Virus record (IMG/VR): IMGVR_UViG_3300030103_003573
Coordinates: 4,156 to 68,155 of that record
Length of the DNA stretch: 64,000 bases
Strand: one strand, 5' to 3'
From: a virus
Shown: positions 1-64,000 of the stretch, piece after piece
Layout of the letters: each line of letters begins with the position of its first letter
How positions within the stretch are numbered: the stretch's first letter is position 1
The notes under the pieces: generated by a model
What the model saw: only the letters and a program-made list of their open reading frames with translations
Told to the model about the DNA's origin: nothing
Databases searched by the model: none
Program-made: the position numbers and the translations under genes

Positions 1-2
1 AC

Positions 3-299
3 GGAAGCATTTGGCTTTACGCTTACTACACGACTGCACAGCACAGCACCAGCACGAGCAGCAATAGTGCCGCCGCCACAATCGTCAATTACCGACTCGA
101 CTCGCTTACTGGCGTCGGGACTCAATTTTTAACCACTCCGCCGATAAGAGGCGCTGACTCAAGTAGTCGTTTTTCTACGGGGTATTTATATTATGAGGTG
201 GCAAAACTCGAGGTTGTCGGAGGCGAGGTTTTCGTGACCGACCAGCTAGTAAACGGGCCGATCTATGTAAATGAGCTTTCTGACTCTGTTCTTTCTTAA
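3..299 (+). CDS. 5'-truncated hypothetical (likely virion/tail) protein
   Basis: Open frame from the window edge (GSIWLYAYY...VNELSDSVLS) to TAA at 297-299, co-oriented with downstream tail genes; translated by hand. Confidence 0.6.
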   Translation, partial: GSIWLYAYYTTAQHSTSTSSNSAAATIVNYRLDSLTGVGTQFLTTPPIRGADSSSRFSTGYLYYEVAKLEVVGGEVFVTDQLVNGPIYVNELSDSVLS

Positions 300-316
300 C
301 TTAAAACCAAATCATT

Positions 317-805
317 ATGGCAACTATCAGCAAAAGTAGCGCGCAGATGTCCTTGACCGGGACGTGCACGCCGCAACGAACAAACGTGAGCAATTCCGTC
401 TCGGTGGGATCTGCTCTTTCCACAAAATCATTTACTGACGCAAACGTCATTTACTCAATTAAGGTCACCGCTACCGGATCAACTGACGTTGTGAGTATTG
501 CGCTTGCAACTGGTGACGCAACCGCAACGACTGGTTCGCCAACAATCGCAGACAGCGGGGTGGATTTTGAAGGCGCAGACATTGGAACCGCTACAAAAAT
601 TTATGCAATTCAGGTGGAGCAGTTAGTTGACGGCGCAATGGCCGTTGATGGCGCGTTCACTGAATTTAACGGGATGGCAAAAGCAGGCGATAAGGCGCTC
701 TTCGTTTACAACGACGGAGTGGCGGTGACTAGCGACGTCCTTCTACTAGACCTTAACGCAACTGGCGTAAGCGCTGCTGTAACAGTTATCGGAAAAACCG
801 CGTAG
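317..805 (+). CDS. Putative beta-rich virion structural protein
   Basis: 162-aa Ser/Thr/Gly/Ala-rich ORF in a tightly packed operon upstream of the fibre. Confidence 0.6.
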   Translation: MATISKSSAQMSLTGTCTPQRTNVSNSVSVGSALSTKSFTDANVIYSIKVTATGSTDVVSIALATGDATATTGSPTIADSGVDFEGADIGTATKIYAIQVEQLVDGAMAVDGAFTEFNGMAKAGDKALFVYNDGVAVTSDVLLLDLNATGVSAAVTVIGKTA

Positions 806-816
806 TTTATAAAAGC

Positions 817-1197
817 ATGGCCAATATTGAACTCCAGCGTGGTCTAAATCAGACCATTAATGTCACCTACCTTCTGGCCGGGCAGACTACTCCGGTTGAC
901 CTCGGAGATTCTGGGGTTTATTCGGCTTCAATGGTAGTCCGTCGCAAAAGCGGCGAGAGCCTACAAGGCGCGGTTATTGACACACTAACCACTGCCAACG
1001 GGCGAGTAGTGTTGATTGATAATCCAGGTTCCGACGGTCCAAATATTCAATTGAAGTGGAACACCGCGCAAAGCGAAGCGCTACCAAATGAAGATCTGGT
1101 TATTTCTGGCGACCTAAAAATAACCAAGGTTGCAGACTCTCAAGTCGAACACCACATTCGCCTTACATTCGCACTAGACCAAGAAATCGTAGCATGA
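817..1197 (+). CDS. Putative tail-fibre adaptor (BppU-N-like) protein, copy 1
   Basis: MANIELQRG...PNIQLKWNTAQ...GDLKIT; clear homolog of 59894..60301; ATGA overlap with the fibre gene. Confidence 0.6.
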   Translation: MANIELQRGLNQTINVTYLLAGQTTPVDLGDSGVYSASMVVRRKSGESLQGAVIDTLTTANGRVVLIDNPGSDGPNIQLKWNTAQSEALPNEDLVISGDLKITKVADSQVEHHIRLTFALDQEIVA

Positions 1198-4100
1198 GCG
1201 TCACCGACAGCATTACAATCACCCAAGCAACCAATAAAGTCACCGTAACCGCTCAGGGCTCCGTAGGCCTTAACGCGGGCGGACAAATTGACGGCAACCT
1301 GGAGGTCACAGGAACGCTTGCGGTAGGCGGCAACCAACTTGGAAAAGACGTTAGATTTTGGGGGGAAACTGCAAACAAGTATTTCCTGTGGGATGCCAGC
1401 CAAGACAAAGTAATTATCACTGGGGACTTGCAGGTTGATGGCACGACTACAACAATCAATTCCACCGTTGTTAGCATAGCCGATCCGGTTTTCTCTTTGG
1501 GGGGCACAAGTGTCCCGACATCATCGGACAGCAAGGATAGAGGGATAGAGCATTTTTATTACGACACTTCCGCCGGGGTAGGTAAGCGCGGATTCTTTGG
1601 CTGGAGCAACGCGGATAACGCTTACAAGTTTTTGACCGATTGCCCAGACCCTTCCGGCGCTGAGATCTTTACCGGGACGGCTGGCAATCTTTTGACTGGC
1701 AACATTACCGCAGACAGCGCCAGTTCTTCAGGTCACATTAGCATTGCAAGGAACGGCCTGAATCGGTTGAAGTCAATGCTGGCTAACAATGATGGAGGGT
1801 GGCAATACGAGGGCAGCTCGGGCAACGTATTTTACGCAGGCGCAAGCGGTAACGATTACGTCATAAGAGACGGCAGCTTTTCAACAAGTGGCGATCTCCG
1901 CTTTATTGTTAGTCAGTCAGGAAACGTTGGAATCGGAGGAGTTACGGCACCAACTAGCTTGTTGGAAATAGCGGGAGACTTGGAAATTTCACCCACTGAG
2001 CCCACCATTAATTTAAATAGAAATAATGGCTCTTATAGTTGGAAGATTGTAAATGGCGCAGGAGGAGGTAACTTTCCGACATCTACGTTCAACATTGCGA
2101 ACAACGCAGGAAACCCAGTTATCACTGCGATTGACAGCGGAAAAGTCGGGATAGGAGTCGCCACCCCGACAAAAATTCTGTCTGTGAAATCAAGTGGAGC
2201 AGACGACGGAATCAGCTTAATAAAATCAAACTCTTCGAGCCTTATTGCCTCGCTTACCCAAACAGGAACGGGAGATGGAGCGTTTGTAGCAAAGAACGCC
2301 AGTGATGTCACAGCGCTTCTTTTGAGAGCGCAAGGAAACTCTTACTTTAACGGCGGAAATTTAGGGATAGGAGTCACGGCACCTGCCACAAAGCTAGACG
2401 TCGCTGACAAAATCCGCGTTGCGGAAAATAGCAACGTGGCGTTTTACGGTGCAGATTTCGTAAGGCTGTTTGTGAATCAGTCTTACTCTTTTACTGATTC
2501 TGGCGGCACGGTAAAAGCTAAGGTTGGACTTGCTGGAGATAGTTTTTTTAACGGCGGCAACGTCGGCATCGGAGTTACAAATCCGGTATATGACTTAACG
2601 GTTGCGGGTAACATTGGCCTCACCACCGGAACGACTAATTCTATCTTCCTGAACAATGGAAACGTCAGCGTAAAAGGGGATAGCAACAACAAGCTATTCC
2701 TTAATGCCCTCGACGAAATAAGACTAAGCACAGCGTCTACCGAAAGATTGAGAATTGAGTCCGGCGGCCTTGTGCGGGTATTCGGTGATCTTCAGGTGGA
2801 CGGAACAACGACGACCGTAAACAGCACCGTTGTCACCATAGATGATCCGGTGCTGACTCTTGGCGGCGACACCGCACCAAGCTCCGACGACAACAAAGAT
2901 CGTGGGATCGAATTCCGCTACTACGACGGCAGCGCCAAGATTGGCTTCATGGGCTGGGATGATAGCGCTGGCGGCTTTACCTTGCTGAAAGACGCAACCA
3001 ATTCTTCGGAAGTATTCAGCGGAACGGCTACAAATTTAACTCTCGGAGAGGCAGTATTGACTGACGCTTCTTCAGGAAGCACCCACCGTATTCAAGCAAC
3101 CGGCAATAATTTTTTCTTTCACTTAGCGCACGGAGTCTTCCAATACTCATGCGGCGTGCGTGGAAACAGAGGCTCTTCCGTTGGGATGGAAAGCGGTGGA
3201 ATAAATAGTTATTTGGCGCTATGCGCTGGCGGATCAGAAAAGGTAAGGATCGCAACCAATGGAAACGTCGGCATAGCCAACAATAATCCAGCGCAAAAAT
3301 TGTCAGTCACAGGTAGTGCGGCGATTTCTTCGACTTTATACCTTGGAAGCGAAAGCGCGACTGGAACAAGAATCCAAGCTGATTCAGGCGTAATACGAGG
3401 GTTTTACACTTCAGGGTCAGATGCTAGATTCCACTTGGGTAGGGACGCATTTGCCGGTGGTTACGCAGGTCTAATCATGGGTGGGTCTGGCGGCTACTCT
3501 GGTATTGGGGCGACTACAACTGGGAACGATTTATTGTTCTCAACCAATATGGCGGCGGCAGCGGGAGGTATTGCCACGGAAAGGATGCGAATTGATTCCG
3601 CTGGAAACGTCGGCATCGGAACTACGGCACCGGCAGCTGCGCTTCATGTTTTAGGTAAAACTATAATTCAAGCTCCTGACGGGTCTAACACCACATTAGA
3701 ACTTCGTAATCCAGTTGATAATGATAGAGGTTTTAGATTTGTTTCAGTTGCCACATCTGGCGGTGCTTCTGGAACATTTGATTTAGAAGGCTTTGGCGCT
3801 GGCGGTACTCTTAGATCAGCAATGGATTGGGTACCCGCAGGGAACCTCTCCTTCAATTTAGGCTCTTCTGGTGGTGTTTGGACAACAACTTTTACCAGAA
3901 ACGTAAAGGGTAGGAATAATGCATCACAAGGCGACTTAAATTTGAGGAGTGGGCACAGCAATAGGCCTCTTACATTCGGGATCGATACAACCGAATACAT
4001 GCGTGTTCATTCGGATGGAAATGTAGGGATAGGAGCCGCTTTACCGGCATACCCGCTACACATAAACGGAGCAACCACTGCAACGCTTGCGATCCAGTGC

Positions 4101-7100
4101 AACGGCAACAATGCAGAAGGAAGCAAGATTCGACTCATTGAAGGCAGCAGCAATTACTCAGGCGCGTTTGTTCATTACGATGGGAGCGCCAACGCATTAA
4201 ACATCGGCGTTCACGAAAACAATAACACTACACTTTCTGATGACACAAACGTCATCACCATTCCCCGCGATACGGGGCGGGTCGGCATCGGCACGGCGGC
4301 ACCCAATGCGTTGCTTGATGTGGCAGGGCCTATTTTTGCAGGAACATCCCAGCGGTTAAGTCTAGGAGGGCACCAAGATACCTTCACTGGATCGTTTTCT
4401 ATAATATCCCAAAACGATCACGGAGACTTTTCATTTGCTAGTAACCTACGAGTAGACTCAGACCGCAACTTTACTACTGTCAACAACCACTCCACTATGG
4501 CTGGTGGAGCTATGGTGATAGCTGGTAACGGTAACTCTTTTGGCACCAATTCAATTTACTTCCTAAGCCAACCTTCTGGCAGCACCACTGCTGGAACAGA
4601 AGTGGACGAGGCGGGTGCTAGAATGATCATCAAAAATGACGGAAACGTCGGCATCGGCACTACGAGTCCAGCTTATAAACTTCATAATGCAGGAACCTCT
4701 AGATTAGAGGGTAAAGTAACCTTAGGTGGGAGTGTAAACAATACCATTCAAGGTCAGGGACTTGGAATGAACTTTAAAGCGGCTGGGGATTTCAATTACT
4801 TCACGACAGCCGATGGGGGGTCTCAAAAAATAGTGTTCAAAGGAGACGGCAAGGTCGGCATTGGCACTACGTCACCATCAGCAAATCTCCACATAGCGAA
4901 TGCTGGAGACGCGTCTTTAATTATCGAAGCTGACACAGGAAACAGTGACGAAAACGCAAACCCTAGCCTCGTCTTTAGACAAGACGGCAACAACGTCAGA
5001 GCAGAAGCTGGAATCGTCGGAGACGCAGGTCAGATCTATACTGGCAGCCTTGAGAATAGTGCTTATTTAGGGTCTGTTGGGAATTACCCGTTACAGTTGT
5101 TTACGAATGACACGGCCCGTTTAACCGTTGTCAACAGCGGAAACGTCGGCATCGGAACTACGGCACCTGCGGCCACGTTGCAGGTTAAATCATCCTCTGC
5201 TTCGCATAGTGCCATTATAGGAAGATACGGAAATGATGATGGATTGTTCCTTCATTCTGAGGCCGGATCTAGTCATTACAACTGGATGATCACCACTCAG
5301 GATAATGTTGATAAAGGGTTTGAGATCATCCCATCGACAGCAGTCGGTAATCAAACCTTCTCTACACCTGCTTTTGTTATAAAAGCCGACACTGGAAACG
5401 TCGGCATCGGCACTACGGCACCGGCCACGAAGCTAGACGTCGCTGACAAAATCCGCGTTGCGGAAAACAGCAATGTGGCGTTTTACGGAGCAGATTTCGT
5501 GAGGCTGTTTGTAAACCAGTCTTACTCTTTTGCTAATTCTGGCGGCACGGTAAAAGCTAAGATTGGACTTGCTGGCGACTCTTACTTTAACGGAGGGAGC
5601 GTCGGTATCTCTACTACAGCCCCCGACTACAGGCTCGACATCGGCGGCGATACAGCAAGCACATCCAACACCCTCCGAATGGTTCAGGCTAACGGGGGGA
5701 CTGCTATCAGGATTGGAGCAGGGGGCTTGAGTAATGATGTGACCTTGCTGCGCGTCGATGGTGGCGGCGATCCCCCGCTGGTGCTCGGGGAGTCAGACTC
5801 CGCAGGATTTGGCTTCTCTCTCAAATACATGGGATCGAGAAGCGGCAACGCTAATTCTCTTTCTATATTTTCAGACAACCAAGCCGCCGGTAGCCAAGTC
5901 GAAGCCATCACAATCTTTCAGGATGGCAAGGTCGGGTTGAACAATACCAGTCCCGTTCACACCTTCGACATAACAGGCAGCATTCGTTTTTCGTCAGGCT
6001 CCGTTGCAGATGCTGACCTTACTTTTCAAGACGGCAAGAGGGCGCAATTCGGGAACTCGAACGACCTGACTATTTCCCACAGTGCGAACCACAACTTTGT
6101 GACTTCAAACAACGGAGACATTCGGTTCACTACAAACAGCACCGAAAGACTTCGCATCGAAGACACCACCGGCCTTGTGAGGGTCTTCGGTGATCTTCAA
6201 GTAGACGGCACGACGACCACAGTCAATTCAACTACGGTCACGTTAGATGATCCGGTCCTTACATTGGGTGGAGACACCGCACCCTCTTCCGACGACAACA
6301 AAGATCGCGGGATAGAATTCCGTTATTACGACGGTAGCGCAAAGGTTGGCTTCATGGGGTGGGACGATAGTCATGATGGATTTACTTTCTTAAAAAATGC
6401 AACGAACTCCTCTGAGGTGTTCAGTGGAACTCCTGCGCGAATAGTAACCGGCGCAATTACCGCAGGAGGCAACATGAACCTTCTGAATAATCAGATTGAA
6501 AAATGTTCTGCTATTTTAGGATCTGGCGCTACTGGCGACTTATCTCTAAAAGACGGCGATGGGACAGAGTTCCTGCGTCTTGATGCCAGCGCGAACGAAA
6601 CAACTCTCAGCAAAAATCTGACCGCAGCAGACAACGTAATGTTTAAAGCTGGAACCGATGGCGATCTGAGAGTGTTTTTTGACGGGTCGAACGGCAACAT
6701 CGCAAACGTCACAGGCGATTTAGTAGTGTCCACAAGCACTGCTCAAAGAAAGATTTTCATGCGAGCGCCTGATGGCTCGGGAGGCGTTACTAACTACATG
6801 ACGTTTGATGGGTTTTTTGGTTTTACCACCCTGCAAAAACGGCTTCGCGCAGAGGATAATGTAAAAATTGAAGTCGGCGGTACAGGAGATTGTTATTTGG
6901 AGCACGACGGCACTGACTCTGAAATAACAAACCAGACTGGCGACCTATACATCAAGAACACTGCCGACAATAAAGACATCATCTTCCAGTCTGACGATGG
7001 TAGTGGTGGGGTCCACACCTACTTCTTCCTCGACGGCAATACCGGCTACACCAACTTCCCTGACGCGAAGCACCTGTCGTTTGGAACAGGACACGATTTC

Positions 7101-9248
7101 CTAATCCATCACGACAGCAACCATACTTACCTTGAGCAGAACGGAACGGGGCATCTGCACATCCGTCAAAACACAAACGATGGGGACATACTCCTCCAGT
7201 CAGACGATGGCAGCGGCGGTCTTGCTACTTACATAACCATAGACGGTAGCGCCACTAGAACGAATTTCCACAAGAACGTAAAGCTTGAGGATGACGTTGT
7301 GCTCGGTCTTGGCAATGGATTTGACCTCTCGCTTTATCATAACGGAACGGAGTCGTTCATTCAGAATGAAGTCGGCGATCTAACCTTTAGACAAAACCAA
7401 GACAACAGGGATATTATTTTCCAAGCGGACGACGGTAGCGGTGGCGTAACAGAATACTTGCGTTTAGACGGAGGTTTTAGTGGGCCACAAATAAGAATAC
7501 CGGACGATGTTGGTGTCAACATTGGTAACGGTCTTGATTTGAGAATCACCCATAATAGTAACGGTAGTTTTATCAGTTCGGTCGGCAATAATGCGGGAAA
7601 TTTCCACATCCGACAATCGAGTCCAGATCAAGATCTGATATTCATGGCAGACAACGGAGTGAGCGATGGCAACATGGCTACTTACTTCTTCTTGGACGGA
7701 TCAGCCGCTACCCACGATGGGTCAAATACTACCGCCCTTTTCACCGTATTCCCTGACAAGTCACGTATCAGTCTTGGCACCTCGAATGATTGCTACCTGT
7801 ATCACGACAGCGCGGATACTTATATTGAGAATGCAACGGGCGACCTTGAGATAATCAACGGGGCCAACGATAAAGACATCCTTTTCAAATGTGATGACGG
7901 CTCCGGCGGTCTTGCTACCTACATGACCATAGACGGGTCAGCAGTATCAACGACTCTACAGAAAACCCTTAGAGCAGAGGACAATGTAAGAATAGAGGCG
8001 GGAACTGGCGGAGACTTTCAAATTGTCCACAGTGGCGCTCATGCGTCCATGACCAACGCTACAGGCAATCTTACTATCCAACAACAGGCCGACGACTCTG
8101 GGATCATTTTCATGAATGATAACGGCTCTGGGGCGACGACCGAATACTTCCGCCTCGCTGGAGAGCTAGCAAACGGCACAAATGTTTTCACCCGCTTCCC
8201 CGACAATAGCATACTTACTTTTGGTTCGAGTAGTGACCTTCAGATCAAGCACGACGGTGCTGTTTCCCTGATAGATAACTACACCGGTGATCTTCATATC
8301 CGAAACTATGCTGACAACGGCGACATCACGTTTAGGAATGACGATGGTTCGGGAGGCGACACGCAGTATTTCCGTTTAGACGGTGGGCAAGCCAGCTCTG
8401 GCAATGTGTTCACAATCTTCCCTGATAACAGCTACATCGGACTAGGTAGTAATGGCTCGGGCGACTTCATCATGGCCCATAACGGGACCAACACGACGTT
8501 CGCGAACTACACAGGAAATCTGGAAATTAGCAATAACACCGACGACGGAGACATTCTGTTCTCGTGTGATGACGGCAGCGGCGGTCTTGCTGAGTACTTC
8601 CGCTTAGATGGTAGTGTTGGTGGCGGTTCAACTGTACACACAGTTTTTCCTGATAATAGTAAAGCTGTTTTTGGAGCTGGTTTAGACACACAAATATGGC
8701 ACGATGGAACAAACTCTTATATAAAACAACAAGGTGGTGGTAATTTAATAATACAACAAACATCTGCTGATAAAGACATCATTTTCCAGTCAGACGACGG
8801 CAGCGGCGGCACGACTTCCTACCTGACCATCGACGGTAGTGCGACCAAAATACAAGCCGACAAGGACTTATGCCTTTCTGACGGTGTATACCTTTACATG
8901 GGGTCGGACAACGACTTCGACGCAAGGCACAACGGCACCGACTTTCAGGCTAGGTGTTCGACAGGGGACATGAACTTCATTCAGGCAGACTCTGATCAAG
9001 ACATGGTGTTCCAATGTGACAACGGGAGCGGATCGCCGACGCCCTACATCACCCTCGACGGTAGCGAAGAAGAGGTCGTCTTCAGCAAGAAGATAAGAGC
9101 CACAGCTATCATCCAAAGCCCGTCATCAAGCATAACACCAGCAAACAATGGCGAGCTGGTCGTTGAAGCCACTACGAACAGCAAAATTACGTTCAAGTTG
9201 AAAGGGACCGATGGAGTTGTCAGAAGTGCTGTAATTACCTTATCTTAA
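1194..9248 (+). CDS. Giant modular tail fibre / receptor-binding protein (2684 aa)
   Basis: About 14 GNVGIGxxxP-type junctions, three GDLQVDGTTTT...KDRGIE neck modules, and a C-terminal array of ~70-aa units containing DIIFxxDDGSGG. Confidence 0.85.
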   Translation: MSVTDSITITQATNKVTVTAQGSVGLNAGGQIDGNLEVTGTLAVGGNQLGKDVRFWGETANKYFLWDASQDKVIITGDLQVDGTTTTINSTVVSIADPVFSLGGTSVPTSSDSKDRGIEHFYYDTSAGVGKRGFFGWSNADNAYKFLTDCPDPSGAEIFTGTAGNLLTGNITADSASSSGHISIARNGLNRLKSMLANNDGGWQYEGSSGNVFYAGASGNDYVIRDGSFSTSGDLRFIVSQSGNVGIGGVTAPTSLLEIAGDLEISPTEPTINLNRNNGSYSWKIVNGAGGGNFPTSTFNIANNAGNPVITAIDSGKVGIGVATPTKILSVKSSGADDGISLIKSNSSSLIASLTQTGTGDGAFVAKNASDVTALLLRAQGNSYFNGGNLGIGVTAPATKLDVADKIRVAENSNVAFYGADFVRLFVNQSYSFTDSGGTVKAKVGLAGDSFFNGGNVGIGVTNPVYDLTVAGNIGLTTGTTNSIFLNNGNVSVKGDSNNKLFLNALDEIRLSTASTERLRIESGGLVRVFGDLQVDGTTTTVNSTVVTIDDPVLTLGGDTAPSSDDNKDRGIEFRYYDGSAKIGFMGWDDSAGGFTLLKDATNSSEVFSGTATNLTLGEAVLTDASSGSTHRIQATGNNFFFHLAHGVFQYSCGVRGNRGSSVGMESGGINSYLALCAGGSEKVRIATNGNVGIANNNPAQKLSVTGSAAISSTLYLGSESATGTRIQADSGVIRGFYTSGSDARFHLGRDAFAGGYAGLIMGGSGGYSGIGATTTGNDLLFSTNMAAAAGGIATERMRIDSAGNVGIGTTAPAAALHVLGKTIIQAPDGSNTTLELRNPVDNDRGFRFVSVATSGGASGTFDLEGFGAGGTLRSAMDWVPAGNLSFNLGSSGGVWTTTFTRNVKGRNNASQGDLNLRSGHSNRPLTFGIDTTEYMRVHSDGNVGIGAALPAYPLHINGATTATLAIQCNGNNAEGSKIRLIEGSSNYSGAFVHYDGSANALNIGVHENNNTTLSDDTNVITIPRDTGRVGIGTAAPNALLDVAGPIFAGTSQRLSLGGHQDTFTGSFSIISQNDHGDFSFASNLRVDSDRNFTTVNNHSTMAGGAMVIAGNGNSFGTNSIYFLSQPSGSTTAGTEVDEAGARMIIKNDGNVGIGTTSPAYKLHNAGTSRLEGKVTLGGSVNNTIQGQGLGMNFKAAGDFNYFTTADGGSQKIVFKGDGKVGIGTTSPSANLHIANAGDASLIIEADTGNSDENANPSLVFRQDGNNVRAEAGIVGDAGQIYTGSLENSAYLGSVGNYPLQLFTNDTARLTVVNSGNVGIGTTAPAATLQVKSSSASHSAIIGRYGNDDGLFLHSEAGSSHYNWMITTQDNVDKGFEIIPSTAVGNQTFSTPAFVIKADTGNVGIGTTAPATKLDVADKIRVAENSNVAFYGADFVRLFVNQSYSFANSGGTVKAKIGLAGDSYFNGGSVGISTTAPDYRLDIGGDTASTSNTLRMVQANGGTAIRIGAGGLSNDVTLLRVDGGGDPPLVLGESDSAGFGFSLKYMGSRSGNANSLSIFSDNQAAGSQVEAITIFQDGKVGLNNTSPVHTFDITGSIRFSSGSVADADLTFQDGKRAQFGNSNDLTISHSANHNFVTSNNGDIRFTTNSTERLRIEDTTGLVRVFGDLQVDGTTTTVNSTTVTLDDPVLTLGGDTAPSSDDNKDRGIEFRYYDGSAKVGFMGWDDSHDGFTFLKNATNSSEVFSGTPARIVTGAITAGGNMNLLNNQIEKCSAILGSGATGDLSLKDGDGTEFLRLDASANETTLSKNLTAADNVMFKAGTDGDLRVFFDGSNGNIANVTGDLVVSTSTAQRKIFMRAPDGSGGVTNYMTFDGFFGFTTLQKRLRAEDNVKIEVGGTGDCYLEHDGTDSEITNQTGDLYIKNTADNKDIIFQSDDGSGGVHTYFFLDGNTGYTNFPDAKHLSFGTGHDFLIHHDSNHTYLEQNGTGHLHIRQNTNDGDILLQSDDGSGGLATYITIDGSATRTNFHKNVKLEDDVVLGLGNGFDLSLYHNGTESFIQNEVGDLTFRQNQDNRDIIFQADDGSGGVTEYLRLDGGFSGPQIRIPDDVGVNIGNGLDLRITHNSNGSFISSVGNNAGNFHIRQSSPDQDLIFMADNGVSDGNMATYFFLDGSAATHDGSNTTALFTVFPDKSRISLGTSNDCYLYHDSADTYIENATGDLEIINGANDKDILFKCDDGSGGLATYMTIDGSAVSTTLQKTLRAEDNVRIEAGTGGDFQIVHSGAHASMTNATGNLTIQQQADDSGIIFMNDNGSGATTEYFRLAGELANGTNVFTRFPDNSILTFGSSSDLQIKHDGAVSLIDNYTGDLHIRNYADNGDITFRNDDGSGGDTQYFRLDGGQASSGNVFTIFPDNSYIGLGSNGSGDFIMAHNGTNTTFANYTGNLEISNNTDDGDILFSCDDGSGGLAEYFRLDGSVGGGSTVHTVFPDNSKAVFGAGLDTQIWHDGTNSYIKQQGGGNLIIQQTSADKDIIFQSDDGSGGTTSYLTIDGSATKIQADKDLCLSDGVYLYMGSDNDFDARHNGTDFQARCSTGDMNFIQADSDQDMVFQCDNGSGSPTPYITLDGSEEEVVFSKKIRATAIIQSPSSSITPANNGELVVEATTNSKITFKLKGTDGVVRSAVITLS
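2376..2554 (+). repeat. Internal fibre module duplicated at 5415-5593
   Basis: ATKLDVADKIRVAENSNVAFYGADFVRLFVNQSYSF...GLAGDS occurs twice, with mostly synonymous nucleotide differences. Confidence 0.9.
2562..3029 (+). repeat. Fibre module plus neck shared with 63238-63705
   Basis: The first ~190 bp differ at about 3 synonymous sites; the neck part is more diverged but nearly identical in protein. Confidence 0.9.
3264..3351 (+). repeat. 88-bp exact repeat of the window end (63913-64000)
   Basis: aacgtcggcatagccaac...cttggaagcg is identical at both loci, offset 60,649 bp. Confidence 0.95.
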
Positions 9249-9262
9249 AAAGGAGAAAATAG

Positions 9263-9291
9263 TTGAACCCCAACCATTTTCCCTCTAGTTT
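9263..9291 (+). promoter_or_regulatory. Sigma70-like promoter, probably leaderless transcript
   Basis: TTGAAC-17-TAGTTT; ATG at 9298 follows the -10 box after 6 intervening nt. Confidence 0.45.
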
Positions 9292-9297
9292 TTCCCC

Positions 9298-9501
9298 ATG
9301 GCTAACATCGAACTATCCGACGACGAACGTCGCGCTCTCGTCCAACTCATTGACATCGCTGTGAAAGCAGGTGGACTCGGAGTGGCAGAACCCGCCACCC
9401 TCCTATTCGCTAAGATTCGCGACGTAGAACCACAGCTTGAAGCGGTTGAAGAACCACAGCTTGAAGCGGTTGAATCCCCTGAAGAGGGGGAAGATGTGTA
9501 G
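9298..9501 (+). CDS. Small acidic protein downstream of the fibre (possible fibre chaperone)
   Basis: 67-aa ORF between a promoter and a terminator; function inferred from position only. Confidence 0.6.
   Translation: MANIELSDDERRALVQLIDIAVKAGGLGVAEPATLLFAKIRDVEPQLEAVEEPQLEAVESPEEGEDV
9427..9474 (+). repeat. 24-bp tandem duplication (EPQLEAVE x2)
   Basis: gaaccacagcttgaagcggttgaa twice in tandem. Confidence 0.9.
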
Positions 9502-9531
9502 GCGTAGAGAGGGGGAAGTTTCTCCACCAAC

Positions 9532-9571
9532 AGAGCAACCTAGCTTTTCAGCGGGTTGCTCTTTAATTTTT
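9532..9571 (+). terminator. Intrinsic terminator
   Basis: agagcaacc...ggttgctct stem followed by ttaattttt. Confidence 0.65.
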
Positions 9572-9670
9572 ATAGGGACTGCCTTGTTTTTAGCCGTCTC
9601 TGGGGCGCGTATTTGTAGACGCAAAAAGCGGATAGCGCGTATTTACAAGTCTCGCATCCGCCTTAACCAC

Positions 9671-9698
9671 TTGAAATCCAGCCTCGTTTGAATATAAT
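9671..9698 (+). promoter_or_regulatory. Sigma70-like promoter
   Basis: TTGAAA-16-TATAAT, 12 nt before ATG 9711. Confidence 0.6.
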
Positions 9699-9710
9699 TC
9701 AACTGACTAA

Positions 9711-11102
9711 ATGCCTATACCAAGGAATCAACCTAGCCCCCAAAGGCAATCAGTCCTTTCGTTTGCTACAGCAGACGTTGCTGACTTTTTGTTTTACGAG
9801 ACTGTTGACGCTCAAAGGTTTGGCAAGGGGGTGGATGACCTTGAGGCAACCTTGCCTAAATACGGCACACCTCACCCCGACTCGACTAAGTTTCCGAATC
9901 ACAAACTGTGCTACGTAAAACCAGCCGATCCAACTGGGCTTACGTATCAGTTCTTTTACGTGGCCGACAGGTCCGCACAGGAGAACAATCATAACTGGGA
10001 ATACCGCCAAGCAGATCTTGGTGGTAACAAGTATGACACAGTGGTCAGGACTTATGTCACCCCTCGCGCTGATTTCAAAGATACTGATGTTAATTATAAA
10101 GCGGGGTCCGATATGCCTAATAGCGAAGGCGGGACTACTAACAATATTCCTAACTGGAATAACGAGGATGCCACTGGGGCAAATCAGTTTAATGCAGAGG
10201 ATGTTTTGACCCACGATGGCGCATTCGCATTAGGTGTTGACGAAACTCCTGTGAGCACAGGATACAAACTTTACACCCGCCAGCAGAAGAAGATTGGTGA
10301 CAGGGAGCTGGATGGCTTATTCGTTGTAGAGCAGCGCGTCTATTTCCGAAGAGTAGATATTGTCACTCAAAAGTTAGACCCTGCTACGGATGGTGTTCTT
10401 AAGTCTATTGTTAAACTTATCGCTAGGGACGAGACGTTTACGACAAATGGGAGCACAAGAACTGCGGGGACGCAGGGTTGGATGGACAAGACTAACTGGG
10501 GTCTAAGCAGTGACGGCCAAAACATCGAGTGCCGTCAGCTTAGTCACGACTGGTGGCAGATAAACATCCAAGACATTATCCCGCAGACGGCATCTAGTAA
10601 TGTTACTTACGGTGGTCAAACGATAAGAACATACGACACCTATCAGAACTATAGATGGCCTTCTGTTGTTGGAGGTTTGTTCTTTAACACAGCTAACAAG
10701 AAAGACGGCTCTACTACCAATACTGTCATCGTTCGTAATAAAGAAGGTAAGGATGGCTTCTCTGGTCCGACAAAGATGACCGTGACGCAGGTTTGGAAAA
10801 AAGATAAGTTCACAAGCCTCCCTGCTCCAGTTGTGTTCAAGACAGTGAGCGCGGTTTACAATGGTGTGCAGTTCAACGTCCGTGTCAGTAATGTTCTGAC
10901 AGAGGCAATCACACTGACTGACTTCATCGGTTCGGAAGACCCTGTTTACAGGCTGGGTGATTACGCAAACCCTAAACCTTGGTGTCAGGCATCCGATCCT
11001 ACTGATTGGCCATCAGGTCCAACATTCATTGGCTCTGTTTCTCAAAAACCATTTAGGGGTGGCTACTTGTTGGAGATTATTGAGATCCACGTTCCATCTT
11101 AA
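9711..11102 (+). CDS. Putative tail structural protein
   Basis: 463-aa ORF in the tail region; no diagnostic motif recognised. Confidence 0.55.
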   Translation: MPIPRNQPSPQRQSVLSFATADVADFLFYETVDAQRFGKGVDDLEATLPKYGTPHPDSTKFPNHKLCYVKPADPTGLTYQFFYVADRSAQENNHNWEYRQADLGGNKYDTVVRTYVTPRADFKDTDVNYKAGSDMPNSEGGTTNNIPNWNNEDATGANQFNAEDVLTHDGAFALGVDETPVSTGYKLYTRQQKKIGDRELDGLFVVEQRVYFRRVDIVTQKLDPATDGVLKSIVKLIARDETFTTNGSTRTAGTQGWMDKTNWGLSSDGQNIECRQLSHDWWQINIQDIIPQTASSNVTYGGQTIRTYDTYQNYRWPSVVGGLFFNTANKKDGSTTNTVIVRNKEGKDGFSGPTKMTVTQVWKKDKFTSLPAPVVFKTVSAVYNGVQFNVRVSNVLTEAITLTDFIGSEDPVYRLGDYANPKPWCQASDPTDWPSGPTFIGSVSQKPFRGGYLLEIIEIHVPS

Positions 11103-11104
11103 AC

Positions 11105-12358
11105 ATGGCTACTGAGCAGGATATTGAAGATACCGATGCGGTTATCTCAGATAAGGACACATCAACTGTGTTCCCTGACGGGACACCTGCGGGTGATTTT
11201 GATGCTAGTGGCAACCCATACGACAACCCATACCAGCTCCACCGCCCACATGCGTTTGCCCTGATTCACGGTGATGGTGGCGCTAAGATTTCTTACGGTG
11301 AACTTCACTGGCGTGTTGACCTTCTGAAGTTCAAGTTTGAAACACACACTGTTTCCGGCATCAGCGTCACGGTGGACGATCATGCGAACCACTCCCACGC
11401 GCCCCACGCTGATCACTCGCACTCAGACCACACGGACCACTCTCACTCTTCACATACAACGACCGACCACCAGCACACCATAACTAGTGATTCCCATGAT
11501 GGGCATACGCACTCTTCTGCTGGATCCTCTAATTACGCAACTAGCTCTAGCGGTGGAAACAGTGCTGACGTATATGATACTAACGCCGATAGTTCGGGGA
11601 CCAGCCCACAAGGATCAGCTTACCATCACAAGCACGGGGGGCTTACAGGGCTTGATGGGTCGGAGACACTTTCACACTCAGGTGTAAAGACTACAAGCAG
11701 CTACGGTGACCCTGCGGATACAGGGATTTTAGATCACTCAGGAGTTAAACACACAGACGGTTCGCAGGATGCCCCTGATGGAGTCTTGAAACACTCAGGG
11801 GTTACGACACTAGACGGCAACGGCCAAGGAACCAGTAGTGATGCTTCAGGAAATTCAACCGGTGTTCTCAGCCACAACGTCACAGTGTCTGGTAGCAGCT
11901 CTTTTGTTTATTGTGCTCAAGCAGGGCAAGAATCAATCGGCAAGATTAACCAACAAGTTCCCAAAGTTGACGCTGAAGACGGAAAGCCGATGTCTGCTAA
12001 TATCAACGATCTTGATGAAGACGGCATCCCTACTGGAGCAAAATATCACCAGTTAGGATCTTACGGAGATGTCTATCTTTGTTGGAAAGCTGACCTTGAA
12101 CAAGGGGCGGGGAGTGAAATAACCCACTGTTGGGTGCAAGTAGGGGAGCCAGATAATGATGACATTGATGAAGTCCCATTAGGAAATTCTTCTACAAACA
12201 GAAGAAGCTCAAGTGGAAGTGATGGGATAACGGGCGCAAATGACAATGGAATATATTCTATTAAGTTGGGGACTGTAAATGAAGGGTCTCCAATAAAACA
12301 AAATGTTTCTAGTGATGTTGTTTGGACCCCTACGGTTATAGACCGGATTGGCCCTTAA
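11105..12358 (+). CDS. His-rich putative tail spike/needle protein
   Basis: Central HxH cluster (HSH, HQH, HTH, HKH) and repeated LxHSGV units, as in trimeric fibre tips. Confidence 0.55.
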   Translation: MATEQDIEDTDAVISDKDTSTVFPDGTPAGDFDASGNPYDNPYQLHRPHAFALIHGDGGAKISYGELHWRVDLLKFKFETHTVSGISVTVDDHANHSHAPHADHSHSDHTDHSHSSHTTTDHQHTITSDSHDGHTHSSAGSSNYATSSSGGNSADVYDTNADSSGTSPQGSAYHHKHGGLTGLDGSETLSHSGVKTTSSYGDPADTGILDHSGVKHTDGSQDAPDGVLKHSGVTTLDGNGQGTSSDASGNSTGVLSHNVTVSGSSSFVYCAQAGQESIGKINQQVPKVDAEDGKPMSANINDLDEDGIPTGAKYHQLGSYGDVYLCWKADLEQGAGSEITHCWVQVGEPDNDDIDEVPLGNSSTNRRSSSGSDGITGANDNGIYSIKLGTVNEGSPIKQNVSSDVVWTPTVIDRIGP

Positions 12359-12386
12359 GACTAAAGATTTTAAGAATCCCTGTTTC

Positions 12387-12415
12387 TTGACCCCTTAACG
12401 GGTTTCTGATAGTGT
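12387..12415 (+). promoter_or_regulatory. Sigma70-like promoter, probably leaderless transcript
   Basis: TTGACC-17-TAGTGT; ATG at 12421 follows after 5 nt. Confidence 0.5.
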
Positions 12416-12420
12416 GGGTT

Positions 12421-13479
12421 ATGGCCACGCTTACTGTTGCTGGTGTTGATGATGCGTTACGGGAGCTTGCTGGGTCTCCGAATGCCACCCCCGCTGAGTT
12501 CATAAAAGAATTGAATCTAGCCCTGCCCCGTCTCTACGACTTGGGAATGTGGCGCGATCTTCTTTTTGAGCATGTCATCACTACATCCTCTAGCACCTTC
12601 ACCATACCCAGCAACGCCGAATCTCTTATCAGTGCGATTGTTGATTACGATTCTAGCACAGAAGATCACTCTTACCCCGAAGCTATTCAATCTCGTTTCC
12701 ATGATTACAGAATCACTGGCCGAGATGATGACGGGGACACACTGATTTCCTACGGCATCGTAGACGACGGGTATTCAGCTACCGTCGAAGAGCCAGTAGC
12801 TGGCAAGTCTTATAGATTGCGTCTTAGGTCTAGTAAAACTAACACTACACTACCACTTAACGGGACCGTCTTTGTAACTTATTCTGACGGAACAAATACT
12901 TCAGATCTTACTAAAGAAGAAGATGATAGTGGTAACAATGGGGGGAAGTTTACGTGTAACGGGGAAGACACCACAGATGAGTTTTTGACTACTAACGCAA
13001 AGGACATAACTAGCATTAGCGAGATACGAGTTGGCCCGACAACACTGTCTGAGCCTGTTCAGCTAGTCATGTTTGAAACAGCAGCAGATGGAAATGCCTA
13101 CGCTAACGCACACACTTCTGAAAGCTTCGGTGATTTAATAGCAGCTAATGATCTACAGTTTGCTAATGAAGTAACTCGTTATCGCAGGTATCGAATCTCG
13201 AATGACGATAATAAAACAATTTCTATCCGATGCCTTCTTAAGAGAAAGTTCAAGCCCTTTGTTTCGGACTCTGATGTTGTCTTCCTTTCTAGCTTACCAG
13301 CAATCAAACACGCACTTCTTGGGAACATTGCAGAGGACAACGCAGATTTAGAGCGTGCCAATTACCATTGGGGCGTGTGCCAAAAACTTTTAGATCAACA
13401 GCTCGACGCATCGAGAGGAGCTGCCAAGCCTAAGTTACTTATTGTAGCTGATGGACATAGAACACTAAACATGATGTAA
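12421..13479 (+). CDS. Putative head-tail adaptor / tail tubular protein
   Basis: Helical N- and C-termini (ELNLALPRLY; AIKHALLG...RANYHW) around a beta-rich middle, typical of podovirus adaptors; start moved to ATG 12421. Confidence 0.5.
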   Translation: MATLTVAGVDDALRELAGSPNATPAEFIKELNLALPRLYDLGMWRDLLFEHVITTSSSTFTIPSNAESLISAIVDYDSSTEDHSYPEAIQSRFHDYRITGRDDDGDTLISYGIVDDGYSATVEEPVAGKSYRLRLRSSKTNTTLPLNGTVFVTYSDGTNTSDLTKEEDDSGNNGGKFTCNGEDTTDEFLTTNAKDITSISEIRVGPTTLSEPVQLVMFETAADGNAYANAHTSESFGDLIAANDLQFANEVTRYRRYRISNDDNKTISIRCLLKRKFKPFVSDSDVVFLSSLPAIKHALLGNIAEDNADLERANYHWGVCQKLLDQQLDASRGAAKPKLLIVADGHRTLNMM

Positions 13480-13484
13480 CCCCT

Positions 13485-13664
13485 ATGATCGAATATATTA
13501 CAGAAAACGTAGACACCCTGCTTCAAATCGCAGCGAGTGTAATCGCCGTAGCTTCTCTTGTGGCTACATTGACTCCAAACGAGAGTGATAACAAGTGGGT
13601 CTCCCGCGCTTCAGCAGTCATTTCATGGCTCGCCCTGAATGTGGGCAAGGCCAAGAGTAAGTGA
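13485..13664 (+). CDS. Putative holin-like membrane protein (59 aa, below the ORF-track cutoff)
   Basis: MIEYITENVDTLLQIAASVIAVASLVATLTPNESDNKWVSRASAVISWLALNVGKAKSK: hydrophobic helix, basic tail, GTGA overlap with the next gene. Confidence 0.65.
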   Translation: MIEYITENVDTLLQIAASVIAVASLVATLTPNESDNKWVSRASAVISWLALNVGKAKSK

Positions 13665-13879
13665 GCGCATTCATCAGACTCCTGACTGCCGCCCTCAATG
13701 CCTACATTGAAAACATCCGACTCAAGCGTGACTCCCGCCTCGACGATCTTCAAGATGAGCTTGATAGGTTGGCCGCTGATGGCTCTCCTTTTAGCAAGTT
13801 GCGGATCGAGCGGGTGGCACAACGAATCAAGCGCGAACGCGAGCGCCTTATTCGATCCCCCGACCATCACATTGATTGA
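13661..13879 (+). CDS. Putative i-spanin (Rz-like)
   Basis: Short hydrophobic N-terminus then a charged coiled coil; overlapped by a lipoprotein ORF in another frame. Confidence 0.45.
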   Translation: MSAFIRLLTAALNAYIENIRLKRDSRLDDLQDELDRLAADGSPFSKLRIERVAQRIKRERERLIRSPDHHID

Positions 13880-13985
13880 GGGAGAGTTGTATCACTTCTG
13901 TGAAGGCAGCTTAGTAGGTCGTCCAAATCACAGATTCCACAGCGATTACTCGTATCGCAGAGCAATTATTATTGGGGGAAAATGA
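13755..13985 (+). CDS. Putative o-spanin (Rz1-like) lipoprotein
   Basis: MSLIGWPLMALLLAS-C lipobox; starts inside 13661..13879. Confidence 0.55.
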   Translation: MSLIGWPLMALLLASCGSSGWHNESSANASALFDPPTITLIEGELYHFCEGSLVGRPNHRFHSDYSYRRAIIIGGK

Positions 13986-14146
13986 TCAACACCAAGATTT
14001 TTGATTCACTAATTGGAATGGCCGCACCCGTCATAGGGTTGGTCACAAGTATGCAGGAACAGTTTGAGTATTGGTTGAGAGTTGGGTCATTAGTTGTGGG
14101 AATAGCTGTAGGACTAGCATCTCTTTATCGTATTATTAACAAATGA
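13982..14146 (+). CDS. Putative holin-like membrane protein (54 aa, below the ORF-track cutoff)
   Basis: MINTKIFDSLIGMAAPVIGLVTSMQEQFEYWLRVGSLVVGIAVGLASLYRIINK: two hydrophobic segments, ATGA overlaps on both sides, directly before the amidase. Confidence 0.65.
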   Translation: MINTKIFDSLIGMAAPVIGLVTSMQEQFEYWLRVGSLVVGIAVGLASLYRIINK

Positions 14147-14700
14147 AGATAGGGTTGATAGTAGGTCACTCTCGTCTTGGTGATCAGGGCGCATATAGTT
14201 CTGGCGAATACATTCTTTCCGAATGGGATTTTAACCGTGATCTGGTTCGTAGGGTTGCTACCCCTTTAAGAGGGGTAGTAGATTTTGTTATTTACGATCA
14301 AGTCCCTGTTAAAACCTACACAGCAGCAGTTAAATATTTAGCTAATAAACTAGATGAAGACGGGATTGATGCCGCTGTTGAGCTTCATTTTAATTCAGCT
14401 AGTCCCAAAGCCTCTGGTCATGAGTGGCTTTATTGGCACACAAGTAGGAAAGGAGCCAAGTTAGCTTATCTTCTTAGAGATGAAATGGAGGAATCTTATC
14501 CTGATTTGCCTTCGAGGGGAGCCAAGCCTCGCGCTGAAAAACAACGTGGATCTGGTATGTTGCGTGGTGTTCGTCCGCCTATTGTTATTGGGGAGCCTTT
14601 TTTTGGTAGCAATCCCGATGAGTGGCGGATGATTAACAACAACCGTGGCAAACTAGCGGGGGTGTATGCCCGTGCGATAAAGAAATATGCCGTAGGATGA
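14143..14700 (+). CDS. Endolysin, N-acetylmuramoyl-L-alanine amidase (Amidase_3)
   Basis: VGH...E, VELHFNS and GEPFF zinc-amidase motifs. Confidence 0.85.
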   Translation: MKIGLIVGHSRLGDQGAYSSGEYILSEWDFNRDLVRRVATPLRGVVDFVIYDQVPVKTYTAAVKYLANKLDEDGIDAAVELHFNSASPKASGHEWLYWHTSRKGAKLAYLLRDEMEESYPDLPSRGAKPRAEKQRGSGMLRGVRPPIVIGEPFFGSNPDEWRMINNNRGKLAGVYARAIKKYAVG

Positions 14701-15005
14701 GCCTCCCCAAAAGTATCCACATAGCGGGAGTTCCCGTTAAGATAGTTAAAGAAGACTTAAGTGATGAGAACAATCGCTCAAAAGGTTATTACGGATACTA
14801 TTCTCATGAGCGGAAAACTATTGTAATCGATAAGAATCTTAAACCGTCAGAAGTAAAATCGACAGTTCGGCATGAGATGCTTCATGCTTGTTTAGCATTC
14901 AGCGGTCTTGATAGATTAGATAGCTTTGAAGAAGAAAGTTTGGTAGTGTGCATAGAGGAACTGTTTTTTCCAGCGTGGGAAAGGTTCTGCAAAAGATTTA
15001 AATAG
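14697..15005 (+). CDS. Small zincin-like metallopeptidase
   Basis: YGYY...IVID...TVRHEMLH...EE (HExxH plus downstream Glu). Confidence 0.65.
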   Translation: MSLPKSIHIAGVPVKIVKEDLSDENNRSKGYYGYYSHERKTIVIDKNLKPSEVKSTVRHEMLHACLAFSGLDRLDSFEEESLVVCIEELFFPAWERFCKRFK

Positions 15006-15007
15006 GA

Positions 15008-15199
15008 ATGGCTAAGAAAAAAAGTAAGTCGCGTGTGAATGAGGCAGGTAATTACACCAAGCCTAATATGCGTAAGCGTCTGTTTAACTCTATCAAAAAC
15101 AGGAATACACACGGGACACCTGCGGGTAAATGGTCGGCGCGTAAAAGTCAGCTTCTAGCAAAGCTTTATAAAAAGAAAGGTGGCGGTTATCGCAATTAG
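15008..15199 (+). CDS. Small basic phage protein (DUF5872-like N-part)
   Basis: NYTKP...KWSARKSQLL...YKKKGGGY, recalled from marine phage hypothetical proteins. Confidence 0.6.
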   Translation: MAKKKSKSRVNEAGNYTKPNMRKRLFNSIKNRNTHGTPAGKWSARKSQLLAKLYKKKGGGYRN

Positions 15200-15201
15200 T
15201 C

Positions 15202-15483
15202 ATGGCTAGGTTAAGAAAATCACAGCAGTCACTAAAAGATTGGAGCGATCAGAAATGGCGCACCAAGAGTGGCAAAAAGTCCTCCGAGACTGGGGAGCGG
15301 TATCTTCCAGAAGCAGCCATCAAAAAACTTTCTGCCTCCGAGTATGCGGCTGGCACCTCCCGAAAACGTAAAGCAATGCGATCTGGCAAAGGTCGAGCCA
15401 AATACACAGAAGCAGAAAAACGAGCTTTTTTAAGTGCTACAAACCGTAGAAGAAAAAAAACCAACAAGAAAAAAACACGATGA
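15202..15483 (+). CDS. Small basic phage protein (DUF5872-like C-part)
   Basis: SLKDWSDQKWRTKSGK...GERYLP. Confidence 0.6.
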   Translation: MARLRKSQQSLKDWSDQKWRTKSGKKSSETGERYLPEAAIKKLSASEYAAGTSRKRKAMRSGKGRAKYTEAEKRAFLSATNRRRKKTNKKKTR

Positions 15484-15746
15484 AAGGTGTTCCACATTAC
15501 AAAAAAGACGGGAGTATCCACACTGGGGGAACTCATAAAATGCCAAATGGAGATCTCCATACTGGATCTTCACACAACGCAGGAAGTCAAAAGTTGTTTC
15601 ACTTTGATGAGCTGAGTTCAGCCGCTAAGAAAAAAGCGAAAGCTCAAAAGAAACCAATGGCAAAAAAAGCGGCTAAGAAAAAAGCGGTTAAAAGAAAATC
15701 TTTTACTGAGAGTGTTGAAAGTAGAATGAAAGAAAGTGGCTACTAA
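15480..15746 (+). CDS. Small basic His/Lys-rich protein
   Basis: HYKKDG...THKMPNGDLHTG followed by a histone-H1-like AKKAAKKK tail. Confidence 0.6.
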   Translation: MKGVPHYKKDGSIHTGGTHKMPNGDLHTGSSHNAGSQKLFHFDELSSAAKKKAKAQKKPMAKKAAKKKAVKRKSFTESVESRMKESGY

Positions 15747-16029
15747 AAGATTCAAAAGACTACCTTCGGGAAGAATTAGTTATCACGGGGAAACTTTTCC
15801 GGGCTTCAATAAGCCCAAGCGTGCTCCACAAGGGAGTAAGAAGAAGTTTGTTGTCTTGGCAAAACAAGGGGGCAAAGTAAAAAAGGTTTCTTACGGGCAC
15901 AGGGATTACTCAGACTTTACCAAGCACAAAGATCCTAAACGTCGCGCTAACTTCCGCGCTCGACATAATTGCGCCACAGCGAAAGACAAGCTTTCAGCTA
16001 GGTATTGGGCGTGCAAAAAACTTTGGTAA
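15736..16029 (+). CDS. Small basic phage protein
   Basis: KHKDPKRRANFRARHNC...SARYWA motif; overlaps both neighbours. Confidence 0.6.
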   Translation: MATKRFKRLPSGRISYHGETFPGFNKPKRAPQGSKKKFVVLAKQGGKVKKVSYGHRDYSDFTKHKDPKRRANFRARHNCATAKDKLSARYWACKKLW

Positions 16030-16571
16030 TGCCTAGAAAGCTACCCGCACAATTCAAACGAGAGCGGAGTAGCAAGTATATTGCATTCACACCAACGTCG
16101 GCTGACATAAAGTTAGCTTTTGAACGGAGTCAAGAGCTTGGGATTCAGCGTAACTCTTTTACTAGAGGTCAAGGCAGGATGGTAGGGTTTCTTGGGGAGA
16201 TTGCCTTTGAGTTACTTTTTACAAATTCAGTTTACGTAGGAGACAAGTCCTTCACACATGACTACGTGATTGGCAAAAAGACCATCGATGTTAAGTCGAA
16301 GACTTGCACTAGCAAGCCCATGCCTCACTACACGGCTAGTGTAAACTGCCCCAAGCTAAAGAAGCCACAGGCTGGGTATTATTATTTCGTTCGCGTCCTT
16401 AAAGACTACTCTAAAGTCTGGATGCTAGGTTGGATTGGGACGAGAACACTACTGCGGGACGCAGACTACAAGTTCTGTGGAGACCCTGATGAGTATGGGT
16501 TCACCTACAAAGTAGATGGTTACCATACAGAGATCAGCAATCTTCGTCCACCTGCCAGCTTTTCAGCCTAG
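16029..16571 (+). CDS. Restriction-endonuclease-like PD-(D/E)xK protein
   Basis: GFLGEIAF...HDY...IDVKSK; start moved to ATG 16029 (TAATG overlap). Confidence 0.55.
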   Translation: MPRKLPAQFKRERSSKYIAFTPTSADIKLAFERSQELGIQRNSFTRGQGRMVGFLGEIAFELLFTNSVYVGDKSFTHDYVIGKKTIDVKSKTCTSKPMPHYTASVNCPKLKKPQAGYYYFVRVLKDYSKVWMLGWIGTRTLLRDADYKFCGDPDEYGFTYKVDGYHTEISNLRPPASFSA

Positions 16572-16749
16572 CACGAACTGCTTTGAGTTTACGTAGAAGG
16601 GCTTCGAGTCTACTCCGTTCTTGGGTGTAGTATTCAATTTTTTTTGTGAGCATCGAATAATCTTCTTTAGCAAATATTATTCGGGACTCTACAACGCCGA
16701 TGTCTTCTTCCTCCAAGTGAGTTTCAGTAGTGTCTTGCTCAACACTCAT
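16534..16749 (-). CDS. Hypothetical coiled-coil protein
   Basis: 71-aa ORF directly after the primase-helicase; overlaps the convergent gene by 38 nt. Confidence 0.5.
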   Translation of the reverse strand: MSVEQDTTETHLEEEDIGVVESRIIFAKEDYSMLTKKIEYYTQERSRLEALLRKLKAVRARLKSWQVDEDC

Positions 16750-16757
16750 GACTCTAG

Positions 16758-18911
16758 TTAAGGAGAAGATTTGGAAATGTCAAATCTTTCCTCGACGTTG
16801 ATACTCCACACCTTGCCGCCACCTTTTCCCTGCGAGGCTACTGGCCGTATCCGCACGTTCGCTTTTCCTGCTTCTTCTAACGTGGACATTCCCCTTCTGA
16901 CAAACTCAAGGTTGTTGCTCATGCCCACGCTCCTACCGTTGTTCATATCATGCAAGGTTACCTGAAACTCTGTAAGCGTGCCCTCCCATGTAACTTTGTG
17001 TGGGTCAATGTCCCTACACCTTTTAGAGAATATCTCCACCAGTTCAGCGACCGCCGACCTGCTTGAGTTGTCGTATGCCGCAGACGCCACAGATTCGTCT
17101 ATAAAACTAACGACCCCGAACCTCCCGAAATCTTCTACTTCTTGCGGAGGGTTCCAGTCTAGCAGCCACTTGCCGAGATACGGCAGTTCTTCTTGGATTG
17201 TTTTTTCCAAAGTGACATTAGGTGGGAAATCACTGGTCGCCCCGTCCCTCACTCGTATTGCCATAAGCTTATCCCTGTTACTGCTATCCAGAGAGGGGAT
17301 GACCGAAAGGCTGTTTGCGTCCATGTTTAGGGATAAGATAACGCGCCCAGACCACGGAATTGAGATTGAGTCCGCATATTTAGCCATGTATTCGATTCTC
17401 GGGTTAGCTACGGCCCTCTTAATTAGCTCCGTTGCCTTCCTTTGGTCCTGAAATGAACTGGCACTTGTCGTGTCATCAATGACCCACGCTGCCACACGCC
17501 CGAGGTCTTTGTTAAATTTAGTGTGCCCTGACAGGTAGTCCGAAGCATCAGAGAAACCACCGACCAAACCAGATATCACTCTGTTGGAGAGAAGCGATTT
17601 GCCCCGTCCCGTTGGCCCGACAAGGATCAATGCCTGTCCTTGATAAGCGTGCTTATCGACTACTGCTATGTAGAACCGCTTCAGCCAAGCAAAGAAATAG
17701 TCAATGGTTGGTTGTGGTGTAGAGTTCTCAAACAACTGGTGAAGCCATTGGTGGAGGAACGGCCAGTTCTTTGGGTCGCCATCTGCGGCAGGTGCAACAG
17801 GCTCGATAGTCGAGGTATTGAGAATCCTGTTACCGTTGCACTCAACTATTCTGTCATTTGAGAATATCACTGGGGCTATCTCAGTTATCCTGTTCTGGTT
17901 ACTAATCACCAGCATAGCAGCCTCTACCTCCGAAAGAGTCTGTCCTTTTTTAAGTCTGGTTGAGAATCCGAACTGGCGCAGCTCAAGGATCAGTTGTTCG
18001 CGGGGAATTTGAACTGCCGTGTTCTGTAGCAGTTTAAAGAACGTCTTCCCGTTAAACCAATACTCATCAAGCAGGTTACCCATCTTCTGCTGTTCATAGT
18101 CCTCAACAAAACTTGGCCCGAAGATCTCTCTCCAGCTCAAGAACCCTTTCCCTGCTCTGTCTGAGTAACAGATCATACCGTCCTCAGATATCTGACAACC
18201 TTCCCTGTCGATGCCGTCGTCAATCCAGAACAACGGTCCTCTCAGGCCAACCTCAAATTCTCCCATCCACCTATTCGGAAACCTGTTTTCGACTTCAGCC
18301 GCTATAACCTCAATCGGGATGGATGTGTCTGTGGTTTGTGGTGCCTTGCTCGACGCCGCTTTCAATAGGGCTGTTTGAACGACAGAGGAATCCAACGGTG
18401 TAGACATCTTCACCCAGTCCTCACCAAGCTCAAAATACTGAGCTGCCTTTAAAGAACTACTGTCAAACCCAGCTAAGACCTTTGAAAGTTTTAGTGTTTG
18501 CTTCATGTTACCCATGAAGGCATCAAACAACTGCGGGGATATAGGCATCCCTTCTTCAAATTCCCAGACTAGGCGAATGTATCCTGATTGTGTTTTAGAC
18601 CGCCAAGTTGGAAGGAGCGCCCCGCAAGACATTGCGATATCCGCATCCACGTTTGCCCACTTAACAGGTGCATCATAGTCAGCCACCACACCGTGGATAA
18701 TGTTAGGTGGGTTGTGACCTGATATTCTTTCTGCTGGCGCATCACCTTCAACAAGGCTGTAGAAAACATGATCGGTTGTCTTGGCAGCGCACCATGTCCT
18801 GAAGTCTGCTTTGTTCGCAAACTTGGGTTTTACTTTTTGTATTACAGATACGTCATGGGTCTTGTGTGCTGCATTGTCTCTTAAGTTCTTTATGTATCTG
18901 TAACTAATCAT
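16758..18911 (-). CDS. Primase-helicase (AEP-like N-terminus, P-loop NTPase C-terminus)
   Basis: VVADYD and SKTQSG primase-like motifs; Walker A GPTGRGKS, Walker B WVIDD; coupled to the polymerase gene. Confidence 0.75.
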   Translation of the reverse strand: MISYRYIKNLRDNAAHKTHDVSVIQKVKPKFANKADFRTWCAAKTTDHVFYSLVEGDAPAERISGHNPPNIIHGVVADYDAPVKWANVDADIAMSCGALLPTWRSKTQSGYIRLVWEFEEGMPISPQLFDAFMGNMKQTLKLSKVLAGFDSSSLKAAQYFELGEDWVKMSTPLDSSVVQTALLKAASSKAPQTTDTSIPIEVIAAEVENRFPNRWMGEFEVGLRGPLFWIDDGIDREGCQISEDGMICYSDRAGKGFLSWREIFGPSFVEDYEQQKMGNLLDEYWFNGKTFFKLLQNTAVQIPREQLILELRQFGFSTRLKKGQTLSEVEAAMLVISNQNRITEIAPVIFSNDRIVECNGNRILNTSTIEPVAPAADGDPKNWPFLHQWLHQLFENSTPQPTIDYFFAWLKRFYIAVVDKHAYQGQALILVGPTGRGKSLLSNRVISGLVGGFSDASDYLSGHTKFNKDLGRVAAWVIDDTTSASSFQDQRKATELIKRAVANPRIEYMAKYADSISIPWSGRVILSLNMDANSLSVIPSLDSSNRDKLMAIRVRDGATSDFPPNVTLEKTIQEELPYLGKWLLDWNPPQEVEDFGRFGVVSFIDESVASAAYDNSSRSAVAELVEIFSKRCRDIDPHKVTWEGTLTEFQVTLHDMNNGRSVGMSNNLEFVRRGMSTLEEAGKANVRIRPVASQGKGGGKVWSINVEERFDISKSSP

Positions 18912-20653
18912 TTTTCATATCTTTGTATTATTGATCCTTCTGCGTCCAGAGGAAGATCGATCCACTCAGGTGGTTTGCTCATCATCTGGACAATATCTTT
19001 GTAAACTTCTTCAGCATCATTTTCGTTAGCTTGAACAACCAACTCATCATGGACATGGAATACTATTCTATGCCCCGCTGCGGCAACACGCAGCATCATG
19101 TCACTAAATATATCTCTCGCTAAGGCTTGTGAAGCATTTTCCGCGACCAGTCCTCCCCACAGTTTGATGGGGATCTTTTTCCCATTTCTTGGCATCATGG
19201 CCACCATGCTTGCTTCTTGCGCTTTGATGTGCCCGTAGTCCAGTGTCCGTCCACTGGGAAGATCCACTGTGAATGATTCTTTCATTGAACATGCTGTTGC
19301 AATGTTCGAGCTATATTTAGCCCACAACTTAGTAATACAGGGCATAGTTTCCCGATAAACATCCACGGATACATCTGCTTCTTTTGCCGTCATCCCGCTC
19401 ATTTCTTTGAAGCGTTTTTTCCCAGCGCCGTAACCACACCCAAGAACCATCTGTTTCACCTTGTGCCTGAGAGCAGGGTCTTTTTCTTTTAACACCCCAC
19501 GGTCGTGGTCCCATACATTGAAGCGAATTGCGAATGCTTCGTAGATGTCATCCACGTTGGCAATCTCCTCTAGCATTACAAGATCCTCCGCCAGCCAGCA
19601 CAAGGTGCGAACTTCAATCTGGCTAAGGTCTACTACAACTAACTTTTCCCCTTCTGGCGCTGCGATTAAATGCCGCAAGTTCACACCAAACATCTCACTA
19701 CGGGGGAGATTCTGGAGGTTTAAGTTCCCACCCGATCCACTGAAGCGTCCAGTATGCGCTCCGAAATACATGATGCCTCCGTAGAATCTCTTATCGGGCA
19801 TCGTTGCGTAATCAAAAGATTGTATTTTCTTTTTAAGGGCATTGATGCGCCGCCAGTTTTTCACTGCGGATACCCACGGATACTCTTTAGAATTCTCATC
19901 AATCCACTTTTGAGACTCTTCGTTTGTTGCAGCCAGACTAGCTGGCGGCTCCAGCCCAACTTCCCTACATGCGTCGTTGAATGCTGCCCGACTCAAAAGC
20001 GGCCTGTCCCCATTCCAAGGGATTGATTTCTCGACTCGAAACAACTCCTCTTGGATGACCTCCAACTGCACCTTCACCAGTCCAATATCGATAGGCACTC
20101 CTGTTTGAACGATCTCCCTGTTTAGCTTGCTGATCTCCCGTTCTATTTCTGGCCACTGCCTACTGTGTTTGAGCCAGAGCTTCAGACAAAGTTCCGAATC
20201 CTTGAGGGCATATTCCAGAACTTCCTTTTGAAGTTCAGGCTTCATCTTTTCCCACCGCTTACCGGACATGCGGTCACGGGTGGTTTTGACAACCGGCTCG
20301 CCTAGCGATTCTTCTGACGCCCCCTTAAGTGAGCGAGGCAACCTGCAATACGCTGCCATATCCGCTGTGCAATACCATGCGTGCGGCGTGACCTCCGGCC
20401 ACCACTCTTGCTTAACTCCATATAGATATAGGGTCTCATCGAAAGATGCGTTATGTGAAAGGACAATATTACCGTTAAGCAGATCCCATTGAAAGAAATC
20501 AGGATGCCCGACGAACTTTGTCCCATCTGTCCCGACTACTGAAACCATGTAGGCTTCAAAGTCTGGGTGTGAAAAATAACCTAAAGATCCAAGGTTCTTT
20601 ATCGAGCAGGTCTTGTCGTAGTATGTCTCAAAGTCTAATGCGTAAATATCCAC
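18908..20653 (-). CDS. polA: DNA polymerase family A with 3'-5' exonuclease
   Basis: LDFET, HNASFD, HTGRFSG, DLSQIEVR (motif A), KQMVLGCGYG (motif B), VHDE (motif C); start GTG 20653 is inferred. Confidence 0.93.
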   Translation of the reverse strand: MDIYALDFETYYDKTCSIKNLGSLGYFSHPDFEAYMVSVVGTDGTKFVGHPDFFQWDLLNGNIVLSHNASFDETLYLYGVKQEWWPEVTPHAWYCTADMAAYCRLPRSLKGASEESLGEPVVKTTRDRMSGKRWEKMKPELQKEVLEYALKDSELCLKLWLKHSRQWPEIEREISKLNREIVQTGVPIDIGLVKVQLEVIQEELFRVEKSIPWNGDRPLLSRAAFNDACREVGLEPPASLAATNEESQKWIDENSKEYPWVSAVKNWRRINALKKKIQSFDYATMPDKRFYGGIMYFGAHTGRFSGSGGNLNLQNLPRSEMFGVNLRHLIAAPEGEKLVVVDLSQIEVRTLCWLAEDLVMLEEIANVDDIYEAFAIRFNVWDHDRGVLKEKDPALRHKVKQMVLGCGYGAGKKRFKEMSGMTAKEADVSVDVYRETMPCITKLWAKYSSNIATACSMKESFTVDLPSGRTLDYGHIKAQEASMVAMMPRNGKKIPIKLWGGLVAENASQALARDIFSDMMLRVAAAGHRIVFHVHDELVVQANENDAEEVYKDIVQMMSKPPEWIDLPLDAEGSIIQRYEK

Positions 20654-20658
20654 AGGCA

Positions 20659-20701
20659 CAAAAAACCCCACTCCCGCCTATCACGGATCAGGAGTGGGGT
20701 T
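20659..20701 (-). terminator. Intrinsic terminator-like hairpin just before polA
   Basis: Minus strand aaccccactcc...ggagtggggtt followed by ttttgtg. Confidence 0.55.
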
Positions 20702-20755
20702 AGGTAGCGGGTGTGCGGAATTTTTTGAGCAAAAAAGCACCGCACACCCAAAGTT

Positions 20756-21049
20756 TCACTCCTCGAACTTAACGAACGGTTGATTAAGAGGATCCGTCTC
20801 ATCCACCACAGCAGGTTCAGCAAAGCTATACTGAGTCTGCTCGGGGGTGTGCTTGAGTCCAAGCTCAAACGTCTCCTTCATCACCACAAGGTTGATCTTT
20901 GCGGTTTCTGCCGTTTCGATCTGTGTCTCAAGCTCGTTGATTGCTAAAGCTAATTTGTGAATTTCTTCTTTAATTAGCTCAACACGCGGGTCGGGTTCAG
21001 CAACCACGCCACCAGCCTCAAACTCCTTCTTGCGTTTCTTCTTAGCCAT
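20756..21049 (-). CDS. Hypothetical coiled-coil protein
   Basis: 97-aa ORF in the replication operon. Confidence 0.65.
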   Translation of the reverse strand: MAKKKRKKEFEAGGVVAEPDPRVELIKEEIHKLALAINELETQIETAETAKINLVVMKETFELGLKHTPEQTQYSFAEPAVVDETDPLNQPFVKFEE

Positions 21050-21057
21050 CGTTGTGT

Positions 21058-21711
21058 TTAGCCCTTCCGAAATCGTTCGATAAACTTGACTACATCCTTT
21101 GGCACGGTGTCTTCCGTATCTTGCACGGTGAGACTCGGCGCATAGTAAGTGACCTTCCCTTCAATCTTCAAAGGGGTAAGATCCCAGTAAACACCGTAGT
21201 ATGGCTCATCAACCCTTGTGCTCATGTGGGTAATGAGACGCTTGTAGGTATTTTTGTAAGCGACCTTTGCCACATTCATGGTGCCAATCGCATACTTTGT
21301 TTTACCAATCTTGAATGGGAAGGCACCGCCCCCTTTTGCATCTTTCGGCTCGGGAAACATGATGGTGACGTTAGCAAACTCAATCAGCGGATATTCGGTA
21401 TCCGCTTTCAAAAGCGCAAGGTCTTCTTCTGTGTAGACGGAACGCGCCATCTCACCGACTCCATAAGGTTTGTCCTCACGGAAACCTTTTACTTCTGCAA
21501 CTGGTATCGCAGTGATTGGCTGCTCTACTTCAGTTAATACGTGTCTCTTGTCGAGAACGATGCTCCCGTGAGGTGCCTCGATCTGGGATACCGCTTGGAC
21601 TACATTCAGTCTAGGGATATCAATGTCTTGTGCTGTGGGTTCAAACCCGCCGACAAGAGGGGTGATTTCTGCCGGTGCTTCTTCTGCTGCAATAATATCT
21701 GATTCGCTCAT
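21058..21711 (-). CDS. Putative ssDNA-binding protein
   Basis: DIDIPRLNVVQ N-terminal motif; lies between the exonuclease and the polymerase. Confidence 0.5.
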   Translation of the reverse strand: MSESDIIAAEEAPAEITPLVGGFEPTAQDIDIPRLNVVQAVSQIEAPHGSIVLDKRHVLTEVEQPITAIPVAEVKGFREDKPYGVGEMARSVYTEEDLALLKADTEYPLIEFANVTIMFPEPKDAKGGGAFPFKIGKTKYAIGTMNVAKVAYKNTYKRLITHMSTRVDEPYYGVYWDLTPLKIEGKVTYYAPSLTVQDTEDTVPKDVVKFIERFRKG

Positions 21712-21738
21712 CTATGTAATTTTGTAACTATGTAACTT

Positions 21739-22854
21739 TCACTTCTCCGAAAGGGTCCACCTTTCTGGAGTGCGGGTGATAATGTCTTGATCCTCGCAAG
21801 CGTCAAGAAATTCTTCCACATTTTTCCCCTTACCTTGTTTTTTAGCTACGATCTTAGAAATCTTTGTGACGCTCAGTGACGCTTCTGCGAGAAGATCCTG
21901 CTCAGTTATCCCGTGCTGTTTTGCCAAGTCAATAAGTCCTTGATTGTCGGCTACCTTTCGTGACGAACCCATCGAACGCAAGGTGAACTTATCGTATTCA
22001 GCCCCTTCCTTTGCGACTTCGATTGCTTTCTTGCGAATCATGTCTGACCACTTTGAGAGCACTGCACTGACTGCAAACATCTTCTCAAGCTCTACAGGGT
22101 CATCGACTTTTCCCACATCGAATTGTGGCAGGTTTGCATCAAGCTGTTCTGCAACTTGCTTTGCTAACCCACCGAGCGCAGGGCACTTTTCTTCGTGGCG
22201 ACAAAAACCACAAACGGCAGTAGGCTTAAGTGCTTTTCTTTCTGGTGTCCCATCCTTCCATTTTGGTCGGGAGATTTGTGCGGACTTAATCACTCCAGTG
22301 ATTGCTGCTTGCAAGGCAAGAGTGTCCTTCCGTTTAAAGGTGTGATGAAGGGTGACCGATCTCTGCGGAACGTAGAACACAAACGTGATCTGCGTAAGAT
22401 CTGGGAATCGTTGGAACGCACCGATTGTGTATGCCCAAGCTTGCCAGTTACATTCAGGCGAATCAATTTTTGACACTCCCGTTTTGTAGTCAGCCATTAC
22501 TGCTGTTCCGTTATCAAAGATTGTTAGGCGGTCACAAGTCCCCCATGTAAGAACACCATCGTTGAGTTGAATATCCAACGCTATCTCCATGTGATCTTCA
22601 GCAACTTCGTCGCGCCCCTTTGCGATTTTCAGAAACTCGTCTTCTTCATCTACGATCTGCTGGTAGATGTCTACTTCATCCGCGCCCCTCAGTTCGGACG
22701 GGTCACGAACCTCTAAAGCCTCATGAATCCGAGTCCCTTTTTCAGCGGCATACGATGTCCCATCCTTGCCGTGATATCCACTACAGGTCGCTAAATACTT
22801 AAGTGCTGACGGGGAGAACTCAGCATGATCTCGGTCTGCATGTTGGGGTTGCAT
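21739..22854 (-). CDS. Cas4-like PD-(D/E)xK exonuclease (DUF2800-like)
   Basis: HAEFSPSA...C, GTRIH, WGTCD, DYKTG, QAWAY, CGFC...CPA. Confidence 0.85.
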   Translation of the reverse strand: MQPQHADRDHAEFSPSALKYLATCSGYHGKDGTSYAAEKGTRIHEALEVRDPSELRGADEVDIYQQIVDEEDEFLKIAKGRDEVAEDHMEIALDIQLNDGVLTWGTCDRLTIFDNGTAVMADYKTGVSKIDSPECNWQAWAYTIGAFQRFPDLTQITFVFYVPQRSVTLHHTFKRKDTLALQAAITGVIKSAQISRPKWKDGTPERKALKPTAVCGFCRHEEKCPALGGLAKQVAEQLDANLPQFDVGKVDDPVELEKMFAVSAVLSKWSDMIRKKAIEVAKEGAEYDKFTLRSMGSSRKVADNQGLIDLAKQHGITEQDLLAEASLSVTKISKIVAKKQGKGKNVEEFLDACEDQDIITRTPERWTLSEK

Positions 22855-22863
22855 GTTCCCATT

Positions 22864-23355
22864 TTACAAACTCTTTGCACGCTTAGTCAAACAGTAACGA
22901 GCAATCAGGAACGCATCAATCATTCCATCATCTGGAGTTCTGCACCTTTTATTACGTAACCAATTCTCGTCTGGAGCCAGCGTTTGGGCCGTATGTAAAG
23001 CCGCTTGTTTACTTTTGCCTTTAGCGACATGCCCTAACATTTGCTTCTGCCACTTGTGAACGGATACTCTGTTTACATTGTATCCGCAGCACTCGGCCAT
23101 GCCCATAAGCTTGCCAAAACTTAGCGCCATAGACCGGACTGCTTGAGAACTTTTCGCAAACCCGAGTGGCTCTTCCACAGCAAGGATGAAGCTTGAGTTG
23201 AGCAAAGCCAGCCATGCTTTGATTTTTGCTGAATCAATCTCCGTTTTCTTTGATCGGTGCATCGTAGGCATGGAACACTTGGCAATGATCTTTCCGTCTG
23301 GCTCAGATATAGCACAGAGACCTCCTTTCAAACCGTTGTCGATTCCTACAATCAA
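22864..23355 (-). CDS. RuvC-like Holliday junction resolvase
   Basis: GIDNG, AVEE, WQK and DGMIDAFLIA motifs. Confidence 0.8.
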   Translation of the reverse strand: MIVGIDNGLKGGLCAISEPDGKIIAKCSMPTMHRSKKTEIDSAKIKAWLALLNSSFILAVEEPLGFAKSSQAVRSMALSFGKLMGMAECCGYNVNRVSVHKWQKQMLGHVAKGKSKQAALHTAQTLAPDENWLRNKRCRTPDDGMIDAFLIARYCLTKRAKSL

Positions 23356-23588
23356 AGAACGTGCGCTGAAATTATTATCCCGTCACCGTATGCGGGGGTG
23401 AAGTAGTCGTAACCTTTGTTTAAGGACTTCAGGTAAAAAACATCTCTCGTTGTCTTTGGGACAACACGGTAAAAGCGACCTACTCTTTCCTGAACGACAA
23501 AAGAAAATTCGTTCTTGGTGCTGCTATCTTTTCGCACAAGAACTTTTGGGTTGTGCTCGACAACTCTATTTTGGAATAGGTCATTCAT
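23352..23588 (-). CDS. Hypothetical protein
   Basis: Overlaps both neighbours; start moved to ATG 23588. Confidence 0.55.
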   Translation of the reverse strand: MNDLFQNRVVEHNPKVLVRKDSSTKNEFSFVVQERVGRFYRVVPKTTRDVFYLKSLNKGYDYFTPAYGDGIIISAHVL

Positions 23589-23928
23589 CGATGATACTGG
23601 TATCAAGAAAGCATGGTGTATCTGGACCTAAATCTGTCCGCATCAACTCTTGCAAAGCCATGCCAGCTTGTGCTTCTGTGAGTCCGTGTTTTTTCTTGAG
23701 CAACGCAATCGTCATACTTGACGAGTAGCACGCAATAGATGGGTTTTGTGGGTGCTCGACAACTCCGAGGAGCGCCTCTTTTAGTTCAGCAAATAAGACC
23801 AGTGTTGTCGTTGATTCATCGGTTTCATCGCCACCACTTAAATCTAGCTCTACTCCTACTTGCCGAGTGGCATAGGGGTCGTCGAGTGGGTCGTAATTAA
23901 AACTCTCTGAATCAAAGTTGTTGATCAT
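23581..23928 (-). CDS. Hypothetical protein
   Basis: Operon-coupled ORF; start moved to ATG 23928. Confidence 0.6.
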   Translation of the reverse strand: MINNFDSESFNYDPLDDPYATRQVGVELDLSGGDETDESTTTLVLFAELKEALLGVVEHPQNPSIACYSSSMTIALLKKKHGLTEAQAGMALQELMRTDLGPDTPCFLDTSIIDE

Positions 23929-24529
23929 TAGGTTCGATATCAATTATTGGTTGCACGCTTCCCCCACCCTTATCTGCTTTAGAATTATTTAGGATTGAGA
24001 TGTCGATTTGCATTTTGCTGTTGCCTCCTGATTTTGCACCGAGGCCAAGACTGCGCCTTATTATCTGATCCAGTTGGTCCAGATCTTTGACCGTCTTCGG
24101 TCCACGCAGGTTTTTGATATTATCGCGCATGAGTTTGATCCCTTGAGCCGCGATGTAATGCTGATACTGTTCAGCCGGTGTCGCTTGATTCTCCGCAATA
24201 TCCAAGATCGTTTGATCCTCTTCGAGGCGAGCGTCATGCTGGGCACTTAGGATAGCTTCTCTTGTCCGCTTATCTAAGTTGTCCTCTAAGTCTTTAGCTA
24301 GTTCATCGGCATCAAACTCAATGTTAGCTTCGGGACTAACTTCTACCGGCTTTTCGTAAGCCATGTCTTTTTGATTCTTCCGTGGTGGGAGACCTAGTTT
24401 TTTAAACCACCTGCGGACTGTTCCTGAGTGAACACCCAGTTCTTTTGCAATGGCTACGGTCTTCCAGTCAGCGTTATACATTTTTAACGCTCTTTCTTGC
24501 AGGGTCTCTTTGGGTTTGTCAGGCAACAC
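23912..24529 (-). CDS. HTH protein, candidate terminase small subunit
   Basis: N-terminal HTH WKTVAIAKELGVHSGTVRRWF and a helical C-terminus; head-to-head with TerL. Confidence 0.5.
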   Translation of the reverse strand: MLPDKPKETLQERALKMYNADWKTVAIAKELGVHSGTVRRWFKKLGLPPRKNQKDMAYEKPVEVSPEANIEFDADELAKDLEDNLDKRTREAILSAQHDARLEEDQTILDIAENQATPAEQYQHYIAAQGIKLMRDNIKNLRGPKTVKDLDQLDQIIRRSLGLGAKSGGNSKMQIDISILNNSKADKGGGSVQPIIDIEPNDQQL

Positions 24530-24544
24530 AGTTTTTACTAAATT
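24516..24544 (+). promoter_or_regulatory. Sigma70-like promoter for TerL
   Basis: TTGTCA-17-TAAATT, 11 nt before ATG 24556; overlaps the start of the divergent HTH gene. Confidence 0.4.
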
Positions 24545-24555
24545 ACTTAAGTAGT

Positions 24556-26343
24556 ATGGCGAAGAAGAAGCGGTCCTTCAAGACGATACTGGAGCCACGC
24601 ATTGATCCAAAGACCAAGAAGATGGACGTTGGGGGTTTGTTAATACCCCCAACGAGTCTCTTGACAGGGTTATTGTATGGTTTCGCAAACCACGATGCTC
24701 CACGCGCAAAGGAGTTTTACTTCTGGCGTGTGTGCGATGAGCTTTGGAACAACGCAGACTTACCAGAAAAGCTTATGGTCAAGCACCCGTGGGCTGAAAA
24801 AATGATACGGGCTGCGATAAAAAATAAATACCTGTCGATTGGTGGGTCGGCCTCGTCAGGAAAAAGTCACACGATGGCTGCGTGGGGTATTGTCAACTGG
24901 CTATCGCAACCACAGGACACTCTTGTTCTGATGACATCCACCACTTTGCGGGAAGCGAGGAAACGGATATGGGGTTCTGTAATGACGCTGCTTACGGTTA
25001 TTGAAGGAGCACCAATAAAGATAAGGGACTCAATAGGTAACGCTAGTTACGTTAATGAAAATGGAACACTCATTGAGAGAGCGGGGCTTTCGCTGGTAGC
25101 TGCTGAGAAAGCAAGGACACGGGAGGCGACCAATAAGCTTATCGGTATTAAGCAAAAACGAGTTATCCTGATTGGCGATGAGCTTTCAGAGATTTCTGAA
25201 AGTATTGTAAACGCTGGCCTGACAAACCTTTCTAAGAACCCGCACTTCCAAATGATCGGGATGTCTAACCCGAACAGCCGCTTTGATGCTTTTGGGGTTT
25301 GGTCTGAACCTAAGAATGGATGGGACTCTGTTGACACCAATGTCGATGATACATGGAAAACTAAGTGGGACGGTCAGTATTTAAGGCTCGATGGGGAGCG
25401 TAGCCCCAACGTCCTCGCAGGAGAAGTTGTTTATCCGTGGCTACCCACACAGCAAAAGCTTGATGAAGACAGGGCTTTGTTGGGAGAGGAGTCACGGGGA
25501 TACATGCGAATGGTTCGTGCCGTGTTCTTTGACTCTGATGAAACCACTGGCATATACACCGAGAACGAGCTGACCATGAGTGGCGCTATGAACCGTGTAG
25601 AGTGGGAAGGAGCAACCACCAAGGTCGCGGGTCTTGACCCTGCATTTACAAACGGAGGTGACCGGACCATCTTATACACTGCTACTGTCGGGTATAATAA
25701 AAACGGACATTACGTAATAGAGTTCGACAAGGCTATCCACCTTAACGATGACGCTACAAATAAAGCAGTTCCGCGCACATATCAGATTGTCCGGCAGATT
25801 AAGGATCACTGTGAGAAAAACAAAATTCTGGCAGAGAACGTAGCGGTTGATGCCACAGGAGCGGGTGCTCCATTTTGTGATGTTCTTGCTGGTGAGTGGT
25901 CGAATAAATTCATGCGTGTCGGATTCGGGGGAAAGGCTAGTGACAAGAGGGTAAGTGCTAGTAGTCAGTTAGTTGGAGAGGAATTGTATATGAACCGAGT
26001 CTCTGAGCTGTGGTTCGTTGGAAAAGAATTGATGCGGACCCAGCAGGTGTTTGGAATCACTGCAAATCTGGCCAGTGAAATGACCAGCCGAAACTACGAC
26101 ATGGTAAAAAGCGGGACGTTGCGGGTCAAAATCGAGTCCAAGCCTGAGTTCAAAGCTAGATTCGGCAGCAGTCCAGACCTTGCGGACGCAGCGTTTCTAG
26201 CCTTGGATTGTGCTAGACAGCGTTTGGGTCTGGTAGCAGTTGACCCACCTAAAGAGGGTGCAAAGAATTATAATAAACGACCTCAGACAATTAAGGATCT
26301 GGGCAAAGCTTTGCAGAACTCTGGTGCTGTTTTGCTTGATTGA
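24556..26343 (+). CDS. terL: Terminase large subunit
   Basis: Walker A GSASSGKS, Walker B LIGDE, MSNP coupling motif, nuclease motifs GLDPA and SPDLADA. Confidence 0.88.
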   Translation: MAKKKRSFKTILEPRIDPKTKKMDVGGLLIPPTSLLTGLLYGFANHDAPRAKEFYFWRVCDELWNNADLPEKLMVKHPWAEKMIRAAIKNKYLSIGGSASSGKSHTMAAWGIVNWLSQPQDTLVLMTSTTLREARKRIWGSVMTLLTVIEGAPIKIRDSIGNASYVNENGTLIERAGLSLVAAEKARTREATNKLIGIKQKRVILIGDELSEISESIVNAGLTNLSKNPHFQMIGMSNPNSRFDAFGVWSEPKNGWDSVDTNVDDTWKTKWDGQYLRLDGERSPNVLAGEVVYPWLPTQQKLDEDRALLGEESRGYMRMVRAVFFDSDETTGIYTENELTMSGAMNRVEWEGATTKVAGLDPAFTNGGDRTILYTATVGYNKNGHYVIEFDKAIHLNDDATNKAVPRTYQIVRQIKDHCEKNKILAENVAVDATGAGAPFCDVLAGEWSNKFMRVGFGGKASDKRVSASSQLVGEELYMNRVSELWFVGKELMRTQQVFGITANLASEMTSRNYDMVKSGTLRVKIESKPEFKARFGSSPDLADAAFLALDCARQRLGLVAVDPPKEGAKNYNKRPQTIKDLGKALQNSGAVLLD

Positions 26344-26368
26344 CACGAAAAGCCTTAAATCATAATAT
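26340..26368 (+). promoter_or_regulatory. Sigma70-like promoter
   Basis: TTGACA-17-TAATAT, followed by a short tgctaaa...tttagca inverted repeat. Confidence 0.55.
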
Positions 26369-26394
26369 GCTAAAGCATTTTAGCAATCATTGAG

Positions 26395-26739
26395 ATGGCT
26401 CTTTTTGAAGATTTTGGCAACATCGACACGGGTAATCCGTTTCTAAATTTTCTTTCAGGTTTTGATACCACCGCTACTTCTACAAAAACAAACGTAGCTG
26501 CATTGCCTAAAGACCCAGAAGCAGAGCAGAGGAAAAAAGACGAGGAAGAGGAAGAGCGTGAAAGAAAAAAACGCGAAGCTGAAAAAAAGAAAGCAATGCA
26601 ACAGGCTCTTCCTAAACGGAACACCGGAGCTGTAGGCGACTCAACAACCCCAAGCACTTCACCGATGGCTTCTTACCGAGGACTTGGTAAGAACCCGAAC
26701 ACACAGATTAAGCAATACGGAGGCACTGTTGGCCTTTAA
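26395..26739 (+). CDS. Putative internal virion (ejection) protein
   Basis: Low-complexity charged coiled coil; first of four co-oriented genes ending in the giant protein. Confidence 0.5.
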   Translation: MALFEDFGNIDTGNPFLNFLSGFDTTATSTKTNVAALPKDPEAEQRKKDEEEEERERKKREAEKKKAMQQALPKRNTGAVGDSTTPSTSPMASYRGLGKNPNTQIKQYGGTVGL

Positions 26740-26751
26740 CAAAATTACATT

Positions 26752-28653
26752 ATGAGCACAGGAATCGTTCCATATGGAGGCAGCAATCTCGGCCCCGTAT
26801 TATTATCTCCTTCTGGTCCTCCCCCTATAGATGTCCCCATGAGGGACGTTAGCGGAACTGCAAGGACAGTGCCACCGCGTATGCCAGCATCTCCCCCTGC
26901 TCGTTTACCCGCAAGCCCACCTGCAATTCCTAGCAGACTTTCTCGTTTGCTTAACAAGCCAGTTTTAAGAGGAATAGGTAGCAGAGCCTTTCTCCCAGCG
27001 TATCTTGGCAATGAATTCCAAGGACGCTTTTCGCCAACTGGTCTTGCTCAAAGTATGTTTTTTGGAGATGAGGGTTTTGGGGAGGAGGGAAAGAGAGCAG
27101 CACTAGAAAAAAGAAGAGACACATTTAGAGAGGACACACAAAAGTTCGACGGTGGTTATGGGCTTGGTGAAATGGCGCAGCGAGCTGGTAGTGCGTTAGC
27201 AAACCCTGTATCTATGATGGGTGCTAATATTGCAGGGATTGCCGAGCTTGCTGGAAATAAACTAGGACTTCAAGGGGCTGACGTTGACCCCCGATTTGGC
27301 AAACTGTTTGCTCCTGCTGGCTTTGTTACAGATGGCCTTTATACAGGTTTTGCTGCTGAAGATCCACGCAATGTTGGAGCCAGAGGGGAAGCAGGTGATG
27401 CTGCTGTGGAATCACAGAAAAAAAGAGCTTTAGGAAGACGGGAAGTAATTAGTGATATGTTTCAGGGCCTTGAAGGCTCGGGGCTTGAATTTGCACCAGA
27501 AAAGTTTTTTGGAGCAAATTATTCTGGGGCCTCAAAAAATGCAGGTCGTTTTTTAGCAGGTCGCCCTGCCGATGCTCAATTTGCTGAGTCTGAAAAAGAA
27601 CAAGTTATGGAAGCTGAAAGGCTTCGAGCACAACGCAATCAAACAAAAGGAGGCGCACGTTCTTATGGAGACGTAATAGAAAAGCAGCAAAAAAGCACTG
27701 CTAGAAGGGCTGATATGTTTTTTGAGCAAGCCGATAGGGAATATCTTGCAGAGCTTGCAAAGAATGACCCTGAGAGGTTGATGACTAAGTTTGACACGCG
27801 GGGCGCTAGAACTGGTTTTGATGATGACGGCAACCCTGTTTACGATAGCAAGCCAGATGGCAAACTAGACCCCGAAGAAAGGTTGTCTCTGTTTAATCCT
27901 AAAACTGGGATTAAGCAGATGCGTGCTGATGATGAAGCAGTCGCTAAGAAAAAATCAGACGAAGAAGCGGCAGCTAAAAAAGGTCGCAGAGCAGAACGCC
28001 GATTCATGCGTGATTTTGATGACGAAGTATTTGATGACCTCATGCGTTCTGAGAAGCAGAGAGAAGACAACGAGAAAGCTCAAAGAAAAGCGGAACGCAG
28101 ATATCAACGTGATTTCGATGACGAAGTATTTAGCGACCTGATGTATGAAGGTCGGCAAAGAGATGCGGGTCGGCGTGCCTTAGCTAGAGATTTAGAAAGT
28201 CAATTTGCTTACAGCGACAGCCCGTCGAGCGCATTCCAAAATCCAGAGACCAGAGAGAAGTTAATGGTCGATGCTTTCAAAAGAGGAAAAGAATTAGGAC
28301 TCAGAGATGAGCAAATACGAAGTTTCCTTAGAAATCGAAATCTTTTAGATAGAGGTTTCAGTGAATCCTACGAAGACTTCTATAACAGGAACACGCAAGG
28401 TGGCGGCTTGAGTCTAGGTAAGCTGGGGGCCAGACGACAAGTTGGCTCCAGAGGAGGTAAGGTGAGCACCGAAGCCGGTCGCCAACAGAAAGCTGCTGCA
28501 AATCAAGCGTTGATGCAGTATATAATGCAGCAAATGCAGCCAAGACCTGCCCTTAGTCCTCGACCTCTGTTCAATCCTACAACGCAAAATAATCAATTTG
28601 GGCTGGTAGGCCCAATCTCTGGTGGACTTCAAAACGCAATGCCTAGATCGTAA
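26752..28653 (+). CDS. Putative internal virion (ejection) protein
   Basis: Gly/Ala-rich and helical; AERRxxRDFDDEVFxDLM repeated twice. Confidence 0.55.
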   Translation: MSTGIVPYGGSNLGPVLLSPSGPPPIDVPMRDVSGTARTVPPRMPASPPARLPASPPAIPSRLSRLLNKPVLRGIGSRAFLPAYLGNEFQGRFSPTGLAQSMFFGDEGFGEEGKRAALEKRRDTFREDTQKFDGGYGLGEMAQRAGSALANPVSMMGANIAGIAELAGNKLGLQGADVDPRFGKLFAPAGFVTDGLYTGFAAEDPRNVGARGEAGDAAVESQKKRALGRREVISDMFQGLEGSGLEFAPEKFFGANYSGASKNAGRFLAGRPADAQFAESEKEQVMEAERLRAQRNQTKGGARSYGDVIEKQQKSTARRADMFFEQADREYLAELAKNDPERLMTKFDTRGARTGFDDDGNPVYDSKPDGKLDPEERLSLFNPKTGIKQMRADDEAVAKKKSDEEAAAKKGRRAERRFMRDFDDEVFDDLMRSEKQREDNEKAQRKAERRYQRDFDDEVFSDLMYEGRQRDAGRRALARDLESQFAYSDSPSSAFQNPETREKLMVDAFKRGKELGLRDEQIRSFLRNRNLLDRGFSESYEDFYNRNTQGGGLSLGKLGARRQVGSRGGKVSTEAGRQQKAAANQALMQYIMQQMQPRPALSPRPLFNPTTQNNQFGLVGPISGGLQNAMPRS

Positions 28654-29765
28654 TGGCTACCTTCAACCCTATCGCGCCTGACGAAATCTACGGTGCTCTC
28701 CAACCGCAAAACATGGCTGGGGGTATGCGCGGTCAGATGTTTGGACCCGAAGCAATAGCAGGTATGCTACCTACTGATGATATGAATCAGAGGGAGCGAC
28801 AAGCAGCTATGCAGGATGTGCAACAAATGCAGGGCATGTTGAATGCGGCAAGGGCACAGCAGGATAAAGCGGCTATTGACATGGAGAAGTTGCGTATGCA
28901 GCAAGAGTCGCAACGTATGGCAATGCGTGCGGCAGACATCAACGCGAGAAAGTCTTTGTTTGATTTGCAGAAAACTATGGAAGATTCCAAGCGCGAGTCT
29001 GCCATCATGCAAAGGATGCCAGAAGTTTTGAGCCAGCTTGATGCAATCGATAAAGATCCTGAACTTAATAACTTTCAAAAAGCTAGTGAAGCCGCCCGTC
29101 TAAGGGGGCGTTATTCAATGGATATTGGGCAAGTCCCCTCTCTTGGTGGTCTTTTTGATGCCTATCAAACTTCCATCGGATCTAGGAAAGCGAGCGAGAA
29201 AGAAAAGTTCGAGCGCGGATTTAGGTTTGGGCAGGTCGGTTTTGATCCCAACACAACAAATGCTGAGTTTGCAGCGGGGATGCGTAAGCGGACGCAGGAC
29301 AAGGCTGACAAAGCTGAAGCTGCGATAGCGAAAGAAGACGAGTTAACCTTCCTTAAAACAAGAGAGGGTCTTTTCTCAGATATTGAAAAACGTATTATCG
29401 ATTTAGACACGATTGGTGTCCTTGCGGATCCAGTTAATTTAGACGGCTTGGATGAATCAGCCGCTGCTGCTACTGGTTTGGCCGGTGGAGCTAGAGTAGA
29501 TCCGTCTAAGCCAAAAGAATATACACCCGAAGCAAGAGTAGAAGCTGTGGACCTCGCCATCAGGATTGGCACCCTTCAAGGGATGAATAGGGCACAAATA
29601 GAAGAGTTTATTGGTCAGTCTTCTGATATGACTAAGTTTGTGCCTACACTCAAAAGAAAACTTTACGATCTCAAGGTAGAAAATATCAAGAGACAAGGAA
29701 CCATTTTTGGATACAACTCCGAAGCTAACTCCAGTCCTAACAAAATAGGCAACTGGGGGACTTAA
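28653..29765 (+). CDS. Putative internal virion (ejection) protein
   Basis: Gln/Met/Ala-rich coiled coil directly before the giant gene. Confidence 0.55.
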   Translation: MATFNPIAPDEIYGALQPQNMAGGMRGQMFGPEAIAGMLPTDDMNQRERQAAMQDVQQMQGMLNAARAQQDKAAIDMEKLRMQQESQRMAMRAADINARKSLFDLQKTMEDSKRESAIMQRMPEVLSQLDAIDKDPELNNFQKASEAARLRGRYSMDIGQVPSLGGLFDAYQTSIGSRKASEKEKFERGFRFGQVGFDPNTTNAEFAAGMRKRTQDKADKAEAAIAKEDELTFLKTREGLFSDIEKRIIDLDTIGVLADPVNLDGLDESAAAATGLAGGARVDPSKPKEYTPEARVEAVDLAIRIGTLQGMNRAQIEEFIGQSSDMTKFVPTLKRKLYDLKVENIKRQGTIFGYNSEANSSPNKIGNWGT

Positions 29766-29799
29766 TACACATACACCTACATAACCTAGTCTTGCTGCT

Positions 29800-32700
29800 A
29801 TGTCAGAAGAACCGTTTAACCCGCTTGATCGACTCAATCTAACAGGCCCCGATGGGCCTTTGTCTGTCAATAAACTAGAAGTTTCCAGCTACGACGATTG
29901 GTCAAGTGGACAGCCTTCTCAAGATCCTCTTCAGGCCCACCTTGGTTATGGGGATTACCTGCGCGAAGAATACATAAAGAATAAAGGCTACAACGAAGAC
30001 GTTGAAGTTAGTATTCAAAGCGAGTTAGGAGAAGCATTAGCTGCAAAAGGTCTTCTTACAAATGAGAATAGTGATGACGTTGTATCTCAGATAGACGCAT
30101 ACAACGAACCGACACTAGATCAAAAAGTGCGTGACATGGTAGCGCACACTTCGCTGGGGCAAGATGAGTGGCACAACGGAAACGCATACCTTGAGAGAAA
30201 CGAGGGTGCCAAGACGCCTGAACAGATCCAGCGGTTGGCGGAAAACGCTCTCGCTTCTGTCAACGCTACGCGAAACGATGTGCTTCAAGCAAAGCTAGAT
30301 GCAGGTGAGATTAGTTTTGGACGCTTTACTGACGCTCAAGGGAACAGTTTCATCAAGGCGGGTGACTCTGCTATGGATTTACCATTGCATGAAGCCTTGC
30401 GTAAATCAAAAGAAGCAGGGGGTGGTGTCAGTCTTAGTGACGCAATAGGCATTGAGCAGGTTGGTTTGCTGAAAGTAGCTGATGGGGTAAATATCCCACG
30501 CTACAAAATGATGCAGCTTGGTGAAGTTGAGAGCTTGATTAGATCTGAACTTGCTAACGATGATGACTTATCCATCCAGTTAGAAGCCATTGGTAAAAGA
30601 ATGGCTGAAAGAGACTATAGTTCTTTTGATCATTTTGAAGAAGGGTTCAGGAAGAGAGTAGCACAACCTATCAGGGCCGGACTTGAGACTGTCATTGGCG
30701 TGATTGGGGATTCTAAGCCTTCTGGGGTAGCACGCGAGAAAGCTATTGATCAGGCGATGCTCGATGACATCGACTCGACTGTCATGGGTATCGCTAAGAA
30801 GTTTAATAAAAACCCAGAAGACGTTCGATTAGCTATTCAGGAAATCGCCGTCCAAAACGCGCCACTTAAAGTATTTAAGGATAAAGATAAACTAGCTCTC
30901 AACATACGGGATGACGGATATGGACTGCCTTTTGTTCCTATCGGCGTCAAACTCGATGACGATCTGTTTGAAAAGTCCCTTGCTGCAAGGACTGATCTTA
31001 CCGAAGCAACAAAGAAAGCTATTACCGCAGAACGGGATTTCTTTGCTACAAATCACTTTAGTAACATTTCAAATATACTTGCGAACTCAGATCTTTCTAA
31101 GAAGTGGTTAGAGCATTTGAATGCCGGACGCGCAGCTAAAGTTTCTGACAAGGAAATCCTATTCTCCTTTACGTCAAACGAAGATAACAAGCCGTATTTA
31201 GATCTTCCTATCTTTGGTGACCTTTACCTCAAAGGTAGTGATATTACCCGCCCGTTTTCGACTGCGTTCTCAACAGTTTTTGCACTGTCAGGAGCAGACT
31301 GGGCCAAGAAACATTTGGCTAACGTAGCCGATGATCAGAACAACCGGAGAGAACTGGCTGAACTTTTTGGTGGTAAGCTGGGGATGGCTCAAGATCTCGC
31401 AACATTGATTCCTGAAGTCACTGTAGATATCGCGGCCACTGCTCTCCTGTCTAGGTTCGGAGGAAGAGCATTAGCAACCAAAGCTGCTGCTGTAAAAGCA
31501 CCGCTCTACGCGAGCATGACAAAGAAGGGTGTCCTAAAAGCACTGACAACAAATGCTTTTAGGCGTGGTGCAGGAGAGAGCACTGAACAACTTGCTGAAA
31601 AACTAGCGTCACAAAACCTGATCCGTAGTGCTACCAGCAAAACAGCACTAGAAGCCCTTGAAGCTTACAACAAAGTAAACCTGAAGAACTTAACTGTAGG
31701 CGCTATTGGACTTACAGCGGCGAACAGATCTTCTGGGGCAACATATGGAACCGTTTACAATTCCATGTTGAAGTCTGGAGCTACTGAAGAAGTAGCGCAT
31801 GACAGAGCACTGGGAACTGGCATGGTTGCAGGTGCTGTCACCGGATTAGTCACAGGTGGGTTCTCCTACTTTGGTCGTGGTGGTATGGAAGATGCCCTTT
31901 TGAGCGGTATGTCCTACCGCAATATGAAAACTGTCACTGAGCGTATTGTTCAAAAAGCACCTTACGCACAATTAGAGGGCGTGTCCGATGCTGTTTTCCA
32001 ACAGGCAATCAAAGAATCTACGAAAGCAGTTCTGAAAGGTAACTTTTTTGGTAAGTCGTTTGTCAAAGCGGGGGCTGAAGAATTTGCGGAAGAGTCAATA
32101 GATGAATTTATAAACACCTTTGTTACGGATGCAGGTCTTGAACAAGACACTCCGTTCTTTGATCACCTCAAACACTCTCTGTATGCAGGAACACTTGGGG
32201 GTATCTTGGGTGCTGGCGCTCCAGCGGTGAACGCAGCCGCAAGAAGACTGCGACCTGATCTTGTGGGAGACCTTATTCAAGACGCTACCCTTGAGCAGAA
32301 CCTAATCAACGATATTACAAACCGGCTTAGGGAAGCCAACAGTAGTGTTACCGCTGATGTTGTCCGTGATATTCTCACCAGAGACCTCACTCCTGACGCA
32401 GTTAGAACTCCAAGTCAGGAAGATATTGATGCACAAGAACTCGCACAGCAGGACGATAGCGAGGAGGTAAAACAACAAGCGCAGTTCCTTCTTGAGATCA
32501 TGCGGTCAACTCCCGAAGACCAGATCCAAGAAGAAGTTGATGCTGTGAGGCAACAAAGAAGATCCAGAAAATACAGATCTGCTTACGCGCATAGTTCATT
32601 TGGAAATGAGATGGCGTATAGAGAAGATTTAGCGCAGCCTGTTATTATAAACGAGAAGGGTGAAGTGTCTGACTTGGCAGGTGTCGGGCTTACTCTAAGG

Positions 32701-35700
32701 ACAGCGGAAGGGATAGACGAGTTTGATTACGCAGAGATGGGGATCGCTGTAGAAGATCTACCCAGATTGGAGAAGTTGATTCGTGCCAATCCAGATATCC
32801 TAGCGATGCCTGATTCTGAGTGGGCAACTTATGACCCAGATTTTACCGCCGAAGTTGGCGACTCTGGTGTAAGAGATTTTCGCACCCTTGATTTAACAAA
32901 CAAAGGTTTCTTAACAGAGGCAGAATACGTTCAACTGGGCAGACTGCGGGACAGAAACAAAATTTTCTACGCTGGAGATGACACTGTTTACGAAACGATG
33001 CCAGCGGAGGCAGTTCAACAAGCGATTAGAGAAAGCAAGAAAGTAGAATTTAAGAAGCCAACAAGCCAGATTGAGACTGATGAGTTCTTCACGGCTTATC
33101 GAGTTTTTGAAACAGTCAACCAAGGTGGTGGACAGCAAGAAGTATTCGTCAGGCAGCAATACTTAACTAGAAAAGAAGCAGAAGAAAATGCTGCTGTTCA
33201 AATGGAGTTTGGTGGACAGCCTTCTGTAGAAGAGTTCCAAGCAAAGTCTAAGGTTAAGAGGGTAGATGATGACGGCAATGAAACTATAGTAGATCACCCG
33301 CTATTGGTTAAGAAAGCCCTTAGAAAAAAAGGACCGCAAAAACCTGATAAAAAAGAAAAGCGTTCAAGAACAGTTACCAAGTATGAATTGGTAACCAAAG
33401 GCGTGGTCGATACTGAGCAGGTAGTGGAAGAGTCTGTAGCCCCCATTCCAAAGGTGGGAGATACCATTAAGTATTTAATGGGGAAAAATTCCAAGATGAC
33501 AGAAGAGGCAACGGTTACTCGAATCGAGTATCCCGTGGTGAAGGACGCGGAAGGAGAAGTCGCGTTTGAAGCGATGGACCCAGATATTTATGTGCAATCG
33601 GAATTTGGAAAAGATTTAGAAGAAGAGGTTCCGAGGGAACTGATCATCACGGGTAGGAAACAAACTACCAAAACCAAAATTAAAGGGAAGAAGGGCGCTG
33701 ATAAAGTGCTTGGAACTTTTGATACTGAAGCTCAAGCAAAAGCTGCGGCAAAGAAAAAGTATCCCACAAGCTTTGAGGCAAAAACCTTTGTCCGTAAGGT
33801 AACTAAGTCTGATAACGAGACAGCTTCTGTTGAGGATACTGTTAGCCAAGCTACTGACGAAGATGGTGATCCTGTGATCGATAAGGTCCACGAAGAGCTG
33901 CTTAATCAGATTGCTACATTTAACATTAAGGTTCGCAACGCGGACGGCACTCCAAAGTTATCTAAGGAAGCCGCTACCAAGAAACTCGCAGATCTTCTTG
34001 AGAAACAAGAAGTCAAGGAACAGAAAAAAGAACTCACAGCGCAGGAGAAGTTTGAAGGCGCTATCAACAAGGTCAACAAGTTAGAATCTAATGGCAGTGT
34101 TAGTCCAGAAACGGCTGAACTCACTAGAGGGAAAATATTAGGTAAGCGTCTCAGGACTCTTACAAGGCAGAACAAAATAGAAGAAGCCAAGAAATTAGTA
34201 GCCGATACTATCGCTGCTGGGAAACCTGCTTACATCTACAACAGTAACAGTAAAAGTCTCAGGGAGGCTAAGATAGATGAAAAGACTGGAAAGGTTGCCT
34301 TTAAGAAAGGCTCTCGTCCTGTGTTTGTAGAAAACATTGCTGGAGAGAAAGTCTTCATTACGTCAACCAAGGTCAACGGGAAGATAGTGTTCCATAAGGT
34401 CGGAGAGAAACCGGCAGATCCTGCTGGTGCTGGTCTTGTTTTCAGAAAAAGAGAAAACTTTGTTAAGTTCTTAGAGGCTGGGCTTGATATTACTGACCCC
34501 TCTAAGACGGTAAACTGGGCTGGTAACGTCACAGCAAGTGAGCTTGAAGCGTTAAATAGAATTGTAGAAAATGGCTTACCTGTAATTGGTGGCATGAGTG
34601 TCGAAGGAGGAAGAACCTTTGGCGTTGATACCAAGCGAAGAAACAAGAAGCCGTTCTACAACAGGATGCGGCAGGTAATAGCCGAGCGGATATACAACCT
34701 GTTCCCTGTTATCAATGTGCAGAGACCTGTAAATGGCAAAGCTATCTACGCACAAACTGCATTGACCGCTTACTCTCCGTGGGAGTTTGTAAAGACTCCA
34801 GCAGGACGAAGACTAGCAGCGAAGAAAGCAAGGACTGCCTCGCTTCGACCTACAAATATCGGGGGTGTGTTCAGGGCGATTGCGGAAGCCGTTCCTTTCA
34901 TAGAACTGGATAAAAACAATAAGCCAAAAGCTCATAAGCCCGTTGCGTTTATTGACGAAAACAATGAGGGAGTCTTTGACAACGATCCAATATCCATGAA
35001 GGTTCTCTTGGAAGAGGGCTACAGTGTTTATTTCCCAGATGATTTTGTCGGGAGGCTAAACCCAGCATTCCGATTTGTGCAAATTGGAGCACGCCAAAAG
35101 TTGGTAGACATCAGGGGCGTTGGTTACACAGGAGATATAAGCAGCGTTAAGCAGCGGAAGGCTGTGGTTGGCGACATAAACGTAGAGAGCTTTAAGAAAA
35201 GGGTAGCGTTTGCATCTAAGTTTCTACGTGGTGGAACCGCACAAGATGTTGAGATTGATGATCCGAACAAGAGGGGTAGCAAGACTACCCTCCGTCAAAT
35301 GTTGGATGATCTTGTCCACACGGTGAACAACGCTTTCTTAGCTGAAACTTTTGATCCTACGGTTGAACCGGATGCTCCTGTAGAAAGCACATTTAAGTTT
35401 AGAGCTGATGAGCTTAAGGAGTTAGACGCAAGTTTAGATAGGGCGAACAAGCGTTTGGTAACTGGCACTCCTGAAGAGCAAGAACAAGCAGCACGACAAA
35501 TAGAAACGGTAAGAGACAGAAGAGATCGATTCTATGAAGACCTACGTGTTGATGTCTTGAAAGAAGCTAAAAAGATATCTGACCCTGAAATCGAAACACG
35601 TATTGCTACCTACGAAAATCTTTTGTTCGAGCAAAGGACTTTTCAAGAAAGGTTAGGTCTGGATCTTAGCGCAAAGGAAGTTGCCGTTAGTCAAACAGAG

Positions 35701-38700
35701 ATAGACGCTAACTATAGGATTATAGAACAAGCGGTATTTAAGAGGGAAGCAATCGCACGTAGTGAAGCTGTTCGTGTAACGCAAGATCCTCAGTTGGCAC
35801 TTAAGAAAGTGCAGAGTTTCTTTAAGGATAGACACGGACGGCTTCCTTTAACTGATACTAATTTTCAACTAGCATCCCGTATATTACAAACTGAGTATGC
35901 TAATGAGATTTTGTTTTATCAGCTTAAGCTTCAGTTATCCGATCCTAAAATATCTGAGGTAGAAGAAAATGGGGCGCTTGTAATAAAGGAGGCGCAGATA
36001 GAAAAAGCTATTGACCTATTTCTAAGAAGTGTAAACCCAACCGCTGGAGCAAACCCTAAAGCTAAAAAAGGAAGCGACTACAGAGGGTTGAAGTATAACG
36101 AGAACAATAAGGTAACCCGACAAAGTAAGATAGAGTTTGCTTACTACATCTTGAATTCTCAAATTGACCAGCGCGTTGATAAGGTAGAGAAAGGAAGTAA
36201 CTACCAAAAGGTATTCAAGAACTACTTTGAAGAACGTATCCTTATGCGGGATGGATTAAGCACGCGGGATCGTATGCCTTCCTACGCCGATGTAGGTCAA
36301 AAAATTGCTGACAGGATTCTTAATCAACAAAAGAGAAGGGGTGGTGTTGAAAAAGAAAACCCATTTAATTCCGAGAACGCAACAACGCCTGATGAAATAG
36401 ATGCGCTCAACTTGGACATGGACCATTTCGTTGAGATGCGAATGGGGGTAGGAGAGGTAGACTCCTTATTAGAAAAAGTCCAAATGGATGTTGTTGATAT
36501 CATCAACCAAGATCCTGCTTTGGAGCAGCAACTGGATGCCCTTTTGAAACAAGGGCCATTCGCACTTAGCACAAGTAATTTCTATCTGACACTAACGCTC
36601 GAAGAGAAATGGGCAGAGCTTGTTGCGTTCAGCAGACAAGGAAGCATGGAGGGGAATTCAGCTCCTATCGCGTTCTTGCAAAACATACGTAAGCTCAATT
36701 CTCCAGCAGCCGTTAAGCTTCACAGAGCGTTGCGTCTTTTCAATATTGGTAACTTGGAGTTTGGTAATAAGAATCCATTTATTCTTGATAAGAATTACGA
36801 GAGGTTTGAAACCGATCAGGAAATCAAAGATGAATTTGGTGCTTCAGCAGGACAAGAAATCGGAGGTGCTGTAAGAAGCAGAGAAGAACTTCTTAATTTT
36901 GCTGACGAGATAATTGATGCAAGGAAGTATGTGCGATGGCTGACCGATGAGGTAAGGGCAATAGAAACTGATAAGGGTAAAACCATTACTGACGAAAGAG
37001 CTAGAGCTAAGGCAGCTAGTCTCCATAAAACCATTAAGGCTTACAGTTCACATAAGAGCTTTTTCTTTGGTTCTTCTGTTCAAAATGCAGTGGATCGTGC
37101 CGTCGCAATAGATAGCAATAGAAGGGTAGCTGTTGAGCTTGGACTTAAAGAGGGCAGAAACGATCCAGAAACAATTATAAATGCGCTCAAGAAAATTGCT
37201 ACCGACGATTCACTAAGTGAGTCGCAACAAAACGCAGCAAAGATTCTTCTGTTGAAGCCATCATATTTTGAATTCATACTTGATCAGGGTGGTGGGACAT
37301 ATGCGGGTATGGCTAGAACAAAAGACAATGGTCGCATTGAAGTCGTTTTAGACATAGCAGGATATAATGGTCGTGGTCTTGTTGATGTTCTTTTGCATGA
37401 ATTGTTTCACGCTTCACTGTTGGATTCTTTGTCTATCGACATCAACTCGACATCGAAAACGCAAAGGGATGCACGCTTTGCAATAGGCCAGAAGATTCGT
37501 GAAGTCCGTGAGAAGGTTGGCAACACAACAACCGAACTTACAGATGGCCTTAAGAATGTTCAGGAGTTCGTGTCGAACATGATGAACAATACGAAGTTTC
37601 AAGATTACTTCAGGGGTCAGGTGGGCAACCCAGAATTTAAGAAGGTTGTTCAAAATCTATTTAAGGTGCTCGACCCGCAGAGAAGTAAATTGCGGAAGGA
37701 ATTCAAAGACGCCTTTTACGATGTTGTTGACTTGCAAGGATACCAAGAGTCCACACCTATCACTCTGGCTGGTGTCAGGCAGGAGGCAGTAAACGCAGCC
37801 GTTGCCGAGATGGAAGAGTCAGACTCATTCAATGCTGCTTTCAAAGCTGTCACAGGACAAGAAGGGGATATAGACACAGAGACCGCTAGTCCTTTGGAGC
37901 TGGAGGACATTGCGATAAGGGCGGCAGAACTAAAACAACTTGTCGGTATCAAGATACCTTCTGAGATCAGGGTTGTATTCAGCACGCTGGCTGGTGGTCG
38001 CGTAGCTAATTTTGATCCTGCTACTAACACGATTACTTTCGACGCTAATAACGCTGCGATTGGAACATTGAACAGGGGCATGGATTCATTGCGAGCTGCT
38101 CAGATGGTGTCGAAGATACTACGCCATGAGCTTGCACACAAATCAGCTAAGTCTGCACTGACTCCTGAAATGATTCAGCGTGTGATAGATGGTTCTTCGC
38201 TGCAAGACTTTAAGAATGACATAGACAACTACTATGGGAAGGGAACTCCAGAAGCAGAAGCTGCTCTTGCCAGATTAAATGATCCGTCAAAGGCAGCGCG
38301 TGAGAAGGAAGTCCTAGTCCAAGAGAGGCTGGCCGATCATGTTGAGCGTGCGATTGGTGGGTTCAGTTCTCAAGAGTATGAAGCTTTCTTAAGGGCAAAC
38401 AAATCGCTGCTGGGAGTGGTATCATTCTACTTCAAGTCTTTTATCAATAAGTTCATAAGGGCTTTGGGAGGTGGCGTAGGTCAGCTAACAGCAGATGAAA
38501 GAATCGCAGTAAACAGGATGCTTGTTGAGCTGCGCGGGATTGAGCTGGGCTACCGTGCGCCAAGTCCCGTGTTCAATCCTGATGCAACCCCTCAAGAATC
38601 ACTCAACCGTTTCTTGGTTGTTGCCACTGGCGTAGACGCACAGGAGTTTATTGAGGATCAAGGAGCAACTAACCTGCTTCCACAAGTGGGTGCTGATTCA

Positions 38701-41700
38701 CAGGTAGATCAACCACGGGCGACCGCATCTACAATGGCCACGCCAAGGGAGCTAGATGGAGTTGATAAGGAATTTGCTGACCTGCTTTCCGAAGCAGATG
38801 TTGCACCTGACTGGCCTTACTTCAAATCTGAACTACAGAAAGCCCAAGACTTGTTTGAGGCACAGGCGGCAAGGATAACTTTGGATTCATTCCAGCAACT
38901 TGCCCACAGCGTGTTTGTTAAGCAGGTTGGTGACGGCTCTATCCTGAAAGGACAAACTGAGTTTGACAAAAAGAAGGATGAGTTCGCAAAGCTTGATCCA
39001 ACCTTAGAGGTTAAGGATGAGGAGACAGGAGAGACCCGAACAATACCAAATGAAAAGTATCAAGAGCTAAAGGAATTCTTTGAACAGAGAGAACAACTGG
39101 CTCAGAAGATGTTTGATTCGTGGAAGGTTGCAGCCAAGCTCGATCAGCCTGTTAACTTAGAAGACCGCACTCCCTTAAGTGAAAGATTCAATTTCAACTT
39201 AAACACTTCCGAGGGTAGCCCACCGATCCCTGACACTGATGCACTGCTCAAGATGCTGGGCAAAGATCTGGAACTCAAGTCGCAAGACCCAAGTCTCGAT
39301 GACGATGGACGTTTGTATTCTAGTTTCAGAGCAAAGAGCAGGTCCGCTAAAGACTCTGAGTTTGACGCATTTGATTTCAACTACACAGAATTATTCGATC
39401 AGTTCAACCTACCAGTGTTAGAGGTAGGGGATGTCGAGGTGTATGGGAAAGGCTTTATCAATAAGATAAGAAAGTTCGTTAACACTCACGCAGTCGGATT
39501 GTTGCAGCCTGAAGTTCATCACTGGTTGAAGCACCGGCAGGGGATGACGAAGGGATTGAGTCAGGAGCTTATGCTGATTCGTTCAAAACTAAAAAGCCTC
39601 ACGGATAAAGTTTATCCTGATGGTGTCCCTGTTGATGAGAACGGTGTGTCACTTGTGCAGAAAGCTAGTGGTTCTACAGAAGGTGTGTTCATCTCAGATG
39701 AAGCACGGAAAAGAATTGATGACCAATACGAAGCCGACATGGTTGCGGCATGGACAGAATCACATCAAGCATCTCTCGATGGCACCGAACCCGCCACTAA
39801 GATCAAGGCTGATTTCGATGCAGCTTTGGAAGCCGCGAAAGCTAACCAAGAACTAGAGACACAAGTAGAACTTGGTAGGAGGAGAGATCAGTTGAAAGCT
39901 GAGAGGAATGAGGCGATCCAAAGAATCGCTCAAGACTCTAAAGAACTTTCTAACGCAATAGAAAAGCTAGGTGAGTTCCGCAACAAGATGTCAGAGAAGT
40001 TGCAGGAGATTCACAACGAGTCAGGGAAGTATGATCTTAAGATAGATCAGAACAACGACATTTACCTGACCCGTGCATACAGAATGTTCCTAGACGTTGG
40101 CTATGCCGATGCAGTCAGGAACAGTCCTGAGTATAAGAAGGAAAGAGATGCCGCCATTGCTTACTTCGAGAGCGTTCACTTGGAGATTGAGAAGAAGATC
40201 ATGATGCAGAACAACCCGCAGATGACACCGACAGAAGTCGAGAGTGCCATCAGGGATGACATGCAACGGAGACACATCGGCAAGCGTGCGCTTGAAGCAT
40301 TCATCTCTACTTACGATAGAGGGTCGAACGTGAATTACTTTGGCGCGGAGGAACAGATCAAAGCTTTGGTGGACAACCTGAAGGCTAAGAAGAATATTCC
40401 TAAAGAGCTTAGGGATATCCTTGGAGAGTTGAAGGACACTAACTTACCCGACAACTTGCTGAGAACTATAATGGTTGTTGGCAACATGGCAGCTAATCAA
40501 TCTTTCTTGAACGCTGTCGCAAAGGCAGGACTAAAGACGGAGGATAATCCAGACGGCTGGCTCTTTACTGAAGAGCAGATTGCTGGTGTGGACAACCCAT
40601 CTGACTATGCAAAACTTGTAGAAGGATCAGAGTTCAATTCTGATTTCAGTCCACTCGCAGGGCTATACGCAAAAGTAAATACAGCGAACGCATTCCGTGA
40701 GACATTCAAAAGGCACGGGACTATTGTAGCCAACCCATCGGAGCAGCTATTTGAAAATGGCTTTAAGTATTTTAGGTGGCTGACTGGATTGTCTATGGGT
40801 CTCAAGACTCTGGGTTCAATACCATTCTACTATCGGAACGCCATCGGTAACGTGTTGTTCTTTGGCCCGATGCAGGTTGGCTACATAAATATCTTTAACG
40901 TGAAGAGCGCGGGAGACCTTGTGAATGCGGGACTCCATAAAGACTTTGCAGTAAACTTCCTTAAGGAGTCGAAGAGAAACTTCCTTGGAGACAAGGCAAA
41001 GCTAAACGAATACATTGCTAAACTTCGCGTGCTACGTCTGGTCGGTGATGAATCGCACACAAATACTTTCAAGCAGTTGATGACTGGTGAAAGGGATATT
41101 GATTCTACCCTTGAAGATTTCGAGTCCATCATCCAAGGGAAGGAAGGTGACCTTAGCTTAGAAGGTAAAGTCTCAAAGGCGATAGGCGCAACAAGCAGGG
41201 CGGTGAGTCGGAGGGGAAAGATAATCGGGACAGACTTAGCACCAAGGATGGCTGCTGCAATGGACTCCTTCTACAAGATGTCCATGTTTGAGTTTGAACT
41301 TAAACACTTAAAGGCTGCTCAAGAACATGACAGGAAGATGAATCCTGATTCGACACTAGCAAAGCAGACTGACGATCAACTCCAGAAAGATGCAGCGCAG
41401 AAGGTTCTCAGGACAATGCAGTCTTATTCACAAGCACCGCCGATAGCGAGAGCGGCAAGCCGATCCGTTGCCGGTGCGCTGTATGCTCCTTTCGTCAGGT
41501 TCCAAGCTGATGTGATAAGGGTGATGTGGAACACTCCCAAGATAGCATTGGAGGAAATAAACTCTGGCAACCCCATCCTCAAAAAGAGAGGCGTGCAAAG
41601 GTTTTCTGGTTTCGTGCAAACGGCAGGGTTAGCTTCTTTAGGTTTGCCAGTGTTGCTTAGAACTATCTTTGGAATAGGTGATGATGAAGATGAAGCATTG

Positions 41701-42624
41701 AAAGCAGCGGGGCCTGCATGGGCACGCTACAATAATCCTCTGTATTACAAGGACGATAATGGGGAGTTGCAGATGATTAACTTCACATACACTAATCCGT
41801 TTTCACCAGTTACAGATAGCATAGCAGCTACGGCAGGTGCAGTCTTCAATCCTGATGCAACACCAGAGAGTGCAGCCACTACGCTCTTTAACTCTTTTCT
41901 TGTTAAGAACTTTTTGAGCGATCAGATCTTTGCGGGTGCTGCCGCTGAAGCGATTAACGGGGAGGACATGCAAACTGGTGAGCGCATCTTTATTGATGGC
42001 GTAGACAAAGGTTTCGATAAGCACATCAAACAGTTAGCTCACATTGGGAAAGCAGCCTTCGCACCAAGGACACTTGAGAACGTAGTCAAAGCCATTCGTA
42101 ATTCTGATGGTGACTTCACAGAGTATCATGACTCTCCAATGGGGCTTGTCTTAAATGAGGTCAACCCAATCAGGGCTGCGTTCAGAGAGATACCCGTTAA
42201 TCCTTCTGATAAGTTCAGATCGTTTTTGTTTAAAACAGAACAACGTAGACAACAAATCCGAGAGAAGTTCAGGCCGTTATACAAGGATGACCCGCTATCG
42301 CCGGAAGATATATTTGATATATACGACGAGGTCTACAAAGACATGGAGTCCTTGAACAAGGATGTCATGAACAAGTTCCAAGCCTTTGAGAAGATAGGGA
42401 TACCCAAGGGTAAACTCTATGCGATGGCCCGTGGTTCAGGCGGTGGACCTAAGCTGGGCAAGCGGAGATCTCAACTGCTCCTGCTTGGCTACATGGAACG
42501 TCCTGTATTGTCGGCTAACAAAGTGCAGATCATGCTCAGTGAAAGTCCAGAGATGCAGGATCGTATCAGAGTTTTTGCAGAAGCAGTTAAGAGATACCCT
42601 CGCTTTAGCAAGATTCAGGATTGA
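29800..42624 (+). CDS. Giant (4274 aa) internal virion / polyvalent-type protein with two zincin-like domains
   Basis: Gly-rich hydrophobic segments near the N-terminus, HELFH (37396-37410), HELAH (38125-38139), helical C-terminal region typical of podovirus ejection proteins. Confidence 0.7.
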   Translation: MSEEPFNPLDRLNLTGPDGPLSVNKLEVSSYDDWSSGQPSQDPLQAHLGYGDYLREEYIKNKGYNEDVEVSIQSELGEALAAKGLLTNENSDDVVSQIDAYNEPTLDQKVRDMVAHTSLGQDEWHNGNAYLERNEGAKTPEQIQRLAENALASVNATRNDVLQAKLDAGEISFGRFTDAQGNSFIKAGDSAMDLPLHEALRKSKEAGGGVSLSDAIGIEQVGLLKVADGVNIPRYKMMQLGEVESLIRSELANDDDLSIQLEAIGKRMAERDYSSFDHFEEGFRKRVAQPIRAGLETVIGVIGDSKPSGVAREKAIDQAMLDDIDSTVMGIAKKFNKNPEDVRLAIQEIAVQNAPLKVFKDKDKLALNIRDDGYGLPFVPIGVKLDDDLFEKSLAARTDLTEATKKAITAERDFFATNHFSNISNILANSDLSKKWLEHLNAGRAAKVSDKEILFSFTSNEDNKPYLDLPIFGDLYLKGSDITRPFSTAFSTVFALSGADWAKKHLANVADDQNNRRELAELFGGKLGMAQDLATLIPEVTVDIAATALLSRFGGRALATKAAAVKAPLYASMTKKGVLKALTTNAFRRGAGESTEQLAEKLASQNLIRSATSKTALEALEAYNKVNLKNLTVGAIGLTAANRSSGATYGTVYNSMLKSGATEEVAHDRALGTGMVAGAVTGLVTGGFSYFGRGGMEDALLSGMSYRNMKTVTERIVQKAPYAQLEGVSDAVFQQAIKESTKAVLKGNFFGKSFVKAGAEEFAEESIDEFINTFVTDAGLEQDTPFFDHLKHSLYAGTLGGILGAGAPAVNAAARRLRPDLVGDLIQDATLEQNLINDITNRLREANSSVTADVVRDILTRDLTPDAVRTPSQEDIDAQELAQQDDSEEVKQQAQFLLEIMRSTPEDQIQEEVDAVRQQRRSRKYRSAYAHSSFGNEMAYREDLAQPVIINEKGEVSDLAGVGLTLRTAEGIDEFDYAEMGIAVEDLPRLEKLIRANPDILAMPDSEWATYDPDFTAEVGDSGVRDFRTLDLTNKGFLTEAEYVQLGRLRDRNKIFYAGDDTVYETMPAEAVQQAIRESKKVEFKKPTSQIETDEFFTAYRVFETVNQGGGQQEVFVRQQYLTRKEAEENAAVQMEFGGQPSVEEFQAKSKVKRVDDDGNETIVDHPLLVKKALRKKGPQKPDKKEKRSRTVTKYELVTKGVVDTEQVVEESVAPIPKVGDTIKYLMGKNSKMTEEATVTRIEYPVVKDAEGEVAFEAMDPDIYVQSEFGKDLEEEVPRELIITGRKQTTKTKIKGKKGADKVLGTFDTEAQAKAAAKKKYPTSFEAKTFVRKVTKSDNETASVEDTVSQATDEDGDPVIDKVHEELLNQIATFNIKVRNADGTPKLSKEAATKKLADLLEKQEVKEQKKELTAQEKFEGAINKVNKLESNGSVSPETAELTRGKILGKRLRTLTRQNKIEEAKKLVADTIAAGKPAYIYNSNSKSLREAKIDEKTGKVAFKKGSRPVFVENIAGEKVFITSTKVNGKIVFHKVGEKPADPAGAGLVFRKRENFVKFLEAGLDITDPSKTVNWAGNVTASELEALNRIVENGLPVIGGMSVEGGRTFGVDTKRRNKKPFYNRMRQVIAERIYNLFPVINVQRPVNGKAIYAQTALTAYSPWEFVKTPAGRRLAAKKARTASLRPTNIGGVFRAIAEAVPFIELDKNNKPKAHKPVAFIDENNEGVFDNDPISMKVLLEEGYSVYFPDDFVGRLNPAFRFVQIGARQKLVDIRGVGYTGDISSVKQRKAVVGDINVESFKKRVAFASKFLRGGTAQDVEIDDPNKRGSKTTLRQMLDDLVHTVNNAFLAETFDPTVEPDAPVESTFKFRADELKELDASLDRANKRLVTGTPEEQEQAARQIETVRDRRDRFYEDLRVDVLKEAKKISDPEIETRIATYENLLFEQRTFQERLGLDLSAKEVAVSQTEIDANYRIIEQAVFKREAIARSEAVRVTQDPQLALKKVQSFFKDRHGRLPLTDTNFQLASRILQTEYANEILFYQLKLQLSDPKISEVEENGALVIKEAQIEKAIDLFLRSVNPTAGANPKAKKGSDYRGLKYNENNKVTRQSKIEFAYYILNSQIDQRVDKVEKGSNYQKVFKNYFEERILMRDGLSTRDRMPSYADVGQKIADRILNQQKRRGGVEKENPFNSENATTPDEIDALNLDMDHFVEMRMGVGEVDSLLEKVQMDVVDIINQDPALEQQLDALLKQGPFALSTSNFYLTLTLEEKWAELVAFSRQGSMEGNSAPIAFLQNIRKLNSPAAVKLHRALRLFNIGNLEFGNKNPFILDKNYERFETDQEIKDEFGASAGQEIGGAVRSREELLNFADEIIDARKYVRWLTDEVRAIETDKGKTITDERARAKAASLHKTIKAYSSHKSFFFGSSVQNAVDRAVAIDSNRRVAVELGLKEGRNDPETIINALKKIATDDSLSESQQNAAKILLLKPSYFEFILDQGGGTYAGMARTKDNGRIEVVLDIAGYNGRGLVDVLLHELFHASLLDSLSIDINSTSKTQRDARFAIGQKIREVREKVGNTTTELTDGLKNVQEFVSNMMNNTKFQDYFRGQVGNPEFKKVVQNLFKVLDPQRSKLRKEFKDAFYDVVDLQGYQESTPITLAGVRQEAVNAAVAEMEESDSFNAAFKAVTGQEGDIDTETASPLELEDIAIRAAELKQLVGIKIPSEIRVVFSTLAGGRVANFDPATNTITFDANNAAIGTLNRGMDSLRAAQMVSKILRHELAHKSAKSALTPEMIQRVIDGSSLQDFKNDIDNYYGKGTPEAEAALARLNDPSKAAREKEVLVQERLADHVERAIGGFSSQEYEAFLRANKSLLGVVSFYFKSFINKFIRALGGGVGQLTADERIAVNRMLVELRGIELGYRAPSPVFNPDATPQESLNRFLVVATGVDAQEFIEDQGATNLLPQVGADSQVDQPRATASTMATPRELDGVDKEFADLLSEADVAPDWPYFKSELQKAQDLFEAQAARITLDSFQQLAHSVFVKQVGDGSILKGQTEFDKKKDEFAKLDPTLEVKDEETGETRTIPNEKYQELKEFFEQREQLAQKMFDSWKVAAKLDQPVNLEDRTPLSERFNFNLNTSEGSPPIPDTDALLKMLGKDLELKSQDPSLDDDGRLYSSFRAKSRSAKDSEFDAFDFNYTELFDQFNLPVLEVGDVEVYGKGFINKIRKFVNTHAVGLLQPEVHHWLKHRQGMTKGLSQELMLIRSKLKSLTDKVYPDGVPVDENGVSLVQKASGSTEGVFISDEARKRIDDQYEADMVAAWTESHQASLDGTEPATKIKADFDAALEAAKANQELETQVELGRRRDQLKAERNEAIQRIAQDSKELSNAIEKLGEFRNKMSEKLQEIHNESGKYDLKIDQNNDIYLTRAYRMFLDVGYADAVRNSPEYKKERDAAIAYFESVHLEIEKKIMMQNNPQMTPTEVESAIRDDMQRRHIGKRALEAFISTYDRGSNVNYFGAEEQIKALVDNLKAKKNIPKELRDILGELKDTNLPDNLLRTIMVVGNMAANQSFLNAVAKAGLKTEDNPDGWLFTEEQIAGVDNPSDYAKLVEGSEFNSDFSPLAGLYAKVNTANAFRETFKRHGTIVANPSEQLFENGFKYFRWLTGLSMGLKTLGSIPFYYRNAIGNVLFFGPMQVGYINIFNVKSAGDLVNAGLHKDFAVNFLKESKRNFLGDKAKLNEYIAKLRVLRLVGDESHTNTFKQLMTGERDIDSTLEDFESIIQGKEGDLSLEGKVSKAIGATSRAVSRRGKIIGTDLAPRMAAAMDSFYKMSMFEFELKHLKAAQEHDRKMNPDSTLAKQTDDQLQKDAAQKVLRTMQSYSQAPPIARAASRSVAGALYAPFVRFQADVIRVMWNTPKIALEEINSGNPILKKRGVQRFSGFVQTAGLASLGLPVLLRTIFGIGDDEDEALKAAGPAWARYNNPLYYKDDNGELQMINFTYTNPFSPVTDSIAATAGAVFNPDATPESAATTLFNSFLVKNFLSDQIFAGAAAEAINGEDMQTGERIFIDGVDKGFDKHIKQLAHIGKAAFAPRTLENVVKAIRNSDGDFTEYHDSPMGLVLNEVNPIRAAFREIPVNPSDKFRSFLFKTEQRRQQIREKFRPLYKDDPLSPEDIFDIYDEVYKDMESLNKDVMNKFQAFEKIGIPKGKLYAMARGSGGGPKLGKRRSQLLLLGYMERPVLSANKVQIMLSESPEMQDRIRVFAEAVKRYPRFSKIQD

Positions 42625-42824
42625 TCCTTTGTTTCTACTTCAAACCTAGTGGCTTGTTCTGCCGCCGTTATCATGGCGGTGATCTGCTGAGAATGTTTCA
42701 TGCCTAAGCAGTAGACCTTGCCTAACTCAGCGTGGAGTTGTTCCTTGCTCCACTTCCGAGAAGCTACATTCTTTAAGATGTATTGTTCTAACTTACTTAA
42801 CTCAGAAGTGTGCCGTTTCGCCAT
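42615..42824 (-). CDS. Hypothetical protein
   Basis: Last ORF of the minus-strand operon; start uncertain (42824, 42842 or 42890). Confidence 0.5.
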   Translation of the reverse strand: MAKRHTSELSKLEQYILKNVASRKWSKEQLHAELGKVYCLGMKHSQQITAMITAAEQATRFEVETKDQS

Positions 42825-42828
42825 AGTC

Positions 42829-43149
42829 TTATTGATGCTCATCGTTTCCACAGATAGCTTCAGTTTTTTCATGGACACCACTGATCTCATACAATGAGTT
42901 CAGCGTTACCCTGCTCACCGCGTTCACTAAGAGTGATACGTTTTCGAGATCCTGCTTATCGATTCCAGCGAGGGCTACAGCGGACAGAATGAATCTGCCG
43001 TATGCTTCGCTGTCATGCATGTGCATGGACCGGACTGATCCAGATGAAGTGAACACGCATATTGACCAGCGACAACGGGCGCTCTCATCGCGCATGGCAG
43101 TCACGGTAATAGAGTTGTCCTTACCTAATTTAATTATTTCTTTATTCAT
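42829..43149 (-). CDS. Hypothetical protein
   Basis: 106 aa, ATGA-coupled. Confidence 0.6.
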   Translation of the reverse strand: MNKEIIKLGKDNSITVTAMRDESARCRWSICVFTSSGSVRSMHMHDSEAYGRFILSAVALAGIDKQDLENVSLLVNAVSRVTLNSLYEISGVHEKTEAICGNDEHQ

Positions 43150-43370
43150 TTTACTGCGTCGCTGTCGTGCTTCTTCTTCGAGACGAGCACCATCTTTTCG
43201 ATAGTAACATCTTCTATGACATGGATGGTCTGGACGTAATCAAGGGATTCCGAGATATCATTTAGCATGGTTTTGATATCAGCCTCTGGCGTCAGGGGGT
43301 AGCGGTCGTGGGCAGAATTGAATATGAACTCCGCTTTGTAATATATTTTTGATGTTGTTGATTTACTCAT
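43146..43370 (-). CDS. Hypothetical protein
   Basis: 74 aa, ATGA-coupled. Confidence 0.6.
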   Translation of the reverse strand: MSKSTTSKIYYKAEFIFNSAHDRYPLTPEADIKTMLNDISESLDYVQTIHVIEDVTIEKMVLVSKKKHDSDAVK

Positions 43371-43564
43371 TTGTTTTTTTGTTTGTGGTTTCGCTTTGTG
43401 ACAGGCCCGATGCGGGTCGTCGATTCTTTTCTCAATATTTCTACGGCGTGTTGCAGCTCCCTCTTGAGGTCGCTATCAGGAAGTTTCTTAATACCGTTTT
43501 TCAAAACCATCTCAGCGCAAGTGCGCCGGATAGCTGGCATGTATTTCCTTACGTCGATTATCAT
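43367..43564 (-). CDS. Hypothetical protein
   Basis: 65 aa, coupled to the helicase stop. Confidence 0.6.
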   Translation of the reverse strand: MIIDVRKYMPAIRRTCAEMVLKNGIKKLPDSDLKRELQHAVEILRKESTTRIGPVTKRNHKQKNK

Positions 43565-44898
43565 TATTCGTGGAGGTCCAAGTGGTTCTCAATCTTGCGG
43601 TTGATGCTACGCATTACATGCTCCTCGATAGAGTTGGCTGCAACCAGCACCTGTTGCAAGGCGTCTGACTTAGCACCGTTGCGGTGAATCCTACCAAGCA
43701 CCTGCTGGTAATCCTTACTGTTAAACGTAGGACAGATGAAGGAGACACGGGGGCGCATACCTTGGATGTCATGCAACGATATGCCGGTGCCACCCGCGCT
43801 GATGTTGCACACGATACAGTGTGACTCATCACGTTGGAACTCATCGATGACGAACTGTCTTTCATGCGGTTTTTGTGAGCCGTCAATCTTTCCACAATGG
43901 AGGCGAGCAGTGAGCGCGTCCACCGTATCAGAAAAGTTCACAAACAAGACAACGCTACTTCCAGCAGCCATTGCATTCTCTGCCATGTCAGCCAGATCAA
44001 CTGCCTTGTAACTCTCAGCAAGCTGGCGAGCACGTAGCAGGTTCACCAGAACATACTCGCTGTCAGTCACCGTGCCCTTGTGAATGAACTCATCAATGAT
44101 CTTAGGCGTCAGGCCGATGTCATCGTAAGCCTTCAGAATCTTAGCGTTAGATCTGAAGTTCACAGGCGTAGTGAAAACGCGGTTGTTCCTGAATGAATCA
44201 GGGAAGTCCTCAATCGAAAGGCGGTGAGTGTTCACCCCATACATCTTGGAACGGAGGCGCGGTAGCTTGGTGCGGTCAGTCATCTTCCAGCGCCTCCATT
44301 GATCTTGCGTTACGCCATGCTGCTTCATGAAAGACCAGAAGTGATACAGCGTGCCCTTGCTATAATTGTTAGAATGTAGACCAAGGATGTAACCCAGAGC
44401 CTTCATCTCACTAGCATCCTCGCAAGGTGTGCCAGACATGCAATGGATACGGTAACCCTGATCAACAAGTTGGATAGCCATCTTGCTGTTAGTAGTGTTC
44501 ATGCCTTTGCACTTGTGAACCTCATCGATCATGATGAGCGTATCGGTTGGAAGCTCCCGCTCATTCCAGACATAGGAGACAAACTTCTTACCAGTCTTGG
44601 TGACCTTGGTAACCTTGTCCAGATACTTGGTGTTACCTGTTTTTAGTCTTTCCAAGTTAAGGATGAACACTGGCTTGATGCCAACCTCCTCCATCTCTCG
44701 CTCCCATGAGGGGAGCACTGCCTTTGGTGCAATGATTGCAACCGGCTTGCCATAGTCACGGGCTAGGTGACAAGCCACGATTGTCTTGCCCGTTCCCATG
44801 TGAGAGGAGTCGAGCGTGTTGCGACCAGAGAGCAGCACCTTCAGGAAGAAGGCAACTGCTAGGACTTGCGGTGGGAATAATACTTTAGGAATTATCAT
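43564..44898 (-). CDS. Superfamily 2 (SNF2-like) helicase
   Basis: MGTGKT, IDEVH, MSGT, AGGTGISL and QVLGRIHRNG motifs. Confidence 0.88.
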   Translation of the reverse strand: MIIPKVLFPPQVLAVAFFLKVLLSGRNTLDSSHMGTGKTIVACHLARDYGKPVAIIAPKAVLPSWEREMEEVGIKPVFILNLERLKTGNTKYLDKVTKVTKTGKKFVSYVWNERELPTDTLIMIDEVHKCKGMNTTNSKMAIQLVDQGYRIHCMSGTPCEDASEMKALGYILGLHSNNYSKGTLYHFWSFMKQHGVTQDQWRRWKMTDRTKLPRLRSKMYGVNTHRLSIEDFPDSFRNNRVFTTPVNFRSNAKILKAYDDIGLTPKIIDEFIHKGTVTDSEYVLVNLLRARQLAESYKAVDLADMAENAMAAGSSVVLFVNFSDTVDALTARLHCGKIDGSQKPHERQFVIDEFQRDESHCIVCNISAGGTGISLHDIQGMRPRVSFICPTFNSKDYQQVLGRIHRNGAKSDALQQVLVAANSIEEHVMRSINRKIENHLDLHE

Positions 44899-44924
44899 TT
44901 TCTTTTGTTGTTATGTTGCTGCCC

Positions 44925-44960
44925 CTTTTGTCAGGCAAGGGGCCAGCCGTCAATTATTTT
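44925..44960 (-). promoter_or_regulatory. Repeated TTGACG-containing element, copy 1
   Basis: 36 bp with 3 mismatches to 47542-47577; minus strand aaTTGACGgctg...cttgcctgacaaaag. Confidence 0.55.
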
Positions 44961-46462
44961 CAACCAAGGTCCACTGGGAGCCAAGTGCCCCAAGGGTAGA
45001 GCTTCTCTCCCTGCCAGCCGTAGTCCAGCCAGACAACCTTGTAATCATACGGTTCCTCATCAGGCATCCGACTCCAATCAGTCTCACCATCAGTGAAGAA
45101 GAACAACGCACTGATCTCCTGATCGAGCTGCTCCTTCTCGATATAGGTGAACACCTTGTCCAACTCAGTCCACCCGTTCCCGAGGCTGGTGAGCTTATCA
45201 GGAAATGGATCACCGTAGTTAAGGTCCACAACCTCACCGACCTCATCGTCAATGGGGATCAGGATCACTCTTGAGAACTCCTTGTTGAGAGCAAACTCTT
45301 GAGCACGGGCGATCTGATCTTTCAACTCAGACTCACCAATGGAGCCAGACATATCGAATGCGAATGCCACCGTGCCAAGGGTTGGCTTGTCCCGTGCATC
45401 ACCAAGGCATCCCGTTGTGACATACGTATCATGATCGTATGGTGAACCCCACTTGGGATCTGTCATGTCATCCAGCACATCGGCCAGCAGTTCATCCCAA
45501 GGAACGGGATCACCGTGAACCTCATGCGCTGCTTCAGCAGCCCTTGCTTCCTTTAGATCTTTTTCAGATAAGAAAGTCTCACCCTTTCTCTCAGCAATAG
45601 ATGAGCTGAGAACTACGGAGTTGATATTCTCTCGCTCCTGCTTCTCAACTTCTTCCAGCGTGGAGCCTTCAGGAATCTCAGGAGGAAGAACATCACCACC
45701 AAGTGAAGAGTCACCATGATCTGATTGGCTGGCACCAATGCTGTCAGCAATCGATTGACCATCGTCACCGTCCTGCTGGTCATCACCATCGCCGGTTCCA
45801 TCGTCACCGTCCTGCTGATCGTCACCGTCCTGCTGATCGTCACCGTCCTGCTGGTCGCCATCCTCGGAAGGATCAGGACTCTTCATGAGCAGTTGATAGA
45901 TGCCCCTGATTGTCATGTTCCCATACCCACTGATCACTTGCTCACGGGGATCCATGTTCTGCTTCTTACCTTCAGCAAGGAGAGGATCATGGCAGGGTGT
46001 GAACTTACCATGCTCATCCTCAAACTCTATGATCGGGAATGGAGTGAAGCCGATCTTAGGTTCAAGGCTTAGGTTACGCTGGTGGATAATCCAGTTGTGA
46101 TGAAAGTCCATAGCACGATTTGCATTCGCTCTGTCCTTCAGATCTGCAAACCTGATAGAGTCCATGCTGAATTTGTGGGAGCCTTCATGAACCCAGAGGA
46201 ATGAAACATTCCCTTCAGGATCCTCCAATGCCTCCAGCCGTAGCATCCCCTTGGGATTGACCAGCACGGAGGTGTTACTGATAGCAGCAAAGTGTCCACA
46301 TATCTCAGTATGTGGACACAAATACCACTTCATGCCAATGAGACCATCATAGATCTCAGGGGCATACCGCTTGCATCTACGCAACCCAGCAGCAATCAGG
46401 TCGCTACCCCTGACTGATGGTGAGAAGCGTTCAAGCACATCTTCTAATTTCTTCTTAGCCAT
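44960..46462 (-). CDS. Metallopeptidase-like plus VWA domain protein (DUF2201-like)
   Basis: WVHEGSH...NRAMD, acidic linker, MIDAS motif DMSGS and FFTDG. Confidence 0.8.
   Translation of the reverse strand: MAKKKLEDVLERFSPSVRGSDLIAAGLRRCKRYAPEIYDGLIGMKWYLCPHTEICGHFAAISNTSVLVNPKGMLRLEALEDPEGNVSFLWVHEGSHKFSMDSIRFADLKDRANANRAMDFHHNWIIHQRNLSLEPKIGFTPFPIIEFEDEHGKFTPCHDPLLAEGKKQNMDPREQVISGYGNMTIRGIYQLLMKSPDPSEDGDQQDGDDQQDGDDQQDGDDGTGDGDDQQDGDDGQSIADSIGASQSDHGDSSLGGDVLPPEIPEGSTLEEVEKQERENINSVVLSSSIAERKGETFLSEKDLKEARAAEAAHEVHGDPVPWDELLADVLDDMTDPKWGSPYDHDTYVTTGCLGDARDKPTLGTVAFAFDMSGSIGESELKDQIARAQEFALNKEFSRVILIPIDDEVGEVVDLNYGDPFPDKLTSLGNGWTELDKVFTYIEKEQLDQEISALFFFTDGETDWSRMPDEEPYDYKVVWLDYGWQGEKLYPWGTWLPVDLG
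45758..45863 (-). repeat. 18-bp tandem repeat encoding a QQDGDD linker
   Basis: cagcaggacggtgacgat units x4, one of them separated by a short spacer. Confidence 0.85.
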
Positions 46463-46498
46463 TATGTTGTTTTGTTATTTTTGCATTAACACTCGGAA

Positions 46499-46516
46499 GG
46501 TTAACGGGCGTTAACC
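46499..46516. repeat. GGTTAAC-N4-GTTAACC palindrome, copy 1
   Basis: ggttaac gggc gttaacc; contains the TAA stop of 46511..47509. Confidence 0.9.
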
Positions 46517-47509
46517 CCATGACATCATGTCATCCTTTGCCTCCTCGATTATGGCAGCGCCCTTCACGATAAGATCGATTGCCTCCTCCCTTTCAGGCGG
46601 CGCGGCATTCTTCATGTCCACATGCTGAATGCTACTTGCAGCCGTGTTGAATACCTTGCTGAGTTTATCAGCTACAACGTCCGAGATATTGTAGCGTGCC
46701 ATAAGATCCTTGGCACCAGTGAGCGCCTCTTGAATCTCTGTCACCCGCTTCTGAGTCACCCTACCATTCTTATCAGTGTGGGACTTGTGGAGTGACTTGG
46801 CATTGTCCCGCATACTCTTCACAAGATACTCAACAGCATTCAGCATGTTGTTATCTTGCAGCGTCTTGTTATGGTGGACTTGAGCAGCCGTCTTGTTCTT
46901 CACCTCATTGGTAATGGCAGTGAGGAATCCGCTACGGCCAACCTCTTCAGGCTCCGTGTAGAAGATAGCCTCGATACGGAACCAGCTCTTGAGATCATCC
47001 ACACTAGGGTAGTTCATCTCCCTTGCGTTCATACCGATGCGTGCTTTCGATCTTGCGAGCATCGTATCGTATTCCAACTCAAGGTCAGGACGAACCCTGT
47101 TGATCTCAGCATTGTGCTTGTCAATCCAATGCTCCATTGCAGCACGCTCTGAAGCAGCGATGCTGTATCCTCCAGCGGCACTTGGCATGAGCCTCCCGAT
47201 GAAGCCAGCAGCCTTTGCCGCTTTGCCAAGGTGATCACTGGAATCAAAGATGGAGTTGAATGATCGTCCGATCTTGGCGATCTTACCAAGGGCACACTTG
47301 GGTTCCTCTTGTTTTGTTCTGTAAGGAACAGGTTTGAACATCGTGTCCCGACAACGGGCACTGGTTGAACCCGTGAGTTCCTTGATGGTAACTGATGCGT
47401 TCTTCAGGTTCTTACTATTCTTGGTCCATGTTGTTTTGACAGTGGGAACAACACGGATAGTTGAATGGATAGAACTTGGAGCCGACAATTTATTGAATGA
47501 TTGTTTCAT
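46511..47509 (-). CDS. Hypothetical protein (DUF3150-like) between the AAA and VWA genes
   Basis: ARIG...NYPSVDDLKSWF resembles the YP motif of proteins found in phage AAA/VWA clusters; family call tentative. Confidence 0.55.
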   Translation of the reverse strand: MKQSFNKLSAPSSIHSTIRVVPTVKTTWTKNSKNLKNASVTIKELTGSTSARCRDTMFKPVPYRTKQEEPKCALGKIAKIGRSFNSIFDSSDHLGKAAKAAGFIGRLMPSAAGGYSIAASERAAMEHWIDKHNAEINRVRPDLELEYDTMLARSKARIGMNAREMNYPSVDDLKSWFRIEAIFYTEPEEVGRSGFLTAITNEVKNKTAAQVHHNKTLQDNNMLNAVEYLVKSMRDNAKSLHKSHTDKNGRVTQKRVTEIQEALTGAKDLMARYNISDVVADKLSKVFNTAASSIQHVDMKNAAPPEREEAIDLIVKGAAIIEEAKDDMMSWG

Positions 47510-47541
47510 TTATCTTTTTACTTTTGATTGAACCGAAACCG

Positions 47542-47587
47542 CTTTTGTCAGGCAAGCGGACAGCCGTCAATTCTTTTCTAATAAAGT
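47542..47587 (-). promoter_or_regulatory. Repeated TTGACG-containing element, copy 2
   Basis: Shares 36 bp with copy 1 and an exact 24 bp (47564-47587) with copy 3. Confidence 0.55.
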
Positions 47588-47599
47588 AGATAAGGGGAA

Positions 47600-47617
47600 G
47601 GTTAACGGGCGTTAACC
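47600..47617. repeat. GGTTAAC-N4-GTTAACC palindrome, copy 2
   Basis: ggttaac gggc gttaacc, extendable by gggga/tcccc arms. Confidence 0.9.
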
Positions 47618-47629
47618 CTCCCCCCGCTG

Positions 47630-48928
47630 CTACTTGAGGGAGGAAGCACTGGCACACTGAGCAAGATCCACTCCCTTGTATTGGCACTGGTCGTATAGAT
47701 ACTCAGCCACTCCCTTGTGCAATGCACCAAGGAGATCATGAGTGAACCAGCCAGTCAGTTGCTTGTTGTGCAAGGCAACCTCCAATCCCTGATCAGAGAT
47801 CTCCTGCTCCTGACAGAGTAGATCAAGAGCACCGATACAGAATCGATACTGTTTGTCAGGACTGTCAGGCAAGGCAGTGTGATCACCGGCCTTGAACTTC
47901 TTCACATCTTCAATGATGTGACGGGTAGTGCCAATCCACTGAGCACACTTCTCACCCTGCTCTCTTCCAAGGTAGCCAATCAGCATTGCCTCGAAAGCAT
48001 CAGAGCGGTAGTCGCCCCAAGGTAACATGGCAGCACGGGCGGCACGCTCATACGTTCTTCCCGTTGCAGCTTGCTGTCCACGGTAGGACTCAACTCCCTT
48101 GAGAGGATCATGCTTGGCACTACGCTTCTCAAACTCCAGCCACTGAGTGACCTTGCTGGTCGCACACTTGTGACCGGCGGGATCTTCAATCACTGCTTTG
48201 ACAGCGAGCACATCCTTTATCCTGAAGGGAAGTGACTCAAGCATGGACTCCAAACTGAGTGAAGGATCGTTCTTCAGATCAGCAAGGAGAACTTCCAGAT
48301 CAGGTTTGCTGGTAGTAAGCAGCGCCCTGTTCTGGAAAGGGAGCGGAACGATCTTGGAGTTGGCACCATCGTAAGGACGGTTACCCGTTCCAACAATCAG
48401 CATGTTGTCAGCACACTTGAACCCTCCCAGCATCGGACCTTCCCATTCAGTCCCGACTCTGATTGGCATCATGTCATCATCCAGAACAACCTTACCTGCT
48501 TTGTCCCTTTTGTATTTAGCAACCTCGCCATCAGGATGGAATAGATCCTGAAACTGATTGTATGAATGGGCCGAGCCGTTTCCGATCTCCTCGATATTGT
48601 AGATGCCACGATCACTGCCATGCTCATCATACAGCGGGACATCAACCTTGTTAGGAGGACCCTTGAGTAGTGGACCTCCGGGATCCGCTTGGTTTGGATA
48701 TATCTGGCCACCATACACAGAGTAAGGTTGCTCCGTGAAGTTAGTCCGTTTTATCCAGACCGCTCCGATCACGGCAGCCAGCCTCTTCACCAGCCAACTC
48801 TTACCAGAGCCAGCAGCTCCAAGCTGAATGAGGAAGGGATCCTTCTGGACCATGCAAGCAAGTGCAAGGATCAGCATTGTGTGGAGGGATACATCATTGC
48901 CCATACGGGCTTCATCTTGTGGTTTCAT
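47630..48928 (-). CDS. MoxR-like AAA+ ATPase
   Basis: Walker A GAAGSGKS, Walker B NIEE, sensor IVGTGNR, FQNR arginine finger; start moved to ATG 48928 after an A-rich leader. Confidence 0.75.
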   Translation of the reverse strand: MKPQDEARMGNDVSLHTMLILALACMVQKDPFLIQLGAAGSGKSWLVKRLAAVIGAVWIKRTNFTEQPYSVYGGQIYPNQADPGGPLLKGPPNKVDVPLYDEHGSDRGIYNIEEIGNGSAHSYNQFQDLFHPDGEVAKYKRDKAGKVVLDDDMMPIRVGTEWEGPMLGGFKCADNMLIVGTGNRPYDGANSKIVPLPFQNRALLTTSKPDLEVLLADLKNDPSLSLESMLESLPFRIKDVLAVKAVIEDPAGHKCATSKVTQWLEFEKRSAKHDPLKGVESYRGQQAATGRTYERAARAAMLPWGDYRSDAFEAMLIGYLGREQGEKCAQWIGTTRHIIEDVKKFKAGDHTALPDSPDKQYRFCIGALDLLCQEQEISDQGLEVALHNKQLTGWFTHDLLGALHKGVAEYLYDQCQYKGVDLAQCASASSLK

Positions 48929-48988
48929 TATTACGTTTTGTTGTTTTACTTTTAAGGTGCCCATCCTTTAGAGCGGCGATGAGCTTCT

Positions 48989-49012
48989 CCGTCAATTCTT
49001 TTCTAATAAAGT
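48989..49012 (-). promoter_or_regulatory. Repeated TTGACG-containing element, copy 3
   Basis: ccgtcaattcttttctaataaagt is identical to 47564-47587. Confidence 0.55.
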
Positions 49013-49041
49013 TAAGAAGGGGTAGAGTGTTTACAGGGTAG

Positions 49042-49059
49042 GGTTAACGGTCGTTAACC
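49042..49059. repeat. GGTTAAC-N4-GTTAACC palindrome, copy 3
   Basis: ggttaac ggtc gttaacc; contains the TAA stop of 49054..49542. Confidence 0.9.
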
Positions 49060-49542
49060 TTCCAAGTAGTCTTGGAGCTTTCGAGGGTTAACCTTTATCC
49101 CTTCCCCATCAGTAGATGCAAAGGGAGGATCTTCAGTAGAAGTCTCAGCATAACGCCAACCGATAGGATGAGGGTGAGCAGGAGGCATGGCTCCCTTGTC
49201 AATCAAGCGTTCAAGATGTTCGCGATCCATTTGCTCAAGCGTTTTCCAATATGGTGTACGCTTCCTTTTGAAGATGGTAGTGTGCTCAATCAGATCATCA
49301 TCGATCTTCTTATTTACCTCTTCATCAATTAGCAGGTTGATGTTCTCAAGATCCCACTTGGTGGCAAAGCTAAACCCTGCCGCCAATATGGCGAGGATAT
49401 AGGACAAGGCGATGCCGGTGAGTCCAGCGGTATAGTCACCATGCAAGATGGGGACAGTCCAGATCAGGGCTGATGCAATGGACACAACAAGGGCGGCACG
49501 GAGCAGCCACAGTTTTACTTTGAGTTTAGTTCTCAGTTTCAT
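49054..49542 (-). CDS. Membrane protein with two TM segments
   Basis: Two N-terminal hydrophobic helices and a soluble C-terminus. Confidence 0.7.
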   Translation of the reverse strand: MKLRTKLKVKLWLLRAALVVSIASALIWTVPILHGDYTAGLTGIALSYILAILAAGFSFATKWDLENINLLIDEEVNKKIDDDLIEHTTIFKRKRTPYWKTLEQMDREHLERLIDKGAMPPAHPHPIGWRYAETSTEDPPFASTDGEGIKVNPRKLQDYLEG

Positions 49543-49593
49543 TTGTTTTGTTTTCGTTTAGTCATGCTTGCACTTTGCAAACACATCTCCACC

Positions 49594-49634
49594 GAGGGTT
49601 AACAAGCGTTAACCCTAAGCGGAAGGTGTCTACT
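49594..49634. repeat. 41-bp direct repeat containing palindrome copy 4
   Basis: gagggttaacaagcgttaaccctaagcggaaggtgtctact is identical to 50049-50089. Confidence 0.95.
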
Positions 49635-50016
49635 AACTCACTATTCCAAAAGTGACAGTGTTGCTCTCATGCTCTGCTCCACTTCCCTCTGGTCCGAATG
49701 AGGTAATGGTAATACAGCCACCGCCTTTCATAGTTTCCACATACCACTTTCCTTTTCTCTGGCGCACCTCGAAACCCAGATTGAAAAGAACACTGGCTTG
49801 ATTGATTCTCCTTTTGGTGAGTTGAGTCCAATGCCCTTTGCCATCTTCATCCTCACCAGTGTTCAAGGTCACCTTGTAATGAGGGTAAGCAGCGGAATCT
49901 GACTCAGCAGGTTCAAATGAAACGATATCAGTTTCATACAGCTGGACGATAGTCTTGCAACCTTCATGCCTGATGGTTGTGGCTTTCTCGAATTTGTATT
50001 GTAATGGAGTTTCCAT
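49633..50016 (-). CDS. Phage hypothetical protein
   Basis: VTLNTG...TKRRINQAS...FEVRQRKGKWYV; exactly bracketed by the 41-bp repeats. Confidence 0.75.
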   Translation of the reverse strand: METPLQYKFEKATTIRHEGCKTIVQLYETDIVSFEPAESDSAAYPHYKVTLNTGEDEDGKGHWTQLTKRRINQASVLFNLGFEVRQRKGKWYVETMKGGGCITITSFGPEGSGAEHESNTVTFGIVS

Positions 50017-50018
50017 TG

Positions 50019-50089
50019 TCTTGTTTTGTTCTATTCGTTTTTACGTTTGAGGGTTAACAAGCGTTAACCCTAAGCGGAAGGTGTCTACT
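50019..50089. repeat. Composite repeat containing palindrome copy 5
   Basis: 50019-50058 matches 50459-50498 (1 mismatch); 50049-50089 equals 49594-49634. Confidence 0.95.
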
Positions 50090-50451
50090 TACGCAATGAT
50101 CACCAATCCAGCACGGGACTCATCAATCTGATAAACCAAGGTGGTGAAGTGCTTGTCTCTGCCGGCAATGACAAGTTTCTTATTATCGTAATGGTAAACC
50201 TTGTCATTCACCCAGAAACGCACGCGGCCTATGTTCTCAATGAGACAGCGAGCCACATCTAGAGAGATACGAGTATGCTTCACAAACCCCCCATTTTCGG
50301 ACAAGTGATCGACAAGATCATCTATCCACCAATCATGCATGTCACACACTTCTTCCCCGATGGGAAGATCATAGATGTCAATCCTTGGAACGATCCAATG
50401 CCCGTTGCTTCCGGTTTCCAATAGTCTTTTGAACTGCTTTGTTTTTGCCAT
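50089..50451 (-). CDS. Hypothetical protein
   Basis: 120 aa, bracketed by repeats. Confidence 0.7.
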   Translation of the reverse strand: MAKTKQFKRLLETGSNGHWIVPRIDIYDLPIGEEVCDMHDWWIDDLVDHLSENGGFVKHTRISLDVARCLIENIGRVRFWVNDKVYHYDNKKLVIAGRDKHFTTLVYQIDESRAGLVIIA

Positions 50452-50458
50452 TGTCTTA

Positions 50459-50511
50459 TCTTGTTTTGTTCTATTCGTTTTTACGTTCGAGGGTTAACGG
50501 GCGTTAACCTC
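50459..50511. repeat. Leader repeat plus palindrome copy 6
   Basis: gagggttaac gggc gttaacctc; contains the TAA stop of 50494..51183. Confidence 0.92.
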
Positions 50512-51183
50512 AGCATGACCGGCGGCAAGATAGATCAGATCGTCAATCGCCTTCTTCCGGCCCTTGCCTTTCAACTCAGGCAGGTTCTTGCGTAGGATCT
50601 TGAGCGCAAGTTGCACGTTCTCCCTTGGAGTGTTTGCCTTTGCAGGAGCAGGAGCAGGAGCAGGAGCAGGGGAGAGGGGAACAACCGTGGAAGTCACAAC
50701 AGCTTTCACCTTGTCACCGTTATCAGTGTTACCCTTGTTAGCCCTGTATTTGATTGCAAGATCAGAGGAACGAACCTTGCTCCATGTTGCCGATGATCCT
50801 TTATCCTCCTTGGTGACCTTTGCGCCATGCGCTTTCAAGGCTTCCATTGCGCCTTGCCAAGCGTCTTTCATCCGGTTGGAAATGTCATATTGATCTTTCG
50901 GGGTTTCAGCATGAAAGCCTGAGTATTTTACCCAGATTTTCATGGCAACGCGCAACTTGGCGTGGAGGCCGGTAGCTGCATACGTTTTGACAACGTGGAT
51001 AGCTACCGCATCATCTATTGAATACTTCCTTGCATAGTTGAATGATCTTTCTGCAAAGGATTCAATGGATTGGCTGAGTTTGATGCTGGAGGTTCCAAGC
51101 GCCTTGAACTCTTTTGAATCCATGCCAGCAACTCCAAGTTCTTTCAGGACAGCATTTGCAGTGGTATTGATATGATTACTCAT
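50494..51183 (-). CDS. Hypothetical protein, first gene of the putative early operon
   Basis: 229 aa with a (PA)5 linker encoded by a 6-bp repeat. Confidence 0.75.
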   Translation of the reverse strand: MSNHINTTANAVLKELGVAGMDSKEFKALGTSSIKLSQSIESFAERSFNYARKYSIDDAVAIHVVKTYAATGLHAKLRVAMKIWVKYSGFHAETPKDQYDISNRMKDAWQGAMEALKAHGAKVTKEDKGSSATWSKVRSSDLAIKYRANKGNTDNGDKVKAVVTSTVVPLSPAPAPAPAPAKANTPRENVQLALKILRKNLPELKGKGRKKAIDDLIYLAAGHAEVNAR

Positions 51184-51215
51184 CTTCTTGTATTGTTTTT
51201 ACTTTTGTTGGATAG

Positions 51216-51250
51216 GGGAGAGGGTTAACGGCTGTTAACCTTGTCTCCCT
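51216..51250. repeat. GGTTAAC-N4-GTTAACC palindrome, copy 7
   Basis: ggttaac ggct gttaacc (51223-51240) with extended gggaga/tctccc arms, upstream of the first early gene. Confidence 0.9.
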
Positions 51251-51556
51251 TCACTATCTAAAGCGATCCGAGGAGAGGAAAGACTTTGAAACAAGGGAAA
51301 AGGGGATGCGGTAAACGCGGCGCTTTCCTTTCAGACTAGGGGAGGGAAACCATGCAACCATGCAAAATGCCGTTTGCTCAGTGCTATATAGTCCTGCAAA
51401 GTGTTTTGTTACCAAGTGTGATAGCTAACCCATTGAGAATCAGTCAGTTAGGTTATAACTTCCAACAAGATGTGTAATGCGGAGTCCCACGCCACGGGGG
51501 GGTATGCGCTTTTTGTGCGCGCGCGCGTGTACATATATACCTGTCTGTGAAAAAAT

Positions 51557-51584
51557 TTGACAAGACTCGTTCTGCACGAATAAT
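51557..51584 (+). promoter_or_regulatory. Sigma70-like promoter
   Basis: TTGACA-16-AATAAT with an upstream A-tract; ATG 51595 follows after 10 nt. Confidence 0.5.
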
Positions 51585-51594
51585 GCACGCGATC

Positions 51595-51834
51595 ATGGCA
51601 TCGAAGGAATATTACCGTAAAAACAGAGAGGCCCGTCTCAAATACCAGCGTGATTACTACAAGGCGAACAAGGGGAGAATCGCTAGAAAACGTGAGGTTG
51701 CAGAAACCGTGGATCCAAATCTTGCCAAGCGACGGAAAGAATATCAGCGTGCATATTACCGCAAACACCGTGCGCGTATTCTGAAAATGCGTGCAGAGCA
51801 GTATGCGATGAAGAAGTCCGCAAACCGCAAATGA
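51595..51834 (+). CDS. Small basic protein with three YYxxNR-type repeats
   Basis: EYYRKNRE / DYYKANKG / AYYRKHRA helices, similar to segments found next to HNH domains. Confidence 0.6.
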   Translation: MASKEYYRKNREARLKYQRDYYKANKGRIARKREVAETVDPNLAKRRKEYQRAYYRKHRARILKMRAEQYAMKKSANRK

Positions 51835-51845
51835 AAAGTCCTCTA

Positions 51846-51886
51846 ATATATATATAGATCAGTATAGTACTATACTAGTATATATA
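51846..51886. other. AT-rich palindromic element
   Basis: Perfect 16-bp palindrome agtatagtactatact (51861-51876) flanked by (TA)n tracts. Confidence 0.7.
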
Positions 51887-51914
51887 GCCCCAGAGAAAGT
51901 TTTCAACCACGCTC

Positions 51915-52388
51915 ATGCACATCCCAGAAGGCTTTACCTTAATTCCTAGGACGAAACACTACTACCTCTCTAAAGAGGGCTTCGTCTACAACTTAAAAAC
52001 ACGCAAGCGCCTTAACAAGACCTTTGACGGATACCACATTTGCACATGGGTAATGGATAGTGACGGGAAGCAATTTAAGTTCTTTCACAACAAAAAGAAT
52101 AAGACGCCACTCCCACACTACCCCCTTGAGCGCGTCATGGAGGAGTGCATGGAAATACCCGATTACCCTGACTACGCGATCAACCCGAGGGGCTTGGTGT
52201 GGCGCATTACTCCCCGTGAGAAGGGACCGAATGCAGGTCGCATCTACGTTCTGCGCGAGCACATACACCAGAACAAGACGTATGTCTGGCTGACGCATCC
52301 CGACAATTCTTTGCTCCGCAAGCGTTTCCGGCCCTATCATCTGGCCAAGCAAGTCTGGGGGGACGATGCCGATGTGGATGACGAGTGA
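51915..52388 (+). CDS. Tandem NUMOD4-like protein
   Basis: IPRTKHYYLSKEGFVY and IPDYPDYAINPRGLVW; no HNH catalytic motif seen. Confidence 0.55.
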   Translation: MHIPEGFTLIPRTKHYYLSKEGFVYNLKTRKRLNKTFDGYHICTWVMDSDGKQFKFFHNKKNKTPLPHYPLERVMEECMEIPDYPDYAINPRGLVWRITPREKGPNAGRIYVLREHIHQNKTYVWLTHPDNSLLRKRFRPYHLAKQVWGDDADVDDE

Positions 52389-52441
52389 TCACCCCATTGC
52401 CTCATTCCAGAGACTAGCCCCCTGTGGTATTATGTATGGGC

Positions 52442-52624
52442 GTGAAAAAGGCGTCCACATTTATGGAGACCCTTGTGGTTGTGGCAATTACAATGGTCCT
52501 GACCGGACTTGTCATTGAAGCTGCTTTCCGTGTTTACGAGAGTTTTGTCAGCGTAAACAAAGAACACCACCTCTACGACCCCAAGAATTCGCACCCATCA
52601 GGCAACAGTCATATGTCGCGTTAG
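52442..52624 (+). CDS. Small prepilin-like protein
   Basis: MKKA/STFMETLVVVAITMVLTGLV resembles a type III signal peptide with Glu at +5; preceded by TTCCAG-17-TATTAT with an extended -10; alternative start ATG 52436. Confidence 0.55.
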   Translation: MKKASTFMETLVVVAITMVLTGLVIEAAFRVYESFVSVNKEHHLYDPKNSHPSGNSHMSR

Positions 52625-52671
52625 CACCCTCAAATCGACATATCTGCATAACGTGCCTACCATGTAGACAC

Positions 52672-52716
52672 AAAAAACCCCCGCTGCGTATGACAGAACC
52701 GCAGCGGGGGTTTGTT
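52672..52716. terminator. Bidirectional intrinsic terminator
   Basis: aaacccccgctgcg...cgcagcgggggttt between convergent genes. Confidence 0.75.
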
Positions 52717-52809
52717 CTAGTAGCCTTTGCCTTTTCTTTTCCCCTTGCCCCCAGATGGCTTGGGTTTAGACATCGGCTTTGCTTTTTTTCCTCCCTTGCC
52801 GTAAGCCAT
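52717..52809 (-). CDS. 30-aa Lys/Gly-rich peptide (below the ORF-track cutoff)
   Basis: MAYGKGGKKAKPMSKPKPSGGKGKRKGKGY; starts 3 nt after the upstream stop and ends at the terminator. Confidence 0.55.
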   Translation of the reverse strand: MAYGKGGKKAKPMSKPKPSGGKGKRKGKGY

Positions 52810-52812
52810 AAC

Positions 52813-53022
52813 TTATTTACCTTCCTCTTCTTCGGTGGGGACCAGATCAAGCCCAATGCAGAACTTAGGCGGCACGGGTCTGAGTTCCAGATCCAGTTTT
52901 GCTGATGTTGATGGGTTTGTGAATGGTAGTGGAACTTGTCCACCAAGGTCTGCTGTTGAACAAGAAACTGTGAAGAATCCAGCCAGCAGGATTAGATGTA
53001 GGTAAATGAAATATCCTTTCAT
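52813..53022 (-). CDS. Small lipoprotein
   Basis: MKGYFIYLHLILLAGFFTVS-C signal peptide with a lipobox-like site. Confidence 0.6.
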   Translation of the reverse strand: MKGYFIYLHLILLAGFFTVSCSTADLGGQVPLPFTNPSTSAKLDLELRPVPPKFCIGLDLVPTEEEEGK

Positions 53023-53111
53023 ATTCTTCCTTTTATTCTCCCGCCCTACGAGTGTCCAGCCTAATATACAGAATTGACTAAAGGCTTGGAAAAAGGTATT
53101 AGCTTATAATA

Positions 53112-55373
53112 ATGAGCAGCACCTATGCCATTGACGGCCTAGAACTCGCTTCCTTAGACGATAAAGGAAAGCCCGTGGAGACGCGCTTGAAAGATGTCAA
53201 AAGCGCCCTCTCCATTTTTTCAACCCTGCTAAGATCCGACGAGAAGTCATCTATTAACAGAGCAAGGATTGACGCCATGTTTGATGGTGCTGCTCCATAC
53301 GAACAGTCCAGCCTAGTGACTAGTGGGCAAGGATTGAAAACAAACCTGAATTTTGGCGATGCTCAACGACTCCTCGATGTGGCTTTGTCTGCTTATGTTG
53401 ACCTTTATAGTTCTCTGGAGAGACTCGTCGAAGTGCGTGGCACGCAAGGAGAAGCGTCAGAGATCAAACCGGCAGAAGAAATAGTAGCTGACGAACTTAC
53501 GCAGATGATGAGGGCATGGCCCGAGTTTCACAGTGCGTATCTTCGTTTATGCACAACCTTCATTAAGCATGGCGTTTCTGCGGCTTTCTTTGATACACCC
53601 GACGATTGGCGTTTCAGGGTTGGCGGCTTCAATGATTTGCTCATCCCCCGACAGACTCCCTCTAATGAAGAGTGCATCGATGTGGCGGTGGGCCGTAGGC
53701 AATACCTGCTGCATGAACTTTACGCCCACATCAAGAATCCTGAAGCCGCCGCCAAGGTTGGCTGGGATGTTGATGAGGTAAAACGAGTTATTGAGAAAAC
53801 AGCTTCTACAAATGGGCGGTCTGGGAAAACTGGGACTTACAGCACCAGACAGTTTGAGGAGTTGCAGCAGGAGATGAAGAACAACGATCTCTACACTGGG
53901 ATTCAAAACCCGACAGTTTCTGTTCTGCATTTCTGGGTTCGTGAGATGGACGGTAGTGTCAGTCACTACATTGCTTCGGAGCACTCTCCTAAAGACTTTA
54001 TGTATAAGAAGGTTAGCCGCTACGCTAGTGTGGAACAGGCTTACATTCTTTTCACCTATGGTGTTGGCAGCAATGGGACATATCATTCCATCCGTGGTTT
54101 GGGGCAGCGGATCTTCGCCCACGTTCAGACCAGTAACAGGCTGCGTTGTCAGCAGATCGACGGAGCTATGCTTGCCTCTGCTGTAATGATCCAGCCAGAG
54201 AATCAAAGGTCACTGGACGAACTACAGTTCACCTATTACGGGGCGTATGCTGTGCTTTCTCCGAACGTAAAAATTGTTGAGAAAGCTATTCCAAACCTTG
54301 GCACGGCGGTGCAACCAGCATTGCAGGATCTTACCAACCAGTTGCAACTTAACACTGACACGGTAAGCACGTATGGCCCGAATCAGAGTTCACCATACCG
54401 CAACAAGATGCAGGTCGTCGCGGACATGGATGTTACCACCCGCCTTTCTGGAGCGAGCCTTAACTTGTTTTATTCAAGTTGGACTAGGCTTTTGAGGGAG
54501 GTGGTTCGACGGATTGTCACAACCAAGAAGCCAGATGCTGCTGTAAAAGACTTCTTTGATCGTTGCGCTGCAAAAGGGATTTCAAAAGAATTCATTAAGA
54601 CCTTGGACCTAGACCGAACCAAGGCTGTCCGCTCCATTGGTAATGGTAGCCACGCCAACCGCATGGTTGCCCTCAAAGAACTCCAAGGTATTAGCGGCCA
54701 GTTTGACGACGTTGGTAGGCGCAACCTGACAAGGGACATTGTATCCACCCGTGTTGGCCACGATCTTGCAGATAGATACGTTCCTTCCGATATTCAGAAG
54801 CGGCCCACTGTGGATGTTAAGATTGCGTTCTTTGAGAACCAGCAACTGTCGTCAGGGCAACCTGTTCCTGTTGTGGGCAATGAACTCCACGGCACTCACC
54901 TAAGTGTCCATGTCCCGGCACTTAACCAGATTATAGAACAATTAAACACTGGTGAAGTTGATCCAATGCAATCACTCCCTGTGTTGCAAGCGTTCTACGA
55001 ACATATCAGTCAAACAGTTCAATTCGCTGCTGGAGATCCTGCACTGCAAGCTGAAGTTGGTCAGGCTAATCAGATCCTCCAATTCGCTGAAGAGGCAATC
55101 AACAACGCAACTAAAGCGGCACAAAAAATTCAAAGAGATCAGCAAAGAGCAGCTCAAGAAGAAGCTGAGTTTGCTGCTGCCCAAGGACAACCCGCCCCTG
55201 CTCCTGAACAACCACAGGTTGATACCAAGATGATGGAGCATGAAATCAAGATGCGTATTGCTCAAGAGAAAGCACAGGTTGATATGGCTATCAAACAGCA
55301 GAAGCACGATCAGGAGATGGCCATGCGTGATGCTAAGTCAGCTCTTGAATTCCGCGAAAACAGTGACATCTGA
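53112..55373 (+). CDS. Portal protein
   Basis: 753 aa with a Gln-rich coiled-coil C-terminal barrel; heads the scaffold-capsid block. Confidence 0.75.
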   Translation: MSSTYAIDGLELASLDDKGKPVETRLKDVKSALSIFSTLLRSDEKSSINRARIDAMFDGAAPYEQSSLVTSGQGLKTNLNFGDAQRLLDVALSAYVDLYSSLERLVEVRGTQGEASEIKPAEEIVADELTQMMRAWPEFHSAYLRLCTTFIKHGVSAAFFDTPDDWRFRVGGFNDLLIPRQTPSNEECIDVAVGRRQYLLHELYAHIKNPEAAAKVGWDVDEVKRVIEKTASTNGRSGKTGTYSTRQFEELQQEMKNNDLYTGIQNPTVSVLHFWVREMDGSVSHYIASEHSPKDFMYKKVSRYASVEQAYILFTYGVGSNGTYHSIRGLGQRIFAHVQTSNRLRCQQIDGAMLASAVMIQPENQRSLDELQFTYYGAYAVLSPNVKIVEKAIPNLGTAVQPALQDLTNQLQLNTDTVSTYGPNQSSPYRNKMQVVADMDVTTRLSGASLNLFYSSWTRLLREVVRRIVTTKKPDAAVKDFFDRCAAKGISKEFIKTLDLDRTKAVRSIGNGSHANRMVALKELQGISGQFDDVGRRNLTRDIVSTRVGHDLADRYVPSDIQKRPTVDVKIAFFENQQLSSGQPVPVVGNELHGTHLSVHVPALNQIIEQLNTGEVDPMQSLPVLQAFYEHISQTVQFAAGDPALQAEVGQANQILQFAEEAINNATKAAQKIQRDQQRAAQEEAEFAAAQGQPAPAPEQPQVDTKMMEHEIKMRIAQEKAQVDMAIKQQKHDQEMAMRDAKSALEFRENSDI

Positions 55374-55680
55374 AGAACTTTTGGCACTGCATAAAGAGAC
55401 TTGTGAATCTTGTCTCGATATTATGCGTAAGAAAAATTCTGACTACACTGGTGGTAAGAATTCTACGGACCCCTTTGCAAATTTTAAGTGTAGCGAGGTT
55501 CTCGATATTCACCCTGTGCATGGACTGCTGATAAGAGTGATGGATAAAATCAAACGTATCCATTCATTTGTGAACGACAAAGAGCTGCAAGTTCCAGATG
55601 AGACTGTGGATGATGCCTGTGAGGACATAATTAACTACGCTATTTTGGCTAAAGCCATGCTCCGCGAAGAGCGTAAGTAA
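55363..55680 (+). CDS. DUF1599/Nmad1-like all-alpha protein
   Basis: KKNSDY...DPFANF...RVMDKIKR...ETVDDACEDIINYA; start moved to GTG 55363. Confidence 0.7.
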   Translation: MTSEELLALHKETCESCLDIMRKKNSDYTGGKNSTDPFANFKCSEVLDIHPVHGLLIRVMDKIKRIHSFVNDKELQVPDETVDDACEDIINYAILAKAMLREERK

Positions 55681-55732
55681 TTTTTCCAACATTTCCTTTG
55701 TCAGTTCTTCTCCGCTGTGGTATCGAAATGTC

Positions 55733-55921
55733 GTGAGTCTGAAGCGTGGCAGATACAACAAGGAAAGTAATGTTAGATCTACTAAAGGTGTTTATATCAG
55801 CAACCTTTCTACTTCTGTAAATAAAGCCTGTGATGCTTGGCTTAAGAAAAAAGGAATTGAGACAACAATCTGGACACCGTGGGGCAGGAAAAAACCAAGG
55901 AGTAATGAGCAAGCATCCTAA
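55733..55921 (+). CDS. Small basic hypothetical protein
   Basis: 62 aa; preceded by TTGTCA-17-TATCGA with TGTGG. Confidence 0.4.
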   Translation: MSLKRGRYNKESNVRSTKGVYISNLSTSVNKACDAWLKKKGIETTIWTPWGRKKPRSNEQAS

Positions 55922-56201
55922 GCCACCTATTCCTATTGACCATTGGTTTAAAGATTTAGCGTCTGTTGAGTCTTTACGGGATGTTTTAGATAACGCAGCA
56001 TTCAAGCAAGCTGTCGCTATTTTAAAAGAAATAGGAGGCCCATCGTTTGGCACCTTACAAGATAATGACACAAACAGCTTAAGGCACGCTTGGTATGCAG
56101 GTTACCGCGATGCTTTCAATGATCTTCAAAAACTAACTAAACTACCAGTCAACGAAAACAAAAACATCCAGCCCGACGAATGGCTACACATTGAGCAATG
56201 A
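55905..56201 (+). CDS. Hypothetical head-module protein
   Basis: AAGGAG before ATG 55905; ATGA overlap with the scaffold gene. Confidence 0.6.
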   Translation: MSKHPKPPIPIDHWFKDLASVESLRDVLDNAAFKQAVAILKEIGGPSFGTLQDNDTNSLRHAWYAGYRDAFNDLQKLTKLPVNENKNIQPDEWLHIEQ

Positions 56202-57415
56202 GTGAAGAAACAGCAGTAGAAGAAGCCCCACAGGTAGAACAGCTACCTGACGCACAGTCAGAACCCAGCCAAGATTCCTTCCTTGATGCTCTGGACAATG
56301 CCTTTGCCGGTTTAGAAAACAGCCCCGTCGAGTCTGTCGAAGGTGATTCTGGTGATCCAGATCCAGAACCTGAAGCTACGCCTGAATCAGAGCCAGAGTC
56401 ATCGCCTGAACCCGAGCCAGAAAAAGAAGAAGCAGAAGCAGAACCAGAAGCAGAAGCAGAAGAGGCTGACACAACATTTGACCCGACAAATGATTTAGAT
56501 GAATCCCTTGAAGATGGCTGGACACCGAAAGCAGCAAACAGGTTCAAACAGCTCAAGTCTGAGTTAAAAGAAACTGCTTCAGAGCTAGAAAAGATCCGGG
56601 TGCTCAACGAGCAGAACGAACAAAAAATCAAAGAGCTTGCTGGTTCAACTGAAAGTTCTGATCTTGAAGCCCTTCAGGAAAAGATTAAATCTTATGAACA
56701 AGCAGACATGCTCAATAATCTTGAGCAGACTGAAGCATTTCAAAATGCTGTGACCAGACCTCTTTCTGCGCTACTTGAACAATCTTCACAGATTGCAGCC
56801 AAGTATGACCTTGATGAGAACGAGATCATCGATCTTATTTCTCTTGATAATCAAGATGCCCAAGACGAAAAGATGTCTGAGCTTCTTGAGTCTGCTTCTG
56901 ATCGAGATAAGGCCACCCTTTATCAGATCATAAACTCGATTAACCCTATTCTTGAGCACAGACAAAAACTGTTTGATAATGCAGAGCAAGCCATGCAAGA
57001 GGCTCAATATCTTGAGGAGCAGGTTTCTAATCAAAAAGCTGCCGAGCAGTTGGAGCTTAGGAAGAATGCTACAAGGAATGTTGTTGAACGTGTTAAGCAG
57101 AAGCTTCCATTCTTGTCTGGTATTGAAGGTTTGGATTTAGCAGCAATAGAACAGAAAGCTGCCGAAAATGACCCATCTGTAGTCCACCCTGTTGATTTTG
57201 CCTATAATTCTGTATCAGCCCAGCTTCTTCCGTCAGTGGTGCGTGAATACGTGACCATGAGGAAAGAAGTTGAAGAATTGACGGACAGACTTGCTGAATA
57301 TGAAAGTGCAGAACCCAAGATGTCTGGGGCTTCTCCCGCAGCTTCAACTACTGCGGTTTCCCCAGAAGGCTCCTTCATGGACCGCGTGAATAGAGAACTT
57401 GCTGGTATGGGGTAA
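56198..57415 (+). CDS. Capsid scaffolding protein
   Basis: Very acidic Glu/Pro-rich N-terminus and long coiled coil, directly upstream of the major capsid gene. Confidence 0.75.
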   Translation: MSEETAVEEAPQVEQLPDAQSEPSQDSFLDALDNAFAGLENSPVESVEGDSGDPDPEPEATPESEPESSPEPEPEKEEAEAEPEAEAEEADTTFDPTNDLDESLEDGWTPKAANRFKQLKSELKETASELEKIRVLNEQNEQKIKELAGSTESSDLEALQEKIKSYEQADMLNNLEQTEAFQNAVTRPLSALLEQSSQIAAKYDLDENEIIDLISLDNQDAQDEKMSELLESASDRDKATLYQIINSINPILEHRQKLFDNAEQAMQEAQYLEEQVSNQKAAEQLELRKNATRNVVERVKQKLPFLSGIEGLDLAAIEQKAAENDPSVVHPVDFAYNSVSAQLLPSVVREYVTMRKEVEELTDRLAEYESAEPKMSGASPAASTTAVSPEGSFMDRVNRELAGMG

Positions 57416-57462
57416 TATAATCCACAGGCACCCCTCAAGTGAGGGTATCCCATCCTGCAAAA

Positions 57463-57507
57463 GCCCCCTACTGGAATATCGTGTTTCTGGTAGGGGGCAT
57501 TTGCTTT
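57463..57507 (+). terminator. Terminator-like hairpin after the scaffold gene
   Basis: gccccctac...gtagggggc followed by atttgcttt. Confidence 0.5.
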
Positions 57508-57512
57508 CCGTA

Positions 57513-57541
57513 TTGACATTTTTAACAAAATGTTTAAGTAT
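57513..57541 (+). promoter_or_regulatory. Putative capsid promoter
   Basis: Perfect TTGACA, AT-rich spacer, imperfect -10 (TAAGTAT). Confidence 0.4.
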
Positions 57542-57556
57542 GGCCCCATAAGCGAA

Positions 57557-57657
57557 GGTTGCTCTAGCCACAAATAGTTCTACACCGCTTCCCATTGGGC
57601 TGAGTTCCAATACACACATAGATTTGATCCGGTTGCTCTAGCCACAAATAGTTCTAC
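57557..57657 (+). repeat. Two identical 27-bp motifs in the capsid leader
   Basis: ggttgctctagccacaaatagttctac at 57557-57583 and 57631-57657. Confidence 0.95.
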
Positions 57658-57736
57658 GAAAGGTCAATCGCCCTAACCTTTTTTAACCTGCCCGACAACA
57701 GGGCGCATTTCTTTACCTATTTAACACCACAATCAA

Positions 57737-59044
57737 ATGGCTGGACAATTCGACAACAGCACTGCCGCGATTGATAACATCCTGACTCAGGAAGCTAATC
57801 GTATCGGTGACGACATTCACAAGTCAACCCTCCACACTTCCCCGTGGATGGACCTTATTAGACAGGGCGCATTCCCCGAGGGAATGGGCTATGAACTTAA
57901 CACCCTTGTCTACGACAGGGCACTACCACTGAAGAGCGGCACTCTTGCCAATACTCCTGTTATTGGGGTCAACTGGAACGCACTTCAGACTGGCACAGCC
58001 AATAGTGCTGTTGGTTTCACTGACGGGCAGACTACCGCAAGCGCGGCTCTCAGCGCCGAAGGAAAAGCAAAACTCGACTTCACCAAGAAGCTCAAAAGCT
58101 ACAGCCTGAAAAAAGCTGTGGTCGAGTCTCCTCGGCTTAACGTCGAAGACCTTCGTTATGCTGCCCACCGTAACGATCAGCTCAGTGCGATCATGGATCT
58201 CATGCAAGAGTCCGTGCGTAACACTTGGGAAAATCGTTATCGTGACGAGTATGACCGCCTTGCCGACAACTGCGTTGTCTGTAAGTCCGCGAGCACTGCC
58301 TTCATCACTGGTGGTGAAACTAAGCAGTCATTTGCAGCAGATGAGTCCGCAGAGCCAGCGACAGTAAAGACTGGTGATGTGGAAGTAACTGGTGGTGCCC
58401 CAGATCCTGACATCAACGCGAACATCTCGAACGCGATTATGGACAAGATCTACTTTCAGCTTGTCCGTGCTGGCGCAGGTGCGAAGGCTTATGGTCGTGA
58501 GAATGGTCGTCCGATCTTCTCCGTGGTCATGTCTTCTGAGGCTTCTTATCAGCTCCAGACTGAATCCGGCTTCCGTGATGATGTCCGCTACAACAACGCA
58601 AGGGTCGGAGAACTTATCGCCCCACTTGGTGTAGAGAAGTCCTTCCGTGGTTTCTACCACTTGGTTGACGATCTCACCACTCGTTATAGCTATGTTGATG
58701 CTAAAGACACACTCATCAAAGTTGAGCCTTACACCGTAACTGGTGGTGTTGTTGTTCCGAATCCAGCTTACGAGAGTGCTTCATTTGAGGCTGCTTACGT
58801 TCTGGTGGACGATGTGATGGAGTCTTTGATCCCAGCACCTACAGCAACTGCTCCGGGTCTGACCTTCGATCCCGTCAACTTTAAGGGCGAGTTTCGCTGG
58901 ACGAACATCGCAGACGCAGAAGTCAATCCAGATAAAACGATTGGTTTCTTCCGTGGCATCATGGCTAGTGCATCCAAGCCGATTAAGACTCAGTTTGGAT
59001 ATGTTGTCATCTTCAAGAGAGACACCTCTACTGTTGCTGCCTAG
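57737..59044 (+). CDS. Major capsid protein
   Basis: 435 aa, after portal and scaffold, with its own leader and a strong terminator. Confidence 0.8.
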   Translation: MAGQFDNSTAAIDNILTQEANRIGDDIHKSTLHTSPWMDLIRQGAFPEGMGYELNTLVYDRALPLKSGTLANTPVIGVNWNALQTGTANSAVGFTDGQTTASAALSAEGKAKLDFTKKLKSYSLKKAVVESPRLNVEDLRYAAHRNDQLSAIMDLMQESVRNTWENRYRDEYDRLADNCVVCKSASTAFITGGETKQSFAADESAEPATVKTGDVEVTGGAPDPDINANISNAIMDKIYFQLVRAGAGAKAYGRENGRPIFSVVMSSEASYQLQTESGFRDDVRYNNARVGELIAPLGVEKSFRGFYHLVDDLTTRYSYVDAKDTLIKVEPYTVTGGVVVPNPAYESASFEAAYVLVDDVMESLIPAPTATAPGLTFDPVNFKGEFRWTNIADAEVNPDKTIGFFRGIMASASKPIKTQFGYVVIFKRDTSTVAA

Positions 59045-59069
59045 TATCCCATAACACCCTAACATAGTT

Positions 59070-59112
59070 ATCCCGAACCCTGAATGACCCTTCGGGGTTC
59101 GGGATTTCTTTT
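59070..59112 (+). terminator. Intrinsic terminator after the capsid gene
   Basis: atcccgaaccctgaa...ttcggggttcgggat followed by ttctttt. Confidence 0.8.
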
Positions 59113-59118
59113 AGAGCT

Positions 59119-59466
59119 ATGCCGAACATGCCAAAAGAAGACATGGATTCTCCTATGGGCTTCATACTCGCTTTGGAGTCTTCCATGAAAGGAGAGAAGA
59201 TGGATTCTGAAGACGCTCCTGTCGAAAAGCCTGAGATGGCTAAATCTGACGGGCCGGATCCAAAAGAAGATAAAGCTCCTGAAGATATGGGGGACAAAAA
59301 GGAAAGAGCTGCCGAGCTTTTTTCTGTTATCTTTGGTTCTGACTTCGATGAAGAATCTGAAGGTCAAAAAATGCTGCTAGATCAAATCATGGAAAACATG
59401 GAAGACCCTAGCTTCAAAGACCTCAACCCAAACCAGTTTGCTCTTAAAATGCTTAAGGGCATGTAG
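59119..59466 (+). CDS. Acidic hypothetical protein
   Basis: 115-aa ORF. Confidence 0.65.
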   Translation: MPNMPKEDMDSPMGFILALESSMKGEKMDSEDAPVEKPEMAKSDGPDPKEDKAPEDMGDKKERAAELFSVIFGSDFDEESEGQKMLLDQIMENMEDPSFKDLNPNQFALKMLKGM

Positions 59467-59468
59467 TC

Positions 59469-59888
59469 ATGTCCCAGCTTAACGTCTTACATAGAGTTCA
59501 ACTTAACGTAGGCAGCATCCCCCTGTCTTTTTCGCACTCTGCTCTTTCTGCTGATACCACCACTGGATTTAGCATCGGGACTCAGCGGGTAGGGGCCACT
59601 GCGGAGTTTATTGGGGGAGACGCCTCTAATTTTTCACGGGCTGAAATAACCGCAACATCGAGAAATTGTCTTATGCTGATCCGCAATGATAATGCGGCCT
59701 CAACAGCAGACGCCGATCAACTCCTCGTTTGTCTTGATTCCACAGTAGGTAGCCCACTCTTCAATGTTGTTATCAAACCACAATTTGTGAATTTGATTTC
59801 AATCGAAGATTTTGTGAAGATAAAAGTAAAAAGTGGGGGTAACAATGTAGACTATACCTTCGCTGTAGTTCAAATAGACGCTGAATAA
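59469..59888 (+). CDS. Putative beta-rich virion protein
   Basis: 139-aa ORF in the structural operon. Confidence 0.6.
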   Translation: MSQLNVLHRVQLNVGSIPLSFSHSALSADTTTGFSIGTQRVGATAEFIGGDASNFSRAEITATSRNCLMLIRNDNAASTADADQLLVCLDSTVGSPLFNVVIKPQFVNLISIEDFVKIKVKSGGNNVDYTFAVVQIDAE

Positions 59889-59893
59889 TTAAA

Positions 59894-60301
59894 ATGGCTA
59901 ACATCCAGTTACAACGAGGACAAAACCAGCAGATCGACGTTACATTTAAAAATCCTGCGGGGAGCGTCATAGATCTTGATCCCGACACCATCACTTACGA
60001 CGCGGAGTTAGTCATAAGGCAAAAAGAAAAAAACAAGTTTGCAGGTGCTGTTGTTGATGTTCTTAGACATGGCACCTCCAGCCCAGCACGACCCGATGCC
60101 GATGGTCGTATTACTTTTGCGTCTACTGCACCAAATATTTCCCTTAAGTGGAGCACTGCCCAAGCAAACCTCTTGCCTAACTTATCGCAGACTATTGCTG
60201 GTGACTTAAAGATTACGCAAACTTCAGCCGGAGATTTCCAGAATGAAGTAGTGCATCACATAAATCTCAAGTTTGATATAATCCCCGAAATCATAGAATA
60301 A
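59894..60301 (+). CDS. Putative tail-fibre adaptor protein, copy 2
   Basis: MANIQLQRG...PNISLKWSTAQ...GDLKIT; homolog of 817..1197. Confidence 0.65.
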   Translation: MANIQLQRGQNQQIDVTFKNPAGSVIDLDPDTITYDAELVIRQKEKNKFAGAVVDVLRHGTSSPARPDADGRITFASTAPNISLKWSTAQANLLPNLSQTIAGDLKITQTSAGDFQNEVVHHINLKFDIIPEIIE

Positions 60302-63300
60302 TGGCTAATGAGTCAGTAACGATCACACAGACCACCAACTCAGTTTCTGCTACACAAACCACCGATTCGGTAACAGTAGTTTCTGAGGGGCCAATAGGTC
60401 TTAACGCAGGGGGCACCATCTTAGGTGCCCTTACTGTTGGCGTCGATGGCACCGGCCACGACGTAAAGTTCTTCGGGGATACCGCTGGCAAATACATGCA
60501 GTGGGACCAGAGCGCCGATAAGTTGTTCATCAACGGCGAGCTTGAGGTCAACGGAGGTGCCACCACGTTCAACTCAACCGTCATCACGATTGACGACCCC
60601 ATCTTCTCGCTTGGTGGTCAGCAGCGGACTGACGCGCTGGACGACTCAAAAGATCGCGGCATAGAATTCTTTTACCACGACGGTGCCCAGAAGACTGGCT
60701 TCATGGGTTACGACGACAGTGCGGATGCGTTTACATTCCTGACGAGCGCGACGAACTCGAACGAAGTCTTTAGTGGGACGGCAGCGACGGTCCAGATGGG
60801 CCATCTTAATTTCGTCGAGGGTTCCGGCGGCCAGATCCAGTTCAATGGGACTGAGAAGATCAATATAGGCACAAATAATATTGGGCTTCGTAAGCCTCTT
60901 TACGGCATGACTGGAACGGTTGACATCGGTCTGTCGAGTAATCCGTTTCGCGATGGTCATTTCAGTGGGACACTTAACACAGGAGCAGTCACTCCAGTCA
61001 CTGACAATGCTCACGCTCTAGGTGTATCTCAAACGAAAGAGTGGAGCGAAGTCGCTACCCGCAAAGTAACAGGCAATAACAACAGGATGGTGCTGGAGCT
61101 AGACAGCGACACCGTTGTTTTAAGGGATCATAACACAGTGGGGACTGGCGTTGTGTTAAAGAGCCGGAATGCCGCTGGGTTGACTTTGGACAATTCTGGA
61201 GACGTAACCTTTGGGGGAACCATAACTGTCCCACAAGGCACCGCCGGAACTGGAGGGACAGGATCTATCGTCAACGCCTCGTTTAACGACTTTGGTCTCA
61301 ACTTCACCGGAAACAATAAGCTGCAAACATATCGCGGCACAACAGTCCTTACAGAGACAGGACAAAGCGGTGCGCTCGGATATTTAGTTATCGGTTCTAC
61401 TTCGCTTCTTGGTTTTGCACACAATGCTGTCGGAGGCACTCCGGGCGATGTAAGCTTTTCGAGGATTTCATCGGGAGTGCTAGGACTTGGCACCGGTGCG
61501 CTTGGCGAGACTGACGGAACGCTGCTGGCGGGGAAAGTAGGAATCGGCACTACGGCACCTTCAGAGTTGCTCCATGTATCCAGCGCCACTTCTCACAAGC
61601 CTGTCTTACTAGTAGAAAATACAAATGCCGATTCTTCGGGCGCGTTTTTAAGGTTGTTCAAGAATACGGCTAGTGCTGGCGTTGATGACAACATTGGGTC
61701 AATCCAGTTCCAGTCGAACAACAATCAAGGCAGCGGTCGCGTATTTGCTCAGATTGCTGCCCGAATCCATGACCCTGTTGCTGCTACTGCGACTGGCGAG
61801 CTGAAGTTTAACACTTTCGTCAACGGGACAGACACGACAGTGATGACCATGCTGGACGGAAACGTCGGCATCAATCAAACCTCACCGACAGCACCGCTCC
61901 ATATCGGCGGCGGGGTATCTGACACCTACGCAAAGATCGGGCACTACTGGACCTTTGCCAGTAACACCCTGTCCAGCAGCGGAGCCTTGAAGATCAACGC
62001 CGGATCAGGCGAAGATATTCATCTTCAGGAAAACGGCACAGACCGCCTAGTCGTAAGGCGCACGACCGGCAACATCGGGATAGGAGTCGCGGCACCTTCT
62101 ACTAAGGTTCACATCTTAAACGGAACGGGCAACGATCCGCACATTCGTCTCTCTGATCCGAATAGCGCCAGCACAAATAGTGCTACCGGATACTTGGAGG
62201 TGTATCACGGTAACACGACCGGCAGGGCCGGATACTTTGGGATGATCACCAACGCTGAAATGGCGTTGGCTACTACTACCTCAAGCGGCAACTTTCGAGT
62301 TTACACTGGAAACAACCAAGCTGCGCTTTCGATTGACAACTCACAGAACGTCGGCATCGGCACTACGGCACCGGCAAGAAAATTTCATGTCAACGCAGGG
62401 TCTTTAGATGTTGGTATTCGTCTGGAGAGTTCAGACGAATTGGCTAAAATTGAGCTGCAAGATAACGGGGGCACGGCTTGGATTGGTGGTAAAAGCGGAG
62501 GACTCCATCTACAAGGAGGTGGAAGTGATACCGTTGGATCGCTTGTAGTAAAAGACGGGAACGTCGGAATCGGCACTACGGCACCGGCTGCTCTTTTGCA
62601 TGTATCAGGCGCAATGGGTTCGGGGGTAGATGGCCCTGACAAGACGGGGATAAGGCTAACCAATACTCCAAACGGACAGACATGGAGAGTTGCATCAGGA
62701 TCAGGAGGGGTAAACCATAGCTACTTTACCATCGCAAGAGCAGGGCAATTCCCAGCTTTGACCATAGATACCTCTGACAATGTCGGTATTGATGTAACCA
62801 ATCCAAGCGAAAAGCTCGAAGTCGCAGGAGAGTATATACTTGTTAATTCTACAAATTCATTTGGTGGGCTAAGGATAAAAACTTCTTCAGGAACAGATCG
62901 CGGCTATGTTTACGGAGACGGGAGTGGGCTGCATTTGTTAGACAATTCTGGAGGATATGCTCTTACCGTAGAGAATGACGGGACTAAAAATATCGGTATA
63001 GGCACTACGTCACCGGCAGCCGCACTTCATGTTAGCAAAGATTCTGGTGGGGCGATTTCTGAAGTAGCCCACTTCGTAGGAGGTGGTTCTACCGACGACA
63101 AAACCCAAATTACTGTTGGCGGAAACACAAGTTCCGCACTGGTTTCATTCGGATTCCGCAATACTGGATCAGGTTTTGGTTACATTGCCAACGCTTCAGA
63201 CGCAGAGGTTCTAACCATCGACGGCGGGAACAGTCGGGTCGGCATCGGAGTCACAAATCCGGTATATGACTTAACGGTTGCGGGTAATATTGGCCTCACC

Positions 63301-64000
63301 ACCGGAACGACTAATTCTATCTTCCTGAACAATGGGAACGTCAGCGTAAAAGGGGATAGCAACAACAAGCTATTCCTTAATGCCCTCGACGAAATAAGAC
63401 TAAGCACAGCGTCTACCGAAAGATTGAGAGTTGAGTCCGGCGGACTAGTGCGCGTCTTCGGCGACCTGCAAGTAGACGGCACGACAACGACTGTCAATAG
63501 CACCGTTGTCACCATAGACGATCCGGTGCTTACGCTAGGCGGCGATACCGCACCAAGCTCCGACGACAACAAAGATCGCGGGATAGAATTCCGTTATTAC
63601 GACGGTAGCGCAAAAGTCGGTTTCATGGGATGGGACGATAGTGCTGGTGGATTTACTTTTCTTAAATCAGCAACCAACTCTTCTGAAGTCTTTAGCGGCA
63701 CGGCTGCAAGTCTAGCAACTGGCGCGATATCCGCTTCTGGAGATGTAGTAATTAGTGCATCAAATTCTAGGTTCGAGGTGATTGACACAGATAGCAGTCT
63801 GAAGACTGTTCTTGCTGCGGGGAATACATTGGGAGCCGTTGGCACCTACACGAATCACCCGCTCCACATCAGAACACGCGCACTAGACGCAATCGTCATT
63901 GATACGTCACAGAACGTCGGCATAGCCAACAATAATCCAGCGCAAAAATTGTCAGTCACAGGTAGTGCGGCGATTTCTTCGACTTTATACCTTGGAAGCG
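60301..64000 (+). CDS. Second modular tail fibre (3'-truncated; absent from the ORF track because no stop is reached)
   Basis: MANESVTITQTT...GLNAGG...KDRGIEFFY..., nine GNVGIG-type junctions, in frame at the window end (NVGIANNNPAQKLSVT). Confidence 0.85.
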   Translation, partial: MANESVTITQTTNSVSATQTTDSVTVVSEGPIGLNAGGTILGALTVGVDGTGHDVKFFGDTAGKYMQWDQSADKLFINGELEVNGGATTFNSTVITIDDPIFSLGGQQRTDALDDSKDRGIEFFYHDGAQKTGFMGYDDSADAFTFLTSATNSNEVFSGTAATVQMGHLNFVEGSGGQIQFNGTEKINIGTNNIGLRKPLYGMTGTVDIGLSSNPFRDGHFSGTLNTGAVTPVTDNAHALGVSQTKEWSEVATRKVTGNNNRMVLELDSDTVVLRDHNTVGTGVVLKSRNAAGLTLDNSGDVTFGGTITVPQGTAGTGGTGSIVNASFNDFGLNFTGNNKLQTYRGTTVLTETGQSGALGYLVIGSTSLLGFAHNAVGGTPGDVSFSRISSGVLGLGTGALGETDGTLLAGKVGIGTTAPSELLHVSSATSHKPVLLVENTNADSSGAFLRLFKNTASAGVDDNIGSIQFQSNNNQGSGRVFAQIAARIHDPVAATATGELKFNTFVNGTDTTVMTMLDGNVGINQTSPTAPLHIGGGVSDTYAKIGHYWTFASNTLSSSGALKINAGSGEDIHLQENGTDRLVVRRTTGNIGIGVAAPSTKVHILNGTGNDPHIRLSDPNSASTNSATGYLEVYHGNTTGRAGYFGMITNAEMALATTTSSGNFRVYTGNNQAALSIDNSQNVGIGTTAPARKFHVNAGSLDVGIRLESSDELAKIELQDNGGTAWIGGKSGGLHLQGGGSDTVGSLVVKDGNVGIGTTAPAALLHVSGAMGSGVDGPDKTGIRLTNTPNGQTWRVASGSGGVNHSYFTIARAGQFPALTIDTSDNVGIDVTNPSEKLEVAGEYILVNSTNSFGGLRIKTSSGTDRGYVYGDGSGLHLLDNSGGYALTVENDGTKNIGIGTTSPAAALHVSKDSGGAISEVAHFVGGGSTDDKTQITVGGNTSSALVSFGFRNTGSGFGYIANASDAEVLTIDGGNSRVGIGVTNPVYDLTVAGNIGLTTGTTNSIFLNNGNVSVKGDSNNKLFLNALDEIRLSTASTERLRVESGGLVRVFGDLQVDGTTTTVNSTVVTIDDPVLTLGGDTAPSSDDNKDRGIEFRYYDGSAKVGFMGWDDSAGGFTFLKSATNSSEVFSGTAASLATGAISASGDVVISASNSRFEVIDTDSSLKTVLAAGNTLGAVGTYTNHPLHIRTRALDAIVIDTSQNVGIANNNPAQKLSVTGSAAISSTLYLGS

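Follow-up and report, generated by a model that had tools for sequence, protein, structure and literature searches.

How can a tail-fibre gene that is composed of mostly unrelated modules keep almost the same DNA letters at the joints between them? This question is raised by a stretch of 64,000 nt from an uncultured marine phage (IMGVR_UViG_3300030103_003573, positions 4,156 to 68,155; the window), in which a G-N-V-G-I-G-T-T-x-P motif recurs in frame within two fibre genes. The initial annotation had taken these junctions for in-frame crossover points at which phages swap receptor-binding modules. Our analysis suggests that the motif-coding DNA probably is a homologous recombination site for in-frame module exchange, as in the fibre genes of T-even phages, crossing-over at the motif being something that we infer from sequences and did not observe.

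Fibre 1 consists of an N-terminal domain, 14 motif-bounded modules and a C-terminal repeat region, in this order (Table 1), and the C-terminal end of the fibre is the portion kept between relatives. Both fibres match the PHROG families phrog_697, 9942, and 18345 (tail-fibre and structural proteins), and fibre 1 resembles fibre and structural proteins of T4-like cyanophages with less than 60% identity; no Pfam family was matched by either fibre at E<=0.01. Within the compared stretch, this type of fibre is present in only about 12 of 57 capsid-gene relatives. The window ends where the contig ends, inside fibre 2, and its last 88 bases (63913-64000) are 100% identical to bases 3264-3351 of fibre 1. 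As the contig stops within fibre 2 at a repeat of fibre 1, it is not proven that both fibres share one genome.

Table 1. Fibre genes, motif copies, and associated features in the window (motif copies are given with their peptides).
Feature	Position	Strand	Remarks
Small ORF, 126 aa	817..1197	+	precedes fibre gene 1; paralogue at 59894-60301
Fibre gene 1	1194..9248	+	ORF, 2684 aa
Motif copy GNVGIGGVTAP	1920..1952	+	one codon extra
Motif copy GKVGIGVATP	2139..2168	+	peptide pattern; spelling class GGGATAGGAGTC
Motif copy GNLGIGVTAP	2355..2384	+	opens duplicated module 2355-2570
Motif copy GNVGIGVTNP	2556..2585	+	opens block common to fibre 2 (63232 onward) and relative G001
'DLQVDGTTTT...DNKDRGIEF' domain, internal copy	2765..3058	+	further copies 6170-6463, 63441-63734
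Motif copy GNVGIANNNP	3261..3290	+	opens the 88 bases identical to contig end
Motif copy GNVGIGTTAP	3603..3632	+	exact 21-mer; other continuation after 3616 in three runs
Motif copy GNVGIGAALP	4017..4046	+	opens module 90% nucleotide-identical in G001
Motif copy GRVGIGTAAP	4275..4304	+	closes block common with G001
Motif copy GNVGIGTTSP	4641..4670	+	exact 21-mer
Motif copy GKVGIGTTSP	4848..4877	+	2 mismatches to 21-mer
Motif copy GNVGIGTTAP	5139..5168	+	exact 21-mer
Motif copy GNVGIGTTAP	5394..5423	+	exact 21-mer; opens second copy of duplicated module; run X6: new join to fibre-2 module
Motif copy GSVGISTTAP	5595..5624	+	
Motif copy GKVGLNNTSP	5925..5954	+	last of fibre 1
Fibre gene 2	60301..63999	+	ORF, first 1233 aa, open at 3' end
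Fibre 2 motif copies (n=9)	61531..63939	+	30 bases each; starts 61531, 61858, 62068, 62344, 62557, 62776, 62986, 63232, 63910

The motif occurs in 23 in-frame copies, every one of them on the + strand and none outside the two fibre genes. The pattern x[NKRS][VIL]G[ILV]xxxxP recovers 22 of them, 13 in fibre 1 and 9 in fibre 2, the 23rd being the variant at 1920, and leucine is found at position +13 in 18 of the 21 listed sites. The recurrent junction word described in the initial annotation was recovered: the 21-mer AACGTCGGCATCGGMACTACG is present in five exact copies (3606, 4644, 5142, 5397, and 62347), with the known one-mismatch variant at 62560 and an additional copy with two mismatches at 4851, and its chance expectation is 0 (none in 100 shuffles). 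Between the motifs the modules are mostly unrelated, as had been stated for segments of 65-140 aa. After trimming of the motif and the ends, just 2 of the 210 pairs of module cores show similarity at E<=1e-3, the other 208 being unrelated, and module lengths range from 67 to 138 aa apart from two exceptions of 235 and 226 aa. Given that the cores are unrelated, duplication and decay alone cannot account for the identical letters of the motif. A duplicated module and the reuse of modules in the second fibre had also been claimed, and both are present: 2355-2570 and 5394-5609 are 86% identical (89% for 2376-2570 and 5415-5609), 2562-3033 recurs at 63238-63709 with 89% identity, and the 88-base repeat is the case of 100%. 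The differences in base composition between modules are real but modest: GC3 values lie between 0.305 and 0.59 (chi-square 32.5, 11 df, p=6e-4), and 3625-3999 has a GC content of 0.43-0.45 within an overall range of 0.41-0.59.

With regard to the fold, residues 784-1479 of fibre 1 match MAT fibres (8OND, E=5.4e-10; 8OJN, 7.4e-6; 8OML, 0.002), and the aligned stretches contain the motif and the preceding ERMRI strand. In the MAT fibres of Bdellovibrio bacteriovorus, which have been termed mosaic and chimeric, capping loops with the consensus V-G-G/N-pi-x-x-P-x-x-x-L are made by the motif where beta-helices have their edges (Caulton et al., 2024, PMC10769870). By similarity, the motif of the phage fibres probably is a capping loop of this kind, bordering trimeric beta-helix domains. 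The modules would then be beta-helix domains of the shaft, and for this reason the label 'receptor-binding' is unproven, whereas the other part of the earlier proposal, crossover points at the junctions, agrees with the codon conservation, the shuffled order, the block ends, and the new joins reported below.

The order of the modules is not fixed among relatives. From 17 fibre sequences, 136 modules were obtained that form 22 clusters (at least 75% identity and at least 80% cover), and after one redundant sequence had been dropped, 20 recurring clusters were left. More than one right neighbour is found for 20 of these 20, more than one left neighbour for all 19 recurring clusters able to have one, and of 24 labelled adjacencies a single one is seen again, so that relatives hold the same modules (75-100% identity) beside other neighbours. 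At the DNA level, a single gene of the relative G001 contains the N-terminus of fibre 2, the fibre-1 module 4000-4303 (90%), the fibre-2 module 62556-62819 (95%), and the block 2556-2871 (91%), and in another relative (G002) two fibre-2 modules stand in reversed order relative to the window. Comparison of 12 fibre genes by blastn yielded 52 blocks of at least 100 nt and at least 78% identity, with 42 distinct endpoints in motif-bearing regions. Inside the 30-nt motif lie 18 of these endpoints (null mean 4.2, maximum 13 in 10000), 25 are situated at most 15 nt from a motif (null 8.3), and two more coincide with variant motifs outside the peptide pattern. In four other runs, 12 of the 17 loose contig ends listed fall on the motif or within 2 nt of it; five of these 12 represent fibre 2's own sequence and seven are joins absent from the window. 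These seven include the continuation that three runs show after 3616 and a contig of run X6 that joins fibre-2 61828-61857 to fibre-1 5394. Loose ends at 2559 (run X6) and 2563 (run X5) fall on the motif copy 2556..2585, and an X6 contig joins 2768 to 6174, both within copies of the 'DLQVDGTTTT...DNKDRGIEF' domain. The sequences used for comparison are metagenome assemblies throughout.

The synonymous conservation that had been noticed at the linker exceeds codon bias. Among 19 sites (three partners of recent duplicates were dropped), 488 of the 1114 amino-acid-identical pairs in motif columns use the same codon, compared with 326.9 expected; simulation of codon bias gave a mean of 326.6 (sd 17.8, maximum 415) and reached 488 in 0 of 5000 cases. 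In the 24 flanking columns, 230 of 731 pairs use the same codon versus 221.8 expected (1.04x), i.e., without excess. Relative to the fibre background, given second in each case, valine is encoded by GTC in 17/19 (0.27), alanine by GCA in 9/10 (0.28), threonine of column 6 by ACT in 10/11 (0.25), and threonine of column 7 by ACG in 10/16 (0.18), and at motif columns 1-4 codons ending in C predominate within the window. No codon excess exists at the conserved Gly 0, Gly 3, Pro 9, and Leu +13, which counts against the recombination reading. Across 39 unrelated fibre ORFs, each having five or more motif sites, 5929 same-codon pairs were found at the motif versus 3916.8 expected (1.51x; above 1 in 38/39), the flanks again giving 1.04x (above 1 in 19/39). 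As the same-codon fraction is higher within an ORF (0.564) than between GC-matched loci (0.382), each gene has its own house spelling, which is what concerted evolution predicts.

On top of these gene-specific spellings, a third-letter bias is common to 453 sites in 83 unrelated loci with 31% to 61% GC, and it persists in ORFs with less than 40% GC, the flanks being neutral. Across the 83 loci, third-letter C exceeds expectation at columns 0 (152 vs 68.6) and 2 (105 vs 45.9), as does G at columns 3 and 5-8 (e.g., 102 vs 40.3 and 108 vs 46.4), although the corresponding z-scores are inflated because sites of one ORF are not independent. Exchange does not explain this switch from C to G inside the motif, and since unrelated loci share the bias, a constraint beyond exchange within lineages also shapes the motif codons. 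One could speculate that the mirrored bias (C-ending in G-N-V, G-ending in G-T-T) would mark a shared recombination signal at the DNA level, functionally GRINS-like, and that fibres of distant marine phages, perhaps even bacterial MAT fibres, would share one pool of beta-helix modules by way of a universal in-frame linker, an idea that we regard as rather doubtful.

Could the motif be a repeat at the protein level only, a critical loop whose codons are set by translational selection for accuracy, speed, or folding and which has no role in recombination? The peptide is indeed widespread and strongly conserved (at least 120 loci in an unbiased scan; PDB matches), and the mostly C-ending codons at columns 1-4 in the window would agree with such selection. 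However, at the two adjacent Thr columns codons are alike in 76 of 136 pairs from the same column and in only 9 of 131 pairs across columns; as both neighbouring threonines hold different fixed codons, a single preferred codon is ruled out. Gly 3, Pro 9, and Leu 13 are as conserved and yet lack the codon excess, and the shuffled module order and the block ends at the motif would be left unaccounted for, so that a purely protein-level cause appears very improbable. The bias shared by unrelated loci might instead suggest a dedicated DNA signal, GRINS-like and beyond passive homology, with motif letters that a recombination function of host or phage recognises or at which it initiates. This is quite unlikely in view of spellings that vary between genes, of the window's exact 12-mer, which is present in only 7 of 119 sampled loci, of the lack of a candidate enzyme in the 31 proteins scanned, and of the mirrored third-letter pattern, for which a hairpin as cause was not supported.

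The positions of the junctions also have to be weighed against random or illegitimate recombination, in which case chimeras would fold only if their joints lay at domain boundaries and the motif would owe its letter identity to a separate cause. As every beta-helix domain has its structural edge at the motif, selection in favour of chimeras able to fold would leave junctions there under any mechanism. In addition, homology at the motif is short: among 228 motif pairs without recent duplicates, fewer than 15 exact bases are shared by 204 and at least 20 by seven (median 7, maximum 29), so that recombination between many of the copies could be no more than a rare event. Nevertheless, selection on folding predicts neither synonymous conservation that is limited to the motif nor gene-specific spellings nor block endpoints inside the 30 nt at the frequency found, and we consider it unlikely. 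That the mosaic orders are chimeric contigs, assembled across repeats of co-occurring strains, would fit the break of the window's contig at the 88-base repeat, the contigs of several relatives that stop within the fibre gene, and the modules of 200-300 nt that strains have in common. It is hardly conceivable, however, as the differing orders come from different samples and assemblers (IMG/VR contigs, ENA, JGI, and Logan proteins), as the X6 contig crosses a junction where the parents share just 15 bases, and as a contig of 1841 nt from run X1 follows the order of the window across six complete motif sites and two partial ones. The words from which the Logan contigs of these runs were assembled presumably have 31 bases, and in that case every word of the X6 join was read directly.

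For homologous exchange at the motif, the reading that we prefer, the following model can be drawn. Each fibre would be a chain of trimeric beta-helix domains that make up the shaft, with the capping-loop peptide G-N-V-G-I-G-T-T-x-P-x-x-x-L at the start of each domain, and the 20-30 bases encoding the loop, nearly letter-identical among copies, would act as short homology for in-frame recombination. Exchange might take place between copies within one gene, leading to duplication, deletion, or gene conversion, between fibre genes 1 and 2, or between co-infecting relatives, and the outcome would be a population of fibres from one module pool, in many orders and numbers, that requires no dedicated recombinase. 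Crossovers would be driven by the homology of the motif, whose letter identity may be the cause or the footprint of exchange, or both, and module content might alter host recognition. Regarding the proteins that could take part, a PD-(D/E)XK nuclease of family DUF2800 was the only one identified in the phage; neither an annealing nor a strand-exchange protein was recognised.

Several known systems invite comparison. In the Gin, Cin, Min, and Rci invertase and shufflon systems, inverted sites and a site-specific recombinase vary tail-fibre ends from one locus, and diversity-generating retroelements employ a reverse transcriptase and a template repeat to the same end. In contrast, all motif copies in the window are direct, none being inverted, repeats are direct and of the size of a module or a motif, and neither a recombinase nor a reverse-transcriptase family was found in the 31 proteins scanned, which fits the earlier view that neither an invertase nor a reverse transcriptase is involved. 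With MAT/S74-type fibres, the phage fibres have in common the capping-loop consensus, which 22 sites fit, and the similarity to the three solved structures. Fibre 1 has no Peptidase_S74 match in Pfam and would therefore group with the non-S74 type, and the C-terminus of fibre 2 falls outside the contig. MAT fibres are surface fibres of bacteria, whereas ours are virion fibres, and the portions of the MAT paper drawn on here treat protein structure, DNA-level conservation or recombination at the loop not being among their subjects (PMC10769870).

GRINS in polyketide synthase genes are repeats with intense nucleotide skew that have been linked to gene conversion (2021, PMC8256042). The motif may resemble them as repeated intragenic DNA of biased composition that recodes protein regions and is tied to gene conversion among the modules of one multimodular protein; gene family and hosts differ, and what is set beside them here is a third-letter switch over nine codons (about 30 nt), with spelling homogenised within genes, and not a long repeat. 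In E. coli phage tailspikes, conserved DNA motifs flank receptor-binding domains and have been put forward as hotspots of recombination (Virol J, 2023, PMC10408124). Those motifs, too, are short DNA conserved above its surroundings and across genera, lie beside exchangeable fibre parts, and are proposed to boost homologous exchange. As described there, they comprise 20-95 nt, are found once or twice in a gene, one of them being non-coding, and bracket a single domain, whereas one coding motif stands at every domain boundary in our fibres.

In T-even phages, recombination of the distal tail-fibre and adhesin genes is guided by motifs, which are conserved motifs in gp37 and, in gp38, glycine-rich ones that separate hypervariable segments (Trojet et al., 2011, PMC3157838). 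The likeness consists in short conserved motifs between variable segments, the lack of a dedicated recombinase, and new combinations of recognition determinants; unrelated segments separated by motifs, endpoints at or near motifs, and chimeric relatives are the features encountered in the present fibres. Trojet and coworkers refer to work by Tetart and coworkers from 1996 and 1998. Without a Pfam match to the gp37 or gp38 families, the likeness is one of mechanism and not of protein family. The motif here, by similarity a beta-helix capping loop, provides 23 joints in two genes versus few in T-even phages, and whole domains of 65-140 aa are gained, lost, and reordered, so that fibre length varies. 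Motif-guided exchange is an established means by which phages remodel the fibres that recognise their hosts, and the fibres described here would be a further case.

The DNA encoding the joint motif GNVGIGTTxP (30 nt, columns 0-9), which separates unrelated modules in the two giant tail-fibre genes, is conserved beyond what protein conservation and codon bias account for. When motif codons are scored against the fibres' own codon usage, Val is spelled GTC in 17 of 19 copies (fibre background 0.27), Thr in column 6 ACT in 10 of 11 (0.25), Thr in column 7 ACG in 10 of 16 (0.18) and Ala GCA in 9 of 10 (0.28). With three partners of recent duplicates removed, amino-acid-identical site pairs share the same codon in 488 of 1114 cases at the ten motif columns (326.9 expected), compared with 230 of 731 at 24 flanking columns (221.8 expected), and 488 was reached in none of 5000 simulated codon draws (mean 326.6, maximum 415). 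The proposal of the initial annotation that synonymous codons are conserved at the junctions therefore withstands comparison with codon bias. The excess is not spread evenly: Val 2, Thr 6 and Ala 8 have a strong one, whereas Gly 0, Gly 3, Pro 9 and Leu 13 show none.

A single optimal codon for each amino acid is contradicted by column-specific Thr and Gly codons. Codons of the neighbouring threonines are alike in 76 of 136 same-column pairs but in only 9 of 131 cross-column pairs, and different fixed codons in adjacent threonines argue against one optimum. Nor is the spelling universal: among the matches listed, 12 of 245 unbiased sites, in 7 of 119 loci, carry the window's 12-mer AACGTCGGCATC (1.4-1.9 expected), and AT-rich phages spell the motif otherwise, so that the exact word is lineage-bound. 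Within the window a second spelling, GGGATAGGAGTC, stands at 2139, 2355, 4017 and 62068 beside the 21-mer first recognized.

An unbiased degenerate scan finds the motif at no fewer than 120 loci. Among the matches listed, the 39 fibre ORFs that have five sites or more show same-codon pairs at 1.51 times expectation in the motif (above 1 in 38 of 39) and at 1.04 times in the flanks (above 1 in 19 of 39). As the codon test is upheld in 38 of these 39 unrelated genes, DNA-conserved joints look general for this fibre class. The same-codon fraction among these matches is 0.564 within an ORF versus 0.382 between GC-matched loci, so each gene keeps a house spelling, as expected under gene conversion or within-lineage exchange. 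Atop the house spelling, the listed matches have a bias common to all: codons tend to have C as third letter at columns 0 and 2 and G at columns 3 and 5-8, the flanks are neutral, and the bias is present also in ORFs below 40% GC. This C-to-G switch hints at a DNA-level constraint on the seams and is a testable sign of it. A hairpin or cruciform (CGTC...GACG) is not supported: complementary letters number 123 against 121.7 in within-ORF shuffles (columns 2/5), 113 against 111.8 (1/6) and 86 against 91.2 (0/7), in a test whose power is low, given the likeness of sites in one ORF, and non-mirror control column pairs behaved like the mirror pairs.

In the window, 22 in-frame motif copies are recognized by peptide pattern, plus a variant with an extra codon at 1920; all lie on the + strand and are confined to the two fibre genes. 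The 21-mer is exact in the five copies for which this had been claimed and has one mismatch at 62560, and a further copy with two mismatches lies at 4851; no copy is expected by chance. Modules between motif copies measure 67-138 aa, except for two of 235 and 226 aa that bear a separate conserved domain. Once motif and ends are stripped, module cores are similar at E<=1e-3 in 2 of 210 pairs, both recent duplicates. The duplication noticed in the initial annotation is real (2355-2570 and 5394-5609, 86-89% identity), as is the reuse of a module in fibre 2 (2562-3033 and 63238-63709, 89%), and the base composition of modules does differ, though modestly (GC3 0.305 to 0.59, p=6e-4).

Residues 784-1479 of fibre 1 match solved mosaic adhesive trimer (MAT) fibres of Bdellovibrio bacteriovorus (8OND, E=5.4e-10; 8OJN; 8OML), in alignments centred on ERMRI-x-x-x-G-N-[VL]-G-[IL]-G-T-x-A-P-x-x-x-L-H-V. 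The published account of MAT fibres (PMC10769870) places this consensus in capping loops that edge their intertwined trimeric β-helix domains, and reports such loops in S74-type phage fibres too. Given this match and the published role of the loop, each module is most likely one β-helix shaft domain. Matches to PHROG families and cyanophages are consistent with a tail fibre, and the motif is present in T4-like cyanophages.

A protein search returns 512 relatives. Sixteen proteins were fetched, and 13 of them, with the window's two fibres and pieces of two relatives' DNA records (G001 and G002), make up 17 sequences for module strings; P0016, P0022 and P0078 were omitted as more distant, and the joints of P0001-P0012 were compared at the protein level. 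Split at the motif, the 17 sequences yield 136 modules in 22 clusters. With one redundant sequence removed, more than one right neighbour is found for all 20 recurring clusters, and more than one left neighbour for all 19 in which a left neighbour is possible; of 24 labelled adjacencies, only one (A-C) occurs twice. Module order in relatives is thus not fixed, in line with the shuffling first suspected. In G001, a 61.6-kb record rated 99% complete, a single gene combines a fibre-2-type N-terminus (92% nucleotide identity), the fibre-1 module 4000-4303 (90%), the fibre-2 module 62556-62819 (95%), a block starting at 2556 (91%) and a C-terminal end in common with fibre 1 (80% identity over about the final 200 residues). 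G002 has fibre-2 modules 61531-61872 and 61858-62096 in reversed order. Comparison of 12 fibre genes by blastn yields 52 blocks, whose ends in motif-bearing regions fall at 42 distinct points. The 30-nt motif itself contains 18 of them (4.2 under random placement, maximum 13 in 10,000 placements), and 25 come within 15 nt of it (8.3 under random placement). Two of the far endpoints fall on motif variants that the pattern missed; most others lie in the motif-free DLQVDG domain, and some are partners of contig ends.

Joins of this kind are also seen in environmental samples. All but one of the runs containing fibre DNA are labelled marine metagenome, and four runs of a second study contain 0.21-0.59 of fibre-1 words. 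Contigs from four runs, one possible source run (X1) and three of the second study, were aligned to fibre 1, parts uncovered in runs X5-X7 being excluded from the evidence. Twelve of the 17 loose contig ends listed lie on or within 2 nt of the motif; 5 of these 12 are fibre 2's own sequence (one by search, the rest by eye) and 7 are joins absent from the window. A continuation after 3616, absent from the window, is found in three runs, a different upstream module meets 2559, another, putative one meets 2563 at a loose end, and one contig joins fibre-2 61828-61857 to fibre-1 5394. A contig of run X6 joins 2768 to 6174 across two DLQVDG copies, losing 3405 bases (1135 codons) in frame and yielding a fibre as long as those of relatives. 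In X1, a contig over 1194-2420 has depth 27 and one over 3583-5423 depth 16, with an alternative continuation from 3616; these depths, rough as contig depths are, would fit two co-existing fibre variants forking at the 3616 motif.

Coordinates of fibre genes and other features in the window
Feature	Position	Strand	Remarks
Small ORF, start MANI[EQ]LQRG	817-1197	+	126 aa; directly 5' of fibre 1
Fibre 1	1194-9248	+	2684 aa
C-terminal repeats of fibre 1	about 6900-8900	+	roughly 70-75 aa each; signature D..F..DDGSGG..Y...DG
DLQVDG domain copies	2765-3058, 6170-6463, 63441-63734		further copies at the N-termini of both fibres
DUF2800 PD-(D/E)XK nuclease	21742-22854	-	adjoins a 217-aa ORF without assignment and a 163-aa ORF, beside polymerase genes
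4274-aa ORF	29800-42624	+	single ORF, a fifth of the genome
Intergenic direct repeats	49594-49640, 50016-50095, 50456-50509		spacing about 440-455 bases
Small ORF, start MANI[EQ]LQRG	59894-60301	+	135 aa; directly 5' of fibre 2
Fibre 2	from 60301	+	truncated by contig end

The window represents bases 4156-68155 of one viral contig of 68,155 bases, whose final 88 bases are identical to fibre-1 3264-3351. Assembly therefore stopped at a repeat, which leaves it unproven that the two fibres share one genome. Given this repeat, they might instead be two strain versions of one locus in an over-circularised contig. Against this, the 5 kb upstream of fibre 1 resemble neither the region upstream of fibre 2 nor relatives' regions near the capsid gene, the small ORF excepted. 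Contig bases 1-4950 (the tail being window 1-795) contain three successive ORFs of 304-387 aa, each in a different frame, ahead of the fibre-1 cassette, and ten consecutive N stand at contig bases 325-334.

In all relatives having this fibre, the small ORF likewise stands immediately before the fibre gene. Its product, which falls in no Pfam or PHROG family, may act in fibre assembly or attachment; Pfam searches gave no family for the fibres or the capsid protein either. The C-terminal repeats make up a third of fibre 1; five copies are grouped in repeat family D5, and the region matches phrog_13518. The DLQVDG domain (DLQVDGTTTTVNSTVVTIDDPVLTLGG...DNKDRGIEFRYYDG) of about 100 aa has three copies in fibre 1 and two in fibre 2; structural proteins of T4-like cyanophages, roughly 2000 aa long and bearing PF18454, contain a stretch 60-76% identical to it. 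Elsewhere the window encodes a family-A DNA polymerase, a primase-like protein, a large terminase, a helicase and an amidase, and the 4274-aa ORF matches no Pfam family at E<=0.001. For the capsid protein, 50,697 deposited phage records gave no match, but uncultured viral contigs (about 25-76 kb) include 57 relatives. The intergenic repeats carry the palindrome GGGTTAAC..GCGTTAACCC and may act in regulation or termination between short leftward genes.

Taken together, the motif-coding DNA quite probably serves as short homology at which modules would be duplicated, deleted, converted and exchanged in frame, by crossovers that we infer; exchange of this sort would then have left part of the motif's letter identity as its footprint. 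Counting against this view, the homology is short, at least 20 bases being shared in 7 of 228 motif pairs, the motif doubles as a domain edge, and an annealing or strand-exchange protein was not identified in the phage. The DUF2800 nuclease and its neighbours are a candidate recombination or repair module.

The host range of phages is set by their tail fibres, and in the ocean the diversification of these fibres is mostly inferred from mosaic sequences. The present fibres offer an unusually clean anatomy, with 23 joints, unrelated modules, many orders in relatives and alternative joins within environmental samples; the joint is linked to an element of defined structure, the capping loop that edges trimeric β-helix domains, and the codon-level test tells DNA conservation apart from protein conservation. 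In practical terms, the joints provide natural in-frame seams, and chimeric fibres made there are likely to fold. A full-text search of the published literature found nothing on the DNA of this motif, and a search on synonymous change, gene conversion and concerted evolution in tail fibres listed nothing on phage fibres. The idea of motif-guided recombination itself has already been published for T-even fibre and adhesin genes (PMC3157838), and that of recombination motifs for tailspikes (PMC10408124).

What the first reader, a model, noticed from the sequence alone, without database searches (positions are those of the whole stretch)
46499..51250. Cassette-like early region: a GGTTAAC-N4-GTTAACC palindrome precedes each of seven consecutive genes
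Seen: seven copies (cores at about 46499, 47600, 49042, 49597, 50052, 50492, 51223) with invariant arms and a variable 4-nt centre (gggc, ggtc, aagc, ggct). I saw the paired form nowhere else in the window. Each lies 35-115 nt upstream of a minus-strand start codon and has no U-tract, so these are not ordinary terminators. Three genes take their TAA stop from the palindrome. GTTAAC is itself palindromic, so the site is both an inverted repeat and a direct repeat one helical turn apart. Known analogies: integron cassettes (stop in the TAAC inverse core, GTT crossover), T4-type PeSL promoter-stem-loop cassettes, T7 early RNase III sites and N4 hairpin promoters. Inference: a punctuation system that makes early genes exchangeable units and/or serves as processing, promoter or operator sites. 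No recombinase or RNA polymerase is recognisable in the genome.
Basis: partly seen in the sequence, partly recalled or inferred. Interest (0 to 1): 0.85.

Follow-up and report, generated by a model that had tools for sequence, protein, structure and literature searches.

The report
Genome-specific hairpins punctuate phage early genes
An uncultured marine phage puts the same small hairpin-forming sequence in front of seven consecutive early genes, related phages use different hairpins of their own in the same places, and the hairpin most likely acts in the RNA as a gene-boundary signal and marks where genes get swapped.

Summary
There are seven exact GGTTAAC-N4-GTTAACC sites, none in shuffles, and no near-copies in the 68-kb virus genome.

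A sister phage has ten exact sites. Between the two, the arms are 98/98 identical, the loops 20/28, and the 30-nt flanks about 74%.

In a large uncultured marine phage family found through the portal gene, 17 of 52 usable loci carry a repeated hairpin in the same early region. There are ten different stem sequences, each uniform within a genome.

Stems often extend to 14-15 bp, with compensatory changes and G·T pairs almost only on the coding strand (19 against 2). So the sense strand folds, most likely as RNA.

Gene gain and loss breakpoints fall at the hairpins. However, a gene shared at 92% nucleotide identity wears each genome's own hairpin, unlike integron cassettes.

No recombinase or RNA polymerase was found. 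Six of seven sites lack a U-tract.

Best reading: an intercistronic RNA boundary hairpin inside a modular stop-hairpin-leader linker, related to T4-type PeSL cassettes.

What reads the fixed stem is unknown. This scan noted similar palindrome-bounded early cassettes in other phages.

The parts
51223..51240 (-). Hairpin core 1 (sense GGTTAAC-AGCC-GTTAACC). It lies in the leader 39 nt before the ATG of the 229-aa gene. An interrupted extension spans about 51216-51249.
50492..50509 (-). Hairpin core 2 (loop GCCC). The TAA stop of the 229-aa gene lies in its second arm. It is 40 nt before the next ATG, with a D1-type A-rich leader at 50452-50491.
50052..50069 (-). Hairpin core 3 (loop GCTT). It is preceded by the conserved stop module U1 (50070-50090) and followed by a D1 leader (50017-50051). 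This is a hybrid linker.
49597..49614 (-). Hairpin core 4 (loop GCTT). Its stem extends to about 49587-49624, with G.U pairs on the sense strand. The U1 module lies at 49615-49635. The D2 leader with a second small hairpin lies at 49543-49596.
49042..49059 (-). Hairpin core 5 (loop GACC). The TAA stop of the 162-aa gene lies in its first arm. It is followed by promoter-like element D3 (48990-49003) and the ATPase-like gene.
47592..47625 (-). Hairpin 6. The core is at 47600-47617 (loop GCCC), within a 15-bp stem (GGGGGGAG... / ...CTTCCCCTT, sense strand, with three G.U pairs). It is followed by D3 at 47565-47578.
46499..46516 (-). Hairpin core 7 (loop GCCC). The TAA stop of the 332-aa gene lies in its first arm. 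It is 36 nt before the ATG of the 500-aa VWA-like gene.
46511..51183 (-). Six early genes bounded by the hairpins: 229 aa (50494-51183), 120 aa (50089-50451), 127 aa (49633-50016), 162 aa (49054-49542), 444-aa ATPase-like (47630-48964) and 332 aa (46511-47509). Only the 444-aa and 127-aa products gave weak PHROGs hits; the rest gave no family.
44960..46462 (-). A 500-aa protein with a VWA-like DUF2201 domain. It is the last gene preceded by a hairpin. No hairpin follows it; a D3 element at 44948-44961 comes next.
43418..49003 (-). Four copies of the second repeated element D3 (GAAAAGAATYGACG plus a downstream stem-loop), at 43418-43431, 44948-44961, 47565-47578 and 48990-49003. In relatives it reads as a sigma-70-like promoter (TTGACG, spacer, TAAAGT).
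51525..51585 (.). Probable divergent early promoters. The rightward one is TTGACA-16-AATAAT (51557-51584). The leftward one, TTGTCA...TATATA, was read by eye and does not pass the scan's rule.
   Evidence: rightward; reading (leftward, inferred)

Best explanation
The palindrome is the core of a stem-loop that forms on the coding (sense) strand, most likely in the early polycistronic RNA.

It sits in a modular intergenic linker. The order is: stop codon(s), hairpin, sometimes a sigma-70-like promoter element (D3), an A/C-rich unstructured leader, then ATG.

I infer that it acts as transcript punctuation in three ways:
- a boundary that protects or defines the 3' end of the upstream cistron;
- an attenuator of read-through, without being a classical U-tract terminator;
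- an insulator for the next gene's leader.

Because the same linker recurs between genes, it also supplies the short homology at which early genes are lost, gained and replaced, as with PeSL cassettes of T4-type phages.

The stem sequence is fixed within a genome and replaced between lineages. So the stem is read by its sequence (reader unknown), or is kept uniform by gene conversion under selection, or both.

Shown: existence, invariance, strand-specific pairing with covariation, breakpoints at the sites, and lineage-specific alleles.

Inferred: that the folded molecule is RNA, and what the hairpin does to it.
For: 1. There are 7 of 7 exact copies in the window and 10 of 10 in the sister genome, all in the early minus-strand operon and nowhere else in either genome.

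2. Selection acts on the arms. At 7 orthologous sites, the arms are 98/98 identical, the loops 20/28, and the 30-nt flanks 169/224 and 160/221.

3. Pairing extends beyond the core.
- On 35 sites from four genomes (32 distinct rows), the flank helix has a covariation score of 0.317, against 0.173 +/- 0.018 in shuffles (0 of 500 reach it).
- Slid controls score 0.11-0.24.
- 11 of 14 pairs show changes on both sides.
- Folding energies are -6.7 kcal/mol for the core alone and -23 to -27.6 kcal/mol for extended copies.

4. There is a strand bias. In the 20 of 32 rows with a real extension, the non-Watson-Crick pairs are 19 G.T on the sense strand against 2 A.C (binomial p = 2e-4; the rows are related to each other). 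Across lineages the count is 20 against 7.

5. In the portal-defined family, 17 of 52 usable loci carry a perfect hairpin repeated at least 3 times in the same region. There are ten stem types, uniform within each genome. Most copies lie 12-47 nt before an ATG.

6. Where a promoter-like D3 element is present, the hairpin lies upstream of it: 2 of 7 in the window, 2 of 10 in the sister and 2 of 12 in L234. This is the layout of a 3' boundary followed by a promoter.

7. Canonical hairpin-plus-U-tract terminators exist in this phage (59070-59105) and in relatives, so the hairpins are a different signal.

8. Homology block ends coincide with hairpins. Against the sister phage, 4 block ends lie within 2 nt of a core edge. 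The same pattern holds in L234/L233 and L279/L300.
Against: - There is no RNA evidence. No RNA run holding the stretch was listed, so the molecule that folds is inferred only from the strand bias. A G.T pair is also tolerated in a single-stranded DNA hairpin.
- A purely structural RNA role does not explain why the 14 arm bases never vary within a genome. No reader protein was identified.
- Core stems are A/T-rich and weak (-6.7 kcal/mol) for an exonuclease barrier. 9 of the 17 copies in the window and its sister have little or no extension.
- The first copy (51223-51240) lies in a leader with no convincing upstream gene. So 'end of the upstream cistron' does not fit every copy.
- 35 of 52 related loci lack such repeats. 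Whatever the hairpin does is dispensable in the family.
- GTTAAC is depleted outside the cores: 5 observed against 13.6 expected, and 0 of 100 shuffles are as low. This would also fit a DNA-level reader or restriction avoidance.
Confidence: 0.5

Rival explanations
1. Operator or roadblock sites on double-stranded DNA. A dimeric protein, phage-encoded within the early module or from the host, binds the 18-bp dyad between early genes. It modulates or shuts off early transcription, working like the stoperators of Cluster A mycobacteriophages.
For: - The arms are invariant while the 4-bp centre is free.
- The half-sites lie 11 bp apart, centre to centre, as read from the sequence.
- The palindromes are lineage-specific and uniform within a genome.
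- GTTAAC is avoided elsewhere in the genome: 5 observed against 13.6 expected.
- Stoperators are numerous intergenic repressor sites that stop elongation (abstract of PMC9283540, seen in the listing).
Against: - The flanks beyond the dyad pair with copy-specific sequences and covary, which a duplex-binding site does not need.
- Imperfections are G.T on one strand only, 19 against 2.
- No helix-turn-helix or repressor family was found in the 49 ORFs scanned with Pfam.
- Stoperators are asymmetric and bound by a monomer, according to the same abstract.
Confidence: 0.2
2. A true PeSL-type composite. The hairpin overlaps a weak host sigma-70 promoter: TTAACG/TTAACA in the first arm as the -35 element, and a TA-rich hexamer about 18 nt later as the -10. 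Each early gene would then have its own start signal.
For: - Read by eye, TTAAC(G/A)-N18-TAAAAA/TAAAAC/TATCCA/TATTGT appears in most window and sister copies.
- In relative L308, a TTTCAA-N16-AAGAAT arrangement brackets the hairpin.
- PeSL stem-loops commonly lie between or over the -35 and -10 boxes (PMC2839356 section 13).
Against: - None of the 7 sites is listed by the promoter scan.
- The -10 candidates lack the final T. One sister copy has no TA at all in its leader.
- In other lineages the hairpin-to-ATG gap is only 12-20 nt (L258).
- The pattern is not consistent across lineages.
Confidence: 0.1
3. Hairpin promoters for a phage-encoded, possibly virion-carried, RNA polymerase, as in N4-like phages.
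For: - Within-genome uniformity with between-lineage turnover is the signature of phage-polymerase promoters.
- A hairpin precedes each early gene, including the first.
- The phage has a 4,274-aa protein of unknown function.
- LUZ7 has nine hairpin early promoters (PMC9163698 passages).
Against: - There is no polymerase family hit in Pfam, PHROGs or PDB sequence searches of the giant protein.
- Its conserved C-terminal 1,200 aa has no invariant acidic residue.
- That domain folds as all-helical (pLDDT 69.8) and has no Foldseek PDB match at E<=0.001.
- BLASTP against the N4 polymerase domain gives a best E of 0.33.
- The loops are 4 nt, not a conserved 3 nt.
- There is no conserved G 13-14 nt from the hairpin centre (reading).
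- The sense strand folds, not the template strand.
- 35 of 52 related loci have no such hairpins.
- In 2 of the 7 window sites a sigma-70-like D3 element follows the hairpin.
- Residues 1-3074 of the giant protein were not folded.
Confidence: 0.05
4. Recombination sites for a hairpin-reading enzyme acting on single-stranded DNA (integron attC-like, or IS200/REP-RAYT-like). This enzyme would actively move the cassettes.
For: - The hairpin is strand-specific.
- Cassette indels lie exactly at the sites.
- The arm ends resemble the integron core and inverse core.
Against: - No tyrosine or serine recombinase, HUH enzyme or transposase was found in the 49 Pfam-scanned ORFs.
- The sites are uniform within a genome.
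- A gene shared at 92% nucleotide identity between lineages carries the resident hairpin of each genome, with homology ending at the hairpin edge.
- No circle-junction contig was seen. The one 'goes back' joint matches the sister phage's gene order.
- No bacterial genome holds multiple copies: 29 single hits.
Confidence: 0.05

Closest known systems
PeSL (promoter-early stem-loop) cassettes of T4-type phages RB49/phi1 (Arbiol et al. 2010, PMC2839356; sections 13 and 16 read)
   Same: - Both are repeated intergenic units between a stop codon and the next start, in a region of small genes without known families.
- Both contain a stem-loop with G-T pairs.
- Genes present in one phage and absent in its relative are flanked by two units where the relative has a single chimeric unit.
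- Both propose exchange by homologous recombination at the units.
   Different: - PeSLs are defined by a strong sigma-70 promoter. Here 5 of 7 units have no promoter by scan, and the promoter-like D3 element is separate.
- PeSL stems differ between copies and are often polyG/polyC. Here 14 arm bases are identical in every copy of a genome and are replaced as a set between lineages.
- Mini-circles were shown for PeSLs. None was seen here.
N4 / LUZ7 hairpin early promoters (PMC9163698, passages read)
   Same: Both are small hairpins repeated upstream of the early genes of a podovirus-sized genome that has a giant protein. LUZ7 has nine.
   Different: N4-type promoters have a conserved 3-nt loop, a G start 13-14 nt from the hairpin centre, and a virion RNA polymerase. 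Use of the template strand is recalled, not taken from a call. None of these was found here, and the sense strand folds.
Stoperators of Cluster A mycobacteriophages (PMC9283540 and PMC6550527; search listing and abstracts only)
   Same: Both are many identical short sites in short intergenic gaps, often at stop codons, with lineage-specific variants.
   Different: Stoperators are asymmetric and bound by a monomeric immunity repressor of a temperate phage. Here the sites are dyads with covarying extended stems, and no repressor or integrase was found.
Integron attC sites
   Same: Both involve promoterless genes in one orientation separated by imperfect palindromes that fold on one strand. Here the stop codon can lie in the site.
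   Different: attC sites travel with their cassette and differ within an array, and they need IntI (recalled knowledge). Here the sites belong to the genome and not to the gene. They are 18 nt long and uniform, and there is no integrase.
T7 early RNase III sites and bacterial REP elements
   Same: Both are stem-loops without U-tracts between cistrons of one transcript. They define or protect 3' ends and set the relative stability of cistrons.
   Different: Those elements are longer and are not letter-identical across copies. Cleavage or protection could not be tested here. No bacterial genome with many copies of this hairpin was found.

Membership tests
PeSL cassette | A sigma-70-like early promoter is part of each unit. 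| tested here: not met
   One search lists no promoter at any of the 7 sites. A separate promoter-like D3 element follows 2 of the 7.
PeSL cassette | An intergenic stem-loop lies between the upstream stop and the downstream start, in a region of ORFans. | tested here: met
   Of the six bounded genes, four have no family hit and two have only weak PHROGs hits.
PeSL cassette | Differential genes between close relatives are flanked by units, with a single chimeric unit in the other genome. | tested here: met
   the sister phage has two extra hairpin-flanked units (L005 7446-8028 and 8466-8696); the window linker at 50052-50090 is a hybrid; the same pattern holds in two other pairs.
PeSL cassette | Mini-circles arise from recombination between units. 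| tested here: inconclusive
   laid assembled contigs only. It showed no clear circle junction. Raw reads of an infection are needed.
Integron (attC / IntI) | An integron integrase lies next to the array. | tested here: not met
   No recombinase family was found in the 49 ORFs scanned with Pfam or in the PHROGs scans. 12 small ORFs and the first 4,155 bases of the genome were not scanned with Pfam.
Integron (attC / IntI) | The site belongs to the cassette and varies within an array. | tested here: not met
   Sites are uniform within each genome: 7/7, 10/10, 12/12 and 12/12. The same gene at 92% nucleotide identity carries different hairpins in two genomes.
N4-type hairpin promoter | A phage RNA polymerase, virion-carried or early. 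| tested here: inconclusive
   No hit was found. The C-terminal 1,200 aa is all-helical with no polymerase match. Residues 1-3074 were not folded.
N4-type hairpin promoter | A conserved 3-nt loop, a G start 13-14 nt from the hairpin centre, and folding of the template strand. | tested here: not met
   The loops are 4 nt and vary. There is no conserved G at that distance. The G.T bias is on the sense strand, 19 against 2.
Intrinsic (rho-independent) terminator | A G+C-rich stem followed by a U-tract. | tested here: not met
   Only 1 of 7 sites passes a loose scan. True examples exist elsewhere in the phage (59070-59105).
Stoperator | An asymmetric 13-14-bp site bound by the immunity repressor of a temperate phage. 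| tested here: not met
   The sites are symmetric. No repressor or integrase was found (Pfam and PHROGs calls as above). The stoperator features are taken from the abstract of PMC9283540.
Any Rfam family | A score at or above the family's gathering threshold. | tested here: not met
   Nothing reached gathering in seven related loci. In the window, searched by E-value only, the best match is a sub-threshold 6A (RF02925): 29.5 bits against a gathering score of 41.2, and it covers the leader at 49531-49588, not the hairpin.
REP / RAYT-type host repeat | Many copies in a bacterial genome, with a cognate HUH transposase. | tested here: not met
   The scan of one genome per prokaryote species with the commonest 18-mer gave 29 stretches, each with a single match. 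No HUH family was found in the phage.

The most novel reading that the evidence does not exclude
Each early-gene module carries a private tag-and-reader pair. A trans-acting factor encoded with the module recognises the genome-specific stem on the sense-strand RNA. It uses the stem to process, stabilise or shut off every early cistron. Tag and reader change together between lineages: GGTTAAC-N4-GTTAACC, GGTATAC-TCGA-GTATACC, GGTATA-N6-TATACC and seven unrelated stems. This would resemble a CRISPR repeat and its Cas6, but with genes in place of spacers.
Probability: 0.2. Interest if true: 0.8.

Novelty: new variant of a known kind. Interest (0 to 1): 0.55.

Why it matters
The phage belongs to a very common but uncultured marine family. 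More than 875 portal homologues were found, and none matched a cultured phage in the collection searched.

Its early region shows a clean natural example of standardised intergenic connectors. Any gene placed between two connectors gets stops, a structured boundary and a leader.

If the fixed stem has a dedicated reader, this would be a new way for phages to mark and control their first-expressed genes. The ten interchangeable stem types would then be a ready-made set of orthogonal parts.

If there is no reader, the case still shows how short repeats drive gene turnover in phage early regions well outside the T4 group, and how all copies in a genome can switch sequence together.

Tried and rejected
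**RNA evidence.** The look-up of sequencing runs listed no RNA holder. This says nothing about expression.

**Laid contigs.** Read laying used assembled DNA contigs of four runs.
- The contigs break at the repeats.
- Loose ends cluster at 49546-49548 and 49582-49585.
- One joint lies at 49060.
- The 'goes back' joint (50501 to 49545) fits the sister phage's gene order rather than a circle.
- There is no evidence of circles.

**Collection scans with DNA patterns.**
- The scan of the virus collection for the motif gave mostly single, chance-level hits.
- The scan for the variant GGTATAC-N4-GTATACC gave 105 stretches, none from relatives.
- The D2 leader pattern was found only in the sister contig.
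- The host-repeat or CRISPR-repeat idea gave 29 single matches in prokaryote genomes and no arrays.

**Searches through the ATPase-like gene.**
- Homologues at 53-55% identity exist.
- The pattern scans did not find them either.

**Cultured relatives.** The phage collection gave none by DNA, by the 633-aa protein at 26752-28653, by the ATPase or by the portal. DNA polymerase A is at best 27.8% identical to Bacteroides phages.

**Search for a reader by gene presence.** No early protein family tracks hairpin presence.
- The 332-aa/ATPase/VWA trio occurs in 6 of 10 hairpin types, but also in 4-6 of 35 loci without hairpins.
- The small basic YY-repeat protein is family-wide.

**Giant protein as a polymerase.**
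- My motif spotting (a K-x7-Y segment and an HDS triplet) was not borne out.
- There is no invariant acidic residue, the fold is all-helical, and there is no PDB match.
- The Atlas gave nothing for residues 900-2500.

**Supplements.** The supplements of Weinberg et al. 2017, where the 6A motif is probably described, were closed. The main text does not mention it.

**Stop codons in the palindromes.** 9 of 11 stem types contain a sense-strand stop, against 59% of random palindromes. 5 of 11 close two frames, against 12%. This is suggestive only.

Full report
**The observation.**
- The pattern GGTTAACNNNNGTTAACC occurs exactly seven times in the window, at the stated coordinates, and never in 100 shuffles.
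- The window is bases 4156-68155 of a 68,155-base virus record rated complete.
- The whole record has the same seven sites and no copy with one or two mismatches.
- All seven lie between ORFs of the minus strand, in a run of genes that reads from about 51.2 kb down to 42.8 kb.
- On that strand the unit reads GGTTAAC-(AGCC, GCCC, GCTT, GCTT, GACC, GCCC, GCCC)-GTTAACC, followed by C/T then T.
- The gaps to the next ATG are 39, 40, 35, 54, 77, 90 and 36 nt.
- Three upstream genes take their TAA from an arm.
- Only one site passes a loose hairpin-plus-T-run scan. That scan found no more sites in the region than in shuffles.

**What the phage is.**
- The family scans found the following:
  - DNA polymerase A (18908-20671);
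  - a DUF5906/primase-type protein (16758-18911);
  - a PD-(D/E)XK nuclease and a RuvC-like resolvase;
  - a helicase (43564-44898);
  - a large terminase (24445-26343);
  - an endolysin;
  - a 2,684-aa fibre protein.
- The 753-aa product of 53112-55373 looks like the portal. This is an Atlas lead, with the SU10_portal family on 11% of one cluster.
- It has more than 875 homologues at 75-99% identity in marine metagenomes.
- Nothing in the cultured-phage collection matches the portal, the ATPase-like protein or the DNA.
- No integrase, transposase, HUH enzyme or RNA polymerase family was hit in 49 ORFs scanned with Pfam.

**The sister genome.**
- One virus contig of 59,292 bases encodes the ATPase-like protein at 96% identity.
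- It has ten exact copies of the motif, again none with mismatches, all in the same region.
- At seven orthologous positions the 14 arm bases are identical in all (98/98). The loops agree at 20/28 and the 30-nt flanks at 169/224 and 160/221. So the arms are under constraint, but the loop and the surroundings are not.
- Six of the ten sister loops are ACCC, which indicates some copying between sites.
- The sister has two extra units, each a leader plus a small gene with a hairpin on both sides. The window has a single hybrid linker at the same place.
- Four homology block ends lie within 2 nt of a core edge.

**The family.**
- An alignment of portal proteins brought in 80 loci from the virus collection, each with up to 10 kb on either side.
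- Of 52 loci with a usable upstream flank, 17 have a perfect hairpin (arms of at least 6 nt) repeated three or more times in the region upstream of the portal. 35 do not. A further 28 loci had too short a flank.
- There are ten stem types, each uniform within its genome:
  - GGTTAAC-N4;
  - GGTATA-ACCRAY-TATACC (12 copies in each of two contigs);
  - TTAACAAC-TGA-GTTGTTAA (14 and 10 copies);
  - TTTGGAT-ACA-ATCCAAA;
  - GTTTAAT-N5-ATTAAAC;
  - TAGTGC types;
  - ACTAGT-N4-ACTAGT;
  - CTCCCTT-N3-AAGGGAG;
  - TACCCC-TTAA-GGGGTA;
  - ATTAAGC-GAC-GCTTAAT.
- Most copies sit a short, lineage-typical distance before an A/C-rich leader and an ATG.
- On a portal tree the types are clade-specific and scattered among clades without them. 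Very close portals can have different early modules.
- A loose end in contigs of two public runs shows a third version at the 49585 junction, GGTATAC-TCGA-GTATACC. This sits between the window's version and the GGTATA version: two stem pairs are flipped on both sides.

**Which molecule folds.**
- In the window, its sister and the GGTATA lineage, many copies pair well beyond the core, to 14-15 bp, using different letters in different copies.
- On 35 sites (32 distinct rows), the eight-to-twelve flank pairs show covariation above both controls. The score is 0.317 against 0.173 +/- 0.018 in shuffles, with 0 of 500 reaching it, and slid registers score 0.11-0.24.
- In the 20 rows with a real extension, the imperfect positions are G.T on the coding strand 19 times and A.C twice. 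Across lineages, on unique stems, the count is 20 against 7.
- A duplex-binding site needs no such pairing. A template-strand hairpin would show the opposite bias.
- So the coding strand folds. RNA is the simplest reading, though a non-template DNA hairpin is not excluded.

**What it is not.**
- *Not an ordinary terminator.* The phage has classical ones, such as 59070-59105 after the capsid gene. So do relatives without hairpins, which also have plain TTGACC-N16-TAATAT promoters and unstructured CCTGAAC-repeat linkers.
- *Not a known RNA family*.
- *Not a host repeat.* The prokaryote genome scan gave 29 single matches.
- *Not integron-like.* A 58-61-aa gene is 92% identical over 172 nt between the sister phage (GGTTAAC type) and L234 (GGTATA type). 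Its neighbours are unrelated or 24-47% identical as proteins. The homology starts at about the ATG and stops exactly at the hairpin edge. The gene moved and the linker stayed.
- *Not, on present evidence, an N4-type promoter.* The reasons are:
  - the loop length, the lack of a fixed start base and the strand bias;
  - the hairpin-free relatives, and the sigma-70-like D3 elements that follow some hairpins;
  - the giant protein's conserved C-terminal domain. It is found in 1,431 representative proteins, has no invariant acidic residue, folds as all helix (pLDDT 69.8) and has no PDB match at E<=0.001;
  - residues 1-3074 were not folded, so this is not closed.

**How it most likely works.**
- The linker is a standard connector: stops (the GGTTAAC core closes two reading frames by itself), a stem-loop, sometimes a promoter element, and an unstructured leader.
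- I infer that the stem-loop defines or protects the end of the upstream message. It would also damp read-through and keep each leader free of upstream pairing.
- The repeated connector is also the homology at which genes are deleted, inserted and replaced. This is the PeSL model (PMC2839356, sections 13 and 16).
- The unexplained part is the letter-perfect stem and its wholesale replacement between lineages. That calls for a sequence reader, or for strong homogenisation by gene conversion, or both.
- GTTAAC is three-fold depleted outside the cores. This fits a reader, but also restriction avoidance.

**Relation to earlier notes of this scan.**
- A note on this genome described the 40-41-bp repeats bracketing two of the genes. 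I saw the same modules.
- Notes on other genomes report invariant palindromes bounding early cassettes in several unrelated phages, all filed nearest to PeSL. This case is one more of that recurring kind.
- It adds three things: evidence for the folding strand, ten allele types in one family, and a gene that changed hairpins when it changed genome.

Noticed in passing
window 43418-43431, 44948-44961, 47565-47578, 48990-49003 (minus strand): A second repeated element reads GAAAAGAATYGACG, followed in three of the four copies by a stem-loop whose stem covaries (CCGCTT/AAGCGG against GCCCCTT/AAGGGGC) around a conserved loop, GCCTGACA. It is conserved across the family. In relatives it reads as TTGACG, a spacer and TAAAGT, with the -10 box in the loop. 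That makes it a promoter-stem-loop much closer to a true PeSL than the GGTTAAC hairpin is.
   Followed up: partly
window 51595-51834 (+): A 79-aa, very basic protein has repeated YYxxN(K/R) motifs, behind a TTGACA-16-AATAAT promoter. It is conserved at the same place in 14 of 15 relatives inspected (not found in L297), including three lineages without hairpins. It has no family hit. The overlapping 106-aa minus-strand ORF (51448-51768) is probably not a gene.
   Followed up: partly
window 49531-49588 (minus strand): The leader after hairpin 4 has a second small hairpin and an A-rich tail. It gives a sub-threshold match to Rfam 6A RNA (RF02925): 29.5 bits against a gathering score of 41.2, over the full model length. 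The same leader recurs three times in the sister phage.
   Followed up: partly
whole genome G000: Outside the seven cores, GTTAAC occurs 5 times against 13.6 expected, and 0 of 100 shuffles are as low. GTATAC occurs once against 3.9 expected. This could be restriction avoidance or avoidance of stray reader sites.
   Followed up: partly
window 39022-42621 (+), C-terminal 1,200 aa of the 4,274-aa protein: This is a widely conserved domain: 1,431 representative proteins at E<=0.001. It mostly lies at the C-terminus of 2,000-6,000-aa proteins, and also occurs alone as proteins of about 1,100 aa. The predicted fold is all-helical and has no solved relative.
   Followed up: partly
loci L241, L254, L273, L291 (relatives): Lineages without hairpins join their early genes with tandem CCTGAAC-type heptamers, for example TGAACCCTGAACCCTGAACCCTGAACCCCGATAAATG. 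This is a different standard connector.
   Followed up: no
L005 7426/7466; L234 7657/7599; L279 6956/6941: Tandem hairpins lie 40-58 nt apart, or overlap by sharing TTAA, between one pair of genes. They look like scars of unit insertion.
   Followed up: no
window 44960-46462 against L005 12481-14031: The 500-aa VWA-like protein is 95-98% identical to its sister copy, except for a replaced segment at residues 199-236.
   Followed up: no
window 53112-55373 (+): This is the probable portal of a very abundant marine phage family with no cultured member in the collection searched. One homologue is filed in a public record under a Euryarchaeota genome bin.
   Followed up: partly

Follow-up and report, generated by a model that had tools for sequence, protein, structure and literature searches.

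A tandem, probably structured RNA motif in the capsid mRNA leader of uncultured marine phages

Why would a phage carry the same 27 nucleotides twice in a single intergenic gap, shortly ahead of what appears to be its major capsid gene? The question is raised by a 64,000-nt stretch of DNA, here called the window, which comprises bases 4156–68155 of a 68,155-bp IMG/VR virus record. A preliminary description of this DNA had noted the repeat and its spacing, and both copies were found exactly, at 57557–57583 and 57631–57657, with starts 74 nt apart. They sit in a 321-nt gap between a 405-aa ORF (56198–57415) and a 435-aa ORF (57737–59044) and, as described, between a TTGACA box and the ATG at 57737. 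With up to three mismatches allowed, the window holds two matches to the 27-mer against 0.00 expected from 100 shuffles, and the whole 68,155-bp record holds two forward matches and no reverse match. The two closing stems that had been noted are also present, and the MFE fold of each module uses its own: AAGCG (57550–57554) pairs with CGCTT (57586–57590) around copy 1, and GATTTGATC (57621–57629) pairs with GGTCAATC (57662–57669) around copy 2. The features of the locus are as follows.

57463–57508, + strand: terminator-like hairpin of 14 pairs with a T-rich tail, from the terminator scan; ends the upstream 405-aa gene in the scaffold position
57513–57541, + strand: sigma-70-like promoter; −35 box TTGACA at 57513–57518, −10-like box TAAGTAT at 57535–57541
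57550–57590, + strand: RNA module 1; closing helix P1, 57550–57554 with 57586–57590; core, 57557–57583
57561/57580 to 57566/57575, + strand: core pairs of module 1; G5–C24 (57561/57580), C8–G21, U9–A20 and A10–U19 (57566/57575)
57557–57559 with 57567–57569, + strand: possible stem S1 of module 1
57595–57610, + strand: small middle hairpin with a UUGG/CCAA-type stem and a CUNNGU loop, found in a subset of relatives
57621–57669, + strand: RNA module 2; closing helix P1, 57621–57629 with 57662–57669, with one bulge; core, 57631–57657
57689–57705, + strand: GC-rich hairpin HP3, lying 3′ of module 2 and 5′ of the start codon
57737–59044, + strand: putative major capsid protein gene, 435 aa, HK97 fold
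59070–59105, + strand: terminator-like hairpin of 15 pairs with a T-rich tail, just 3′ of the capsid gene

The name of the downstream gene was originally a guess. Its 435-aa product gave no match in Pfam or PHROGs and no tblastn match among 50,697 GenBank phage records, and the leader gave no blastn match among GenBank phages. An AlphaFold model made with 27 homologues has modest confidence (pLDDT 56, pTM 0.59). Foldseek searches with this model returned the HK97-fold major capsid proteins of N4, Moo19, DEV, Pan3 and others (E 1.6e-7 to 1e-5, probability 1.0, TM about 0.45–0.5). The gene order, in which a 753-aa portal-sized ORF, small ORFs and the 405-aa scaffold-position ORF precede the 435-aa ORF, is the typical one. 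Because of these structural matches and this gene order the label was accepted, and the prediction that the 435-aa ORF encodes an HK97-type major capsid protein is now supported. The gene is bracketed by terminator-like hairpins, and from the one at 59070–59105 it looks like a transcription unit of its own.

Searching IMG/VR with the capsid protein yielded 57 loci at 39–86% identity. Ahead of the capsid gene, and in sense orientation, most of them carry a block GGTTGCTCTAGCC followed by a short A/T-rich spacer and TAGTTCTA, and this arrangement is usually present twice per locus. The motif core, a 13-nt block, a 5–9 nt A/U-rich spacer and a 6–8 nt block, hardly varies. Scanning IMG/VR for the exact pattern gave 87 contigs, and 95 when position 10 was left free, so that the motif-bearing contigs number at least 95. 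A capsid homologue follows on the same strand in 79 of the 87 loci, and the other eight stop before the gene; the core starts 98–186 nt (copy 2) or 154–249 nt (copy 1) upstream of the capsid ORF. The preliminary description had staked its case on conservation in homologues. The motif is conserved, and its core remains nearly invariant though the capsid proteins of these relatives are only 50–86% identical: about 20 nucleotides stay fixed while capsid protein identity falls to about 50%.

A covariance model of the motif, R1, found only two sites in the genome of the window (E 2.5e-10 and 1.5e-9; next best E 1.8). Among the whole records of 34 relatives it found two adjacent sites in 27, a single site in 1 and nothing in the remaining 6; no genome had a motif site elsewhere. 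Copies that the exact pattern had overlooked were recovered as diverged second copies. Spacing from copy to copy ranges from 52 to 90 nt in relatives, and the spacer within the motif from 5 to 9 nt. Both copies carry identical spacers in 5 of 33 two-copy loci, the window included, which suggests occasional conversion between copies and explains why a perfect 27-mer is seen here. The six motif-less relatives are more distant than the others, with portal identities of 41–46% versus 48–95% and scaffold identities of 31–37% versus 36–86%.

The exact pattern occurs in 15 stretches of bacterial genomes (596 Gb), against about 35 expected by chance, an estimate based on 19 fixed bases. Five of the 15 are two-copy phage contigs that had been binned into MAGs of discordant phyla. 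The single bacterial matches, including five orthologous sites in Methylophaga, were put down to chance, as they are without the last bases of the 3′ block and without a closing stem. The motif belongs to a large, apparently widespread family of uncultured marine phages. Most proteins of this phage group have no family assignment.

Known categories of repeated or structured elements were also compared with the locus. Mini-CRISPR arrays and solitary repeat units consist of direct repeats with unrelated spacers, non-pairing flanks and no fixed gene context; this explanation was rejected because the flanks here are complementary and the position upstream of capsid is fixed in 79 of 87 loci, that is, in all that reach the gene. 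Rfam cmscan runs over 57000–58200 and 57530–57740 at E ≤ 10 gave a single match, to RF01097, which lies on the − strand (12.6 bits versus a gathering score of 43); the + strand, which carries the motif, had none. Scanning the whole window with Rfam 15 at gathering thresholds gave 0 matches, and the motif is thus uncatalogued in that database. The window contains no tRNA or tmRNA according to ARAGORN. The preQ1-I riboswitch (presumably RF00522), which the modules resemble in size, topology and A-rich loop, is absent from the cmscan matches at E ≤ 10. An intrinsic terminator or attenuator, which needs a GC-rich stem with a U tract immediately behind it, was likewise set aside, as the terminator scan lists only 57463–57498, 57689–57705 and 59070–59105 and neither module.

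Evidence that the motif acts as RNA comes from its flanks and from its core. The preliminary description had read the locus as a tandem structured RNA with a conserved core and interchangeable closing stems. Across 70 distinct instances, the 14 nt before and 15 nt after each core form duplexes with a mean energy of −8.05 kcal/mol, compared with −3.33 kcal/mol for cross-paired flanks (n = 4830; Mann–Whitney p = 9e-34) and −3.99 kcal/mol for a reversed-flank control, which supports that reading. The P1 stems vary in sequence, in length (3–13 pairs) and in junction length, and they differ from lineage to lineage while staying complementary. Since junction lengths vary, support for P1 was drawn from this flank-complementarity test and not from a covariance model. 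Flank duplexes are also more stable on the + strand than on the − strand (−8.05 versus −7.24 kcal/mol; Wilcoxon p = 0.005; 41 versus 27), a difference that arises from G–U pairs.

Within the core, covariation was looked for in homologues, and pair 10–19 shows all four Watson–Crick types. A model-based alignment of 119 distinct rows has AU in 109, GC in 8, CG in 1 and UA in 1, and its covariation score is reached by 0 of 500 shuffles. Pairs C8–G21, U9–A20 and G5–C24 are invariant in these 119 rows, all cells being standard pairs, and slid-partner controls pair in 4–48% of cells. A MAFFT alignment gives a similar count for pair 10–19 (AU 62, GC 9, CG 1, UA 1, 1 other). So does a looser census of 154 distinct instances (AT 137, GC 11, CG 1, TA 1, 4 non-pairs), which includes about three likely false positives. 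In the same census, pair 5–24 is GC in 151 and GU in 3, the 6/23 opposition is C/U in 148 and U/C in 5, and pair 3–11 is UG in 148, UA in 4 and CG in 2. In one lineage (loci L033, L036 and L049) both copies carry the rare C6-to-U change together with U23-to-C, and the two copies differ from each other at 10–19 and in the loop. Co-evolution of both copies with a single shared reader would produce such a common swap.

The 27-mer had been drawn as a small GGUUG/UAGCC hairpin, a proposal that holds in part. RNAalifold, too, extends the pairing of positions 1–3 with 11–13 into this five-pair hairpin, which competes with helix 5–10/19–24. Its outer three pairs survive the comparison: G1–C13 and G2–C12 never vary, and pair 3–11 (UG 115, UA 3, CG 1 in the 119 rows) changes on one side only. 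The inner part fails, as pair U4–N10 (UA 139, UG 9, UC 1, UU 1) breaks in the two variants with C or U at position 10, exactly where 10–19 stays paired, and positions 8–10 pair with 19–21 instead. Pairing of 1–3 with 11–13 can coexist with helix 5–10/19–24 only as an H-type pseudoknot.

Each module is best explained as a closing helix P1 of free sequence around a nearly invariant core. The core helix joins positions 5–10 with 19–24 through G5–C24, C8–G21, U9–A20 and N10–N19, and encloses two conserved pyrimidine–pyrimidine oppositions, C6/U23 and U7/U22. GGU (1–3) would probably pair with GCC (11–13) as stem 1, U4 would serve as a 1-nt loop 1, and the 5–9 nt A/U-rich spacer would form the last loop, loop 3. 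A 1-nt loop 1 and a loop 3 of 5–9 nt fit textbook H-type pseudoknot geometry. Judged by the pattern of substitutions, stem 2 (5–10/19–24) is formed and kept in evolution, and each module is probably a compact H-type pseudoknot, with no two-sided covariation in stem 1. Excess thermodynamic stability over shuffled sequences was not found, either for the leader (z = +0.72) or for the modules (z = −0.49 and +0.30), so the case for structure rests on comparison. Intrinsic stability this low suggests that the fold may depend on a partner or on tertiary contacts. Taken together, the flanks and the core make it very probable that the capsid mRNA leader holds a conserved structured RNA.

The modules appear to lie at the very start of the capsid transcript. 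The promoter-like boxes of the window are separated by 16–17 nt, and the −10-like TAAGTAT is a weak match, which is why a simple promoter scan does not list this promoter. Of 87 distinct upstream regions, 69 have TTGAC at a distance of 42–60 nt ahead of copy 1, and most of the others have TTGCAT there; in relatives a −10-like TAAGAT, TAATAT or TAAGAAT follows the −35 box after about 16–17 nt. From these boxes the start is predicted to fall within a few nucleotides of the 5′ strand of module 1 P1, just before module 1. A start downstream of the repeats, which had been raised as a way for the RNA reading to fail, was not found: the conserved −35 box lies upstream of copy 1, and the sequence predicts a start there. 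Marine metatranscriptomes (RNA libraries) yielded contigs that match parts of the capsid ORF at ≥99% identity. One of them, of 203 nt, reaches from module 2 into the ORF (57623–57819), though DNA carry-over is a possible source of these contigs. Among the metatranscriptome contigs, which share small proportions of their words with the locus, none covers module 1, and strand, 5′ ends and expression level cannot be read from them.

Several further elements occupy the rest of the leader. The middle hairpin keeps two pairs through two-sided changes in an RNAalifold analysis of 14 leaders (UA 7/AU 3 and GC 10/AU 3), and its MFE z is −1.38. HP3, which is GC-rich and stands 30–45 nt after module 2, has z = −2.10; a hairpin is found at this position in most relatives, and a U tract follows it in only some, for example at locus L005. 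An A/U-rich, ACAUAGA-like stretch ahead of module 2 is conserved in many relatives. None of the 38 ORFs of the window is preceded by a Shine–Dalgarno sequence, and the regions upstream of them are A-rich. A leader small ORF or leader peptide was rejected, given in-frame stops and the lack of a conserved ORF. A hairpin that overlaps the 3′ strand of module 2 P1 is seen by eye in the window and the L010 group and not at L006, L008 or L034; a general terminator/antiterminator switch was rejected because this hairpin is not conserved.

How, then, might the modules act? The favoured answer, to which a probability of roughly one half is assigned, is that the tandem ~40–50-nt modules heading the capsid mRNA are a docking site for a trans-acting factor that controls the capsid message. 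The invariant and weakly self-stable core would dock a sequence-specific factor, most likely a protein; the factor could be encoded by the phage and could bind as a dimer on the two copies. It would act on the capsid message, presumably highly expressed and monocistronic, after initiation, either stabilising or marking the mRNA or influencing elongation across the leader. With 79 nt between the end of module 2 and the AUG, the factor is unlikely to occlude the start site directly. The distance of the modules from the AUG, and their 5′ position in a terminator-bounded unit, make stability, marking or elongation likelier than occlusion. About 20 fixed nucleotides, the shared swap, one site per genome and low stability together indicate one specific reader. 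That reader is most likely a protein, with each module as one binding site. So invariant a sequence would be expected equally of an aptamer for a small molecule, or of an element that RNA polymerase or the ribosome reads.

Candidate protein readers were sought by comparing the ORFs of the window genome with those of 17 whole relatives, 12 with and 5 without the motif. Shadow frames aside, few ORFs are common in motif-bearing and rare in motif-less genomes; one of them, a lipobox-bearing 95-aa ORF in the lysis block, is found in 11/12 versus 0/5. Profile searches of the 34 records placed a 78-aa ORF (23352–23588, − strand) in 26 of the 28 genomes that carry the motif and in 0 of the 6 that do not. 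The same searches found a basic, Tyr/Arg/Lys-rich ORF of ~80 aa (51547–51834), which opens the rightward gene block, in 23 of 28 motif-bearing and 1 of 6 motif-less genomes. The sole motif-less record with the basic protein, L012, carries a diverged motif-like element with a perfect five-pair hairpin, and three complete motif-bearing genomes are without the basic protein at E ≤ 0.01. Neither protein has a match in Pfam or PHROGs. The predicted fold of the 78-aa protein is confident (pLDDT 91), and no significant structural match to it was found (Foldseek best E 1.3; VIA best Z 2.6). Because the motif-less relatives form a distant group, co-occurrence is confounded by descent and may reflect descent alone; both proteins are candidate readers only.

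Rather than serving as a landing site on a finished message, the modules might modify their own RNA polymerase, as antitermination signals such as lambda nut/boxB or HK022 put do. Alone or with the basic protein, they might then promote read-through of HP3 and the capsid terminator into the structural genes. Their place directly after the promoter and before the hairpins at 57689–57705 and 59070–59105 would suit this role, as would the single site per genome, the U run after HP3 in some relatives such as L005, and the co-occurrence of the basic protein. Past the capsid terminator lie three genes, at 59119–60301, with no promoter-like site listed until 59666. On the other side, most HP3 hairpins are without a U tract, no conserved alternative pairing links module 2 and HP3, and the three complete genomes named above would have to manage without the basic protein. 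The put stem-loops are, moreover, two different structures and not a repeated module, which counts against this explanation. Antitermination is judged unlikely.

Similar odds are given to processing or stability signals that need no dedicated reader, such as 5′ protectors against 5′-end-dependent decay or sites for RNase III or RNase E, modelled on the RNase processing sites in late mRNAs of T7 and other phages. In favour, module 1 begins only a few nucleotides from the predicted 5′ end, a terminator hairpin closes the unit on its 3′ side, and the conserved ACAUAGA-like stretch before module 2 would fit such a scheme. Protective hairpins, however, need no 20 invariant nucleotides across capsid proteins that are ~50% identical. 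The helices of 13–20 pairs with mismatches are also short for RNase III. Processing alone is an improbable explanation of the motif.

The modules could alternatively be compact pseudoknot aptamers of a new class, independent of any dedicated phage protein, that act either as a tandem riboswitch for a host metabolite or by direct engagement of the host RNA polymerase or ribosome; this broader possibility is judged unlikely to a comparable degree. Its narrower form, a tandem riboswitch in which each module binds a small molecule, for example a purine-like base held in a C/U pocket, and so sets capsid expression, is rated lower still. An invariant core inside a variable helix is the pattern of an aptamer, the exchange of C6/U23 for U6/C23 keeps one C facing one U, and poor intrinsic stability suits ligand-dependent folding. 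Size, pseudoknot-like topology and an A-rich loop recall the preQ1-I and SAM-II/V riboswitches, and the tandem hairpins recall guanidine-II. Nevertheless, no conserved expression platform was found, 79 nt or more separate the modules from the start codon, and even at E ≤ 10 none of the Rfam riboswitch models gives a match. Presence solely before a phage capsid gene, furthermore, offers no metabolic logic. If the aptamer reading were true, a whole family of abundant marine phages, whose hosts do not use Shine–Dalgarno sequences, would possess a switch made of RNA alone for timing or boosting capsid production.

The DNA-level alternative offered by the preliminary description, a tandem operator, to which a downstream promoter element or a hairpin promoter for a phage RNA polymerase may be added, is very improbable: a direct repeat without mismatches whose distance from the −35 box is fixed, an HTH protein encoded at 23912–24529, and a capsid fold closest to that of N4-like phages, which use DNA hairpin promoters, speak for it, whereas recognition of double-stranded DNA leaves unexplained the complementary but sequence-free flanks, the covarying pair 10–19 and the variable spacer (5–9 nt) and copy spacing (52–90 nt), the G–U pairs favour the + strand, the motif lies away from early-gene positions, and neither Pfam nor PHROGs revealed a phage RNA polymerase among the proteins of the window, where a 4274-aa protein without a family match may hide one. 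N4-type promoters in particular have a 5–7 bp stem and a 3-nt loop, stand at early-gene starts and are used by the virion RNA polymerase; this type was rejected, as the hairpins here enclose 27–31 nt and precede a late structural gene.

A trans-acting reader of the capsid leader would be of interest on several counts. The capsid protein is the most heavily made phage product, and to our knowledge dedicated RNA signals on the capsid messages of dsDNA phages have barely been described. The constraint on pairing, the fixed 5′ position and the near-constant tandem arrangement imply a specific reader and a control step that matters for fitness. At ~45 nt, the element lends itself to direct biochemical and structural work, and it provides a handle on gene regulation in an uncultured marine phage group.

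Among known systems, the operator of T4 gene 32, a gene for an ssDNA-binding protein, comprises a 5′ pseudoknot and an unstructured, A/U-rich leader. In the capsid leader, likewise, the 5′ end of a phage mRNA would bear a compact element of pseudoknot type that may be read by a protein, and an A/U-rich, Shine–Dalgarno-poor stretch lies ahead of the start codon. Unlike the T4 operator, it contains two repeated modules, each within its own closing helix, and it serves a capsid gene, has other hairpins before the AUG and shows no sequence similarity. The T4 gene 32 translational operator is among the subjects covered by PMC3014915 (a review) and PMC535899.

The lambda and P22 nut boxB and HK022 put elements are, like the modules, small conserved RNA structures just downstream of a phage promoter. 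In nut, a small arginine-rich protein reads boxB, a lone 15-nt hairpin whose loop is conserved, and nut and put RNAs act in cis on the expression of long operons. The capsid leader differs in having a repeated, pseudoknot-like module with a covarying internal pair. ANTAR targets and the guanidine-II (mini-ykkC) riboswitch, tandem-hairpin signals recognised by dimers or by one another, share with it two similar hairpins per leader, with free stems, a fixed core and a variable linker. Their conserved nucleotides lie in hexa- or tetraloops, whereas here the apical loop is variable and the helix interior is fixed, and no Rfam model matches.

A related setting is a bulk survey of IMG/VR, which predicted 10,006 candidates for structured RNAs; five of these precede genes of a T7-type capsid family (PMC10690425). 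The modules share with those candidates their IMG/VR source and their character as uncharacterised cis-regulatory RNAs upstream of phage genes; the capsid candidates named in the survey's text stand only upstream of PHA00201-type genes (PMC10690425). A literature search found no description of the capsid-leader motif, which the supplementary lists of PMC10690425 could include. Compared with all of these, the tandem modules are an uncatalogued RNA family of a known general kind, the cis-regulatory leader RNA, with unusually strong conservation.

In the motif-less sister group, a different conserved element occupies the corresponding position of the leader, ahead of the capsid homologue (L013:2860-2925; also the relatives' loci L015, L017 and L026). 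The element in these leaders consists of a GACCUGCCAGURGGUC-type hairpin followed by a stretch containing UGCGCUA, and a TTGAC promoter is likewise found upstream of it. Exchangeable RNA elements appear to occupy one slot, the capsid leader.

The covariance model of the motif, R1, gave no match in L012, a further relative's locus. A motif-like element is present at L012:2795-2870; it opens with 14 nt that make up a perfect hairpin of five pairs (GGCAG/CUGCC), which is followed by an A-rich stretch and then by AUUCUAA. If homologous to the motif, this element supports the pairing of positions 1-5 with positions 9-13. Among the genomes classed as 'motif-less', only L012 has kept the first of two small proteins that co-occur with the motif:

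51547-51834, + strand: basic protein of ~80 aa, small and conserved, with a very high content of Tyr, Arg and Lys
23352-23588, - strand: 78-aa protein, present in 26 of the 28 motif-bearing relatives

The basic protein contains repeated YYxxN(K/R)xxI units and ten invariant positions that are mostly Tyr, and is a candidate nucleic-acid binder; no family match was obtained. In relatives its gene precedes the portal gene by 1-1.5 kb, on the same strand. The 78-aa protein is predicted with high confidence (pLDDT 91) to fold into a small, beta-rich domain, for which comparison with solved structures returned no convincing match.

Between the two clades, amino acid identity is 51-57% for the capsid protein, 41-46% for the portal and 31-37% for the scaffold-position protein (tabulated for loci L003-L059). 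Judged by these protein identities, the capsid gene evolves more slowly than any other head gene here. An additional reading frame, found in only a few relatives, overlaps the portal ORF at its end:

55240-55680, + strand: 146-aa ORF matching DUF1599, 'nucleotide modification associated domain 1'

Across the whole window, none of 38 ORF starts is preceded by a Shine-Dalgarno sequence, and the regions upstream of these starts are A-rich. The window's promoters are sigma-70-like in appearance (TTGACA). Metagenome bins (MAGs) into which two-copy phage contigs had been placed carry Opitutae, Verrucomicrobiales, Blastopirellula and Acidimicrobiaceae labels.

The window also contains three large reading frames:

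1194-9248, + strand: 2684-aa ORF
60301-63999, + strand: open-ended ORF, ≥1233 aa
29800-42624, + strand: 4274-aa ORF

The first two share repeated domains, which belong to phrog_697 ('structural protein') and tail-fibre families. As the window's end is also the end of the record, the open-ended ORF may run on at the record's start. The 4274-aa ORF has no match in Pfam or PHROG and is present in all 17 relatives examined, at 23-33% identity. As the capsid fold is N4-like and the genome measures ~60-68 kb, its product could correspond to a virion-packaged giant protein.
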